From: Spironucleus salmonicida
Taxonomy: Eukaryota
DNA length: 64,000 nucleotides
Direction of reading: 5' to 3'
NCBI RefSeq assembly: GCF_000497125.1
Contig: NC_090600.1
Coordinates: forward strand, 1,137,197 to 1,201,196
The position numbers and the translations under genes were made by a program. The notes under the pieces were generated by a model. It saw only the letters and a list, made by a program, of their open reading frames with translations. It did not search any database and had not been told where the DNA came from. This document shows, piece after piece, positions 1 to 64,000 of this stretch; positions within the stretch are counted from its first letter, which is position 1, and the number at the start of each line of letters is the position of its first letter.

Positions 1-453
1 TTTTGGGGTCGATCCATTGGTACAGTGTCTAGTACATATTTAGCATAAATGCACCCTAGCTCTTTTGGTGTAATATTATAATCACCATTAGCTAGTGCTT
101 TTCATACTGTGTTTAAAAAAGTAATTTGTTCATCTTGTGATGGGCTAGATTCAAATTAGCGCATTAAAAAAGTAAATATACCAGTTTTTATAATTCATGG
201 AATAAAAGATTAAATAGTAGATTATAATAATGCCTAAATTTTATTTTAAAGTTATATTGATGTTCATGACTAATAAGAAGGAGATATTTAGAAGCAAGAT
301 GACTGGTTTACTGGAGTAAATTTCTTGAAGTTCGGTGACTGTGAATTATATTCTATTAAAAATGCTGGACATAATGATATAGATAGTATATTTAGGCGGC
401 AAATGTGCTTTATTGTCAAACGAATCATTTCTCAAAGTTAAGAATGGGAGTGA
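1..453 (+). CDS. Alpha/beta hydrolase, ABHD17-like (5' truncated by window)
   Basis: Table 6: FWGRSIGT (nucleophile GxSxG), ILQSPLAS, PVFIIHGIKDQIV, AGHND; ends GAG TGA. Confidence 0.9.
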
Positions 454-458
454 GGTAT

Positions 459-1793
459 TCATTCACTAATTCGTACTAATAAATCATCAATATCAATAAT
501 ATCTGATTGCTCTAAGGCTTGCTTAACTTTATCAATGACAATATTTAACTAAGTATTAAAGCATAAATAAACATCATCATTTGTATAATTTTTGGATATT
601 TAGTTATCAATAAATATTACTAATTTTGAAATTAGCTTAAATACTCCACCTCCAAGTTATGGATGCATTCCACTTAACTATATCCCATGAATATAAATAT
701 TCCTTAGTGGACAAAATTAAATTGGAAATTAACATAATTCTAGTTTATTCACAACAGTAACATAACTATTAACTAGATTGGTTTTAGATGTTACTTCTGA
801 CTAACCTAATAATTATGATATTGGATAGATTAAATTTTCTTATTCCATAATAAACTTTTTGATAACGTTTTAGTTCTCACTAATTATCTCAAGTTCCTTA
901 ATATAATCATTAACCAAGCAATTATGCAATTTATCTACCACACCTGGTTGCATGACCTAATGTGTAACATTGATGATTGAAATAGATATTGGGTATCTAT
1001 AAACCCCTTCTGCATTATCCATGAAATTAACAAATTCTTATTGTTAAATTATTTCTTCCTTATATGATCCATTTAGGAGGAATAATGGATCATAAAATGA
1101 GAAATATACAATCGCTAATAGACCCAAAACTCCTGAAGCGCGAAAATCAGAAGCTGGTCGGTTTCCTTGAAACCCAATTCGTCGCCATATTTAGCTATCT
1201 GTAACACAATTTTGAAAATATTTCTAGATATTCATCTTTGATCCTGGAAAATTTTCTACCAATGTACCCATATTTCCAACTATTATTTCCATTAAAGTAT
1301 TACACTTTTCCGTATCAAAAGCTATATTTTATAGCTATTAAAATATTTTTAGATAATGCTTAACAAACTTGCCAGCACTTGCAGAATAAACTTAGAGTGT
1401 TAAAAATTCATTATATAGTTTATTATTAAAAATGAGCTTTTTTAAAATAATATTCTGAGTCTAAATTATAATCAAAAGAGCTGGCTGGGTTTATTGTGTT
1501 TATTAATGGTAAGCAATAATAGGAGTAATCGAAGATATTTGAAATATATCAACTTTAAGTACCTTTTTAGCTAGAAAAAAAGGTATTTTATATAAATTAA
1601 ATCCTCTAAATTTATTATATTAGTGAGTACAAAGGGCGTTAGACGTGTGACTATGTGGATGAAAATCAGTTGATATAAAATATATTTAAGACATTGCACC
1701 ATAGAATAATTGTGTTTCCTATTTATTTTTATAGTAAATGAATGCCCCATCGTATTAATCAACATCGGCTATATAAGTTAATGTTTGTTTCAT
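459..1793 (-). CDS. ELMO/CED-12 domain protein (ELMOD-like)
   Basis: WRRIGFQGNRPASDFRASGVLGLL matches the ELMO W..GFQG.nP.tDFR..G.LgL motif; start and stop are in frame with it. Confidence 0.85.
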
Positions 1794-2633
1794 TTAACGG
1801 AAATCTTTGATAATACATTAAATTATATATAAGATAATTAAAAAATATATAATTTACTAATTAAAAATGTTGAGCTCTTCTAAGTCACAAGGTAATTTTG
1901 TGATAAGATAATAAGTTCATAATAGTATTATCGTATTATTTTTTTAAATGTGTATATATCTAATATGTTTAATATTATTATATTATTTATGAAAAATATT
2001 TAGGTATTAAACAAATGAAAAATACTAAATAAAAGCATAATATAGGACAGTCATATATCATTCTATGTTTTTCTTGTTTATAATATCATATTTTTCTCTA
2101 AAAATTATTTCACGTGTTACTTTAAGCTTGGTGATACTATAAACAAATTAAAATAATTCAATTTAAAACAAAGATAGACAGTCTAATATTAGTATATTTA
2201 ATTAACTAAATTATGATTTATATTATTTTTATACGCCAATTCAGTTTACTAGTAATAAATTTTCAGCAATAACTAAATATTTCATTTAAGTTCTTCTACT
2301 ATTATTATTTAAGTTTCTATCCAGAATAATTATATTTAAAAATTCTAATTAAATTTTATATATTGTTTACCTATTATTCCTATCTACAATTATGAAGATT
2401 TTATATACAATTTTAATTAAATTGATTAAACTAAACGATTTCAATATAATTATTGGTTTTATAATTATTATATTAGAACTGTAAAATGCTAATATTAAAA
2501 TAATTATTTTAATATAATATTGATATAAATTTCTTTTAAAATGATTAGTATTCATACGCATTGTGATCTTATTTAATATGCTTACACATTTTAAAATGAT
2601 TCATTCTTGTTATAATTATCATAAGTAAAATCA

Positions 2634-4703
2634 ATGTCAGATGAATTACTCTAAACTTTCCTTTTGTAAACAAACTATTTATCTAATGATATGATACTAT
2701 TTTTGTATATTAATAGAAAAGAATTCACTACGAAATACATTTTACCTCTAATTTAAGATAGATCTGATTCAGTGTTTGATATTTTTTTCAGTGATAATAT
2801 TACCGAATAGCAAGTGGAAAAATTATGGATAGAATTTACTACTGGTGCGTAACAGTTGAATGGTCTTGAAATTGCATTATTGCTTTATTTACGCTCTAAA
2901 TACGAATGTGTTGACCAAGCTCTCTAAATTTTACTTAAGACTGATTGCTTTGATAGGAAAGCTGAAGTAATTAGAAAGTTAAATTAGACAAAACATACTT
3001 AAGTTGGTTAAGAATCACCATTTGAACCTTAAACTACAGATTATATTAATGAAATTAACGTATATTAGGAATAAATTTATTTTTCAGAAAACACAACAAG
3101 TAAGACTGTACCATTTACAACTTTTTGGTATGAATTTGCATAATTTTTAATTTCAAATACTCCAATTAGTAGTTACACTTTAATTGAGAATATATCTTTA
3201 GGTACTTAAGAGCAAGCCAGATTGTCAATATGTTGTTTCCCATTTACTCCAATTAATCTGTAAATTAATCTTGATCAATAAAATTTCGATATCGTCATCT
3301 CCTCATAAGCGGAAATTAATTATTTATAATTAAATGAATAGTCGTAACTTCTTGTTAAAGCGGAAATTTCATCACCAGAGATCACTGAAATTTAACTTAT
3401 TATTTCTCTTAACTCAGATATCTATACCAGCTCTTTAGAATCTTCAAAAACTCATTATTTAACAATTTTTAAAGGTCAAAATTCCATCAATATTATAGAG
3501 GAGATTTTATCATTTTCAAGCGAATTTTCTAATAGTTGTATAAATATTGAAGTACTTTGCAATAATAAAACCTACAAAATCGATGTCTAAGTTAACTATC
3601 CACTTTAAATTATTTAAAACTAAATTTCATGCGATGCACAATATTACTATCTTCAACACTGTTCATAAAGCGAATTTTTAGTTCAAATAGAGCGTTTTGA
3701 AACTGACGAGCTTTTCGGAAATCTTCTTCAAAATAGACAATTTGCTTAAAGAATCCACGAGCTTTTGCATAGTTAGAATGTATAAAATCGCAAAATACAC
3801 TATTTGATATCTATCGGAATGCACGATGCTGGACTAGCTAGTTTATTTTTAAGCAAGTAGATAAAGCCACTTTTAGAAATTAAAAGGCCTTTTTACTTCG
3901 ATTCCGAGATTATAATTCCTTAAGCTTAAATCTAATTAAATTGTGATAATACACATATTAATTTTTTGGAAAATTCTTTGAGCAAGATAGATGAAAAGTT
4001 GTGTATTTTATTGTTAGGTAAATAGATGTTATCTAGCTTAGAGGAACCAGAGAAAGTTACTCTGGCTTAAATTTTTATAAAAATGGGCAGATATGATTTA
4101 GCTAATAATTTAGTTGAACAAAGTAGTTTACTAGTTGGACAGCTGTTAAAACTTTATATTTAATCATCTTAAATTGATAACAGCTATTAAATTTCATAAT
4201 TTTTAATAGAAAATGAATAGTTCTTGCGGCCAGAAAATGTTAATATTTTAAAAAATTTGATAAAAAATTGTAAATCTAACGATGAATTTTCAGTAAAAAG
4301 ATCAGGAAATAAAGTAATTTTCAATCAGACTCCTGTTATATTAAAATTTTATAATAATTCATGGAATGGGGATTCAAATCTGAAGTTAATACCATAAAAA
4401 TAAATAAATTGTAATGAGCTAGAATATGAGTTATAAAGTGGAAACTACACACTAATTGTTTAAAAGGACTTTGAAACTGTACAATTAGCTGTAAATAATA
4501 CGAAAATTGATTTTGAAATAGATAAGATAAATAAAATTTTAACTATTAATAATGAATAAGTATGCTATGTTAGATTTCTGTATTATGGAACATTTGCATA
4601 GGATAGCTTCACAGATTATAATGGTAATGTATTGATACCTGAAAATTGTGATGAATTTGTTATATTGAGAGAAAATGGTGAATTTATTAAAAGTACACTT
4701 TGA
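2634..4703 (+). CDS. Hypothetical protein (~689 aa)
   Basis: Table-6 ORF MSDELLQTFL...; ends checked in frame; no recognised motif. Confidence 0.65.
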
Positions 4704-4750
4704 TTGATTCAAATATATATTTTATTCATTATTTTTACTAAAAAAATCTT

Positions 4751-5752
4751 TCACTAAATCTTTCCATCAAATAGACAATATTCTAATTCATATTGCTTTT
4801 TGTCTGTTTTTAGCTTACCAATAAGTGAAATTTTAATATAGTTGTCTATAGGAATTACAGAAAAACAAAATTAAACACTTTTTGGCGAAAATCCACTAAA
4901 ATTAAGCTTCCCGATTATTTTTGTCTACGTAATAATTTCTAGATCATAGAGACCAATTCCTGTTAATGTGACTATAGCATCAAATTATATACCAAGTTTC
5001 AGATTCTCTAAATTAGATGTAAATTAAAATGCATTAGAGGAGGTTTATGAAATTGGAGTGAAAATTGGAAATGATCCAGTAATATCTTAAAATTGATAAT
5101 CAATCTATGCCACTTTGCTATCTTTTTAAGTTAAATTTTGTTCTTTCTTTTTAATATAATAAAAATCGATAAATTTTTATTTTGTTTTGATATAAAAATT
5201 ATCTTTACCTTCAAAATTAAACCCAGTAGGAGATATGCGTTTAATTAAATATTCTGTTATAACAATAGGTTGCACACATATTTTTATGATCGCTCTATCA
5301 AAATAAACTTACTCTAGCCCTTAATTTCTTAAAATATAATAGTTTATTGGCAATATTTGCACTTAATATTCAAAAGGTTGTATCACATTTATCTCATAAT
5401 TTATTCCAAAATATAATACTTAAATAGTAGTATTTGACAAAGGATGCATAATTAACTAATCATTTATATAAGATCCACATTCTTTTGGTTTGAGTTAAAC
5501 ATTTTAGTCATAGCATTCTAAGATTATTTTTTGTCCTAAAAATATTTTATCTATTGGGAACTTTGGGCGAGTATTTCCAAGCGTGGAACGGGGTGTTGAA
5601 GGGTTTGAACTTTTTTCAGTGAAAAAATTTAATGTTCCTAATAAAAATGCAACTTAGTTGGCGGAATTTACTCGTTTAAGAAGAGTTAAAATATGGTATT
5701 AAGAAGATAACAATGATTTATTAAATAAATGAAAATCTTGCTTATCATCCAT
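4751..5752 (-). CDS. Hypothetical protein (~333 aa)
   Basis: Table-6 ORF MDDKQDFHLF..., ends TAG TGA (AGTGA signal). Confidence 0.65.
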
Positions 5753-6948
5753 TTAGTTTTCTATTTAAAATAAAAATTTTGAAATTTTGATGCAGTTTAA
5801 AAGAGAGTGACACTCAATATTTGTAAAATTTTTACTAAAAATGTGTAATAAATGCAAAATAGGAAAATCTGTATCCAATTCAATAAGTGTATTATTTTAC
5901 TATTAATATTCTTTAATACTATTAAAAATTAATTTGAAACTATTCATAATATCAATAACAAATATTGTCAAAATAATTTATAAATAATAAAGTTAATCTT
6001 AACTTTATTGCTAGAAGTGATAGTTTTTTACTAAAAGATTAAAAATTTCATTTATTTCAATTAATATATTTTCTGTTTATTAAGCTTACTTTACTAAGCT
6101 TGGACTAGAAACCTAAATATTTTGTACATCTAGTTTGTTAGAGATAACAATTTGCTTATTCTCCACAGTCCAATCAATGTGTTAATAAATGCGTAAAACT
6201 TATTTTTAAAAATTTGGTAAATGTAAATCAGTTATAAGTTTTGATGTTATATATAATTCCTTTTTTGAAATATAACTAATATCATTTTTAAGCATTTCCT
6301 TCTGTAATAGATGTAATTGATAAAGCAATTCTAGTACTGATTTTTTTAAATCTAATATTTATCTAGAAATATCTTTCAGTAAACTAATTTCCACTGTGAC
6401 AATAAGTGCAGAAGTAAAATTTATATTATGATACTCTTATAGATCTAATGCGTATGAGAATAGTGGTATATGGGTTTTTAAAATCAGGTTACAAATTTTA
6501 TAATTTAATTAAACAAGGCTGTTTTCTTGATTAATTTAATCATGTAAAAATTATTAAATAATATTATGAGTCTTATCAAATAGTTATATCGTTGTTAAAT
6601 CAAGCATTTATATATAATGAATATTAATAAGATGGGATATTTGCATAATTTCGGTTGATATAACTATAAGTGGAAGACTACGTGGCAATTAGACTATTAG
6701 TTTATTAATATTGCAATCTTTAAATGGAAGATAAATAATTAAAACTAATTGGTTTATGTCTATCTTGAAATCTTAGTAATATATGATATTAAACTAACGA
6801 ATCTTATGATCAGAGAATTAATCATTATAATATGATTATAATTCTATAGCTTAATTGTTTAAGCTGATTAAAAGGATGTTTGGATATGATGGGAGCAGAT
6901 TACGAAACATTTTATTTTAAAACTTATATTTATAATATATTATTATTC

Positions 6949-7275
6949 TCATTCATCAACTTCTAATTAATCATCACCTTGATCGATGGTTTCGGCATAA
7001 AATCCTGGAATAAAGTCTTAATGACCAGTTTGATTTCTAATTAATTTAATTAGAAATGACTCCTATGGTCTAAGAACTGATATAACAGGATTTGTTGGTG
7101 GTAATAATATGACGTTTTAATTTTTACAATTTGGGCAGGTTTCTTATTTTCCAAATATAATAAAATGACAATCCAAACACACCCTCATTCTCTTAAAGTA
7201 ATTTCTAGAGTTCTCTGGTAAATGTTAAAGGTTGATTACATCATTTTTATTGTCTGATTACTCGTCATAAGTCAT
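6949..7275 (-). CDS. SPT4: Transcription elongation factor Spt4-like zinc-ribbon protein
   Basis: RVCLDC...TCPNC...ISVLRPQESFLIK...FIPGFYA; 108 aa, fits the Spt4 pattern. Confidence 0.8.
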
Positions 7276-7708
7276 TTAGAGTGACAAAAATATAATATTT
7301 ACTTTACAATATAATTAACTAAAATAATTTCTAATAAGATAAGTTTAATAGATTAGTCATATGAATGTTGTTCGATAATTATTATGAAATAGTTAATACC
7401 ATTAGTGCTTATTTTGCTATTCTATGTAGGCTGTTTTATAAGTACTGTATAGTATAACGACAATGTTTAATAATAATTACCAGATATCTATAAATGTAAA
7501 TACATTAAACAAATTTACTAATCAACTACCTTATAAAATAAAAAAGTAGCACTATATATCTTAGTTGATTTTAAGGTGAGATTATTATATTTGGCTGTAT
7601 CAGTCATATAAGATTATAGTCAATTTTTGAGATAGAGTTATTTGTGGTGTAAACTATATATTCATCTCTGGGATATAAAATAAGTACTTATGAGACTTTT
7701 TGGTTACA

Positions 7709-7990
7709 TCACTGGATACTCTCTACTTGGTCTTAGAACAGCTCCTTGGTGAGGACCTCGACCTGCTCGAGAGTGATGTTGACTTTCATGGCGGCATCAC
7801 GTAACTTGATGAGCCGCTTCAGCTTCTGGTCCTTGAGGGTCTGCAGAACTGCCACAAAGGTTGCAGCCGATTCACCGTATTTACCAATGCAGCGCTCGTT
7901 GTACTTAATGTCTCGCACGAGCTCCACGAGCTCTGCCTATAGCACCGCCCACTATGCCTCCACCTGGTGCCGGAACTCTGCGTTCTGCAT
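7709..7990 (-). CDS. Small hypothetical protein (93 aa) in GC island
   Basis: MQNAEFRHQ...QDQVESIQ; C-rich TTCCCACTCCAAA before ATG, ends CAG TGA, strong GC3 bias. Confidence 0.65.
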
Positions 7991-8109
7991 TTTGGAGTGG
8001 GAATCTAGCAGAACCCAGAAACGTGCAAAGCATATTCTGCGGCAATAGTTACCTATGTGAGAACGAGCCCGGATACGCCTTAGGAGGGAATATTACTGCA
8101 TTCTTCAAA

Positions 8110-8307
8110 ATGCGGGTCAGCGCCCTCAAATACAGCCTCTCGGACCCCGCGATGATACGTAGTCCCGGACGTCCCGGACGTCCCAAGGCACCTGCAGCTG
8201 CGGTACCGGTGTAACCTGTGCTCCCACTGAGGGCCGCTCCCCGTAGGTCACGGAGGCTCACGAATACTCCAGACTTGGAGGCATCGCGGCCTAGAATGCT
8301 CTAGTGA
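8110..8307 (+). CDS. Small Pro/Arg-rich hypothetical protein (65 aa) in GC island
   Basis: MRVSALKY...RPRMLQ; AAAATG start context, ends TAG TGA. Confidence 0.45.
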
Positions 8308-8316
8308 CCGTGCATC

Positions 8317-8988
8317 TCACTCTTCGCGCAGCCGCGCCACGCAGTCATCAACGCCCAAAAGGTCGCCTGCACCCAGAATGCCCTCTAGACGGCGAAACAC
8401 GCGCTCCAGCACTGCGTTGTATCCCATATACACCTGATCATCAGCAAGCCTCCCAAGCTCCCCGTGAACCACCTATGCCACCTCACAGGCTAGTCTGAAC
8501 ACACAACCACAGAGGCTTGGGTGCATACCATCCAGACGGTGGGCTGAAAATCCAGTTAAGGGAGCAATCTTCTCGCCGCGCGGGTTGAAGCGCGGGTGCA
8601 CCTCCCCACGCAGGCTCTCAGTGTAGGCCTCCAACACAGAAGGTAACGGCGTACACTCCAGGAACAGCAGTTAATCTGGCTGCACCTCGTGTTGCAGCTT
8701 TATCCTAACCTGCCCCAGTCGGAAGAACTGTAGGACCATCTCATTCTATAGAAATTCCAGGTCAAGCCCCAGCACGCGTGAAACTACCGTGATCAGATGG
8801 ATAACAAAAGTTTATTTAACATTTCCTTATGATATACTTAATAATTTACTCAGTGATTCATTATTTAAGTTTAGTTCTAATTAAAATGATATTTTTTAAA
8901 TAATCAGGTATAATTATACAACTATTTTTATTATGGGATATTTCCTAAAATTATCCAACTTGCTATTTACTTAAATTATATATTACAT
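8317..8988 (-). CDS. Hypothetical protein; 3' part GC-rich, start uncertain (8988 or 8739)
   Basis: Open frame ...EMVLQFFRLGQ...DDCVARLREE with strong GC3 bias up to ~8800, ends GAG TGA. Confidence 0.55.
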
Positions 8989-9431
8989 AATTAATAAAGA
9001 AAATAAGTTTTTTAATCCATTTATTGCTTTACATTTAAACTTATAGAAACTGAAAAACTATTATAATTTGCAATAATAATTTTATTAGGAATTTAATTTT
9101 TTAAATGTACAGAAAAATAAACCAGTAAAAATTTATGCCCTCCCTTGCAATTACTGTTCAAAAAGAATAGACGCATAATCTTTCAGATTCATGCTTCAGT
9201 CCAACTAGATATTTCTAAGCTAAAATTGAATTCAGTTCTTAAATGTATAATCGTATGGAAGAACCTATTTAAAGAAAAAGAAAATTAACAAGTACGCCGG
9301 TATAAACTGATTAATTTCCTACAAGAAATCCTGATTTTTGATGTATAAATGAATATTTTCTAGTTCTTATATTCAAACCTATAAATTAACTCCGCAGTTT
9401 TAATTATATAACTTAAAAAGAGTACTTTCAC

Positions 9432-9965
9432 TCAACCAGTCTTTTCACAGATCCATCTGAATCCATCTTCAACTCCTTCACCACTGACACCTGAACACCC
9501 TTAAATTTGCCATGGGTGATCTCTAATAGCCCAAAGCCCTAACTTGTCACAAATTTCACTAGGCTTCAAAGCACTTCCTAAATCTTATTTGTTAGCAAAA
9601 ACAAGTAATGGTACTCCTGCTAACTTTGCATCTTCACAGCATATACTAAGTTCTACCGCAACTTCTTCAAGGCGTTTTGGATCGGCGGCATCTACTACAA
9701 AAATAAGAGCAGTGGTTCCAGCAAAGTAGTTTTACCAAAAAGAACGAATAGCCTTTTATCCCCCTACATCATAGCAAAGAAGTTGTTATTTATTGAAAGT
9801 AACAGATTTAGCATTAAATCCTTATGTAGGTTGAATGAGGGATGCATCTTCACCACAAAGAGATTTAAGAAGAGTAGTTTTACCAGCATTATCTAAACCT
9901 AATATAAGTAGTCGGTGCTGTTTCTATGGCGTTCTAAATCTTTTAAAAAAATCAAAAAGTCCCAT
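9432..9965 (-). CDS. ARL3: ADP-ribosylation factor-like GTPase (Arl3/Arl2 type)
   Basis: MGLF..., [40 protein letters not shown]. Confidence 0.9.
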
Positions 9966-10128
9966 GTATGTGGAGTGGGTAAATAAAAATAAAAATAATA
10001 TATCATTTTATATAATTAACTAAATCAATAGGAGATATATAATATTTCTATTATTAATTATAAGATAAATCAACATTTAAATATGAGTATTGATATATTC
10101 TAAATTAAAAATTATATTTTGATTTATA

Positions 10129-11730
10129 ATGTTGTTCCTGGCATTTGCAAAATTACAACGCTATTGTGTCTATAGAGAACCATTAGATGTTAAACCATGT
10201 AAAGTAAATGCATTTAATGATAATATAGGAGTAATTTTGGATGTAGATTTAGAACTCAACTCAACAGGTTGGATGACTTTTAAGTCTAACTCAAACCCAG
10301 AATTACCTGCTAGATATCAATCATACTATGTTGGATACGCCGAAGGAAAACTTTTTCAACATCATATCTGGAATCATCATATGAATGTGAAAGATTGGTT
10401 TTTACATAGCTACTTACCATTCCCTGATTTTCCCGAAGAGCTTAATACATTCTTTAGATAAAATTTAGCATGGACTAGGTCAAATATAGGTAAGTTTGCT
10501 AGAGATAGATTCTGGAAAGAAGTTGGTAACACTATGTATCATTTTGATGGTATGGTTTTAGGGTACTAACAAGCATGTAGTAAGGCTGAATATATGTCAG
10601 AGTTAGATCTGTATATTTATGTTTCATCAGGAGATTTATTAGATGTCGTTGAATTTGCTCTCCCTACAATGAGACCTAATTGGAAAAATATGACTTAGGA
10701 AATGAAAGAGACCTGGGCGTAAATGAGAGATCACTGCTCTGGACTTGTTAGAGTTTCAAATGACACGATTTACCTTTCTTAGACTGCTTGGTTCTTCTAT
10801 GGTTCAATGACTCGTGTTTGGAAGGAATATGAGTTTAACTATTCTAGCTCTGCAGCCTCAAAGATATCATTTTCTTCTTATCCTGGATTTTCTTATTCCT
10901 TTGATGATTTTTATGCAACAGACTCTGGTATCATGTTCTTTGAAACAACTAACAATATATATAACACAGACCTATACAATTTATGTTCTCCTAAGTCAGT
11001 ATTGACCTGGATTCGTTCTTAAGTAGCCGGTAGAGCTGCTAAAACAGCCCCAGACTTTATCTAGCTTATTAGAAGATTCAATTCAGGAACTTACAATAAC
11101 CAATGGGTCGTCGTTGACCTCAACAAATTTAAGGAAAAAGCTGAAAAAGACGTAATGTGGGTTTTAGAACAAGTCCCAGGCAGAACAGCGGCCTATGATG
11201 GGACCGAACAACTGCTGAAGGACGGCTATTTTGGCAGTTTCAACATTCCAAGCTTAAAGAACGTAAGAAAAGTTTCAGGTTATGAACCAATGGCCGAGGC
11301 TGACCCCTCAGATGATTACGACGCCACGCCCAGAAACTTGATTTTCTAGCGCGATGCCCCGAAGGTCGATTCTTTGGAGAAAATGCAGCATTTGATGAGG
11401 TACAACGATTATTTGCACGACGCGCTTTCGCTGGATATGCAGGGAAATCCCGAACCGGGATTTGCAATTTCCAGCAGGTACGACCAGCGCCCTGGGGACC
11501 GCGCGAAATGCTTCGGCGGATTCGATAATAAAATTGGAATGTTCAACAGGAGGACAGGGGAATACCTAGCGTTGATCGTTTCGAGCCCTACGAACTAGAC
11601 AGAAAGCGCCCCGTTGTGGGCGTTCAAGGGCGACATGTATTGCCCCAGAAGAGGGCTTCCCGACGGGCCTTACAATTACCCAAGTATTACGGTTCCGCTA
11701 GAACTAAAGCTCAGGAAGCAGCCTGAATGA
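10129..11730 (+). CDS. Phospholipase B-like protein
   Basis: HCSGLV, FSSYPG..YSFDDFY, FETTNN, NSGTYNNQW, VLEQVPG, MRYNDY, ISSRYD. Confidence 0.93.
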
Positions 11731-11890
11731 TTTATTTTCCCTATTATCTTTTTTGTGTAAGAGAAGGTATTCAGTAGAAATACAAAAATAGATTAATTAT
11801 GTGTTGTTCAGGCCTTAAATTACGAAAAAATAGAAACAGTAATATTATGTATAATACTATGCAATATATTTCCCCACTTCAAATTTTACG

Positions 11891-12961
11891 ATGTCAGACT
11901 CTGAGAGCTTTCCATAAGAATTCGACCTTCCATTAGCTTAATAGCAGACTATAGAAGGCTTCACATTTACTCCAGAGAGAATAGTCGGTAGAGGTTCATT
12001 CGGTATTGTTTATTTAATTAGGTCGCCTCAATTCTCCTAGCCACTAGCCTTGAAGCTAGTGGTCTAAGATCGACGGTATAAGAATAGAGAACACCAACTT
12101 ATGTCAAAATTAGACCATCCATACACCACAATCCTACGAAAAGGATTTTTTGTCTCTGCTGGATCAACCGATGATTTAATATTATACATTATTATGGATT
12201 ATTATCCAGAGACATTACATTCTCTGTATCGTTAATATTCAAGGTTAAAAGAACACGTTCCACTCATGATTGTTCGACTTGCTACTTACTAAACTGCTAG
12301 AGCATTGTTGTATTTACATGCCCAAAATATAGCACATCGTGATTTAAAGCCTACAAATATTTTATTTGATCCTAACACGCTTAAAGCCGCACTTTGTGAT
12401 TTTGGATCTGCAAAATAACTAGTTTTTGGGGAACCTAATGTATCGTATATTTGTTCACGTTATTATCGTGCCCCAGAATTAGTTCTGGGTGCTACTAATT
12501 ACACTACTTCAATTGATGTTTGGTCCTTTGGATGTATTTTGGCAGAAATACTTTTAGGTGCTCCATTGTTTCCTGGTGAAAGTAGCGTTGATTAATTCGT
12601 AGAAATTGTGAAATTACTTGGTTCACCAACTTCTGACGAATTTCTTGCTATGAATGGCAGCTTAAATTCTGTTCGGTTTAAAGAGGTTAAAGCTTATGGG
12701 CTAAATAAAGTTCTTAGAAGCAAAGCACATTGCGATGTCGTTGATTTATTAGAGAAAGTACTAGTGTATGATCCTGAACGAAGGTTCACTGCAAGTTAAG
12801 TTTTAGCTCATAAATTTTTTGATCCTGTCAGAGAGCTTGGTGATACGTTACCAGGAGGAGAAGAAGTACCATCAGACTTATTTAAGTTTACTGATGAAGA
12901 AAAAAGCATTTTAACTACTTAATAAGAGTTATGGGCTATTGTTGGTAAACGGTCATAGTGA
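11891..12961 (+). CDS. GSK3: Glycogen synthase kinase 3 / shaggy-like CMGC kinase
   Basis: [43 protein letters not shown]. Confidence 0.95.
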
Positions 12962-13060
12962 GTGGTTTGTATTAAAGTTTACTATTTCCCTACCTTTATT
13001 ATTACTACTGGAACAATTTAAATTTTAATATATAAATTTCTATTATAAATAAATTTTTGA

Positions 13061-13339
13061 ATGTCTAAAAATCTAAAATTATCAATTGATCTCAGCAAAA
13101 TCTTGATATCACTTAATGCTGGTGATAAACCTGATAAAAAGATTTTAACAAACGTGCATAGTGAACTATAAAGATTAATAGAAGAATCATCTTCAGATGG
13201 AGATTTTTTGGGAAATTTCTCTCAAAAACTTGACCTACCGAGATCTTCTAACATACGGCCAGATAAATTATCATCTTTAACTTTGTCTAGAGTACCTGAT
13301 TTACTTCTTTTATCTAAATCTAATATCAATCCCAAATGA
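13061..13339 (+). CDS. Small hypothetical protein (92 aa)
   Basis: Table-6 ORF MSKNLKLSID...NINPK with coding-like composition. Confidence 0.5.
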
Positions 13340-13832
13340 TTACAATACTGCTTAGCTATAGCTAAATTTCATAAAAATCTTCTTCTACAAGACAAGATTG
13401 CAATTTATAAACCTGTATATGTTAAATGTAATTTTAATTAATACATTTATTTTTCCAATAAACAATAAGTTTGCATCGTAAGTGATTGACAAATACTTCA
13501 TGCTATTAATATTATTCTAAGATGAACAAATTAATTATGTTACATGAATCAAGTACTTATGATAATAATTAACTATTTATAAAATTTAAAATAAGGATAA
13601 TAAATTATAATCATATATACCCATTTAGATTTTTCTTTATTATGAGAGTATATAACCTATTTTTTGAAACTAACACATTATCATAGGATATTTTAAATTA
13701 TTATAAAAATTAGTGATTTTATGGCATCCTAATCCAGAAATTGATATTTCAAACGATTGAAACTATCTATACACGAACTATACCAATATAAAAGTAAAAA
13801 TATACTTCATTATCACTAAATATTAAACACAT

Positions 13833-14327
13833 TCATACTTGCTTCGCAATTATAAGCAGAATCATGATAGAAATAGCTACAATGAATCCAAATACAGATG
13901 AAAGAAAACTTCTAATATATCGTTTTTCTGTTAATACTGTCCCAATGAAATAAGCTAATGTAATGTATTATAACATAGACTTTTCACTGAAATAATATTA
14001 ATTAATTATTGTCATTGTTAAATATGATGTAGTAAAAGAAAATAGATGCTTTTAATTTATCTTCAGCATAATTAAAAATAATGATGATAATATAAAGTGA
14101 ATAGATTCTATATAGTATAATCTTAGGTTTAATCGAAAAGATAATAGTAGTCTATATCCAACTATTGCTAAAGGTGATAATTTAAATAAGTTCATTTTTA
14201 TAAATTAGTATGGTATAAATAATAATAATTACTAAATATATTATAATCTAAATGTAACAATATTAATAATAGTAGCAATTTATTCAATTACTTTATAATT
14301 AAAAGCTTGGAAATCGTCTTGAATCAT
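13833..14327 (-). CDS. Hypothetical membrane protein (~164 aa)
   Basis: Open table-6 frame with hydrophobic segments (SFLSSVFGFIVAISIMILLIIAK). Confidence 0.4.
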
Positions 14328-14719
14328 ACTATATACTTTAGTGTTACTAGTTTTTCTCAGACATAATCATAGCATATGTATTAACAAAATATAATATTTA
14401 AATATTTTTAAGTTCATAATTTTATTATTTTGTTTATAAATTTTATTAATATATCATTAACATTATAAATTTTATGCTGTTATTTAAATTCAGTAACTAA
14501 CATCAACACAAATATCATTTTATAACTATATAATAATAAAAATGGATAAGATGATTGCTCAATTACTTATCATTATATAGTTTATGATTTATTTTTTAAG
14601 TGTTTGTGAATTTAGTTAATATAATACTTTCCAAGTAATAGTATTATAAGTGACAATATAATTTTACTTAGTTATTTAAATACAAAATAGTATATATTAC
14701 ATAAACTAATATTCTTAAA

Positions 14720-16330
14720 ATGTCTACCAGCGATGAACCATCAAAATCGTTCAAAGCTAAGTAGTCCACATCAACATCATTCACCTTATTATCTTAAATG
14801 ATGTGGGCTTCCTTATTATCGCTACCCTCACTTGTCTAAAAGTTAGGTTTACCCGCAGTTAGTGTGTTGTATATACTTTCTATAATTTTCATTTTATGGA
14901 TATATGATTCATTCGTCGAAGCTGCCTATTATACGTAAACAAGATCTTATAGGCAAATGATTCTTAAAATACTAGGGAAAAAAGCATCGATTGTTCTTGA
15001 TGTATCTATTATAGTGAACTACTATGGTGTTACTACTGCCTATATGGTTATCGCTTCGTAGAACTATATTTCATTTTTAAAATAAGTAGCAGATTTTGAC
15101 GCCAACCCGTATATAACAAAGGTTGTCATAGCTTGCATTATTTTTTGCCTGTGCTTGCTCAGGAATTTGAAGCAACTAGGAAAAATAGCGTCAATAGCGT
15201 CATTGACTATTTTTAGCTTTTCTTTCACTATAATTGCATATTTTTTCATTGGTCTTAAAGGTAAGCAGCTGTGTCCTGCTGCATCGTCGTATGGTATTGT
15301 TATTTCACCAAAGGTTGGTGGATTAATGACATTTGTTAACTTTTTAGCTTATATACCCGCTACTTAAGGTGCATTTACTGCTCATAACATGATTCCTACA
15401 ATGCTATCTGAAATGGAAGGTCCCAATATTATTAAGAAAAAAGTTTTAAAGATAGCATTACTAATTGCGTGTATGTCAGCTTTCTGTTTGTACATGTTAT
15501 CTGGTATTATGGGTGCTACGATATTTGGGTCAGCAATTGCTGATAACGTCCTTGTTTCCTTTTAGCCTTGTAAATTCGTCTGGATTTATATTATGTAATT
15601 TTGCTATGGACTAGTTGTTATTATAGTGTATCCTTTGATCATTTATCCAATTAAAGTTTCATTTGTTAGCTACTTACCTTAATTTAAAGAATGGAAGGTC
15701 CACTTAACAGTTTCTGTTGTTGTAGTGGTAGCAACAATGGCGTTAGCAATGGTATTAGAATCAATATTATCAATCTTTGGGTTTTTCTCATCTGTAGCAG
15801 GGTTTTTTATGTTCTTCTACTTCCCAATAAGAATTTACCAGGTTCTGCCTAGATTAAAAGTCAATCATGTAGAAGATTAAAAAACGGCAGATTCTGTTGC
15901 TGTTGTTATAGTTGCAATGGCCCTACCAGGAGATATTGGTGAAAATATTACTAGAATTAGAGCTTTAAGTGATAAATTCAAGATAAATAATGATGATGGG
16001 TTCGACTAAGGTATTCCTATACTATCAAGAAAAAGTTTTGAAAAAAGTTTTAATGTTGAAAAAGATAACACCTATGAAATTAATAAAAATGATACTGGTT
16101 TAATGCAAGAAATTGCAGGTGAAGAATTAACAAGTTCTAGGTAATGTGATGCTGAATAGTTAGGCATCTGTCGTAATTCTGTGGCTGAAAAGTAATCGGT
16201 AGCAGTCAATTAAAGAGAAGTGAAAAAGAGAGCAGTTATTGGTTGGATTTTAATAGGTTTTAGCATAATTTGTTGTGTTGTTGGTGCAGTTATCAACTTT
16301 ATGGATATCTTAAACACATTCATGCCATGA
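14720..16330 (+). CDS. Amino acid transporter (Aa_trans/AAAP family)
   Basis: Multi-TM; LLSLP..VQKLG, RSYRQMI..ILGK, LRNLKQL, AFTAHNMIPTMLSEM. Confidence 0.88.
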
Positions 16331-17007
16331 ACTAATTTCTTTAGGTTTATTATATAATTTTAATCTATATAATAATCATATTATTCTATTGTAATACAAT
16401 TTTTCTATTTAATATAAGAGAATTTAAATATTAAATAAGTTTTCCTATGTTACTTAATCTAAGATAAATGTTAATTATACGAAATCCTGAATAATTTAAT
16501 CAATTCAATTGATTCAAATTATTATTTTAGATCTTTATTCTATTATTTTATATTTGGCTGCAATTATTGGAATTAAACTAGACTATATGAAAATATAGGT
16601 ATTAGGTTGGATAAGTTATTATAATTAAAGATAAATCAAGATAATGCAAATTATCTTGTAACTAAAGCTTTTTTGGATGTATAGTAGTATCAATTTTTCT
16701 ACTTTGATTATTAGCAATAAAAACTATGGAAAATTATGGAAAACTAATTTTTTAATAACTAAGCATATAATATGCTTCCAATACATTAATAATTCAGATA
16801 TAACTATATAAAAAGATAACTTTACTTAGTATTGTTTCATAGTTTGATTTACACTTTCTACAAAAGTATTACTACAACTTCGATCTCTACAGAAAACTCC
16901 ATATGCGTTATTACTAAAATAATTTTTATACTGATTTAAAAACCTACAAAGTAGATATACTTTTTATATCCAATTTGCTAGAGATTATATTTATCCCACT
17001 TCACTAA

Positions 17008-18156
17008 ATGCAAATTTACACAAATCAGGCACCCGCGTAAGAGCTTTTAACATAAATAGCGCAAGTTGATACTACGCCTATTAAAAATCTTACATAATTG
17101 CTCACTGCACACTACCAAAAAATTATTCCAGAGCAAATTTCAGAGAAATTTATTATCAACGAAAAATCAAAATCTGAATAGTACACCCTACTCGGAACTG
17201 AGATTATTAAACAGGGAAAAGTGGCCCTGCTCATAATGGCAGGAGGTGCAGCAACGCGCCTCGGTGCGAGCTGCCCAAAAGGAGCATTCCCGCTCAACAA
17301 CTCCTGCCTCTTCGAAATCATCATCAAAAACGCAATCCGCATCGGATCGCCTGACATCATCATCCTGCTGAGCCGCGCAACCGCCGACACCGAGAAATTT
17401 TTCAAACAGAACGACTTCTTCAAATACAACCAAAATAAGCTCACATTCGTCTACCAGGCAGAGTACCCCGTGGTAACCCCAACAGGCGAAATCCTCGCGC
17501 TAGAGCACCAGATCCTGCAGTCGCCGAACGGAAACGCTGGCTTCCTCCCGGCGCTCGCTGCCGTAAATCTGCGCAACTACGAGTTCCTGCACGTTATCGG
17601 CGTTGACAACCCATTCGTGAAGCCCCTTGAGGCCGAGATGCTCGGATTTGCGATCTAGCGTGATTTGGACGTCGTTAATCGCGTGATAAGGCCGAAAAGG
17701 AACGAAAAAGTTGGCATTTGCGGTTTCAAGCGGAATGACTGCAGGTGGCAGTCGCAGATCGTCGATTTGAGTCAAGTTTTGCCCGAAATCGCGCCCACGG
17801 TTTTCGAGTACTCGGAGGTCAACTTCGACGAAATCGACCTCGCAAACAGCTTCGGGAGCATCGCAAATCACCTATTTTCGACGCGCATCCTGCTCAAAAT
17901 TCAGGAAATTCAGCAGGTCGGAATGGCGGTTCCCTTCCATTTGGCCATCAAAAAAGTTTCGTTTTTCGACTTTTAGGAGCGGAAAATTGTCGTTCCAGAG
18001 CGAGAAAATGCTGTCAAATTTGAGCACTTCATTTTTGACTACTTCCACTTCTGCGAAGTTGCGAAATTTGGCGTTTTTGAATGCTCCAGAGACGAATTTC
18101 AGCCTTTGAAGGAAGTTGGGGATATTGAAGGAATTTTGGAGAGATTGATGGAGTGA
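17008..18156 (+). CDS. UAP1: UDP-N-acetylglucosamine pyrophosphorylase
   Basis: KVALLIMAGGAATRLG..CPKG, SPNGNAG, GVDNP, EYSE, KFEHFIFD. Confidence 0.93.
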
Positions 18157-18482
18157 AAAATGGTATGTTATGTATAATAATAAGTTATATTTGGGAAGTG
18201 GGGAGTGGAAAATGGAAGGGCTTCAGGGGGATCTGAGAGTTGCTATAATTACGAAATAAGGCGTTCAGTGAGAGAATGTGGTAGTGTTAGGAAATGTGTG
18301 CACTTATCTGGTTTAAAGATGACAATTTTCAAAGTCATTTGAAGTGCAATAATTTGAGTAAAAATATATATTCTATTTTATCATATATAGTTTGAAATGT
18401 AATCGCTACATATACAAAACTATATTCTGTATACTAATTATAATCTTATATAATATAATTTTATATAGCTCCATTCCTTGAA

Positions 18483-19292
18483 ATGACAGACCCATAGAAA
18501 AAGAAAATTAGCCCCTACAAGCCTGAACCATAACATGCATCATTATACAAAAGGTTAGATAAGGCGTTTGGAATGGCTTCTGGCGATTATGGTTTACTGA
18601 AAGAAGGTGATAGGATTCTTGTCGCAATGTCTGGAGGAAAAGACTCATATACGCTGTTTCATCTCCTTAAATCTTTTTAGCAAAGAGTTCCATTTAAATA
18701 TGATGTTTTCCCTGTTACTGTTAATACAGGATTTGGTGAATTTCGGGCGAACGTAGAAAAAATTAAAGAGCACCTGAAGACAGTGTATGATTCAGATCTA
18801 CACATAATTGAAGAAGATTTCCCATCAATTATAGATAATCACTTGACTCCTGGAACACGAACATGTTCTTTCTGCGCGCGTCTTCGTCGTGGCTCCCTAT
18901 CGACATACTGCAAATCTCAAAATATAAACAAAATAGCATTAGGGCATCATGCAGATGATGTTATTGAGTCAATGTTGATGTCTTAGCTTTAGAATGGTCG
19001 ATTATGGACTTAAGCTCCTATTTATGAAAACACATCTAATATTAGTATTATTCGTCCTTTAATGAATATTTACGAAGCTCAGATAGTAGAATTTGCGAAA
19101 ATACGCTAATTTCCGATAATAAAATGTAACTGTCCATCCGAAGGTGATCCTTCTCATTTTCGCGCTGTAGCGAAGCGTCTAGTCTAAACTTTAACAGAAC
19201 AAGTACCATCCGCTCGACAAAATCTTTTAGCAACATCTAAGTAAGTCATTAAAACAATGAGAATTGATAATACTAAAGATGATGAATTGTGA
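18483..19292 (+). CDS. ttcA: tRNA 2-thiocytidine biosynthesis protein TtcA (bacterial type)
   Basis: EGDRILVAMSGGKDS (PP-loop), CSFCARLRRG, KIALGHHADD, IIRPL, FPIIKCNC. Confidence 0.92.
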
Positions 19293-19302
19293 TAGCTTTA
19301 TT

Positions 19303-19899
19303 TCACCCAAAAACAAACTATATATATGATTTAATGATACTTTCAGTTAGTTTTGATTTAAACTTCAAAATATAATATATATCCTCCTTTGATATTTTTG
19401 GAAAATCATTAAAATGCTTTAATATTTCTTAGCTTGCGCTTCCATATAAATTTTAAATCATTTTTTAATAAAAGGTTAAAAATTTCCCTTCGTTTTATAC
19501 ACCTCTTAAATTAGAACTTTCACCACAAAAGTTATATAGTTTAATATAAAACTTAACAGTTTCTTATTCATTTTTTGTAAGTACTAATTTAATATTTAAA
19601 GAATAACAGACTTAAAATGCGTTATGAAAATCAGCCTTTTCAAACTTTCCTTCAATTAAAAGATAACTATAATGTACATTTTTTATTTATTTTAATTGGT
19701 GTAAAAGACGCCCACTTTATATAGAAGAAGCAAGATCTGAACCTGTTTTTCTCTCAACGGTAGCGACTATTTTATCATTTTTCAGTACTGCAAAATCTCC
19801 AAAATGTAGAGTTTTTATAGAAATAATAGAGAGTAAATCTTTAGGGAAAAGTAAAATGTAAAACTACTCACCACGTGGATCAAGTTGTAAAGAAAGCAT
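19303..19899 (-). CDS. ERCC4-domain endonuclease (Mus81/XPF family)
   Basis: GDF...VERKTGSDLASSIQSGRLLHQL...YLLIEG. Confidence 0.85.
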
Positions 19900-20015
19900 T
19901 TTAGTTAAAAATATTATAGGTTTATATACATTATAAATATAGAATATATATAAATTAGAATTATATGAAAATATCATATAATTTACAATAAATTATTAAT
20001 CACTTGGGTAACATC

Positions 20016-21665
20016 TCATCCTGAATTCCACTAAAGAGGTTTTAATAGGTTTAAAATAGAATTTTTTCTTAAATCAGCATATTTAAAGTATTAGTAAGAT
20101 TTTGTAAGTATCTTTGTTTACATTATTTAGAGATTTTATATCTCTAAATTTTAATCTTAGCTCTATATACATTAGTGGTTTATAAATATTGTATATTACA
20201 GCAAGAGTACAAATTTTCAGCCAAATTCATTGTATAAACTTAAATAATATTTTATGTTATCGCTTCATCAAATATCACTCTTAGCAACCAATCCCTGCAA
20301 ATCAACTTATTCATATTTTCTCGTCAAAAGTTTCTCTTCGTCTCCTGCTCGGATGATTTTCCATAAGTTTTCTTAAATAAATTCTTTCATTTCAAGAATT
20401 CTCAAACATTTTTAGTTGTCATTATATTTGTGCTAAAGATAATTCCTTAAGTTTTATTACTAAAATTATTCAATTTCTCGTAATATTTTTAATTCAACGG
20501 CAAAACTTAATTTACCATTACCCATTGTACCAACTATATTTATTAATGGGCTTCCAACAACAAGTAAAAATTTAAAATTTGGAATAAATTATAATTTTTC
20601 ACATCCTCTACAAACAACAAACGTAAGATTTTAGAGAACATATAAAACTTGCAAATCAACCAAATTTATACAGTAACTAAATTGAGCTGATTTCAACTCT
20701 TTACAACCAACAATAGAATTCAAATTTTAGAACTCACACCTTGAAATTAGGAGGTTTTGTAAGTTTTTCAATAATGAGAAGTCAAAATTCTATAGCTTTA
20801 GATTTGAAAGATTTAATGATATAATATTCTAAGTTAAAATTGTATTTTAAAATGTTATAGAATGAAATTTATACTTAAAAAAGAATGGAATAGTAAGATT
20901 TGGAATAATTTCGTCATCAAATAGAATCTGCTCCTCGAAATGAGCTGCATTGACTACTTCTAGTTGTTTTTCAAAGAAATTAAAATGAACACCAGAAACT
21001 TAATATAATAATTATTTCGTAAATTTAGTTAATAACACTTAACTATCAATTTTATGATCTGTTGATGGTTTTTTCAGTCTTTTAATCTCAAGCCAGTCAT
21101 CCTTAAGATCCTCTTTGATAAAATCTGAAATTTTATAACCCTTAGCAAGTTTTGTCATCCTTTATTGAAATACCAAATTTTTAACATTAATATTGTAAGA
21201 AATAAGTACCTTTGAACTAAAAATTGGAAGAAATCTAGTATCAATTAGGTTATCAAAAGCCACAAATTTAAGTGATCTCAGAAGCTAAAGTGGACGTAAA
21301 TCGGGAAGATTTGATATAGAAGAGAAAGAAAGGGTTTCTAAATTTTAAAGGAATAAAATATCTGTAAAATATAGAAGAGTTGATTCATATAAATAAAGCT
21401 AACGAAGATTTGGAAGAGTTTTCAAGCTAACCTATACCCGACCTGCTGCTAATGATTGAATGCTATCTAAAATTTGTTTTGGTAGTTTTTAGAAATCTGC
21501 TTCTGTTGTAGTATACGAAAACTATTTCGGAATAAACTAATCTAGATCAGTATTAAATGAATAATATATTGCTGAATTTTCCCATTCATCTACACGTCCT
21601 TCATTCTCTTAAATGATAAGCTCTGGAGATATAATTAAATGTGGAAATGGGCACTCGAGTGACAT
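20016..21665 (-). CDS. Leucine-rich repeat protein
   Basis: LxxLPNLRQLYL, LQNLETLSF, LxLLRSLKF and similar LRR units. Confidence 0.75.
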
Positions 21666-22271
21666 TAAAAAGAGAGTGTATATTTTTTAATAAATGGTAT
21701 ATAATAAAATGTTTATGAAGTTTTAATGATAACTATAAATAAATATAATTATAGCTTTAACTTTCTTAGATTATTGTATTATGATATTTAAATCACTAGT
21801 GTTAGATAATTAACATATTTTGCTAGTGAATCTGCATTTTGTCTCATTATAATTTAGTGTGACAGAGTTTAAAGTTTTTATTTCCAACTTTAAATTTAAG
21901 TACTATTATAAATTAACTGATAAATATTATTATATAACTAATGGAACAGTACAAAATGCTAAATGTTGATGCTATTTTAATAGTGATAAAAGAAATATTA
22001 TTCAGAACCCTTTAAACTATAGATATTTACATATCTCTATCTGGTTGTATATTAGAATATTTCAATTTTTAAAACTACAATATACCTAAAAAACTATAAT
22101 ATCAGAAGAATATTCAGACTTCTGAATCTAAAAGTTACAAATATTAATTATATCCTATAAATATTTTTAGTCTAGTAAAAATAGAATTAAACATATTTAT
22201 TGCGCAAAAATTACTTAATTGTATAATATTATATATTTATTGTTACTGAACTGTAAATCTAAATTATTAAA

Positions 22272-22862
22272 ATGTATGAATCTCATATACAGCCTTCTAC
22301 AAGTGAATTTATGTCTTAGTCATAAATCACAGCTATGGTACCGTAAGTTAATAACTAACAAGGCCCTATACTTACAAAATGTTATGATTTCCCTAATCCT
22401 ACTTATAGAACTGTAGTGCCAATCTCTATCTTGTAGGGTGCAACTGAGACAATTACGGTAACATTTTTATCTCATAATGCGAATAGTTGTATTGCTAGTG
22501 TTTCTGGTGACTATATGATCTCGGCTTGCTAGTAAAGTCCATTTTTAAAATAGTTAGATGTTGAAGCTTATGGTGTCGATGTAATTCTTACAGGACTATA
22601 CCCTGGATTTGGAAAGGCAAAGATAAACATAACTGGATGCTTACCTATGGTTACTATTTATATTGAAGCAAATATTATACAAAATCCTCCTCATGTACTG
22701 CCAGTTGCAACATCGCTTCGTAGTTCATAAAACTTTTAAACTTCACAAATGACTTCTTCAATGAGAAGTTCAGAAATTGATCCTTTAACTGGAAGTTAAA
22801 GAATGGATGGTTCCGGAAGTTGGAGGGAAAGTAAATTTCTTAAAGATTCAGGTAGATGGTGA
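22272..22862 (+). CDS. Hypothetical protein (196 aa)
   Basis: Fully read table-6 ORF MYESHIQP...DSGRW. Confidence 0.7.
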
Positions 22863-22970
22863 CTTGTGTAAATTATTTTATTTTGAGTATTGGAATAATA
22901 TTAATATTAAGAATATGATGATATAAAATTTATAATAAAGTCACTTTATTTCTTTTATTAATGTATAACA

Positions 22971-23441
22971 TCAATCAATGAAAGGCTCTAAGTTGTCTGA
23001 AAGAAGATTATTAAATACAGTCAGTAGTTACTGATTAATATAAACTGGTTCCTTGATAAGAGTGATCACAGGTGTATCTGAGTTATCTTCATCATCTATT
23101 ATCATTTGGTTGATGGATTTATAATCATTATATAATCTATACTCCGTTTTATTTCTAATTGTTGATTTAGAAGTTTAACCTCGTAATTTAACCAAATCAC
23201 CATAATCAATAGTATCAATAGTAGAAGTTGTTATTGATCTTTGTGTAATTGCTTTTGGCATAACTGATCTGACTGTTTTAATCTATTCCGAAGATATTGG
23301 TTAAAGCGGAATCTTAAGCTTTTAAACAGGATGACTAAACTATTATGCTTAACATATTATATTAATATCAACATTAGCACTGCTTTATTACTAAGTTATT
23401 TGCCTATGCAATAAATTTACAGATGAAAGACCTGATCTCAT
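22971..23441 (-). CDS. Hypothetical protein (156 aa)
   Basis: Fully read table-6 ORF MRSGLSSV...LEPFID. Confidence 0.55.
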
Positions 23442-23869
23442 TTTTACAATTTTATTATGATAATAATATTTGTATCAATTATTTCATATAACTTTCTGCA
23501 AAACTATATTTCTTAGTTTCTATATAAAATAAATGATATTTCTTAATAATATAATTTTTATTACTTTTAAAGATATTACATCTAACAATATTATACTACA
23601 AAATATCTATAAATTAACTAGTCTATTGTACATTATTACTCAACAATGTTAATAAGTTATCATTTGGCAGTAAAGGATGATACTACTTGAATAGAAAATT
23701 GATATTAAAGTATAAGATTTGAAACGTAAGGAATTGCTTAATACTCTGTTGTAGCTAATTAACGAAATGCTATATTCAATATATTTCTGCTGAATTATGA
23801 TCAATCCAGTGTGATTTTTTTAAGGATGGATCCAACTTAACTGATTGGTTATTATATAATTAGAAGCTC

Positions 23870-24714
23870 ATGTTAGTAGTCTCCGGTTCGAGGCCTCGAA
23901 AAGGCTCCAGAAACCAGTTTCTCGATAACCAGTTTGATCTTTATTCGGTATACACCTCGAATCCCATTCTTAAGTTTAGCGCGAAAAAGAGTTTCCAGAA
24001 CAGGCTGGGCCGAAAGTATAATTTGTGATTTCCAATTATGTATTATCGTGTTCTCCCTCCAGATTATCCACATCCACTTCCAGAAATGTTATTAAAGTTC
24101 CACCACTAGCGTTCCATCGCGATCGCTTGCATCCGCGCTAACTGTATTGACTACCGGTTTATCAGGCGGATATTCTTCCTCAAGTCCAACAAGTACATCG
24201 ACACCCAGCTACAGGCTGCCGTGGAGCGATCGGAGATCCTGTAGTTCGCCATGACCATCCTCCAAAGCAATCTGGATGAGCAGCATCGCAATGTATGCAC
24301 CAACATGCTGCGGCAACTTACGCAATCCACCACCCGTCTCGGCTATGATGCGGTGCGAGAGTATGTCCTACTCGAGTGAGATTTTAGCCCCTCCACTAAA
24401 TGGACCTTGGGCTCTACCCGCCATTCTACCAGCTATAGCCCCAGGTACTCGACCGCCAGCTGCAGTTCTGGGTTCAGCGCATCCAGTCGCACCTTGTAGA
24501 TACCGGAACACACTTCCTATCCCTCAAAGAGTTTCGACCACCTCTATTTCACTTTCAGCCGGAGTTCGACTTAGTCAACCGCATTCTTTGCATCTTCTCA
24601 GATGCTGGGCAGCTCGAAAAAGTGGATACCACACTATTCAGGGTATTCGTCGAGTCTCCAGTCGTGGTGATCCGGCGCAACCTCGAGGTCGGCCTGATCA
24701 GCTCCGTCGACGAG
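23870..24714 (+). repeat. Inverted repeat arm A (845 bp, GC-rich)
   Basis: Reverse complement of 28803-29647; ORF-track translations identical across both arms. Confidence 0.97.
24086..24379 (+). CDS. Small hypothetical protein (97 aa), copy in arm A
   Basis: MLLKFHHQRS...REYVLLE; C-rich upstream motif, ends GAG TGA, GC3-biased. Confidence 0.65.
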
Positions 24715-24882
24715 CTCAAAGAAAAACTCAACACCTTTTTAAAAATCTAAAATAGAATTTATGCTACCAACTATATATTTTTACATGATATTATATACTG
24801 CTTTTAATTTTGTAACTTACTAAATTAAATATACTATAATTATAAATATTATTGCTACCGCTCCAAATTAAATGTCCGTTGA
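24400..24882 (+). pseudogene. VPS25: Truncated/chimeric Vps25 copy (first ~105 codons plus unrelated AT-rich tail)
   Basis: Matches the 28656-29117 gene up to the arm end, then loses the Vps25-like C-terminus. Confidence 0.65.
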
Positions 24883-25240
24883 GAAACTTTTAAAAACACA
24901 ATAAGAACTGACTGACCAGATTCAACATACTAAATCATAAATTAAGAACTTTGATGAGAAGATATCTGCACTTAAACTAGAATAACTGACATCTACTGCA
25001 AATTTAGAAGGATTTTAGTAATAACTAGTAGAAGCTAAAATTAGCGAAGAACAACTGAACTAATAGTTGCAATAGATAACACAAGAAGTGAACCATCAAA
25101 AGGAAAGAATCGAATCGTAGAAAAAATATGCTGAGAATAAAGTTGTTTAATAGTAGTATCTAGAGGAGAAATCAGTTTAAGATAAGCTTGAAACACAGAT
25201 ATTAGAACTAATTGAGTAGAAATAAGCAAGGATGGATTGA
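24872..25240 (+). CDS. Coiled-coil hypothetical protein (122 aa)
   Basis: MSVEKLLKTQQELTDQ... Q/E/K-rich heptads; C-rich upstream motif. Confidence 0.7.
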
Positions 25241-26172
25241 AAAATGGTTATTTTATCTTTATCTATTTTATGATTATTCACAATCATTTTATTAAAAGTA
25301 TTAAATATGTAAACTCATTCATTTAATATAATAGAACCTAATAAAAGATCACTCACTGTTTTAACTTAAAAGTTTATGAAGAATTAAGAATTTCTTTCTT
25401 AATATTTAATGATGGATTGACTTTGTTCTTTTTAAGTTAAACCCTATCACCCACATAATTATCCACTTATATAAATTCATTGTCTAAGGGTTGTGCTTTA
25501 TTTTTCTTGATACAATTGGACATTTAAAGGAAATATGATATATTCTTCATACAATATATTATTAATATCATAAAATTACTAAGTTTTTAGTTTTTTATAT
25601 TATTAAATAGTTTCCTGAAAGGATATGAGTACAAATTACATTATACATCCACTTATTATAAAATAGACATTATATAGTTAACAATAATAAATTTAATATT
25701 AGTTGCCTTCCTTCTATTATACCTGCAATATGATACTTTTAATTAGGTTCTAGTACATTTATTATCGAATATGTATATAGTATAATTGGAATAATTAATT
25801 CTATTCCACAGGCAATAGTTAAATATATAGAAATTCTATATAGTGTTTATCTAAGGATCACATTACAATATTCAAATTAATAATAAACTGTTACCTATAA
25901 ATACATTATTTATATAAATTAATATAATTTTACACTATTAATGTGATGGTTTTAGTGTTCATACTCATTAAAATAACATCTAGTAACATAATTACTGTAT
26001 CGAAAAATAGTTACTATATATAGATGATAAAATATTTAAATAAGTAGGCTAAGTTGTGAATGTATTATTCAATTCAAACTTCTAATAAAATGCTTTACAG
26101 CATCAAATTAAAAATAAAACATATTGGATAATTTTAGATATATTTAAAAGAATAAATATAAAAACTACTCTA

Positions 26173-26928
26173 TCAGGATTCTGTCTCCTCTTCAGTTGAC
26201 TATTACCAGTCAGTCATACCTACTACCTCCTCGATACTACCTTCCAATTCATCGACTAAAATGATATTATGGATTTATTTTTAATCAGTAAAATAATTGA
26301 AGATCTCTGGAAATTCATCTAAATCAATGCCTTCAGATAGTAAATTATCATCAATATATTGATTAAAGATTTAGTAATTAGGCTGAAATCCGTTCTCTGC
26401 CAAATATGTAAATAATTTGATAGACTGTACGATCTAATTAATTTGTAGCTCATCGAAAATTTCATTTTTAATATGAATTTTTACTTCTTTTTTTGGTGGT
26501 AAAACTTCTTTTTGTTTAAACTGTAAGCTTGGCTTCTGAAATGGATTTTTAATTATAATGGATATAATATCACCTACTACCTTTGGAGCAATCGGAAATG
26601 AAAGAAACTAGAAAAACTGTAGTAAAGTTTCAGTAGAAACAAAATGAAACACTGACTACATGAAGCTTTAAAAAATCGTTTCCTCTATCACAAAAATATG
26701 TTCCGGATCCAATTAATCATATAGTTTTTAAATCTCGTAATTCATTTTTTTATAATCACGAAGGGCAGTAGAGGCCTTAAAGGTTGTTTCGGTGTTTGAA
26801 CGTGATAATGGTTACGCTTGGGTCTAGAGTGGAATAATTGCTTATAATTTATATTATATCGTAGATTGTTAATTTGGTTCTTATTAAAGTGCATTATCAA
26901 CTATAAACGGAGGTGAGCCGCAACCCAT
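26173..26928 (-). CDS. Hypothetical protein with N-terminal MGC acylation motif (251 aa)
   Basis: MGCGSPP...EEETES fully read in table 6. Confidence 0.7.
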
Positions 26929-28655
26929 TTTAAGTATATATAAGTTAATAATATCATAATGTATATTTACTTTTAGATGTATTCACAATTTTATTTTTTC
27001 TTACATCAAACATAATATGAAAAAAATAACAACAAAACCTATTAAATATATTGTGACTGTTTATATTATGAAGTTTGAATCTTTAATAGATGAATCTGTC
27101 TAAAGTTGTATTAATGTCGAAACATTGTTAACAGATAATATATATTCAGACTAATTTGACATTAGTCTAATAAAGTCCTTTGATTCGATTATAATCTGAT
27201 TATTTAGTTAATATTAATAGCTACTAAAATATTCAGAAACTGCTATATTGTTTATATAATTTTGAAGCTTTATTTAAACCAATACATTTCTTTCAAAATT
27301 TGTAAAATTCAAATAGAGCTTTTAATTTAATAAAAAGAAACTTTAAATATGAAATGTAATAACAGAACCCTATAATTGAATTACTTTTTTTTCTTAGACA
27401 GAATTATCTAAGTTTTAAAATTGTAAAATTAATAAAGGATTAAAATAACTATTTAATGTAATTTTGGTATTAATAAATGTTGGAATATCTTTTACATGAT
27501 ATGATTTAACAAAAATATTGAAGCTATTAATTTAAAAAATTAGAAACATTTCTTTAGAAAGATAGGGATTGTTAGTCAAGCTGCTATTCAATTCGATTTT
27601 AAGAAGTATATTTTTGTTACTTACAAATATTTAAGCTTAAGTAATAATATTTGAAACATGTGTACCAGTAGTTAATATATTATTGAATTAATGAGAATAA
27701 TATTTTGAACTAACTTAATCATAGAATATCATTTATATTTAGGAGACTGATGATCCTATTAACTATTACGTCCTGAAATTACAAAAAATATCATTATAAC
27801 AACATTTGAATAACTAGATATTATTATGTAAAAAATGTTAATTAATTGTGGCACTACAGATTTAGTCTCTCAAAGGTGCCTCTGCATATTTTTCTGTCAG
27901 TAGACTAGATCTTGTATTATTCCAAACCCAATCTATTTTTGGTGTATTAACGAAAAAAGTTTTCATAAATTCTGGACATGTTTAAGGAAACATTTATATA
28001 TAGAATGATCTTATTCCATTAATTGGGGATAAAAGGAATTATTTAATTTGCAAACAGTCTTATATTAGAAACGGTATGACTTAGATTTTTTAAATAAATT
28101 AGGTTTCTTTGTAAAATCCTGTATCAAATGTAAGACTCAATTAAACATTCTTCTATATATACACGTCGAAACTTAATTACAATTTTGTATTCTATTAAAA
28201 ATGTGCATATGTGCTAGTAATGTTAATATCGTCAAATGATAATGTCACTATAAATTTAGTGATACTTTAACATTACAAGCTATTTTAATTAATAATGATA
28301 TCAATTGTCGAAAATTTTGATTATTATACTGACTTAAAGGCAGATAACTAAATAAAACAGAAATTAGCTAGTTAATACATTTTACACTTTACTAATATTA
28401 TATAGTAATACATAAAATTTATTCATTAGACAAATAATGTCAATTAAGAATATTTTGATGAATGAAAAAAGTTATAAATAGGTTAAGATCGACTAAACAA
28501 TACAGTTCTATATCATTAATAGTTAATTAAAGTTACTTTTAAAATATGAAGTATTTCAACAAAATTTTATGATCGTATAGAAAGAACTTATCAGGGAAGC
28601 TAACTATTTGTTAATAGTCAAAGAGATAAATTATATAGAAAATATATCAGCCTTC

Positions 28656-29117
28656 TCATCCTAACTTTACACCATCTACACGGCCTAATTTATCCCGTGA
28701 GCATTTCCACTATTTTTATGCTTCCCCTTATTCTAGTAGTTCATAGAATCGATTTTCATTAACAAATTCTCTAAGCTAGGTTTACTATAGTTTTTCTTTT
28801 ATCTCGTCGACGGAGCTGATCAGGCCGACCTCGAGGTTGCGCCGGATCACCACGACTGGAGACTCGACGAATACCCTGAATAGTGTGGTATCCACTTTTT
28901 CGAGCTGCCCAGCATCTGAGAAGATGCAAAGAATGCGGTTGACTAAGTCGAACTCCGGCTGAAAGTGAAATAGAGGTGGTCGAAACTCTTTGAGGGATAG
29001 GAAGTGTGTTCCGGTATCTACAAGGTGCGACTGGATGCGCTGAACCCAGAACTGCAGCTGGCGGTCGAGTACCTGGGGCTATAGCTGGTAGAATGGCGGG
29101 TAGAGCCCAAGGTCCAT
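28656..29117 (-). CDS. VPS25: ESCRT-II subunit Vps25 (153 aa)
   Basis: YPPFYQLQP...RQLQFW resembles Vps25 FPPFFTLQP...QL..W; also PPLF, GQLEKVD and C-terminal DGVKLG (cf. GVKFF). Confidence 0.8.
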
Positions 29118-29647
29118 TTAGTGGAGGGGCTAAAATCTCACTCGAGTAGGACATACTCTCGCACCGCATCATAGCCGAGACGGGTGGTGGATTGCGTAAG
29201 TTGCCGCAGCATGTTGGTGCATACATTGCGATGCTGCTCATCCAGATTGCTTTGGAGGATGGTCATGGCGAACTACAGGATCTCCGATCGCTCCACGGCA
29301 GCCTGTAGCTGGGTGTCGATGTACTTGTTGGACTTGAGGAAGAATATCCGCCTGATAAACCGGTAGTCAATACAGTTAGCGCGGATGCAAGCGATCGCGA
29401 TGGAACGCTAGTGGTGGAACTTTAATAACATTTCTGGAAGTGGATGTGGATAATCTGGAGGGAGAACACGATAATACATAATTGGAAATCACAAATTATA
29501 CTTTCGGCCCAGCCTGTTCTGGAAACTCTTTTTCGCGCTAAACTTAAGAATGGGATTCGAGGTGTATACCGAATAAAGATCAAACTGGTTATCGAGAAAC
29601 TGGTTTCTGGAGCCTTTTCGAGGCCTCGAACCGGAGACTACTAACAT
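28803..29647 (-). repeat. Inverted repeat arm B (845 bp, GC-rich)
   Basis: Reverse complement of 23870-24714. Confidence 0.97.
29138..29431 (-). CDS. Small hypothetical protein (97 aa), copy in arm B
   Basis: Same sequence as 24086-24379. Confidence 0.65.
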
Positions 29648-29732
29648 ATAATAATAAGTCCCTGTAAAATAAATCAATCTTAATTTTACTTACCGGACAA
29701 CATAGCTCGCGAAGAATAACCTACAATAGTGA
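29550..29732 (+). CDS. Small hypothetical protein (60 aa) crossing the arm B outer boundary
   Basis: MGFEVYTEQRSNWLSRNWF...KNNLQQ, ends TAG TGA. Confidence 0.4.
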
Positions 29733-29941
29733 ATAAGTTAAAATAATTCTACTCGAAATTCATTATTGTTATACACTAAAATATATTATCTAAGATAATT
29801 TATGTCAAACGCTACAAATTATATATTTAGTTGATTTTAATTTTCGTACGATTTCTAGACCTAAATTATACTCTTTCGAAACGAAAGCTGTCAACTGCAA
29901 ATCTGTACGCTCAAATTTATCAAAAGAAAAACTTAAAACCC

Positions 29942-31714
<1,773 letters not shown>

Positions 31715-32566
31715 TTTACTATAAGGAGTGGAAAGAATAAATAGAATATTAATAATATATTAAATACCAAATTAACTTAATTTATAATTACTATTTATTC
31801 GTATTTTATATTATATTCGAATAATCGTTAGATAATGTTTGTTGGCAATTATAATGTTACCATTATATAAAAATATGAGATTAACTAATAGCAACGATAA
31901 AGCCTATAATAAATTATATATTAAGATATTAATATTCACTACTTTAAATGTCTAGGTTTTTCACTTACTTTACTTCTTTTATAACATCTATTGTATAAGC
32001 AATGGCCATGCTATTAATAATGTTAATGAATTTCTTAGTCTTTTTTTAATTTCTTTAAAAACTTTTCCTCTTGCGTACTTTGTACTATATCAATAGTCGT
32101 GGCAGATAGTACATCAATTATTTTTGAATTAAATCTGCTTAGTTCATCAGAGTATAAACGCTAAAAAGTTGTTTAGGGTAAATGAAAAGACAAATTATAT
32201 TATTCAAACTCATCCTCATAAAGATTTATAGGCTGTATTTACTTTTCTAATTTCATTCGTCTTTCTTATCGTTAGATTATGTCTTAATATTGCATTTTCT
32301 TGAAATAAAGTATTGAAGTTTTATTATATATTAAGTATAGTATTAATACTTAAAAATGCGAATAATTTACATATTATCATTACTTTGCTTTTATGTACTA
32401 CCTATCAAAAAATTTAATTATATACAAAAATCCACCTTAAATTATAGGGATATATTGGTCACATATAATGATAAATATATAGTGTGTATACAATAATATC
32501 CGCTGTAAACTATTATTACATAGTATTATATAAAATAATTAATCTGATACATTACATTAAAACTGA

Positions 32567-33859
32567 ATGGTATCTTTTAGTTTGTTAATGATAATCCAAA
32601 CATGGGCAGGATAAACAGTTGGATTCACTATTGGAAATTTTTCAACAGATATAATGACATTATATTATTAGGCTGTATATGGTGGGTCTTTTGAGTAAAA
32701 TAATCTAAGATTATAAAGCTTCCTGTCAGTTTTATCAATAGGATATGTTGTTGGCTTTCTTTTAGGTTCCCTTACTGTTTCAATATGGATTAAAATAATT
32801 GGATATAAAAAAACGGCATTTGTAGGTTCTATAATTTGTGTCTTATTTTTCATATCTGGGTGTTTTGCTGTTAATGAATATTACCTTTTTGTTATGAGAT
32901 TTCTAACAGGTTATGGGTCTTAAGTAATGGCGAATACTATTATAGTATTAGTTGGAGAACACGCCTAAAATAATCAGAGAGGATTATTAGGAGTTATGTT
33001 TTCAGTACATGTTTGTCTTGGTATCCTACTAGCTACTATTGTTTTATTAATTATAAGAAGTTTTGAGAGTTTATACAATGGATGGTGGCTTACATTTGCA
33101 ACATCTCTTATTTGGCCTAGTCTTGCATTTATTACCTTATTCTTTGTCCCAGATGCTAAAATAAGAGAGAGTAAGGATATAGCAGTTAAAGAGATATTCT
33201 AAATAAAATATATAAAAGTATTAGCTAATTGTATTTTACTTGGAATATTGTAGATGAGCACAGGTATTAACGGTGTTTTACTTTATTCCACGTAAACATT
33301 TAACTAAGTATTTAATCATCCCTTAAGTTCAGTATTCGGTGCACTAATCTTAAATACTGTTAACTTTTTATCTACTCTAATCGCTTTAGTATTTATAGAG
33401 CGTTTAGGTAGAAAAATATTATTATTTAGTGGTACTCTGATATGCTGTATTGCTCTAATCGGCCTGGTTGTAAACTTTTCTCTACCTATTAGTAATACAC
33501 CATTATTATTAATATCCTCAATAGTTTTCATTATTGGTTATTAATTTGGGCCGGGTCCCATTTTTTATGTATTTGCTTCAGAAATCTTACCAGTGGAAGC
33601 AAAAGGAATATTTACTACTATTATAAATTGTTTTAATCATATTCCTAATATATTCGTAATATTTTTATTCCCTGTATTTGTTTCAATTAAAGAATGGTTA
33701 CCATACGCTACTTACATAATATTTACAACTTTAACTACCATTATATTATTTTTTTTAGCACCTGAAACAAAAGGAAAATCATAAGAGGAAATTGATACTA
33801 TAATGCTTATACCATCTAAAAAAATTAAAAATTTAGAGATACAGTATGCAGAAGTATGA
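32567..33859 (+). CDS. MFS sugar porter
   Basis: Multi-TM; RFLTG, QMSTGINGVLLYS, IERLGRK, GPGPIFYVFASEILP, PETKGKS. Confidence 0.92.
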
Positions 33860-34740
33860 TTTATTTTTCTATTACTTTTATTCTTCATATAATTTAATAG
33901 TGGAAACTATAATTTACAGTTAATTTTCATGTGTTAATATCAACTAGCTTAATTATAAGTAAAAATTTCAATTTAGCTTATAATAAATCTAAATAAACAT
34001 GTGATATCCAGGTTGTCAATATAATTGTAGATGATGATCAATATAAGTAAAATCAACTGAATTTTATCGAAAACTCTATTTTCAAATAATAAAATAAATT
34101 CTGCTTCTATATTAAATAATAAGATAACTTAGTAGAACAATTCAAATTTATTAGATAATAATGATCTGTTGTATCATAGAGATTAGTAATTTTTAACAGC
34201 TGCTCTTTAAAAAACTTATATCTATCTATTTCTTTAAATAAATATTGATATACTCATTTATAATTATATATTTGGTTGTATTATTATTGAAAATCTGTAA
34301 CTAGTACTCAATTAGTGATTTATATTATAAATGTATTTAATAAATGTAACGTTTTGTTCATTTAATATATACCTCAATATAAATAAAAACAATATATAAT
34401 AAGATAATATAAAAAATAATTTATACCAAAAATAAAAGAACTAAATAGAAAATAGAGTTAAAGTTTATATTTATTAAATTTAATACGGGATACTCACATC
34501 AATATTGCTAATATTAAAATTAATAGTTTGCTTATAATTACATCTTTATGACCTTGTTTTATATATGTGTATAGATAATATATGTTGAATCAGATTTTAT
34601 TTCATATTTAATGAAAATTATTATAAGGAATGATATTTTTTCCCTCGATCATTAATAACAAAATTTATAAAATTATATTAAAATAATATTTAGGTAGTTA
34701 ATGTTTTTGTTAAACTAAAATATTAATATATTTAAAAATT

Positions 34741-35655
34741 TCACACTAATTTTTCTGGTATTTCTGTCTGATCAAAACATGCAGTTAACTAATCTGATAA
34801 ACTAATTACATTTGTCTCCACTACACCTGCCTTAGTTTTTTAACGTTTTTTATGCAGTATCTTGAAAACTATAGTTCCGATACAAATAATTATTAATATA
34901 ATCCCTATAACTAATGCAATTACCCATTTTTAATCAGTGGGAATTACTGGAAATATCGGAATTACTGGAGGATCTTCTTAATCTTCTTACGATTCTTCAT
35001 CTTTCCATTTTGATGGCCAGCACATTTAACCTATAATTGCATAGTCTTTTGAACATACAGTACATTTACCAAATGCATCTTTTACAGTATTTGGTAAACA
35101 TGTTTCGCAACTTTTGCCATCTGAACTACAAGACGCACAATTAACAGCATCTTCACACTTACATTCAGAAGTAAGACCTTCGACACATTTAGTAGGAGTG
35201 CCATCTTTACAATAGTAATTATTTTCCATATTCGCACAGCTATCTATACACTCCCCGTTAAGTTTTGTGATATAGGGTTTTTCACATTCATAGCAAAAAG
35301 TTTCAGACTCACAATGAGTGCAATTATCCTTACAGTAATTGCATGTATTAGTAGTTAAATCACAGTACCCACGTGTTACTTCTGCACAATCTTCACGTTT
35401 ATGACAAAGTATGGTACAAGTTTTCGTGGATGGTTTCACAATAAGACCTTCTATACATTTAACACATTTGCCATTTTCACATTACTCACATTCATTTACT
35501 TATTTGTTATCTGTACAATAACATCCTTGGCCTAAATAGATTTGATCAGAACATGGTTAACAGTTAACAGTTTAATTGCTGATTGCAGGGCAGTAGTAGC
35601 CAGCCTTGCAAGTCTTAGTGACGATTGAGCAGGTACCTGATACTGAACTCAACAT
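34741..35655 (-). CDS. Cysteine-rich membrane protein (CxxC-rich, C-terminal TM)
   Basis: Many CxxC/CxC motifs, TM IALVIGIILIIICIGTIVF followed by KILHKKR. Confidence 0.9.
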
Positions 35656-35659
35656 TTTC

Positions 35660-35678
35660 TATATATATATATATATAT
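35660..35678. repeat. (TA)n microsatellite
   Basis: About 9 TA units, 4 bp upstream of the cysteine-rich gene ATG. Confidence 0.9.
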
Positions 35679-36510
35679 CAAACACATAATTATAATATTG
35701 TTGAGTTTCTGGAAATTGGTAATAATAGCTATATTACAAAACCAATACTGAATTATAGTTTAAAAAAATATATGATATGATTTGAAAAATCATAACAGTT
35801 TACGGTTTTGAATTTATTAACAATGATTCTATTTTAATACTATTATTAATAGTAATACTTATCTTAATCGAAATAGTTAAGACCTTTAAATTTAAATTTT
35901 ATTTAACATTTTTAGCCTTATTAATTATGTTAAAGAGTAAAGTCATTAAAATAATTTAATCTCGTAATACTTAATATTTATCATAAATAATTCATTTGAA
36001 GTATAAAATCACAATATCTAAGTACTAACTAATAATAGAGAATTTGTATCTATAATTACGTTAACCATAATTAGTAGATAATCAGAACCTTCTACAAACA
36101 GGCAGGAGTTATACGTATGTTCTATTACTATATCATTTTATATAAATCACGGCATTTGTCTCCCAACATTCAGATTAATACTATAAGCAATAGCATTTAG
36201 CGTTTAACTATCTAAGCACACTATATTTATTTTTAATGGAATTATCCTACTATCTCTTACTAGTCCCTTATGTTTCACATATTCACTATAATAGTGAAAA
36301 ATAAAAACGCTGTGGAATACCCACATGCAATAAGTTTAACTTCATAATATTCTATAATTGCTATTTATATTCATTTCCCTAGCACAAGAGCTAATAATTT
36401 ATTATTGTACTAAGTTTCAGTCTTATTTTCAAATAATTATAGAAGGACATCCACTTCAAATATCAAAACTAATCTTATAATATTCTAAACTATTAGTATG
36501 TTTCCAAAAA

Positions 36511-38016
36511 ATGAAATACATGAACCCACTCCAACAAGCTTGTCTGTAGCACAACCTTCCTAATTTAAAGGCCTCAATTCATCTACTAAATCACTCAAAT
36601 CCGACCCCTTTGATGCTTGCCGCGTAGTCAAACTTTGTGGAAGCGCTAAATTTTCTCTCAGAAAATGCGTTCGAGACGCTAAAATGTGACACAATTTGGG
36701 TGCCAAAGGGGGCTCTAGCAATTCAATTTGCAGCCACGTATGCATCAAAATCTGCACTCTCTGTGCTAATTTCTGAACAAAAACCAGCAAAAATGACTGA
36801 TTTAATGATCGAAGTTGTTTTGTGGAGTGGAAAAATTAACAAATATATTATATAATATTAATAATATATAATGAGTAAAAATCTAGTAAAAGCCTAAAAT
36901 ACATTTAAAACAACCAGCTCTGTTTTAGTGAATAAAGACCAAGTCCGCTAATTCATAGCGAGAGATGGAGTCGGGAGGACATATTTACACTATTTGGCTC
37001 TTCAGTAAATAAGTAATTTTGATGCTAAAATTGTTGAAAAATTGATCGAAATTGCAGTTGAACTGCGAATTTCTCATCTTCAGGATAATTTGACATTTAC
37101 GGCTTTGCATTATGCGAGTATTTCGGGGAACGTGGAGTTCGTCTAAACGCTCCTATCGCTCGCACCTGAAAACGCTAAAATTTTGACCAAAAATGGGTAC
37201 AGTGCACTAATGTTAGCGTGCTAAAACAATAAATTGAGTGTTGTTAAAAAACTTGTGTGCGAAACTTAGTTAGTTTCGAACGAGGGGCTTTCTGGCATAT
37301 TTTACGCTGCCATAAATAAAAATCATGAGATTTGTGATTTTTTGGATTAATTCGAAGATGGAATGAAAAGTTAAAATTAAAGTGAAGTTGAAATTTGTGG
37401 AAATAAAATACTTCCAAGGAGTAATTGGCAAGATGTTTTTACTGGGTGTTAAGTAACATAGTAGGTAGAGTAAAAAATAGAAATTTATACAAATAAAGCT
37501 TAAAATTAAGATTTAACGGAACTAAACTAAGTACAGTTATAGATGATCTAATAAGAGGCTATTTACGAGCCAGTTATAGAAGATTCTTTATACATATAGT
37601 AAACTTAAGATATACAGTTAGATACATAGGCACTTAGTAATTTAAGTAAAGACTAAGATGTTTATGAGAGTTTGAGTAATAGCTAGAAATCCTACAAAAT
37701 GCCATATCCATTTGCTGAATAGGTAGAAGATATAATTTACATAAAAAATACATGCCGGGGAAAGGAATGCTTATAAAAATAAACAAAAACTTAGATTTAG
37801 AAACTATAGACTGACAATTTAGAGTAATCCGACATTAATGAAAAGATATTAGAAGAAAAATTAAAAGAATAGGAAATTTAATATCTTTCAAAACTTGAAA
37901 ATGTTATAGACCATTATGAACTAAAAATGAGTAAAATGAGAGACATGCTTACTGAAAAATTAGACGATTAATCTGAATTAGCTAATGTATTAAAATCCAT
38001 AATGTAAGATGAGTGA
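36511..38016 (+). CDS. Ankyrin repeat plus coiled-coil protein (Protein 21.1-like)
   Basis: TPLMLAA, GRTYLHYLA, TALHYAS..GN, SALMLAC; in-frame upstream ATG at 36325 also possible. Confidence 0.85.
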
Positions 38017-38055
38017 ATTAAATATTATATACTTAAATTATATTTAATATTAAAA

Positions 38056-38553
38056 ATGATGATACGGCCAATTTTAGACTCTCTTCTTACACCCGAAGAT
38101 ATTAAAAAATACAGATATGATAAGACATTTAATTACAATTTTATATCACCAGATGAAATTGAATCCTTATAAAATGCATCATCAATAACTCTTATTAGAG
38201 ATTTTTAAATAAAGGCGCATATACCTTAAAGACAACCAGTGATTTTTAGAAAAGAATTATAATAAGGATAGTAAGATATTTAGTTTCCATAAAAATCAGA
38301 AGTGTTTAGAAGACCTAGATCGGCGCCAAAAATTAGTTATTCTCAAACTATAAAGCATTAGGATTTTATTGTTAGTAATAATTCATATTATTACAGAATA
38401 CCTAATTAAGGGTTACTGCTAAAAACTAAAGTTTGCAAATCACCAGCCACACACAATAACCCAATATAAATCTAACATAATAAAAAAGAACTCGGAATAA
38501 GATTACGATAAAATCGAGGAAACTGTTTTTTAAATGATTTTAAAGCTAAGTGA
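38056..38553 (+). CDS. Hypothetical protein (165 aa)
   Basis: MMIRPILDSL...DFKAK, ends AAG TGA. Confidence 0.6.
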
Positions 38554-38639
38554 TTATATATTTAGTTTAGTTACTTATTATTCTATATTTGGTTTCTAAT
38601 ACACTATTTAGTATTATATAGAAATTTCTATATATAAGC

Positions 38640-39092
38640 ATGAGACGAAATGCGTTTAGTCTTTTACGAAACTTTAGATAAATGTAAATCGAACAGAACC
38701 AAGAATTTGCATGTATTTCGAAACAATATTCATAAATTATTTCGCCACTACCTTCAATGGATTAGTAGAAGTAAAAATAAAAACAAATATTAAAGAGTCC
38801 CCCTAAAATTCATCTAAATTTTGGATCAGATAATGACTATAATCCCACCATAAGCTGTAATTACGATAATTTAAGAAGAGGAACACCGCGATTGCCAAAA
38901 TTTTAACAACTGTAAAAGTAACCTTAAGTTTTATAGGATGTTCAACTATAAAAACAAATAACATAGTTATTCATAGACAAATAAGATTATTAGGATATGA
39001 TTGAAGAAAAAGATAATAATTAAATAATTAATAAATAGTTACTAACAGTTTTTAATAATCTACTCGACGAAAACTTAGAATTTTATATTTGA
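38640..39092 (+). CDS. Hypothetical protein (150 aa)
   Basis: MRRNAFSLL...LEFYI; Q-rich, coiled-coil-like end. Confidence 0.55.
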
Positions 39093-39463
39093 TTATATGA
39101 TTTTTTATTTTATAGCATGTTTTAACTATTTTTTCACCTAACATAAATGGTATAATTCTATTTTGGTGGCTATTATAAAAATATGTAAAACCTTTACTAT
39201 TTTATATATAATAAAGTAAACAGTTACAAATATAAATTCACAATAAGTATTACTACTATGAAAAAATATATTAAACTAATTACAGATAATATTTAACAAA
39301 CGGTTCAAATTTAAAATACTTACAAACCACAAAATATTCGATACTCTTAAAAATATATCAATATATTGATATATAACATATTAAAGTCATTTGAACCACA
39401 AAAGATAAATCAAGCATTAAAATGAATAATAACTGTTGATTTATAATTGCCATTCCGTCTAAA

Positions 39464-39952
39464 ATGTTCAGTATACTATTCGATGAAGAACTTAGTAACA
39501 CTTAGGACATCTTCTTGCGCCTACCAATTACATTTGAATCTTCATAAAATATATAGAAAGTCAGCCAAGTTAAGTCTGGTAGAAGATTTTAGAACATTTG
39601 GTCTTAGCAAGAAGATTAGTTGTTAATCAAGTTAATGAGTAATAAAAATGCTCAAAAGTGGAAAGATATTACCGAGACTTTTAATGAAGCTCAAATAGGT
39701 AAATATAGAGACACTTCATCAATAGTATAGCATTGGGTTAGAGTTCTTAACCCTAAAAAAATTTTAAAAAAATGGACTGAGGAGGAAGATACATTACTTC
39801 TTAATATATTAAAGGTTAGTCCACCTAGATAATGGAAAAAGATTGCAGACCAGATGCCGGATAGAACTGATAACTAAATTGTTAGCAGACTCAAAGCAAT
39901 CAAAAAGTATGTAATAGATAAGGATAACTAATTTTAAAATTTGTTTCCGTGA
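39464..39952 (+). CDS. Myb-like DNA-binding protein (two repeats)
   Basis: WSQQEDQLL...KWKDI...HWVRVLNP...WTEEEDTLL...WKKIA..MPDRTDNQI. Confidence 0.92.
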
Positions 39953-40248
39953 GTATTCTTTAATCTTTATTTTAAAAATCTAATGATTTTTAAAATATTT
40001 TCGATTGTTCTTGTTCCCTAATTACTTATACTAGATTAACTAATAATTATTTCTGTTTCGTAGCTAAAAAGAACTACCTTAAACACTTTAGTTTCTTCTC
40101 TTAGACTAGTTCTGTATAACGATAAATATATATATATTTATCTAAAAATCTTCATTTTCAATGCTTACTATCTATACTAGTTTAAGAATAAGTTAGAGAG
40201 TACTGTATATATTATATATTATTATTATTAAAATATAGCTGACAGTAA

Positions 40249-40416
40249 ATGCGATCATGTACGGCCAACAGAAAGTCAAAGACTCCCAAAAAGGGGGATA
40301 TGCGCTTACCTTTGATACTATCTCCATAACCTATGAATGTCCAAACAGGTGATAATTTTGACTTAAATTTCACCTGCTCAGTCAGACTGAACCCGTCTGA
40401 TCAAACCTCTTAGTGA
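40249..40416 (+). other. Small ORF (55 aa) or structured RNA
   Basis: GC-elevated island; ORF ends TAG TGA; hairpins CAGGTGA/TCACCTG and TCAGAC/GTCTGA. Confidence 0.35.
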
Positions 40417-40564
40417 TTTTCTGATTTTAATTCCCACAACGATTTACTACTACACAATCGACACACTAAACTCCAATTTCTTTTTTCGCAAGTGACTTAA
40501 TCTGTTCCTAAATTATTAATATTATATACTAAATAATAAGTTATCTCATTCCGCATTTCACAAT

Positions 40565-43500
40565 ATGAGTGACGGTTTGCCATACGCCCCTGTTTCACCA
40601 ACAGAGCGTCGCAGACGCGCACAAGAGCTTCTAGCCCGTCATGCACGAGCATGGGATGCTCAACTTGCAACTTTTACGACGCAGCAGCCGAAGAATTCAC
40701 AGCACCACTCGAACCTCCAAGTTGACGCCGAATGGCGTGAAAAGTAACGTGCCCTCGCCCGTGCTGACGCTAATTCACGTGCACAGTATGAAATTTCATG
40801 GCAAAATTCGCTTAGAACTAACGAGCGCGTTGTGGAGCTCAAGCTTGGCAAGGTCAACCCGGTATCGTTCTTCAGGAAGGACACGAACAACTTAGCCATA
40901 AACAACATCCTATAGATGCCAGCCTACGTCCCAATCAGTGAGAAGTTGCCACATGACCTGCTACAGAAAAATTACGACTCGCTACAGAACCACCTCCAAC
41001 AAATCGAATGCCCAGAAGACACAGACGAGATCGAACTTCCTCTACAAAATTCTCCTTCCTCAGAAGAAGAGGAAAGTGAAATTCAGCAAGAAAATGAGTA
41101 GCAGAACGTGCAAGTCGTGAAGAATAAATTCTAGTCCATGATTCCTGCAGGTGCGAATGCCTAAAAAGCTGATGAAATCGCCCGAAAAATTACCAAAAAT
41201 AGCAACAAAGTCAAGGTTTAAAGGATGGATTTAAATAAAATTAATAAATAAGCGATTATTGAACCTTTGGATAGCATTTAAACACATATTAGGCCAAGAG
41301 TTTTAATCAGTAATTTGACGGTGATTTCAAGTGAAAATACACAAGATTCTAATTTGAAAATGAAGAATATTGGTGATTGTAGTTTTATGATATAAATAAA
41401 GCAGAGAAATTAAATAACGTAGAACGCCAAAAAAGAAATAATTAGGAAAGAAGTAAACGATGAGTCTACCGCTGGTCCTAGTATGAACGATATTGACGCT
41501 GTTAGTTAAAGACCCAGTTAAGTAGCTCCTGGGTCACCAGCTTCAATTTTAGGGAAGCTTAAGACAGCCAAGTTCACTTCAAACACATAATAATTCAATA
41601 TTACGAAAAAACCAATTATTCAAGCTCCTACTGAATCTGTAGGCAGTGGCCAGAAAGAGAATTAGATATAACGCGATGATATGGCATAGAAAATGTTAGA
41701 GAAGTCCTCAACTCCTTCCCACTTAAGAATTCTCGCTAATAGATGTGTTTAGAATTCTAGAGGTGAGATGGAATCAAAAATAATTGTGGCCACCAAAGGA
41801 GCTAAATGGCTTTGTGGTTCTGGAGAAAGTAGCAATATTGAGTTTATAGTTCCAAATAATAAGTAATAATAACCTGGTATTATTTTATAGGAGTATGAGT
41901 TAGTTTTTGTACCTGCTGTTGAAGTTGAATTTGAAAATAGAGATGATCAGAAAAGTGGGTAAAACAGTGTTATATAGACAGAAGGAAGTACTAGTGTATT
42001 TATCAGATGCTATGGTATTTAGAGCTGGTGTTTATAGCTTAAAAAATAAATTGAAACTTTAAATAATATAGGATAAGGTGTAGTAGAGAAGATATATAAC
42101 CAGAATGTATGCTAAGAAATTCTTTATAGTCTCAGCGATGAAAGCGTGAATATTTCAATCCATAAGAACAAGGAAGTTCTAGAAAAAGAAGATATTGCTT
42201 AAAGCATTAAAAAGAAAATTGAGAGTACTGTTATTTAAACTTATTAAAATAAGGTTGTTAAGGCTAAGTGGCTTATTGATAAAGAAATTATTAAACAATT
42301 TTTATATGATCTTATTACAGAAGAATCAGGGTATAACATGTCAGTGTTAGATATTTTTGATAATTACTACGACTTCGATGCACATACTAGATTTGAAGAG
42401 GTGGGCAATGAAGTTTTTGAGTTTTTAGACTCTATTGATACGACATAAGTTCAAGCCTATCCTTTCATCTATTTATAATTTGCTAAAAATAGTATCTTTA
42501 TCAACAGAGCTAAATCTCTTAGCAAAGTTATTTTAAAGCATTAATACCTATTTTAGAATATAGAAATATTTGATAAGTTCCGTATAAATTCATGTTAAAT
42601 AGTTAGAAAGCGACTTTTGGCATTAATTTCAGATGAAAATGCTGAAAAAAATATAATTATAAACCAAACTAGTGATTCAGAGATGTATTTAATGCAAAAG
42701 GCTACACGTGGAACCATTATAAATGCTGCCCTTTTTTCTGAGTTTAAACCTAGTAAAATCGTCAACTTGTTAATTAACAAATTAGTAAATGAAATTACAC
42801 TTTCTGTAAATAAATAAGTTAAATTTGATAAAACTAAGTAGTATTCAGTCAATGAGCAATAATAAATTTTTGCAAACAAGCGACCAATTTATGATGGTAA
42901 TTTGATTAATTTGTTGTATTTAACTGCTGCTGTAAGTAATAAGAAACCAGTGTGGGATATTTTTAATATACTGAATAAAGTATAAGATGAAACTTTAGAA
43001 GAGAGGAAATTATAGCTTTTAGAACTCTTAATGTTAAAAAGCATTATATTTGATGTTGAAATTTAGGTTAATTCTGAATCTGATAATACAATCAGGTCAA
43101 TTATTGGTAAAGCTGTAAACTAGAAAATTATTGATTAAAAACTTATTGTAGAGTAACAGTACGATTTTATGGTTGATAATACAAAATTATTTGTTCCAAA
43201 ATATACAATTGAGCAACTCAATAATCTTATTCAACTGATAAAGGCTAATTCTACACTTGATAATGAGCAGTTCCTAGAAAAGTTCACAGTGGAAGAGATT
43301 AGTTTAACAATAGTACCTGATTTGGTGTTTTTATTAACCAGAGAATTCTTATATAGTCAAACAATGAAGCATCGTGTATTTTTAAAATTATATTATTTAG
43401 AAACGGCTAATATAAATGATATGGATCCATTTAATATACTTACACTGGCTGAAAAGATTATATTAACATAAAACTTAAATTTCACTACTCAAAACTTTGC

Positions 43501-45796
43501 TTAACTTTATTATAACTCAGTTTTCACTCCCGATCTTTATCAATAAGCCCTGGAAAAACTAATGATTTTTTAACCAGCAACTCCTAACAAAGGTCCGAAA
43601 GCTACAAAACCTGGAAAAGACACGGTAAAGATTATAAATTTAGCACCAATCTAGTCCAAGCTTCGTCTACTGAAATAATTTAATTTTTCTGCATCAACTT
43701 TTACTGGCTCAGTGCAAGAGGCATTAATTTAAGCTCATGTATAAATCTCAGCTGAACAGCCACAATCATCTTCTAAGTAAAAGCGTGATCCTAAATAAGT
43801 TGATTTTAAACCTCTCACTTTACTAACATCACTTAATCATTAGTATTTTACTGAATTTTCTTCTAATAGCCTATTCTCTACGTCATTATAATTATTTTTT
43901 AAAGATTAATATGAATTTTCAAAGTTATAAAACTAGCCTCTTGATAAAATTTCTTACTCATAAATGCTCATTGATGTAGTTAGCGTTATTTTCTCCATAT
44001 CTGCATCTCCAAAAATTGATGCATTTGATAATTATAAACTTGAAAATAACGAGGAATAAATTGAGCTGATTTAATAAAATTATCAAGAAAAGCGTGAAAA
44101 ATTACTTAATGATATTTGCGATCTTTGTGTTATTCCTGAATAGCCACCACCTAAAAAAGGAGGAAAAAGCTCAGTCGAATTTGAGGTTCCAATAACCGAT
44201 ACTAAACAACTTAGAACTACAGTAATTAATAATCTTAGCAACGTGATCTTTTACCCCCAATCTTCATTGGTTTAAGAAGTGTAACAATAAGAGTTTAAGC
44301 CTCGTGAATTAGGAGATAATTAAAGCAGCCTAATTTTAGCGTCAATGGCGGAACTTCCAACTGATTTTTAGTTTGATAAACCAGTTAAAAAATTTGGCGG
44401 ATCAATGAATTTGAGCACTTTTGATGCTTCTGAAATCAAAATGGACGAAGAAACTGATCACAAAAATGCTACTATTAAAGAATCAGGATATTGCACATCA
44501 CTTCCTGAAAAATATGATGTAGCTCATTAAATTCGTATACAAGCATTTAGGCACGAATTTGACATTTTTATTGACTCACTTTTCACTGAACTAACCAGCG
44601 AGGCTATAGTTTCTCACAATGAAAATGTATCTAATTTTGACATTGATCTTGATGATTTTGAGACCACAAAAAGTAAAATGGAACAATTAAAAACAGGCGA
44701 ACTCACGTATGAGTAGGCTGGTATAGAACCTGAGGACTTCGTTGAACCTGCTGAGATGGTTCCACCTGAATAACCTTTACCAAGTTTCGGTTTTAAGGAT
44801 ATTATCGAACAAATTGAGTTAATTGAGAAGAAATTAATGATTTAAAGCGACTTAATTTTTTGTAAAGGAACTGATATATCGATTTTATAAAGTTTAGCAT
44901 ATCGTATTTTTGACTGCATTTATTAAGCATATTTAAAATATTGTGAATAAGCTTAAGTTGTGTTAGAGAATGAGTTTAATGGGTCAGAATGCGAGAATTC
45001 AGCTAAAAAATTACTGTTTGATTGCGGTGAAAATTTAGGTATTTCAATCGAAAAATATGGAATAGATGTTCGGATCATTAAAGGGTTGGAAGAAGTAAAC
45101 AAACATCCTACTATTCTTATTGAGGATATGGATAAAAATACTCTTTTTAACAATATATAAACTTACTATAAGGCTTTTGGCATTAGATTAGAAATTGATT
45201 AATAAATTAATGAATATCACTTAAAATAGGCCCAGGAGTTAATTCCTAGCTACTAGATTTAGCCATTTTCTATAATTCCTAGTTTTAAACCTAAATATGT
45301 AAATAACTCGGCCATTGACTCGTTTTTGTATTAAAATCCGGATAAGCACACGTTTAAATCTATTCCGTAAATATTTTTACTAAGTGATATGTCCATATTT
45401 AACTAACATATTTCAAAGGTTGAGAATTTAGAAAATTTCTTGGAAGTGACTTAAGAGAATGCTAAAAATGCATTTGACGTCTTAGGATGTCATGCACCAG
45501 TCAAAGACAAGAAGAAGGATGACAAAAATAAACCAATCGAACATGCACCAGAAAAGGTTGAAGAAGATGCAGAAGGTGAGGAAGAAGAGGAAGATGAAGA
45601 TGAGATTAAAATACCTGGATATCTTAAAGAGGTAGAACCTGAAACATAAAGTAAAAGAGACGTTTGGGGGTTCTTATTTAACTAGTGCTTGGAAAGGAGT
45701 AGCTGTTGGTTCTCTGCTGCAGATAAGATTGCATTATAATTTGAAAAAGGGCTAAATTACGTTTCTAGAGATTGGAAAGAATTGTATGATTAATGA
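40565..45796 (+). CDS. Large protein (~1743 aa), MYCBP-associated protein-like N-terminus (flagellar)
   Basis: Long table-6 ORF with ends in frame; EWREKQ...SWQNSLR and PGIILQEYELVFVP recall MYCBPAP motifs (family call tentative). Confidence 0.7.
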
Positions 45797-45881
45797 GCTG
45801 TTTCTATACAAAAACTATATCTTATATTCCTAGTATAATAAATAAATTTTGGTTATAATTTACACTCCACCTTTCTAGAAT

Positions 45882-46793
45882 ATGGCGATTGATCTCGATT
45901 TATTTATCGAACGTGTATTTGATGGTTAGATGTTATCTGAAGAAGAAGTTGATTAAATTTGTAAACTAGGGTAAACTTTATTAGATTAAGAACCTAATGT
46001 TATATAAGTTCAAGCACCGGTTACTATTGTAGGCGATATTCATGGTTAATTTCATGATTTGATTGAAATGTTTAGAATCTGTGGACGTCCACCTTATACT
46101 AATTATCTTTTCCTTGGAGACTACGTGGACCGTGGCTATTATTCAGTGGAATGCGCTATATTAGTGGTTCTACTTAAACTTAGGTACCCTAATAGAATTA
46201 CTCTCATTCGTGGTAACCATGAGTCCAGACAGGTCACTTAGGTATATGGTTTTTATGATGAAGTTTTACGTAAATATCGTTCATAAACAGTTTGGAAATC
46301 TTTTACTGCTTTATTTGATGTTTTACCAGTAGCTGCTGTTGTTTCAGATAAAGTGTTTTGTATTCACGCTGGTTTATCACCTGGTTTTGAAACTATCTCA
46401 GAGTTAAATGAATTATTTAGAAAATAAGAAATCCCACATGATGGCCCATTGGCTGATATTCTTTGGTCTGATCCTGATGTTAGATAGGGTTGGGGAAGAT
46501 CTCCTCGTGGAGCTGGCTATATTTTCGGTGCGGATGTTACTGAGAAATTCTTAAAAAGAAATGACCTCAAACTAGTAGCAAGAGGGCATTAGATGGCTAT
46601 GGATGGTTATTAATGGAATCATGACAAGTAAATAGTTACAATCTTTGGTGCACCAAACTATTGTTATAGGAGTGGAAACTAGGGAGCTGTAATGGAAATA
46701 GATGAGAATTGTGGTTACGGATTTATTTAATACAAGTATGCACCTAGAAGAGGAGATCCAAGTGCTCATTGGGTCCCAGAGTACTTTTTGTGA
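45882..46793 (+). CDS. PP2A: Ser/Thr protein phosphatase 2A-family catalytic subunit
   Basis: [39 protein letters not shown]...YFL. Confidence 0.95.
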
Positions 46794-46929
46794 GATTGCT
46801 GCGTTTATTTTTTTTAGTATTTATATACTTTTCTTTATAAATTAACAAAAGATTACCAAATTAAAGTAGATTTAAATTTGAAAGTTTATACATTATATTT
46901 TATCAATATAAATACATTATGTACTCAAA

Positions 46930-47346
46930 ATGCGTAAAAAGGTTATTCCTTAATAATCATCTCTCCAATAGGCAATAGTCGAAGCCAATACAAAAATCGA
47001 AGAAACTGCAGAATAAATATAGTAAATAGTGGCTTAAAGATAAGCCTTGGAAAAATAAAGAACCGCGTAATTGGCCGAAAATTCTCTACTATAATAAAAG
47101 CTACAGGACCTAGATGCAGAAGTTACATCTTTAGAACGAGAGTTAGATTTAGAAAATAAAGTTGATACAGAAGACACAAAAGACGTTGAGATTGAACTAG
47201 CTAGATTAGAAAAAATTGAACTAGAGCAAAATAAAGAAATTGTAGCTCTCATGGAAGAGCTAAGATCGGAGACAGATGTAGGATCTAGACTAAGGGAAGA
47301 GATAGTGTAGTAGTTTAATATTTTGCAGAATAAGTTTTCTAAGTGA
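46930..47346 (+). CDS. Coiled-coil hypothetical protein (138 aa)
   Basis: E/Q/L heptads, ends AAG TGA. Confidence 0.75.
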
Positions 47347-47646
47347 TAAAATTTTACTTAAAAATCAATTAAAGATATAAAGTATATTTCTATACTGTAA
47401 ATATGTAAAAGAAATAATGTGTAAAGTATAAATGGAATAAATATTAATATAAATAATTGATATATACATATTACATATCTAAGATAAACTGCACATATCT
47501 AAAATATAAATTTTTATCGTATAAAAATTAGTATCGAGATAAACTGTTAGAAAAACACTAAATAGATTTAAGTTCTGTATCCTTAGTTGAAAAATATAGA
47601 AGGATATAAAAAATAAAAATACAATCTATTAAAAGACAAGTTAAGA

Positions 47647-48540
47647 TCATTCCCCTGTAACTCTTTTATATCCAAATGTACTATTTCTGATAAAATAGAT
47701 TAATAGTCCTGCAGTGACCAAAACTCCAGCCCCAGCTCCCAAAAGTATTCCATATTTTAAATGCTCATCATTAACACATTTATATTCGTCCCCAACCACT
47801 TAACAAACATATCCATTATTACAGTCACCTATATTACCACATTCCGCCTTAAGACAGTTACCATTAACCCCAGCTCTCCAACCAGGTCTACACTCACAGT
47901 AATTATCAGGATCTTATGAATCATTATAACAGCGAACACACATTTTTTCGTAACTTATGAAGTTATTACCTCTACAGTCACAATTCTAATATTTTTCATC
48001 AGTACATTTACCTTATCCATTACATTTCCCATGTAACCCATCACATCCTCCTTTTATACAAGAGAATCCGCCTTCATATTGCTCTTACTTAAATGTATAT
48101 TTTGGACAGAAACAATCCTTATTTTCGTCCCCATTGCATTACTCCAAACAGTAAATTTATCCACTTTAATCAATTCCACAAGGACCATTGATACAAGATG
48201 CAGGGCATGTTAGACAGTGCTTACTATTATCTTCAAAAACATAGCCATCACATTTACCACAAAGTGCGCCATAGAATCCATTTTTACATATACAACCATT
48301 TGCAAAAGTCGAACCAAATTAGTCCAGACAAGTTTTATTATTTAGGCTTTCATTACACTCCACACAAGTTCCAGAATCATTACAGTCAGCATTTTTCTTA
48401 CAGAAATATTTTCTGCAGATTCTGCCATTTTGGTAATTTTCTCGATTGTAGCCTTACGGACATGTGCATGATTAATCAATACAAAATGACTGTGCTCCAG
48501 CTGGCTCTATACAGTTTTTATCAGTTTTACAAATGTTCAT
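47647..48540 (-). CDS. Cysteine-rich membrane protein
   Basis: CxC/CxxC-rich, TM YGILLGAGAGVLVTAGLLIYFI with short tail GYKRVTGE. Confidence 0.88.
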
Positions 48541-49054
48541 TAGGTGTTAAAATAAAAAAGCAAGCAGTTATTTATGAGATATAATAATAATTTTAATATA
48601 TTAGCAATTGTATAATAATTGGGAGTGAAAAATGTATTTAATACTATATAATAATAAATAAATTATTAAGTCATAAGATTTAATATAATATACAAAACTG
48701 GAAGAGTAATTTTTTAAGATTAAAGATTTCACAAATATAATTGCGGATATTTAAGAATATGTAAATAAACTATTATTAGTTAATAATGAATAACGGCCTA
48801 CCATTATTTTGTGATTTTCTATCTAAATAATGATCGTATATCAACATATCTGGAAAATACTTACAAAATCAACTTAAATAAATTTAAAAATGATCTTTTA
48901 TAGGTAATAAACTTTATCAATATAACTTTTTTGAATATATTAATTATCATATGTTGTTGAAAAATCGCATTTATCAAAAAGGATTAAAAATAATGAATAC
49001 TTCCTTATCTTATTCTACACAAATAAGGAATATACATAAATATCCTCTCTCCAA

Positions 49055-50461
49055 ATGAAATTTTAGCTTCTAGGTATTACTATGATGTTTGCAAACACAT
49101 CAATTGGGGCAGCAGTGTTATAATTGCCGTTTCGATTCGCAGTTCTGGGTCTTCCCTTAGCGCTATTTTACTTTTTCATGACCACTGGAATTTCAGTATA
49201 CTTCTTCTACCAAATAGCAAGAATAACGCACAAGTACTAGGCAAAAACTGTATTCGAGATAATAATGAAGACAGCAGGCAAAGGGACTGCAATTCTGCTG
49301 GATATTTCGATTATTGGGATGCTTTTTGCTATCATAACTGTGTATATAATTGTTGGTGGTGACTATGTCAAAACTATCTGGGACTTAATTAATCCAATAG
49401 ATAAATGTGTGGAACCAGGGGCTTTTGAGTAGGGGGCTTGTGATAAGTATAAGGTATGTATTAAAAAATCTAGTTAAATTGACGTATATACAAGATTGAT
49501 GGTCGGCGGGCTATTTATACTAGAAAGTTTAATAGGAGATCTGCGTATACTTAATATTATTTCGTCTAGCGTTGTTTTTGTGGCTGTTTTTACAGTAATT
49601 GCAATTGTAATAAGATCATTTTAGGGTCTTATCAGTGGAACAATTCCTAATATTCCAAACTATACACCACCTGTACCTAGAATAAATACCAAACCTTCAT
49701 TAGTAGCAGCATTGACTTCAATACCTTCTTTCTTTTAACTATATGGTATTTAAATGTCTATAACTCCTATTTATAATGAGTTGGCTGAGAATAAATACGA
49801 AATGGTCAAGAAAGCATCTTTATATTCAACTATTATAGCTGCCGTTATATATATTATATTTGCCATATTTGGAGTTGTTATATTTTATGGAGATAATTAA
49901 TCTTAAAACTTTCATTAGGATAATATATTACTCATTTTTAGTCCTCAAGACAAATTAATCACTGTTGTTCGTATAGCATATTCAGTAGTTATTTTAGTTT
50001 CATTCCCTGCAATCTTATACGCACTGCGAGCTACAATTATGGGATAGTTTAAATTAAATCGCAAAGATGGTGTTAAAGGAAGGTTAACATTCTACCTAAG
50101 TGGTATTATTATTGTTATTTTTTCAACAATTGTAGGTGTTTATATACCTTAAATATTTATTATTTTAGACTTATTCGGCGCAGTTTTTGGAATAATATTC
50201 TTCATGTTGGTACCTTTATTAATGCTTATTTATGAAGATTCTAATGATAACCCTGATATTATTGCGGTTAACTTTGCTGCTGCAGACATTTAACCAAATA
50301 GAGAGTTTGTAGAAGAATCTGAACATGAGCAGTGCAAAAAAAGAATTAAAAGAATTAACATATTATATTGGATAATATTTTGTATCTTTGTTGTAATTGG
50401 TTTGATTGGGTTAGGATTTACTTTAAAGGATATATTCACAAAAAAGACATAAATTTGTTGA
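49055..50461 (+). CDS. Amino acid transporter (Aa_trans/AAAP family)
   Basis: NTSIGAAVLQLPF, multi-TM, ITPIYNEL, DNILL.F, SFPAILYALR. Confidence 0.9.
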
Positions 50462-50519
50462 ATGATGTTATAATGTAAATTTATTATATATTTATATATA
50501 ATATAAATTATTTTATTTT

Positions 50520-53500
50520 ATGCTATACTTTGACATAGAGAAGTAAACCTATTATGTCTAGGCAGCAAATTCATAATTTTACGCACTGGATCCATTTATT
50601 TTTATTAAAAAATTAATATCAATTGAGATAGATGTAGATTTATGTGAAATCATTGATTGTATTAATCATTATTATTAATCTGCTGAAATAAGCTTAAGTT
50701 AAAGAGATGATCTTATTTTAATCTTAAAAGATGATATAAAAACATATTAAGAAGTTTATAAAATAGCTCCGTTTATTATTGTGAAAAAATATTAATTGGC
50801 CTCTTTCAATTTTAAGTAAACTATGAATATTTTACGACGTTTTCCTATATAAGTGGAACTGGTATATTTGATTATTGAGATTCTTGTAGATTTTAATTAT
50901 GAATAAATCTAAAGTATATTTTCGGCAATACATGCTGAACCATTTATTGTAGGTTTATAAAATCCGGACTTTTTCGAAAAACAATCAGAGTTAGACTAAA
51001 TAAACATATTACTATTTTTCATTACCTTAAATGTAAATGTAGATAATTTCATCAAAATAGATATTAAAACTAGGATATTTATTTAACAATTAAAAATTAA
51101 GTTAAATGGTAAATCGTAATCAAAGCATTAAGAACCAGAAATATTATAAAATAATATATTCTATTAAAACTTTTAAGAATATTTTAATTAATAATTTATA
51201 GAATGTAAATTGTTAATAGATTTATCATCAATAAATATTTATTTGTTATTATAAGTTAAAAATACTAAAGAAGAATTACAATTTTTAGAAAAAATAGGCC
51301 CTTACATAATTGAGTATGTACTTACAAAAGAAATTTAATTTGTATAGTTTTAAAGCAAAAGTTATAGTCTAAAAATATTATAATTTTGTCCTCCTTAATT
51401 ATTTTATCGATTATTTTAGCAAATCATGTAGCAACACTCATAGGGGGATAAAAAATAGATCAGCTAGAGATTTAGCTAATTTACGAACTAGATCATAAAT
51501 ACTATTGATTAAGATCAGTTTATAATAGAAATTTTAAAGTATAGATAATAATTACCTCGCTAAGATATCATAAACGTTTTCAAAAAATTACATGACTTAG
51601 AGTAGTTTGAATAAGAACTTTTAGAGTTTCTATACTATCAAAGACAGATATTACCAATTAGTGTTGAGGTTAAATCAATGAAACTCAATATATTAAAAAT
51701 AATCTCTAATGAGTATAAAGATTTATTTTTTGAATTAATTTATCCAAAATAATTAGAATAATAATTCATTTAAGTAATAAATAAATTACATATTACCTAA
51801 TAAGATATTTAATTAGCCTATTGTTATATAAAGAGTATATTTAAAGAAAAATCAATTATAACTTAATCGTAATTACCTAATCTGTCTATTGAACAAGCTA
51901 TTTCCGCAATTTTTATTTTATTATATAGAGAATTTTATCTTTATGATGATGATTAATTAAAAACTGACGATTTTAAAATTCTTTAAGCCAATAATTCTCC
52001 TTTATCACCACTAGATATTAATTATTTTGAGTAAATTTTCATTCATAATAATTTACATGCCGGTAATAGTGCTAAATATGGTTATTTTATTTCGAAGGCA
52101 TCATTATTATCATTATGTGCATTTAATGATTAATAGTTAGAATAATTTTAATTATAAGAATAATATTCTTAGCATATATTTTATCCACTATAAATAATTG
52201 AGTAATTACTTAATGTTATATTCCAAGCTAGAAAGTTAGACCCAGACAATATAATAAATGTAGAACCAGTTATAAGTGTTATAATAAAAGAGTCAAACTT
52301 TATACCTTTCACTAAAATTGTTATGTTAAATCATACACTTCGTCATTTAAAAATACATATTAGCTAGTTTAATTATGTAAATTAATACTAGTTAATTAAT
52401 ATTAATAAGCATAATACATAAGCAATATAAAATTTATAAATTAAATAAGAACTATCTGAAAATAAAACATCACTAGACCTAATTTAAGATGCAATATCAT
52501 TTAGGTAACTTAAAGCGAATATTACGACAGTAGCATAGCACGATTATTTTTGTTAGTTATACTTTTAATAAATATTAAAACATATTGATTCATTTAATTA
52601 TATATAACCTAGGCTTTCATTGGCTACTAATGAAGTATTAACCTATCTCAATATGGTATTATGTGATTTATAAGATTACCTTAAATATTCTTGCAAAATT
52701 GCAGAATCAGTTCTTTTATTCCCGCTGAAATTATTTGTATTTGTTAACAATATATACTGTGATTTACTTTAAACAAGTTAAATATAGTGGAATGATAAAA
52801 ATAAAGGTATGTTAATATTTGATAAGAACAGTTTATTTCTATAACTAGATATTGTCAATTCTCTGTATATTTCATAATGTTAATAGGTGTTATAATTGTT
52901 ATATTTATGTTATAATAACTAATAATTCTTAAAACAGTTGTTAAAAAGAATTAGTTATAGTTAAATTGAAGCAAATAATTTATAGGAGTGTTTAATTTAA
53001 ATTATTAAAAATACAAAATCTCCATAAATATTATTTACTTATTCAAGATATCCAGAATGTCTGATATCATTAAAAGAAGCATTACTTGGTTCATTTTCTG
53101 CAGAATTATTGCAAGAACCATCATTTAATGCAGTACCACTTTCTTAATAATATTAGCCATAAATTTTTAAACGTATTAAAGATTTAGATTTAACTGTAAA
53201 ATATATCGTTTAATGTTAATTTTTAATTTAAAGAATTCTATCTTATGATCCTGATTGTAGTTGCTTTGATGGGTGCGTTATTTTAAATTAAAAAGGTAGA
53301 TTTATTTATAATATTAATGAAACCAGTGATAATGAGAAAAATGTGATAAGCTTATTTCTACAAACATGGTTTGGTGGAAAAAACTACTGCAATATAGAAG
53401 ATATACCTGTTTTTATTATAGATAAAGATAATGTTTAATCTAACGAACTAATAAGTACATTAACAGAGGAAGAAGAATTTAGTCATACTTCTTAAATGAG

Positions 53501-53606
53501 AAAATATACTGAACTAGATATGATGATTTTTGGAATTCTATTAGGTGCAGAATGGAAAATATATAAAAATGGTACAATTGACAAAGGTATTTTTTGTTGC
53601 CAATGA
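50520..53606 (+). CDS. Hypothetical protein (~1028 aa)
   Basis: Long table-6 ORF MLYFDIEK...GIFCCQ; ends checked in frame. Confidence 0.65.
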
Positions 53607-53669
53607 ATTCTATATTAATCATTATAAAATAATTATATTTATTAATGATATAAACTTGAAATCTAAGTC

Positions 53670-54602
53670 ATGAATTTAGTAAAATTATTTAACTATGATG
53701 AAACTGAGGAAAAACTTTTGTATAAGGCTATTGATCCATTAACATAAAAATAGTATATTGTAAAGAAAATATTCCTCACCAATAATAATAGTGGACTTTT
53801 TTGTTCTTAAACAAAATTATATGAAACACTTATGACTAATTTTGATTTTTATTAGAATATAACAATATAACAAGGAGTCATAGAAATATAAACAGAGTAT
53901 ATTAAGGAAGCAACTAAATATCCTCTGTCATTTGAATATTTTGCGTTGTAACTTCTGGCAATACTTTTAAGATTATAGAAGCATAAAATTATACATAGAA
54001 ATATCATAAAAGATAATTTACTTATAGATGAAAGTCATAAATTACATCTAATAGGATTTTCTTAAGCCACTATTTATGATTCGTAGGATGAATTGTTTTC
54101 ATCATTTTATACAACTTAGTATGATTACAATATTGATAAACATATGACAGGTCAACTTTTATTAAGTATTTTTTATCCCACAATCAGTTTTTAGTCTTTG
54201 CTTTTTCGTAAGTAGGAGAAATTAAATCTTGAAATCATTCGTTAACTTCATTATTCAAGTAACGTTAATATTTTTGATATTATTATCACTATTAATCCTT
54301 TTGAATTTGATCATTTAACTTCTCATATTATAATATTTTCAGATACAGAAAAATAAGAAATATTAGATTATATTGAATAGCAAGATAGTACATCATGGTT
54401 TTACAAAAATTCCTTTTCAGTTGAACAATCAGTATAATTTGACACTAAGCTCACAAATCAATTAGTCAAAACTACTATATAAATCCAAAAATAAAATTTA
54501 CCAGAGAACTATGAGACTTGGGCAAAAAATTGCTGTAATTTGTATGAAGCGAAACGAAATGCTAAGTTCTCAAGTTTTTTAAACTATTTAATAGATAACT
54601 GA
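53670..54602 (+). CDS. Divergent protein kinase-like protein (probable pseudokinase)
   Basis: YKAID...YIVKKI, IIHRNIIKDNLLID, LHLIGFS (HRD->HRN, DFG->GFS). Confidence 0.75.
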
Positions 54603-54631
54603 TTGATTAAATTTATCCTAATTTCATATGT

Positions 54632-55648
54632 TCACTTTTTATCCTGTGTCAATACTAACACAATCTCTCCCTCTGTGTTTATCTAACAATCTAAAAATCT
54701 ACCCTTAAGCCGCCTGACCTCATAGCTTAAATCCTTTAAATGTTTTAACTCAGTTTAATACTCTCGCGTCTTAATTTTTTGACTTTCCTAATTAAATTCA
54801 TCTAGCTTTAACATGTAAAAATCACAGTTCTCAGTAATAATACAAATGCTATCTTAAACAACTTTGTAGAATCTAATTATCTAATTGACTTCCAAAACTA
54901 CTAAACTATCGCTGTCTGGTTTACCCCAATCAGTGAAAATAGAACTTTTAGGTTTACTCATACATAATCCAGACTTAGCATCACCAGAGAACTGAAATGC
55001 AATTTCATTAAATTTTCTAACTTAGACAGAAGTCTTATACGTCAGAGTGCTCTGACCAGTATTTTGTCGACTGACTGAATCAATTATTATGTCTATTTCA
55101 AGTCCTTAAATATACTATTTTTGGCTAGCATACAAAATCAAAACTGTGAAGTTGCCATCTTTTTCAGTTGCAGAAGCTAGAAACGCCGAATGGCTGAGTG
55201 TGCTTTGTAATTTAAATTATTGAAATTTGGTAATTTCCTTCTAGAGTTCTGGATCAACTCCAAAAAATATTGTGTATGAATTTTGGAGATTAAGACCAAA
55301 AACAGCAACTATGTCCATGGATTGTGTTGAGTGTATCGATGTTGAAACTGGTATTATTCCAATATCCCTGAAAAATATGAGCATGGTAGTTTGACTATTA
55401 ACAAGATTGAAAATCAGTATCTGAGATTATGTTGTAATAAGAATATACTTTTTTCTTAAAATGAGCGAAATCACATTTCCAGTCACCTAGGGGAGATTAA
55501 GAGGAGGTAGATTTGCCTTCAACACCTGTTAGTGGATTCTAAAATCATTTTCTAAAGCAAAAAATAAGTAATCTTCATTCAGAACTGCGCATATTACTGA
55601 CTCTTTTGGATTGTTAATTACTACTGCTTTTAGTGATGTTTCGTTCAT
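54632..55648 (-). CDS. Hypothetical beta-strand-rich (propeller-like) protein
   Basis: Table-6 ORF MNETSLKAVV..., ends AAG TGA. Confidence 0.65.
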
Positions 55649-55717
55649 TTTATTATCAATTATACTATTATTATATCTATTTAATATTAAATATGTTGCG
55701 CGTGTCATTTCATTAAA

Positions 55718-57091
55718 ATGCAGATCCCTGTGTCCCATATAAACTCGTCACTAGTGCCTGCAAAATCAGATGTATACTCTAGATAACTAGCTAAGTAGCA
55801 ATAAGCTAGAATCAAAGAGTAATAGTAAAGAGAACATCTTAAATAGACAAAACTCTAATAAGAAATGTTAGAAGTTACAGGAAAACCAAGAATCAACTAA
55901 AATTTATCTGTTAACAAGCCTTTTAACTAACGTTAAAAATAATATGAAGAACACAGCAAGAAAAAATATTAAATTCTTAACGAAATTCAAAAATAACAGC
56001 AATAAAAGCTCACATTCAACCCAAAATTGAATCCAGCTAGCTTATACCTAGCTGAAACGCGTAGAGCACTAGATATATAGGCATCAATGCTTAAAACTAG
56101 CAATCTACAAGCCATAGAGGATACACACTATCCAGAAATCACAGAATATGCAGCATCGCTCAAACGAGAGGGGAATATCTACGATAAACTATCTTAACCT
56201 CGAGTTAAACCAGGAGAACTCTTGATCGAAAGTGCGTCGTTATCCGAATATGCGGTCAAGCCTAATAAACAAGAATAGATTCTCCATGCTGAAAAGATGC
56301 ATAGCGAATATAGCCGGTTCCTAGTTAAACGCGAAGTGTTGAAGGAATAATTTGACCGCGAAATGATAGGCACATGTGAAGAAATGGATGTTGAGCGTAA
56401 AGTGCGTAGAGACGTTTTAGCATACAAGGCTAAAATTCGTGAAATTTAGTAGTAAGGATCTGAAAAACAACAAGAGGCCGAAAATTATACTTTTAGACCT
56501 GAAATCAATTAGATTTCAAAACTTTTGACTTAAGAATAAGCAGATTTTAATGAGCGCTATTATGATGAAATCGAGTAACTCAAGAACCGGCAGATAATAA
56601 ATCAGAAGAAGAAAGAGCTACAAGAATTTGAAGTATTTTCTTTCTCCCCAGTAACTAATACGAAGAACAAGCACTCCGATCCGGATCAGTCGCAAATCGA
56701 ATTCTTCGAGCGCTAGGAAAAGCTCATAGAAAAGAAGAAGAACTAATAAACAGAGAGGGATAACCTACGTCGACTATAAGAAAATCGTGAGATTCAGTAC
56801 GTCCAGCAAAACTGTAACAAATCACACACGACTAAAGTTCCACAAATTGTGAAGTGCAATCTACTCGCCTTGGATCAGGACGACAGAGACAATTTAGCGA
56901 CATAGCTGCTAGATTTTGATAATCTTCCCGAAGATCAGAGGAGGAAGACCCAGAGACAGCTCCAACTTGGTGGTGGTGTGCCACTTACTACAGCCTACCT
57001 GATGGACAGCATTGCGAGCCACAGCGAGCGTGTTAAGCGAGCAAGAGAGGATAGGTTGAATTTATAAAACAAGCTTAAGCTTAGGGAGTGA
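55718..57091 (+). CDS. Coiled-coil protein with TFxPxIN-type motifs
   Basis: TGKPRIN, TFNPK, YTFRPEIN, FSFSPVTN; ends GAG TGA. Confidence 0.75.
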
Positions 57092-57102
57092 ATTTTACAT
57101 AA

Positions 57103-58221
57103 TCACTTTAGACCGCTGTAGTTTCGGATATTTGGAAGACCAATTAACTGGCTGCTCCTGATTGGAGACGATACCTTTCTTACTGGGCTTCGAATTCTTG
57201 ATGCTGCCGCTCTTTTGACGACTTTTGGCTTTATAACCTCATCGCTCGTCTAGCTTTCTCGCTTGTGTAGTTAGTCTTGTCTTTGCTAAATATTCCAATG
57301 TCTGCCTTCTTGGATGCATAGATATTACTATTGCCCTCCTAACACTGCACCTGGCCTAACTAATCGCAGCCATGCTATCGCTTCACGGGCAGTAAATTTG
57401 TACTGTTGCATCAATAGAAGCCCAATCATTGTTCCAGTGCGTCCAAGTCCAACTCTGCAGTGTACTGCCACTCTAGGTTCTTAATAGCAAATTTTAAGAA
57501 ATTTTTCAACAATTTCATCCGAAGGATTTGAACCGTCAGGATATGGTAAATCATAATGATGAATTCCATTTCTAACAAACTCAACTTTGTTGTACAAAGA
57601 CTCATTCAGGCGGACAATTGCAGTAACATTTAGAGATTTTAATTCCTTTATTGCTTGTTACGGTGTGAACGGCCATGTGCTAAAAAGTGGAGACGATTCG
57701 GAAATAGGAGAAGGTAGTGCAAATATTTTGTTTGGAATCACAATAGAAATTAGCCCATTCTCTTTAGTGTAATATTATCTGAACAATTCTATATTAAAAA
57801 GCTACAAATTGAACACTTTTTGTGTTAGAGCTCTATGAAGTGCCCATAATAAATCTTCACACAGAAGCTAATAGTGAGATATACCCGGTGTTGCATCTCT
57901 AAAACCTATAGGCTATAAAGTGTTTGTGATGCCAATAACTTGATTTATATCTACTCCTGAAAAAAGTGAATAAGCACCTGCAAAAAATACAGAATTAGCA
58001 ATAGCAATATCAGTTTTTGGTGTTATCAAATTAAATTTTTGTTTAATATTCAGGGTTTATAGTAAAAAGTCCACTAGATCTGGTAATATAAAAGGTCCAA
58101 TATACTCTGGTAAATTTTCTGCTTTGTACAGTGTTACTGGACATATTGAGTTTCCTTAGGGTATACTTTGGTCCTCCATTACACTGAATATAAGATTTGG
58201 TGGAAACTATACATCGCCCAT
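57103..58221 (-). CDS. CDC14: Cdc14-family dual-specificity phosphatase
   Basis: FRDA, VRLN..LY, DL.YPDGS.P, VAVHCRVGLGRTG, AIAWLRLVRPG. Confidence 0.92.
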
Positions 58222-59072
58222 TATCAGAATATTGCCTAATTTTTTAATACATATAATTAGTATTCTATTATTAGGTTTATAAAAATAAAATAAAATATTC
58301 AAGTATCATGATTAATAATACTAAAAATAAATGAACTGTAAATATCACTCATTCTGCACTATTTTCTATTTTTCAGAAAGGTAATTATATGCATATGTTA
58401 TAGACGTAGTAGAATTAGACATAACTATCAGTATAACAATATAGAAGTAACTTAAGATCTGAAATATAATAAATTATCCCTAAACTATTACAAGGTTATG
58501 TTTTATATTATTTAGCAAACATATATATTATTGTAAAAAATATTTGAATTGGGATTGCCATAACTTATAATTTTAATTAGATAATTGATATTACTACAAA
58601 AATTATAAGATAGTATTTACATCGCGATACAAGTAAATTCTTATCTTGAATTATAGAAATAAAACATTATAAGTTTGGAACACTAATATTATAAAATAAG
58701 TAATATCTAATTTTATGCATACTTACTAATAATGCTTGTTTAACAATAGTTTAAAATTCTTACTTCACTGTTTTTAAGCACTATAAATAAAACACTGAGC
58801 AATTTTTTAACACTTCATACTTAAGCAATGATATAAAACGAATAGATTAAATTTGATAATTTTCTGTTCTAAAAGTATTTAACCAATATGCAGTTGCTAG
58901 ACGTAAAAATATTATTAAATTGATAGTCAAATACTAGTTATGGAATATTTTATCTAAAAGTTAATAAATTTGAACCTTTTCATCGCTTTTTTAGGTAAAG
59001 AATATTTTTGATTTATTTAATCAATATTCTTCATTATTATATAGTTAATTTCTAATAATCAGACATTCCACC

Positions 59073-59990
59073 ATGGGATGTTCAGCCACACTATTGGCAA
59101 CGCCTTAAACAATGAAATCACCTAGAATGTTGCGGGATCAGACTAACATCATACTATAACCTAGATTATTATCTAAAAATAAATCAAATGTATCAAGTAA
59201 TTCGACGTGCACCTAAAATTTAAATTCCACAGATTCATCATCTTCTAATTCTTAAGACTCGCCAACATTCTCACTCCTTACTGCGATTGATGAAAATAAC
59301 CAGAATTTTATCTTCAGAAATCGAACAAATTTCGATTAAAAATTATTAACTCCACTTATTTATTCAATTTAGTAAGGGAAGAGCGAATTAGCAAATCTTC
59401 TTTTAAATTAACAAAATCCTATTTTCAAAGGTACAACTGCACTAATAGAAAGTGTCAAAATGGATTTTGCATAACTTATCTTGCAGCTGAAAAGTGAGCT
59501 CCGTAGGGTAGACTCAGATGGTAACACGGCTTTAATACATGCAGTTAAATTGGGACGGAATGAATTGATGATATTCTTAGGAGCTGAAATAGGTATTGCT
59601 AATAGGAGTGGAAAGTGTGCACTAGATTATGCAGTTGAAAATTTTAACAAAGAAGCAATTTAGTTTCTTGGTGCCGAAAAAAATGGTGAATTTTATATTA
59701 TAGATAATAATTATAACTACTAGTTTCTTAAAATAAACAAATTGCATACTTCGAGCAATTTTAATTAAATAGAAGTTAAAATAATACTGAATATTACTTT
59801 AAGTATTGAGTAATACTCATTGTTTCTAAAGAAAAAACAAGCATTATGTCATTTATTTCATTATTTATTACTAAAATTACTCAGATTAAACATGAAGAAA
59901 CTAATTAGGTTATAAATCAATAATTTACCTTGTTGCACTTTTATAAATGGGAACTTGTATGGAAGTTTTAGATCTGGATGCCATCACTGA
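59073..59990 (+). CDS. Ankyrin repeat protein with MGC N-terminus (3' end uncertain)
   Basis: TPLIYSI, GTTALIES, DGNTALIHAV, GKCALDYA. Confidence 0.8.
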
Positions 59991-62968
59991 ATAGCAAGAA
60001 CCCATACACAAAGTCGACTATCACCACCAAAAGAACTTAGAACGATAGCTTACTGCCAATTCTTTCGAAAACAGAAGGCTTTTTTCGAATTCTACTCTGA
60101 ATCAGTCGGCAATTCTGGAGGCCCGAATAGAAGATTTTCTGTGAGATATATCATTACTCAATCAATTTTGCTGCTAAATACGTCATCCTACAAGGATGAG
60201 GTCTGCGTTGGCTCGAAATTTTGTTCCATCTTCTCGTATTCTCTTTCGATTCCCTCTATGTCAATTTGCTTACCCTGGCTGGACTGAATCTCGAACATCG
60301 TCTGCATGAAGTTCATCCTTTCGTGCAGTTCGACCAACTTTTGATCGATGTGGCTCCCGTTGAGCTTCTCTGCCTGCAAATCGCGCTCAATTTTGCGGAT
60401 ATCCGGCTTGAATTGCGATACATTCAGCTCTAGTGACCTAATGCGGTCTTCTGTGTTTATTAGGCTGTCGGCCAACTGTTGAATTGAGTTCTGCAGTTGC
60501 GAGTTTGCCAAAGAGTCTGGCATCTCAAAATTGCTGATATTAAGACTCGTTTCATGCATCTTTTCTGCGATAATATGGACCTGCTGTTTTAGCATGTCTA
60601 TCTAGCACGGATCTGAGGTTTACTGAATTTAGAACTGATTCTGCTCAAGCTGGTCAATAATACTTTGAATTTCTGAAAGCTGGCACTTAATTAAAGCAAT
60701 CTCTTAAGCTTGATGCTGGGCCTATTATTAGAGCTATTCCTAGTTGGACGCAATTATTTCGAAATTTTCAAGTTTTTCTTATAGCTGAGTGATGTTTACT
60801 TGAATTGCATTTATTTAATCCTAGTTAATCGTTAATTCAGAATTTTATAAATCTTAAACTGGCAATGATTCAATATATTAATTATTGAACTTATCTTCAA
60901 CTACAGATGCTGTAATAGGTAAATTATTGACTTAAATATCATGCTTTAGTTTATCAATTTAATTCATCATAAATGCTATACTTTCTTAGATTAATTTTTC
61001 GATATTATTGGCATCTCTAACTTCGCTATTCAGCATTTGTTTTGATAAATCTTCATCAAATTATTAAATTTTATCTTAAATTAAATCAATTTATTTTTAA
61101 ACCTCTTAAAATATTAATATTAAATCGTTATTATGTGTCTGGTTTTCTTTTAGTAGCAGTATATCATCTTATTACTATGATAAAATAGAATGAATTTATT
61201 CAACATCTTGAATTTCCTCTTATTCCTTATTATTTATTGTACTATTAAATTTGTCCTCTAAAAGTTGAAGTTTATTATTAATCTCATCTTTCTCTGTTTA
61301 ATTTTCTGACTCAATCACTTTGCAATTGATTTTATCTAAATTTTCTAAAATGATAGGAATAGCATTTGTTTTATTAACCAATTCTGAATAATCCTATTTT
61401 GTAATATTAAAAGAGTTACTTTTAGGTAAGGATTTAATTTCCATAGTAACAACTTCTAAGCTTTCAATCCTGACCTTATTTTCATTAATTATACCTAAAG
61501 ATCTGTTATATTATTCTTAAATTTCTATTATATTTCTAGCTAATTAATCTTTTTCTTCAGTTAAAGTTATTAACTATGTAAATATAACATCATTATCCTA
61601 TTAACTATTTAATGAATCCAATAATTTACTCTTGAGAAGCTGTTTTCCTTAAATTTATTCAATACTATTATTAATCTCTATAATTTAGGTTTGAATAGTA
61701 TTTATTTTAAAATTAAGCTCTTCTGATAAATTAAAAAGATTATTAATTTAATCATCTTCCTTAAGTTTATCTTCATTTTCTCCTTTAATAATAGTTTTTG
61801 AGAATACAGTATTTCCCATTTCTTCATAATCTTATTAAAGCTATTCAATTTGGGGAATTATTTCCTCTAATAACATTTCTTTAATTTAATCTAAATCATT
61901 ATTTGGCTCTACTTTTTTCTATTAATTCAGAAGTAATATAACATTTGCTGTTTCCATTTTAACAGCATCAGATGTTAGCGTAACTTCTTATAACTACTGC
62001 TCAGTCTGTTATTACATTTCAATAATACTAGCTTAGTCTTATTTTATTCTTTAAATATCGTCATTAAAATTGGTTTTATATAAATCTTATGATTATTAAA
62101 GTAATAAAATCTTCTGATTAATTTGACTAATCATTGTAAAATATTTCTAGTTAGCATTATTGCTATCATTTTATTATAGCTTCAATAACTCTGATCCCTA
62201 TTCTATAATTTTATCTTTTTATTTTCTTATAATCTCTACAAGTCTATCTTATTTTTTCTCTAATTGAATCAATCTATCATCATATGATTATTTTAATCCA
62301 TCCTATTTATTTTATATAATATGTAAATCAGTATACCTTTTAGTAGTAGAATCCTTGAATAAATTAAAATCAACTTAATATCTATTCTGATTTATTTTTT
62401 CAACTTCGTATACTTTTTAGTTTTACTATAGAATCTTTTTCATTATTTTCAGTTTTCCATTCATAGATATAAGTCGCTTAGAAAGAAGAGTATTAGTATT
62501 TTCAAGTTTAATATAGTCTTACGCATTAGGATTAACCTAGTTTTATCTTTAATATTAAATTTAATTTTCTAAAATAGATAATCGTCTTAAAATTTCACCA
62601 TTATTTTATTGCATATTACTTTATGAAATTTCTTATTTAGGATGAAGAATAGAATTAATTAATGATGCTCTTTGTGCCTGTGATTCTAATAATGCCTCTT
62701 AAACCTAAGGATCTAACTATGGAGTTTTCTTGATATTGTAAATATTTTCGTTAGGATTAAGTTATTCAATAGAACTGGCTATAAAAGATTTTAGATAATC
62801 ATTTTAATTTCTTTCAGAATGCTTTAATGCCTATTCAACCAACTTTCCCGCTGGAGAACTATGATCAAACATATCTATATGATTTAGATTAGGAGTTTAA
62901 TTTTTAGTTTTTATTGGCTTTTTAGGCTGCTAAATGGTAGTTCTTTATACTGATTTGGATTTCTACAT
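59984..62968 (-). CDS. Large coiled-coil protein (~994 aa)
   Basis: Q/E/I-rich heptads; includes track ORF 60188-60595 in frame; ends CAG TGA. Confidence 0.8.
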
Positions 62969-63075
62969 TTGAAATTTAATAAGTATAGTCATATATTAAT
63001 ATATATTGTATATGGTCGACAATACTTTTTAAATTATCAAATAAATATGCAATGTATATAATAGAATACAAAAAA

Positions 63076-64000
63076 ATGGATCTTGATATTTCTTCATCTA
63101 GTTCTGAATTTTTAAGCATACATCTTATTCTACAAGCCGCTACAAATATTCCTATTAAACTCAATGAATTGGTGCGGTTTCCAACCTTTAAATCACCAAA
63201 GCTTATATTTATAATTCCAATTGAAGAATTTTTGAGAAGAAATTCTATTAAGTAATTCATTTTAAATGAAAATAAGCTACTAAATGGAGCAATATAGGCA
63301 TTTGAGATGAAATTTTCACCAACTTAAGAATCAAAAGAGTTTATAATTTATACAGGACTTCCTATGCGCTTCTAAAATTCAGAATTAGTTGAAATTGAGC
63401 TTAAAAACATAGTATTATTATACAAAGCTAAAATATAAGTCTAAGATTAGTATATTCATTTAACATAATAGTAAAAATTAAATTAAACGACGTTTTATTC
63501 ATCTATGGCTGCGTTTAGTGAAAATCAGATTAATTAATTGACGTCTTTAATTAACGAAACCAACAAAGAAACAATTAAAGCAGAAAGTTAACTTGCCAAT
63601 ATTTATTAGTAGTCACTAAAAGAAGTTTAGTTACGGAGCTAATTTTCTATTAATATGCTAGAATCGATGAAATTAGGATTCTAAAAATAAAAAACTAGAA
63701 TTGAAAAAGTTATTAATTTAGTAGGATTATCTGAATAAGTATATACAGATGATAATTCTACCAGTATTTAATGCGCTACATGCCCTGTTGATTTATTTAA
63801 TGAGAAAACTCTAAACTTTAATCTCAAACTAACTATTGTAAACTAGATAAAAGTTGATAATAATTTCAGTTCAGCTTTATAATAGAATTATATATCATAT
63901 GATTCTGAACAGTTACACTAAGATGCATAGGATTACTTATAATTTTAGAGTGATTAATAATAAGCTGTATATAGAAGTTTAACAGCTAGTTATGCAATTT
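63076..64000 (+). CDS. Hypothetical protein (3' truncated by window)
   Basis: MDLDISSSSSEFL... appears open to the window end. Confidence 0.65.

Follow-up and report, generated by a model that had tools for sequence, protein, structure and literature searches.

A perfect, GC-rich 845-bp inverted repeat in the genome of Spironucleus salmonicida: a candidate product of GC-biased gene conversion

GC-rich patches and genes with GC3 values near 1 were described in the AT-rich genome of the diplomonad Spironucleus salmonicida in 2007 and considered difficult to account for through mutation or selection (PMC1805757); sharp shifts in GC content and genes with GC3s near 1 are reported, and left unexplained, in both PMC1805757 and PMC2874811. 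In 2022, the duplicated regions of this genome were reported to be GC-rich (44.7% GC versus 30.7% in the rest of the genome), and gene conversion was suggested to act around the genes for cysteine-rich proteins (PMC9509377). In the palindromes of primate X chromosomes, the arms are GC-richer than the flanks, which has been ascribed to GC-biased conversion (Jackson et al. 2021, PMC8981503), and in Giardia muris identical head-to-head and tail-to-tail gene pairs (VSP pairs) are separated by coding spacers (PMC7641422). A full-text search of the non-paywalled literature, covering part of PubMed Central, returned no text that combines ‘biased gene conversion’ with Spironucleus.

The locus described here, in a 64-kb stretch of S. 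salmonicida DNA (the window), is an inverted repeat in which both partners and both limits of their homology are visible at once and the base composition shifts no more than 1-2 bp from the inner limits. No such agreement, to the base, between GC steps and homology ends is described in the portions of PMC9509377, PMC1805757 and PMC2874811 consulted. The pair falls below the published set of S. salmonicida duplicates because the threshold applied there was at least 2 kb at 95% identity (PMC9509377).

Arm 1 (positions 23870..24714, forward strand) and arm 2 (28803..29647, reverse strand) form an uninterrupted perfect reverse-complement run, with 845 of 845 bp identical in a base-by-base comparison, as stated in the original prediction. 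The genes of arm 1 read inward, towards the spacer (24715..28802), a single-copy segment of 4088 bp. At the inner side, the arms are extended by degenerate edges of 14 bases (24715..24728 on the forward strand and 28789..28802 on the reverse strand, the latter within a 153-aa open reading frame), which agree at 12 of 14 positions; because of these additional bases, the repeat search and blastn report a unit of 859 nt (857/859 matches; given as 100% by the repeat search and as 99.767% by blastn), with 4060 bp between the 859-nt arms. Both mismatches are C in arm 1 and A in arm 2. The chance probability of such an in-register 12/14 match is ~3e-5, and the confinement of both differences to the last 14 of 859 bp has p ~2.7e-4 if differences are evenly spread. 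Chance origin of the match between the arms is excluded. In the same base-by-base comparison, the outer ends of the arms show zero match further out, and no decayed homology was found past either the 14-bp inner edge or the outer ends, the observed local-alignment scores being reached by 46/500 to 376/500 shuffles; the arms thus give no independent sign of great age. This inverted pair is the only repeat of at least 60 nt in the window, and a sensitive self-blastn of the window adds only a 24-bp AT palindrome (2492-2515). No sub-repeats, RNA family or tRNA were found inside the arms.

The arms carry native gene sequence, with in-frame TAG codons read as Gln and open reading frames (ORFs) that end in TGA, as in the host, where TAA and TAG encode Gln and the genes are intronless and densely packed. 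The arginyl-tRNA synthetase gene immediately to the right (29942..31714, reverse strand) is an uninterrupted 590-aa ORF under code 6, which fixes the genetic code and identifies the locus as part of an ordinary host chromosome. A 97-aa orphan ORF with two in-frame TAG codons and a TGA end lies whole in both arms, in identical copies (24086..24379, forward strand, and 29138..29431, reverse strand), and is present in the protein database as a predicted protein (P0022). The second gene encodes 153 aa (28656..29117, reverse strand), with codons 1-105 in arm 2 and codons 106-153 in the spacer, and its product is likewise in the protein database (P0001). The other copy (24400..24882, forward strand) has the same 105 codons in arm 1, followed by 55 codons of unrelated AT-rich sequence, and this form was not returned as a protein by the database search; for annotation, this copy of the 153-aa gene is a truncated chimera. 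The 5′ portion of a 60-aa ORF, also predicted for the arms, was not found there: the outer edge shows nothing but a 52-aa ORF, which begins with the first arm base and is entirely contained in the arm. The spacer holds a coiled-coil ORF (24872-25240) and a doubtful 309-aa ORF (25270-26199) on the forward strand, and ORFs of 251 aa (26173-26928) and 476 aa (26983-28413) on the reverse strand, none of which reaches the family cut-off of any Pfam domain.

The 153-aa protein resembles Vps25, a subunit of ESCRT-II, only in its predicted fold, and the label is tentative. In the ESM Atlas model (pLDDT 0.74, pTM 0.54), the first structural neighbour is a Vps25 cluster (TM 0.65, 141 residues aligned over positions 4-153), followed by other winged-helix families with TM of 0.40-0.54; a single-sequence AlphaFold2 model has a pLDDT of 39, too low to be used. 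At the level of sequence, the 153-aa protein scores 13.0 bits (E 0.13) against the Pfam profile PF05871 and its arm 1 form 13.7 bits (E 0.077), both below the gathering cut-off of 27 bits, and the match is limited to residues 6-51 (profile positions 4-54). A phmmer search of 1.84 billion representatives retrieved no homologue other than the protein itself, and the four PDB sequence hits with an E of 10 or less include no Vps25 chain. The predicted presence of a 5′ part of this gene in the arms holds, and the name Vps25 is best treated as provisional.

The arms are richer in GC than the spacer and the flanks, in agreement with the earlier estimate of about 50% against about 25%: GC content is 50.1% in the arms, 24.1% in the spacer, 26.3% in the 3 kb to the left, 29.4% in the 3 kb to the right and 29.3% in the whole window. 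In 50-bp windows, no GC step in the entire 64 kb is steeper than those at 24716 and 28805, positions that lie 1-2 bp away from where the perfect arms end on the inner side. Across the four arm edges in order (50-bp windows), GC changes from 0.30 to 0.50, from 0.66 to 0.24, from 0.22 to 0.66 and from 0.50 to 0.24; the outer edges are far less sharp than the inner ones, and 1-4% of window positions step at least as much. Within the continuous 153-aa ORF, codons 1-105 have a GC3 of 0.69 (codons 56-105, 0.72) and codons 106-153 one of 0.23, and Gln is encoded by eight CAG and one TAG within the arm, versus TAA or TAG in 6/6 cases outside it. Neither expression-linked codon selection nor the transfer of a complete gene can produce such a step within a single gene. 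The combined fraction of Gly, Ala, Arg and Pro does not shift (0.18 inside the arm versus 0.19 outside). In the 97-aa gene, GC3 is 0.71 from codon 17 of a 113-aa frame.

The window contains seven other GC-rich islands of 0.4-1.2 kb, each lacking a second copy in the window, and some of these are sharp-edged as well, with steps of 0.38 at 8801 and 40571. One falls within a gene for UDP-GlcNAc pyrophosphorylase, for which no close paralogue was found among the 20 protein matches listed (the best non-self matches are 47% and 43% identical), a protein search being blind to unannotated partial copies. GC islands can thus arise in this genome in the absence of a visible partner, and the arm itself could be a pre-existing island that was copied later.

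Based on these observations, we lean, by a small measure, towards a native tail-to-tail duplication that is held identical by GC-biased gene conversion. Under this scenario, ~859 bp, comprising ~216 bp of upstream sequence, the entire 97-aa gene and codons 1-105 of the 153-aa gene, which is predicted to encode a tandem-winged-helix (Vps25-like) protein, would have been duplicated, and 4.1 kb of unrelated genes now separate the copies. The arms would serve as mutual templates in homologous repair; non-crossover repair, that is, gene conversion, would wipe out differences across the inner 845 bp, and the outermost 14 bp of homology would evade conversion and start to diverge, in line with the position of the two differences, which fits edges that escape homogenisation. 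Provided that the repair of heteroduplex mismatches prefers G and C, many rounds would lift the GC content of the arms from 24-29%, the local level, to 50%, only as far as homology reaches. What the sequence shows is the repeat with its boundaries, the GC steps at the inner ones and the native code of the arms; that conversion is ongoing and GC-biased, that the structure is as long-lived as originally predicted and that the spacer inverts are inferences. Arm-to-arm conversion, already part of the original prediction, draws indirect support from the termination of the GC-rich state at the limits of identity, from the restriction of differences to the last 14 bp and from the GC-richness of the published duplicates. 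Against it speak the seven unpaired islands, the less sharp outer edges and the unshifted amino acid composition. Perfect identity of the arms is also to be expected from a very recent duplication or from repeat-blind polishing of the assembly.

Resolution of the same events by crossover would invert the spacer, and such flipping is mechanistically plausible. It had been suggested that a flip switches the arm that joins the C-terminus of Vps25; given that the arms are identical, the full-length and the truncated protein encoded are the same in either orientation, and only the sequences outside the arms change partners, so that inversion would be nearly neutral with respect to coding. The same reasoning counts against a programmed invertible switch, where the gene products made would depend on how the spacer is oriented: inversion would find a good substrate in 845 bp of perfect inverted homology, and truncated and full-length forms of one gene do lie at the two inner junctions, but each orientation yields the same two products, the repeats are 845 bp of gene sequence rather than short recombination sites, a scan of ORFs within and near the unit detected no recombinase domain, and the spacer genes show no mark of needing a switch. 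Among the explanations considered, this is the one to which we assign the lowest probability. Nearly as improbable is a mobile element, or a remnant of one, of the foldback or composite type, with 845-bp terminal inverted repeats and 5.8 kb moved as a unit. In form, a few genes enclosed by long terminal inverted repeats are the layout of such an element; however, the outer flanks share no direct repeat that would mark a target-site duplication (GAAGCTC at the end of the left flank, ATAATAA at the start of the right one), no transposase, integrase or recombinase domain was detected in the eight arm and spacer ORFs (Pfam, E up to 0.1), in keeping with the lack of a transposase noted earlier, and no further copy exists within the 64 kb. 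Furthermore, each of the two arm-encoded proteins is reported from one contig only, an ORF continues in frame from the arm into the spacer, and the arms use the TAG=Gln code of the host.

The repeat could also be an artefact of assembly or polishing: either only one arm exists, or two similar arms were made identical by multi-mapping reads during consensus correction, and exact identity over 845 bp is what repeat-blind polishing would yield. All four junctions are unique, however, the inner edges are mismatched at two of their 14 bases, the spacer consists of 4.1 kb of single-copy genes, the locus lies within a 1.73-Mb contig, and arm 2 joins in frame to the rest of the 153-aa ORF, which is unexpected for a false duplication; such an artefact appears quite improbable. 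Greater weight attaches to the possibility that a GC island already present was recently duplicated, once and in inverted orientation, by inversion through staggered breaks with fill-in or by a replication template switch, with arms identical only through youth and no ongoing conversion. This explanation accounts for the perfect identity over 845 bp, for the lack of decayed homology past the arms and for the retention of the gene continuation by one arm only, as predicted for an inversion with duplication at one breakpoint, and the partnerless islands of similar size (0.4-1.2 kb), some of them sharp-edged, indicate that the island could predate the copy. It requires, however, that the parental island ended 1-2 bp from the breakpoint, in the middle of an ORF, and two differences located only in the last 14 bp are improbable (~2.7e-4) for a young, evenly diverging copy. 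A microhomology junction fails to explain these edge differences because the mismatches sit between the perfect run and an 11-bp match. On balance, recent duplication seems unlikely, albeit a serious contender.

It is possible, although here we are distinctly more tentative, that the long-unexplained GC-rich patches of Spironucleus-type genomes are made by strongly GC-biased conversion between repeated copies, for which the locus would constitute a base-pair-resolved natural experiment. In that case, the GC-rich state (GC3 ~0.7 versus ~0.23) would be written only as far as the copies pair, and roughly 175-220 AT-to-GC changes per arm would have been fixed in concert; unrepeated islands nearby would then mark sequences whose partners lie elsewhere in the genome, or in other alleles or nuclei. 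If the pattern held genome-wide, comparison of GC steps with homology ends in every repeat pair would test, directly and cheaply, whether GC-biased conversion causes the patches, and would provide a measure of the strength of the bias in a lineage with an unknown sexual cycle.

With the palindromes of primate sex chromosomes, the locus shares inverted arms of very high identity, a unique spacer, GC-rich arms, genes in the arms and the proposal of conversion as the homogeniser. Primate palindrome arms measure tens of kilobases or more, compared with arms of 0.85 kb and a spacer of 4 kb here, whereas the GC contrast is far larger in this locus (50% versus 24-29%) and the host is an AT-rich protist; furthermore, the core evidence for the primate palindromes is conservation across species. 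The VSP pairs of G. muris are alike in their diplomonad host, in the identity of inverted copies, in the presence of other coding sequences or truncated genes between these and in the recombination or gene conversion that has been invoked. The genes of the present locus differ in that they do not encode cysteine-rich surface proteins, and one of the duplicated genes is partial, which leaves a truncated copy. The large inverted repeats of plastids are likewise identical copies that are kept alike by copy correction, and the segment between them flips to yield two isomers with unchanged coding content; these repeats span tens of kilobases, carry rRNA genes and reside in multi-copy circular organellar genomes, whereas the locus described here is nuclear and small. 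With the published patches of S. salmonicida itself, the locus has in common the AT-rich compact genome, the use of TAA and TAG for Gln, abrupt local rises in GC, genes whose GC3 is very high and GC-rich duplicates.

The arms of the inverted repeat, 23870-24714 (+) and 28803-29647 (-), enclose a spacer of 4088 bp (24715-28802). Base-by-base comparison of 23870-24714 with the reverse complement of 28803-29647 yields a perfect, unbroken match over 845 bp, so that both the arm coordinates and the "apparently perfect" identity of the original prediction are correct. The same comparison reveals that on the inner (spacer) side the perfect run is followed by two mismatches with a single match between them and then by 11 matches, after which similarity ends, and finds no matching bases beyond the arms at the outer ends. 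Self-blastn of the window reports the pair at 99.767% over 859 bp. The repeat search detected one inverted pair between 22 and 32 kb and this pair alone in the whole window; no decayed homology beyond the arms rose above shuffled controls. The second and last self-blastn match in the window is a perfect 24-bp palindrome at 2492-2515, which consists of A/T only and is located ~25 bp ahead of the start codon (ATG) of a 720-aa ORF at 2541.

The repeat is real, as first described, and belongs to an already known kind of structure, the inverted segmental duplication, here of host genes. A mobile element is very improbable: the outer ends lack a target-site duplication, the arm and spacer ORFs scanned encode neither a transposase nor a recombinase domain, and the arm contains no sub-repeat. 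An RNA gene was rejected for the arms given that, across the window, Rfam at gathering thresholds yields 0 matches and ARAGORN 0 tRNA genes.

Under the standard or bacterial code, the region contains only short broken ORFs, and these codes were rejected; under table 6 (TAA/TAG = Gln, TGA the sole stop), it resolves into long, uninterrupted and intronless genes, tightly packed on both strands, the longest of which reach 1743 aa. The published S. salmonicida genome is compact and AT-rich, with sharp local shifts to high GC, few if any introns and TGA as its sole stop codon (PMC1805757). The gene for a 590-aa arginyl-tRNA synthetase lies directly to the right of arm 2, and the other genes include those for phospholipase B, UDP-GlcNAc pyrophosphorylase (best named relative, among the matches listed, from Hexamita inflata, with 43% identity), an Arf GTPase, kinases, transporters and ankyrin proteins. 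The published S. salmonicida features and the Hexamita relative together suggest that the source is a diplomonad of the S. salmonicida group rather than a ciliate, to which the code taken by itself might point. Two cysteine-rich ORFs, 34741-35946 (-) and 47647-48804 (-), contain numerous CxxC-like spacings and, close to the C-terminus, a hydrophobic stretch; they lack a Pfam match and by eye resemble diplomonad cysteine-rich membrane proteins.

Codon-position GC favours two co-oriented genes in each arm, both reading towards the spacer. The first, gene A, is a 97-aa ORF (113 aa from an upstream ATG) that is complete in both arms (24086-24379 (+) and 29138-29431 (-)) and corresponds to the predicted protein P0022 in the protein database. 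The protein search with the 97/113-aa ORF returned only the query, no Pfam match was better than E = 0.096, and the structural neighbours in the ESM Atlas, where the model has a pLDDT of 0.47, are unconvincing. A 52-aa ORF, the ATG of which is the first arm base (23870-24028 (+) and 29489-29647 (-)), is in frame with gene A and is separated from its upstream ATG by one TGA and three codons; the two, joined through the TGA (X at the stop) into a sequence of 170 aa, match 0 Pfam families. The second gene begins 20 bp past gene A, and only its codons 1-105 are inside the arm. In arm 2 (28656-29117 (-)), these are followed by 48 further in-frame codons up to a TGA, giving the full-length 153-aa ORF (protein P0001). 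In arm 1 (24400-24882 (+)), the shared 105 codons are continued by 55 AT-rich codons of unrelated sequence; this chimera, unlike the full-length form of arm 2, was not retrieved by the protein database search. In-frame TAG occurs twice in the 97-aa gene and once among the 105 arm codons, and both ORFs stop at TGA, that is, they use the host code; the arms are therefore native, not foreign, DNA.

The 153-aa protein was originally labelled Vps25, an assignment that is weak at the sequence level. The Pfam ESCRT-II model reaches 13.0-13.7 bits, with the cut-off at 27, and covers residues 6-51 only; the single match among 12 candidates of a word-indexed homologue search was the query protein, exhaustive phmmer also retrieved one protein, the query, and the four weak matches of a PDB sequence search do not include Vps25. 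Single-sequence AlphaFold2 gave a model too poor to use (pLDDT 39). The first structural neighbour of the ESM Atlas model, however, is a Vps25 cluster (TM 0.65, 141 residues aligned), and because this alignment spans residues 4-153, it indicates that the 48 residues encoded outside the arm probably belong to the same fold as the arm-encoded part. Taken together with the weak sequence evidence, the Atlas result suggests a protein that is Vps25-like by fold only. A protein resembling the CHMP7 N-terminus or another tandem winged-helix protein is a possible alternative; structural likeness between Vps25 and the CHMP7 N-terminus has been noted (PMC8394649). The data of the same study include a single S. 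salmonicida VPS25, the ESCRT-II domain match of which is clear, and given the weak Pfam score, the 153-aa protein may be a different, more divergent one.

The arms were also predicted to be GC-rich relative to their surroundings, and this proved to be the case: they contain 50.1% GC, compared with 24.1% in the spacer, 26.3% and 29.4% in the 3-kb flanks, and 29.3% in the whole window. A scan of the 64 kb that compared, at each position, the GC content of the 50 bp to the left with that of the 50 bp to the right places the two largest steps at 24716 and 28805, 1-2 bp from where the perfect arms end on the spacer side. The steps at the outer edges are smaller (0.20 and 0.26, equalled or exceeded at 4% and 1% of positions), and the outer portion of the arm is non-coding and of lower GC. 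The inner step of arm 2 falls within the continuous 153-aa ORF, in which GC3 drops from 0.69 over codons 1-105 (0.72 over codons 56-105) to 0.23 over codons 106-153, and Gln is encoded by eight CAG and one TAG within the arm and by TAA/TAG in six of six cases in the 48 codons outside it. Neither expression-linked codon selection nor gene transfer explains this mid-gene step because both act on whole genes; a process bounded by the extent of homology does. Amino-acid composition is not shifted within the arm, and GC bias as the reason for the protein being an orphan was dropped on this ground.

Such a process could be GC-biased gene conversion, which we consider somewhat more probable than all other accounts of the arm identity together. 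The two arm copies would repair each other by homologous recombination, and the non-crossover outcomes would make them uniform. Repair of heteroduplex mismatches would favour G and C, so that the arms would climb to 50% GC, and the enrichment would end where pairing ends. Each arm carries roughly 175-220 G/C bases in excess of the local background expectation. Both differences within the 859 bp fall in the last 14 bp (P ~2.7e-4 under uniform divergence), and an in-register match of 12 out of 14 has a chance probability of ~3e-5. Junction microhomology was rejected as the cause of this edge pattern, because the 11-bp match is separated from the perfect run by the mismatches. The pattern suggests that homology truly reaches 859 bp, with the interior made uniform and the edge not, and is supporting rather than decisive because it was examined after the data were seen. 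A crossover from arm to arm would invert the spacer, as originally proposed. Given that the arms are identical, each isomer would carry the 153-aa gene twice, once full-length and once truncated, and both copies share the same 530 bp upstream of the start; the flip would thus be nearly neutral and not a switch between products.

The arm could instead be a GC island that was recently copied, given that the window contains seven further islands (7629-8858, 10994-11816, 17086-18126, 40482-41196, 56047-56432, 56644-57550 and 60094-60633) as well as smaller ones. These seven, of 0.4-1.2 kb and 41-52% GC against the window mean of 29%, have no partner copy within the window by repeat search or self-blastn; some are also sharp-edged, and several lie inside conserved genes. 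Several cover no more than part of such a gene: island 10994-11816 the 3' part of the phospholipase B gene, and 17086-18126 the middle and 3' part of the pyrophosphorylase gene; in a 1743-aa ORF, it is the 5' end that is covered. In 50-codon blocks, GC3 of the pyrophosphorylase gene rises from 0.2-0.3 to 0.6-0.76, and that of the phospholipase B gene to 0.5-0.7; among the matches listed, the pyrophosphorylase has no close paralogue in the annotated proteins. These islands may have partners that are unannotated or allelic; otherwise, the genome must produce GC islands in some other way, and the arm could then be a recent copy of one. Recent copying, however, requires a parental island whose end lay no more than 1-2 bp from the breakpoint, and it must also account for the edge pattern; for these two reasons it is ranked below gene conversion, as an unlikely though serious alternative. 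Nothing independently dates the structure, which displays neither decayed homology nor an amino-acid shift. An assembly or polishing artefact is improbable: the four unique junctions, the single-copy spacer of 4.1 kb, the differing edges and the 1.73-Mb contig point to two real copies.

What makes the locus interesting is less the palindrome than the agreement, at the level of single bases, of composition with homology: this agreement offers a testable explanation for GC patches in this group of genomes. The literature search found no paper joining 'biased gene conversion' and 'Spironucleus'. In S. salmonicida, duplicated sequence is reported to have 44.7% GC, compared with 30.7% for other sequence (PMC9509377), a difference that fits GC-biased conversion. 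Another diplomonad, Giardia muris, also has identical gene pairs in inverted orientation with coding sequence in the spacer (PMC7641422). GC-biased conversion is the mechanism proposed for the palindromes of primate sex chromosomes, the arms of which exceed their flanks in GC (PMC8981503).

Follow-up and report, generated by a model that had tools for sequence, protein, structure and literature searches.

Codon usage flips synonymously at the edge of an inverted repeat within a Vps25-like gene of Spironucleus salmonicida

In the window that we analysed, an AT-rich stretch of 64 kb of the Spironucleus salmonicida genome (GC, 29.3%), a gene for a Vps25-like protein runs across the end of an inverted repeat, and at that very end its third codon positions pass from being mostly G or C to being mostly A or T. 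This codon-usage flip is real, exactly placed, and synonymous. The best explanation of the step would be an inverted duplication followed by GC-biased gene conversion between the two arms of the repeat, which interpretation we advance tentatively, giving it somewhat less than an even chance, and of which we infer all three elements: that conversion took place, that it was GC-biased, and how old the repeat is.

The window is read with code 6, in which TAA and TAG specify Gln, many of those triplets being found in frame within long, Pfam-supported ORFs such as those of ArgRS, phospholipase B (PLB), a kinase, and amino-acid transporters. The Vps25-like gene (Table 1) contains seven of them, one in its first 105 codons and six in its last 48. 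The original prediction had described the first ~105 codons of this gene as ending mostly in C or G and the last ~48 as reverting to A or T. When computed on each side of position 28803, the GC3 of 28656-29117(-) was 72/105 (0.686) within the repeat versus 11/48 (0.229) beyond, which significant step (Fisher p=2.0e-7) confirms that description, the split being 105/48 codons at 28803. The maximum-likelihood GC3 change point was codon 105, which codon contains the last identical base, 28803; its likelihood ratio was reached by 0/500 permutations; and all of the 18 final codons inside arm B had G or C in the third position. The choice among synonymous codons changed in parallel: inside the arm Gln was encoded by eight CAG and one TAG, but outside by three TAA, three TAG, and no CAG (p=0.0014), and Glu by five GAG and one GAA inside versus six GAA outside.

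Table 1. Location and main characteristics of the Vps25-like gene, the inverted repeat, and the other GC islands and internal GC3 steps of the window.
Feature	Position	Strand	Characteristics
Vps25-like gene, complete	28656..29117	-	153 aa + TGA under code 6; P0001; identical protein in protein collection
3' tail of Vps25-like gene, AT-rich, single-copy	28656..28802	-	48 codons + TGA; within inter-arm spacer
Arm A	23870..24714	+	Second copies of ORF52, ORF113, and first 105 codons of Vps25-like gene
Arm B	28803..29647	-	Exact match to arm A; GC 0.42-0.54 by segment
Repeat edge, 14 nt	28789..28802	-	Pairs with 24715-24728 at 12/14 bases, in register
Spacer between arms	24715..28802	.	4088 nt from exact blocks; GC 0.241; holds several ORFs; bounded on both sides by Vps25-type arm ends
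52-codon ORF + stop (ORF52)	29489..29647	-	ATG is first triplet of arm; GC3 0.56; arm A copy 23870-24028(+)
ORF113, GC-rich	29138..29479	-	Wholly within arm B; GC1/2/3 0.54/0.34/0.63; arm A copy 24038-24379(+)
Truncated Vps25-like copy at arm A	24400..24882	+	105 identical codons, then 55 non-coding-like codons to TGA
Six other GC islands	7732-8765, 11153-11701, 17209-17967, 40576-41031, 56898-57436, 60230-60488	.	45-56% GC
PLB GC3 step			0.31 to 0.64
UDP-GlcNAc pyrophosphorylase (UAP) GC3 step			0.33 to 0.66
ArgRS GC3 step			0.22 to 0.42
1743-aa ORF GC3 step			0.50 to 0.25
Amino-acid transporter (AAT2) GC3 step			0.38 to 0.19
ORF457 GC3 step			0.31 to 0.51
979-aa coiled-coil ORF GC3 step			0.18 to 0.56

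GC1 was 0.65 within the repeat versus 0.48 outside, whereas GC2 remained unchanged (0.30 versus 0.27), and the amino-acid classes exhibited no shift, with GARP residues numbering 19/105 inside versus 9/48 outside, and FYMINK residues 22/105 versus 12/48. Since both GC2 and the amino-acid classes were constant, the codon flip is synonymous, and a synonymous shift points in turn to a neutral process rather than to selection on the protein. Expression-linked codon selection was rejected as the cause because the step falls within a single ORF (the original prediction had argued that one transcript cannot have two levels of expression), because the truncated copy shares the step, and because DNA of non-coding appearance in another island reaches 62% GC. 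A foreign origin of the GC-rich part was likewise discarded, since an in-frame TAG (Gln) at residue 13 marks that part as native to a code-6 genome.

To score the 48-codon tail we used a codon model trained on 13 of the window's AT-rich ORFs, almost every one with a Pfam match. In the frame that continues that of the arm the tail scored +9.5 bits, the mean for true in-frame chunks being 9.6 (sd 5.5, n=94); this value exceeded those of 282/282 off-frame or antisense chunks and of 266/266 putative intergenic segments, while the other five frames of the tail were negative. The GC1/2/3 of the tail were 0.48/0.27/0.23. These scores establish that the AT-rich tail is genuine coding sequence that continues in the same frame, so that arm and tail constitute one continuous gene.

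The product of that gene is probably a very divergent Vps25, which assignment is based on one structural source together with a sub-threshold profile match. Like Vps25, the ESCRT-II component of family PF05871, the protein is small, has the Vps25 fold as its nearest predicted fold, and gives a weak N-terminal profile match; unlike the recognized members, it lies below the Pfam cut-off and found no sequence homologue among 1.84 billion representatives, from which phmmer recovered the query only. The match to the Pfam ESCRT-II profile had an E of 0.13, scored 13.0 bits, the cut-off being 27, and aligned residues 6-51 with profile positions 4-54 of 138; residues 52-153 and 86-153, when searched alone against Pfam, gave no ESCRT-II match. 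The profile support expected across the junction thus failed to appear, this sub-threshold match ending before the junction is reached. The ESM Atlas model (pLDDT 0.74, pTM 0.54), for its part, was structurally closest to a cluster whose 1150 members all carry PF05871, with a TM of 0.65 (query) and 0.51 (target) and 141 residues aligned across 4-153, which comparison is one between predicted models from a single source. On that predicted model the fold was a tandem winged helix with Vps25 as the closest relative, the next neighbours being other tandem winged-helix proteins. The assignment to Vps25 made in the original prediction therefore received support from the predicted fold over residues 4-153, but not from Pfam at its cut-off or from any sequence homologue found. 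AlphaFold2 without an alignment yielded an unusable model (pLDDT 39), and a search of solved structures returned no Vps25 chain up to an E of 10; its matches to a designed repeat protein (E=0.0019), a SULTR/STAS transporter (E=0.35), and AP-3 sigma (E=1.4) we treated as chance, and a Pfam match to STAS (E=0.01) was set aside as below the cut-off. In a word-index search of the protein collection 1 of 12 candidates passed, that one being the query itself, and the proteins of 84-268 aa yielded no third copy. No gene for a binding partner of Vps25 (Vps22, Vps36, or Vps20) was identified in the window. A survey of ESCRT parts (PMC8394649) covers diplomonads, for which the portion of its text available to us does not name Vps25. 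Because the tail is coding in frame and the Vps25-like fold extends across the junction, arm B was not inserted into unrelated DNA.

A repeat search found a sole repeat of at least 60 nt in the window, with which result a sensitive self-BLAST concurred; the only other self-match was a perfect 24-nt palindrome at 2492-2515. The two exact arms of the inverted repeat (23870-24714 and 28803-29647) proved identical at 845/845 nt upon base-by-base comparison, and with the edge included the repeat covers 859 nt (23870-24728 versus 28789-29647) at 99.8% identity. Read in gene orientation, each arm carries, in order, the 52-codon ORF, the 113-codon ORF, a gap of 20 nt, and the first 105 Vps25-like codons. 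ORF52 and ORF113 lie in the same frame with one TGA and three codons between them (29477-29647(-), 23870-24040(+)), and could represent a single gene interrupted by a premature or read-through stop, or else two ORFs that share a frame by coincidence; Pfam searches assigned no family to the one or to the other, an Rfam search of 23000-30500 revealed no RNA gene, and a tRNA search of the window found none. The coding tail follows arm B only: the read-through tail at arm A had GC1/2/3 of 0.18/0.18/0.29 and an in-frame codon score of -10.3 bits, and the truncated copy was absent among the proteins found by the search of the protein collection. The last 144 codons of ArgRS (29942-30376(-)) adjoin arm B from the outside and have a GC3 of 0.42 versus 0.22 in the rest of that gene.

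The ends of the repeat and the limits of the GC-rich DNA coincide. Within arm B the GC was 0.423 in the upstream part with ORF52, 0.503 in ORF113, and 0.543 in the Vps25 part, and in 200-nt windows the GC dropped at 4/4 arm ends, from 0.42-0.53 inside to 0.23-0.30 outside (p 3e-3 to 2e-9). The GC change points and the ends of identity were, respectively, 28803/28803, 24718/24714, 23866/23870, and 29639/29647, for an offset of 0-8 nt, the GC being maximal at the inner arm edge (0.62). Local DNA alignment of the 300-nt flanks beyond the arm ends revealed no homology, 131/500 and 382/500 shuffles having matched the score and AT-rich controls having equalled it; a peptide resemblance between the two tails was accordingly dropped, the flank alignment being no better than the shuffles or the real AT-rich controls. 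By our own arithmetic, with 8 islands in 64 kb, the chance of both ends of a random segment lying within 8 nt of island edges is ~1e-5, so that the repeat and the island are causally linked, in some direction.

The two differences of the 859-nt repeat are at 28800 and 28802, where arm B reads ATA versus CTC in arm A, similarity ending past the edge; that both fall within the 14-nt edge has a P of 2.5e-4 if one end is named beforehand and of 1e-3 for either end. At these two positions the functional copy carries A or T, and the other copy G or C. The contrast of 0/845 differences in the interior with both differences at the edge (2/14) fits an arm-to-arm homogenisation, being the pattern of edge escape expected under conversion; a young copy with an error-prone junction, however, would look alike. 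Were the arms to recombine with each other, the spacer would be inverted and the tail attached to the opposite arm; either of the two could therefore complete the gene.

Under the explanation that we favour, an operon-like block composed of the 52-codon ORF, the 113-codon gene, and the first 105-109 Vps25-like codons would have been copied in inverted orientation 4.1 kb away, and gene conversion from one arm to the other would since have preserved the identity of the two. If that conversion favoured G and C, it would have driven the synonymous and the non-coding sites of the arms GC-ward, or else have protected them against the mutational drive towards AT by which the remaining genome would be set at about 25% GC. 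Conversion would stop at the end of the homology, which limit would leave the single-copy 3' tail at the AT-rich equilibrium of the genome and would place the flip at the last shared base. The four GC steps, the perfect interior, the synonymous shift, and the published association of duplicates with GC all fit conversion, and the A/T of the functional copy at the edge mismatches would fit an AT-ward decay beyond the reach of conversion. Several observations nevertheless count against this explanation. The GC peaks at the inner arm edge, where a simple model with fewer conversions at the edge predicts the opposite; GC islands and sharp GC3 steps are found in genes of the window that have no second copy there; the 3' end of ArgRS, outside the arm, is also mildly raised in GC3; the duplication event could itself have introduced the two edge mismatches; and the passage of GC3 from 0.23 to 0.69 needs a repeat whose age allows synonymous saturation and, by a rough equilibrium estimate, a bias near 0.87. 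In the proposal of GC-biased conversion contained in the original prediction, therefore, the part that stands is the GC step at the repeat edge, located to the codon, at the four arm ends and within one gene, whereas the conversion and its bias stay plausible, seven other ORFs having steps without a repeat in the window. The premise of that prediction, that recent duplication would leave an AT-rich gene as AT-rich as before, allows, moreover, for a GC island that predates the copy.

The window contains eight GC islands of 259-1034 nt and 45-56% GC, two of which are the repeat arms; for the six others neither self-BLAST nor an all-against-all ORF comparison disclosed a second copy within the window. 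Several of these six cut through Pfam-supported genes (PLB, UAP), and several abut a start or a stop codon, with that of the 1743-aa ORF beginning 11 nt past the ATG, and that of PLB ending 29 nt before the stop. An internal GC3 step reached by 0/500 permutations occurred in 8/23 ORFs tested, namely the Vps25-like gene and 7/22 others (Table 1), in which latter seven the island GC3 was 0.38-0.66 versus 0.69 in the Vps25-like gene. Since these steps occur in 7/22 other ORFs without a repeat in the window, steps within genes are characteristic of the genome and do not require a nearby repeat. For UAP no close paralogue was found in the protein collection, the next match being 47% identical—an unannotated fragment such as that of arm A would escape that search—and the closest named relative came from Hexamita inflata (43%).

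The all-against-all comparison, which covered 750 ORFs of the window, recovered only the arms, two old amino-acid-transporter paralogues, and two weak or partial matches. One of these last was a weak match of 46 aa between 38538-39089 and 22974-23474 (50% identity, E=6e-5). In the largest island a GC-rich ORF fragment at 8323-8562(-) resembles only the last 83 residues of the ELMO-domain gene at 462-710(-) (30% identity, E=2e-9), and from sequence similarity looks like a partial and diverged GC-rich duplicate of the 3' end of that AT-rich gene, 7 kb away. The same island includes at 8105-8316 a segment of 61.8% GC with no codon periodicity and no convincing frame; if that segment is non-coding, the GC enrichment extends beyond codons. 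Two ORFs of the window, 34741-35946(-) and 47647-48804(-), resemble cysteine-rich membrane proteins, the product of the second having no relative but itself at E<=1e-8 among the proteins of 211-674 aa that were searched.

The opposite direction of causation—that the GC-rich block of arm B belongs to the many sub-gene GC islands present in this genome and predates a recent inverted duplication—we consider quite possible, though less probable than conversion. On this view, the islands could be caused by hotspots of recombination or breakage or by a regional mutation bias, and one local process, for instance break-induced repair at the edges of a hotspot, would define both the island and the copied unit. 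The comparable islands and GC3 steps in genes that are single-copy within the window favour an island that came first, as do the other islands that stop at gene ends (the 1743-aa ORF, PLB) in the way that the arm starts at an ATG; furthermore, one process would cover all the islands. An identity of 845/845 is what would be expected of a young copy, and the mismatches beside the junction fit an error-prone replicative repair. What this alternative needs is an unproven coupling of the island edges to the duplication breakpoints at both ends, without which it would fall back on the coincidence calculated above (~1e-5); besides, two differences confined to the 14-nt edge would be unexpected in a brand-new copy unless synthesis at the junction were error-prone.

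The literature bears on both of these directions. According to the parts of the publications at our disposal, the G+C of S. salmonicida varies along the genome, the genes of high GC3 are located in GC-rich segments, and neither mutation nor selection explains them easily (Andersson et al., 2007, PMC1805757), which description accords with an island-first history. The same may be said of the lower GC3 in the S. barkhanus orthologues, from which the GC-rich segments appear recent, although that difference would be compatible with either a recent origin in S. salmonicida or a loss in the S. barkhanus lineage (Roxstrom-Lindquist et al., 2010, PMC2874811). The locus studied here shares with those segments an AT-rich code-6 genome, GC-rich DNA with high-GC3 genes, and the failure of both expression level and gene transfer as explanations (PMC1805757, PMC2874811), but the two papers, as far as their accessible text goes, treat whole genes or regions and leave the cause open, whereas here the boundary is intragenic and lies on a repeat edge. 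For the duplicated regions of S. salmonicida, defined by a length of 2 kb or more and 95% identity, a mean GC of 44.7% versus 30.7% elsewhere has been given (Xu et al., 2022, PMC9509377), which excess, if the island came first, would require that GC-rich DNA be duplicated more often. Our repeat resembles those regions in that duplication goes with raised GC, and differs in that, at 0.85 kb, it is below their cut-off of at least 2 kb; in the sections of that report that we can cite, no GC bias of conversion is claimed, no boundaries at the level of the base are given, and gene conversion is mentioned only for arrays of surface proteins (PMC9509377).

The nearest precedent for the favoured conversion is that of the palindromes of the primate X chromosome, in whose arms, according to the available portion of the study, GC-biased conversion has raised the GC above that of the flanks (Jackson et al., 2021, PMC8981503), conversion explaining only part of the GC excess. 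The likeness consists in inverted arms around a unique spacer, a near-perfect identity, and a higher GC in the arms than in the single-copy flanks; the differences, in arms that here measure 0.85 kb as against the large palindromes of primates, in a GC contrast of about 25-30 points (GC3, 0.69 versus 0.23), in a gene that is cut through, and in a conversion and a bias that were measured in primates and that we infer here (PMC8981503). Our literature search found no paper joining biased gene conversion with Spironucleus. The locus adds an unusually clean new case to phenomena already known: the GC-richer repeats of this lineage and the GC-biased conversion of palindromes.

Three further explanations are each less likely than either conversion or an island that came first. 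In the first, which we hold to be improbable, arm A would be the retrocopy of a read-through transcript extending from the first ATG to an A-rich tract inside the Vps25-like gene, and the GC island would reflect a transcription-linked bias. The arm does open exactly at an ATG and terminates at AAAGAAAAA, and genes for reverse transcriptase are plotted in a figure of the S. salmonicida genome, as presented in the part of the paper available (PMC9509377). No poly(A) tail, however, follows the A-rich tract, which tract is in arm B as well; the target duplication is 3 nt at the most (CTC); a transcript of three ORFs must be assumed; and the islands that other genes carry centrally or at their 3' ends are at odds with this reading. 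The second, to which we attach a comparably low probability, is a chimeric ORF, in which a GC-rich fragment would have been copied to both sites from elsewhere and fused in frame at arm B to an unrelated AT-rich coding sequence. The limitation of the Pfam ESCRT-II support to residues 6-51 and the failure to find a homologue that spans the junction would agree with a chimera, nor are 48 open codons rare where TGA is the sole stop. The Atlas alignment to the Vps25 cluster (141 residues over 4-153, TM 0.65) argues, by contrast, for a single protein; the tail scores as native coding sequence in exactly one frame; the arms share identical ends, and are hence not independent insertions; and no third copy was found among the proteins of 84-268 aa. 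The last and least credible of the three is an assembly artefact, with the inverted copy (arm A) absent from the genome, for although 845 perfectly identical nt might raise that suspicion, the repeat sits within a contig of 1,732,135 nt, long reads far exceed the arms in length, 4.1 kb of unique, gene-bearing DNA separates the two arms, the 14-nt edge contains two real differences, and the GC3 step of the arm B gene stands even without arm A.

The cause of the GC-rich segments of Spironucleus was left open in 2007, and the report of 2022 on the GC of duplicates gave no mechanism, within the text of each that we have drawn upon (PMC1805757, PMC9509377). The Vps25-like gene constitutes a natural experiment in this respect: one gene, with one transcript, one protein, and one level of selection, has two parts that differ only in the possession of a second copy, and its composition changes at that base; the cause of the GC islands of Spironucleus thereby becomes directly testable at this locus. 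That strong GC-biased conversion between repeats creates and maintains the sharply bounded GC islands of S. salmonicida as a whole is a wider proposition, which we regard as doubtful. If conversion does make the islands generally, this locus would be its proof at base resolution, with a bias far above that of mammals in an organism without known meiosis. If, more narrowly, the conversion bias is causal here, a recombination-like repair would be able to shift GC3 by 45 points within less than 1 kb, and so to remodel codon usage, in a tetraploid protist that is putatively asexual, and the screens for codon usage and for gene transfer in such genomes would need to mask repeats. If, alternatively, the island came first, then the islands would be units of duplication, which conclusion would be equally informative on how they originate.
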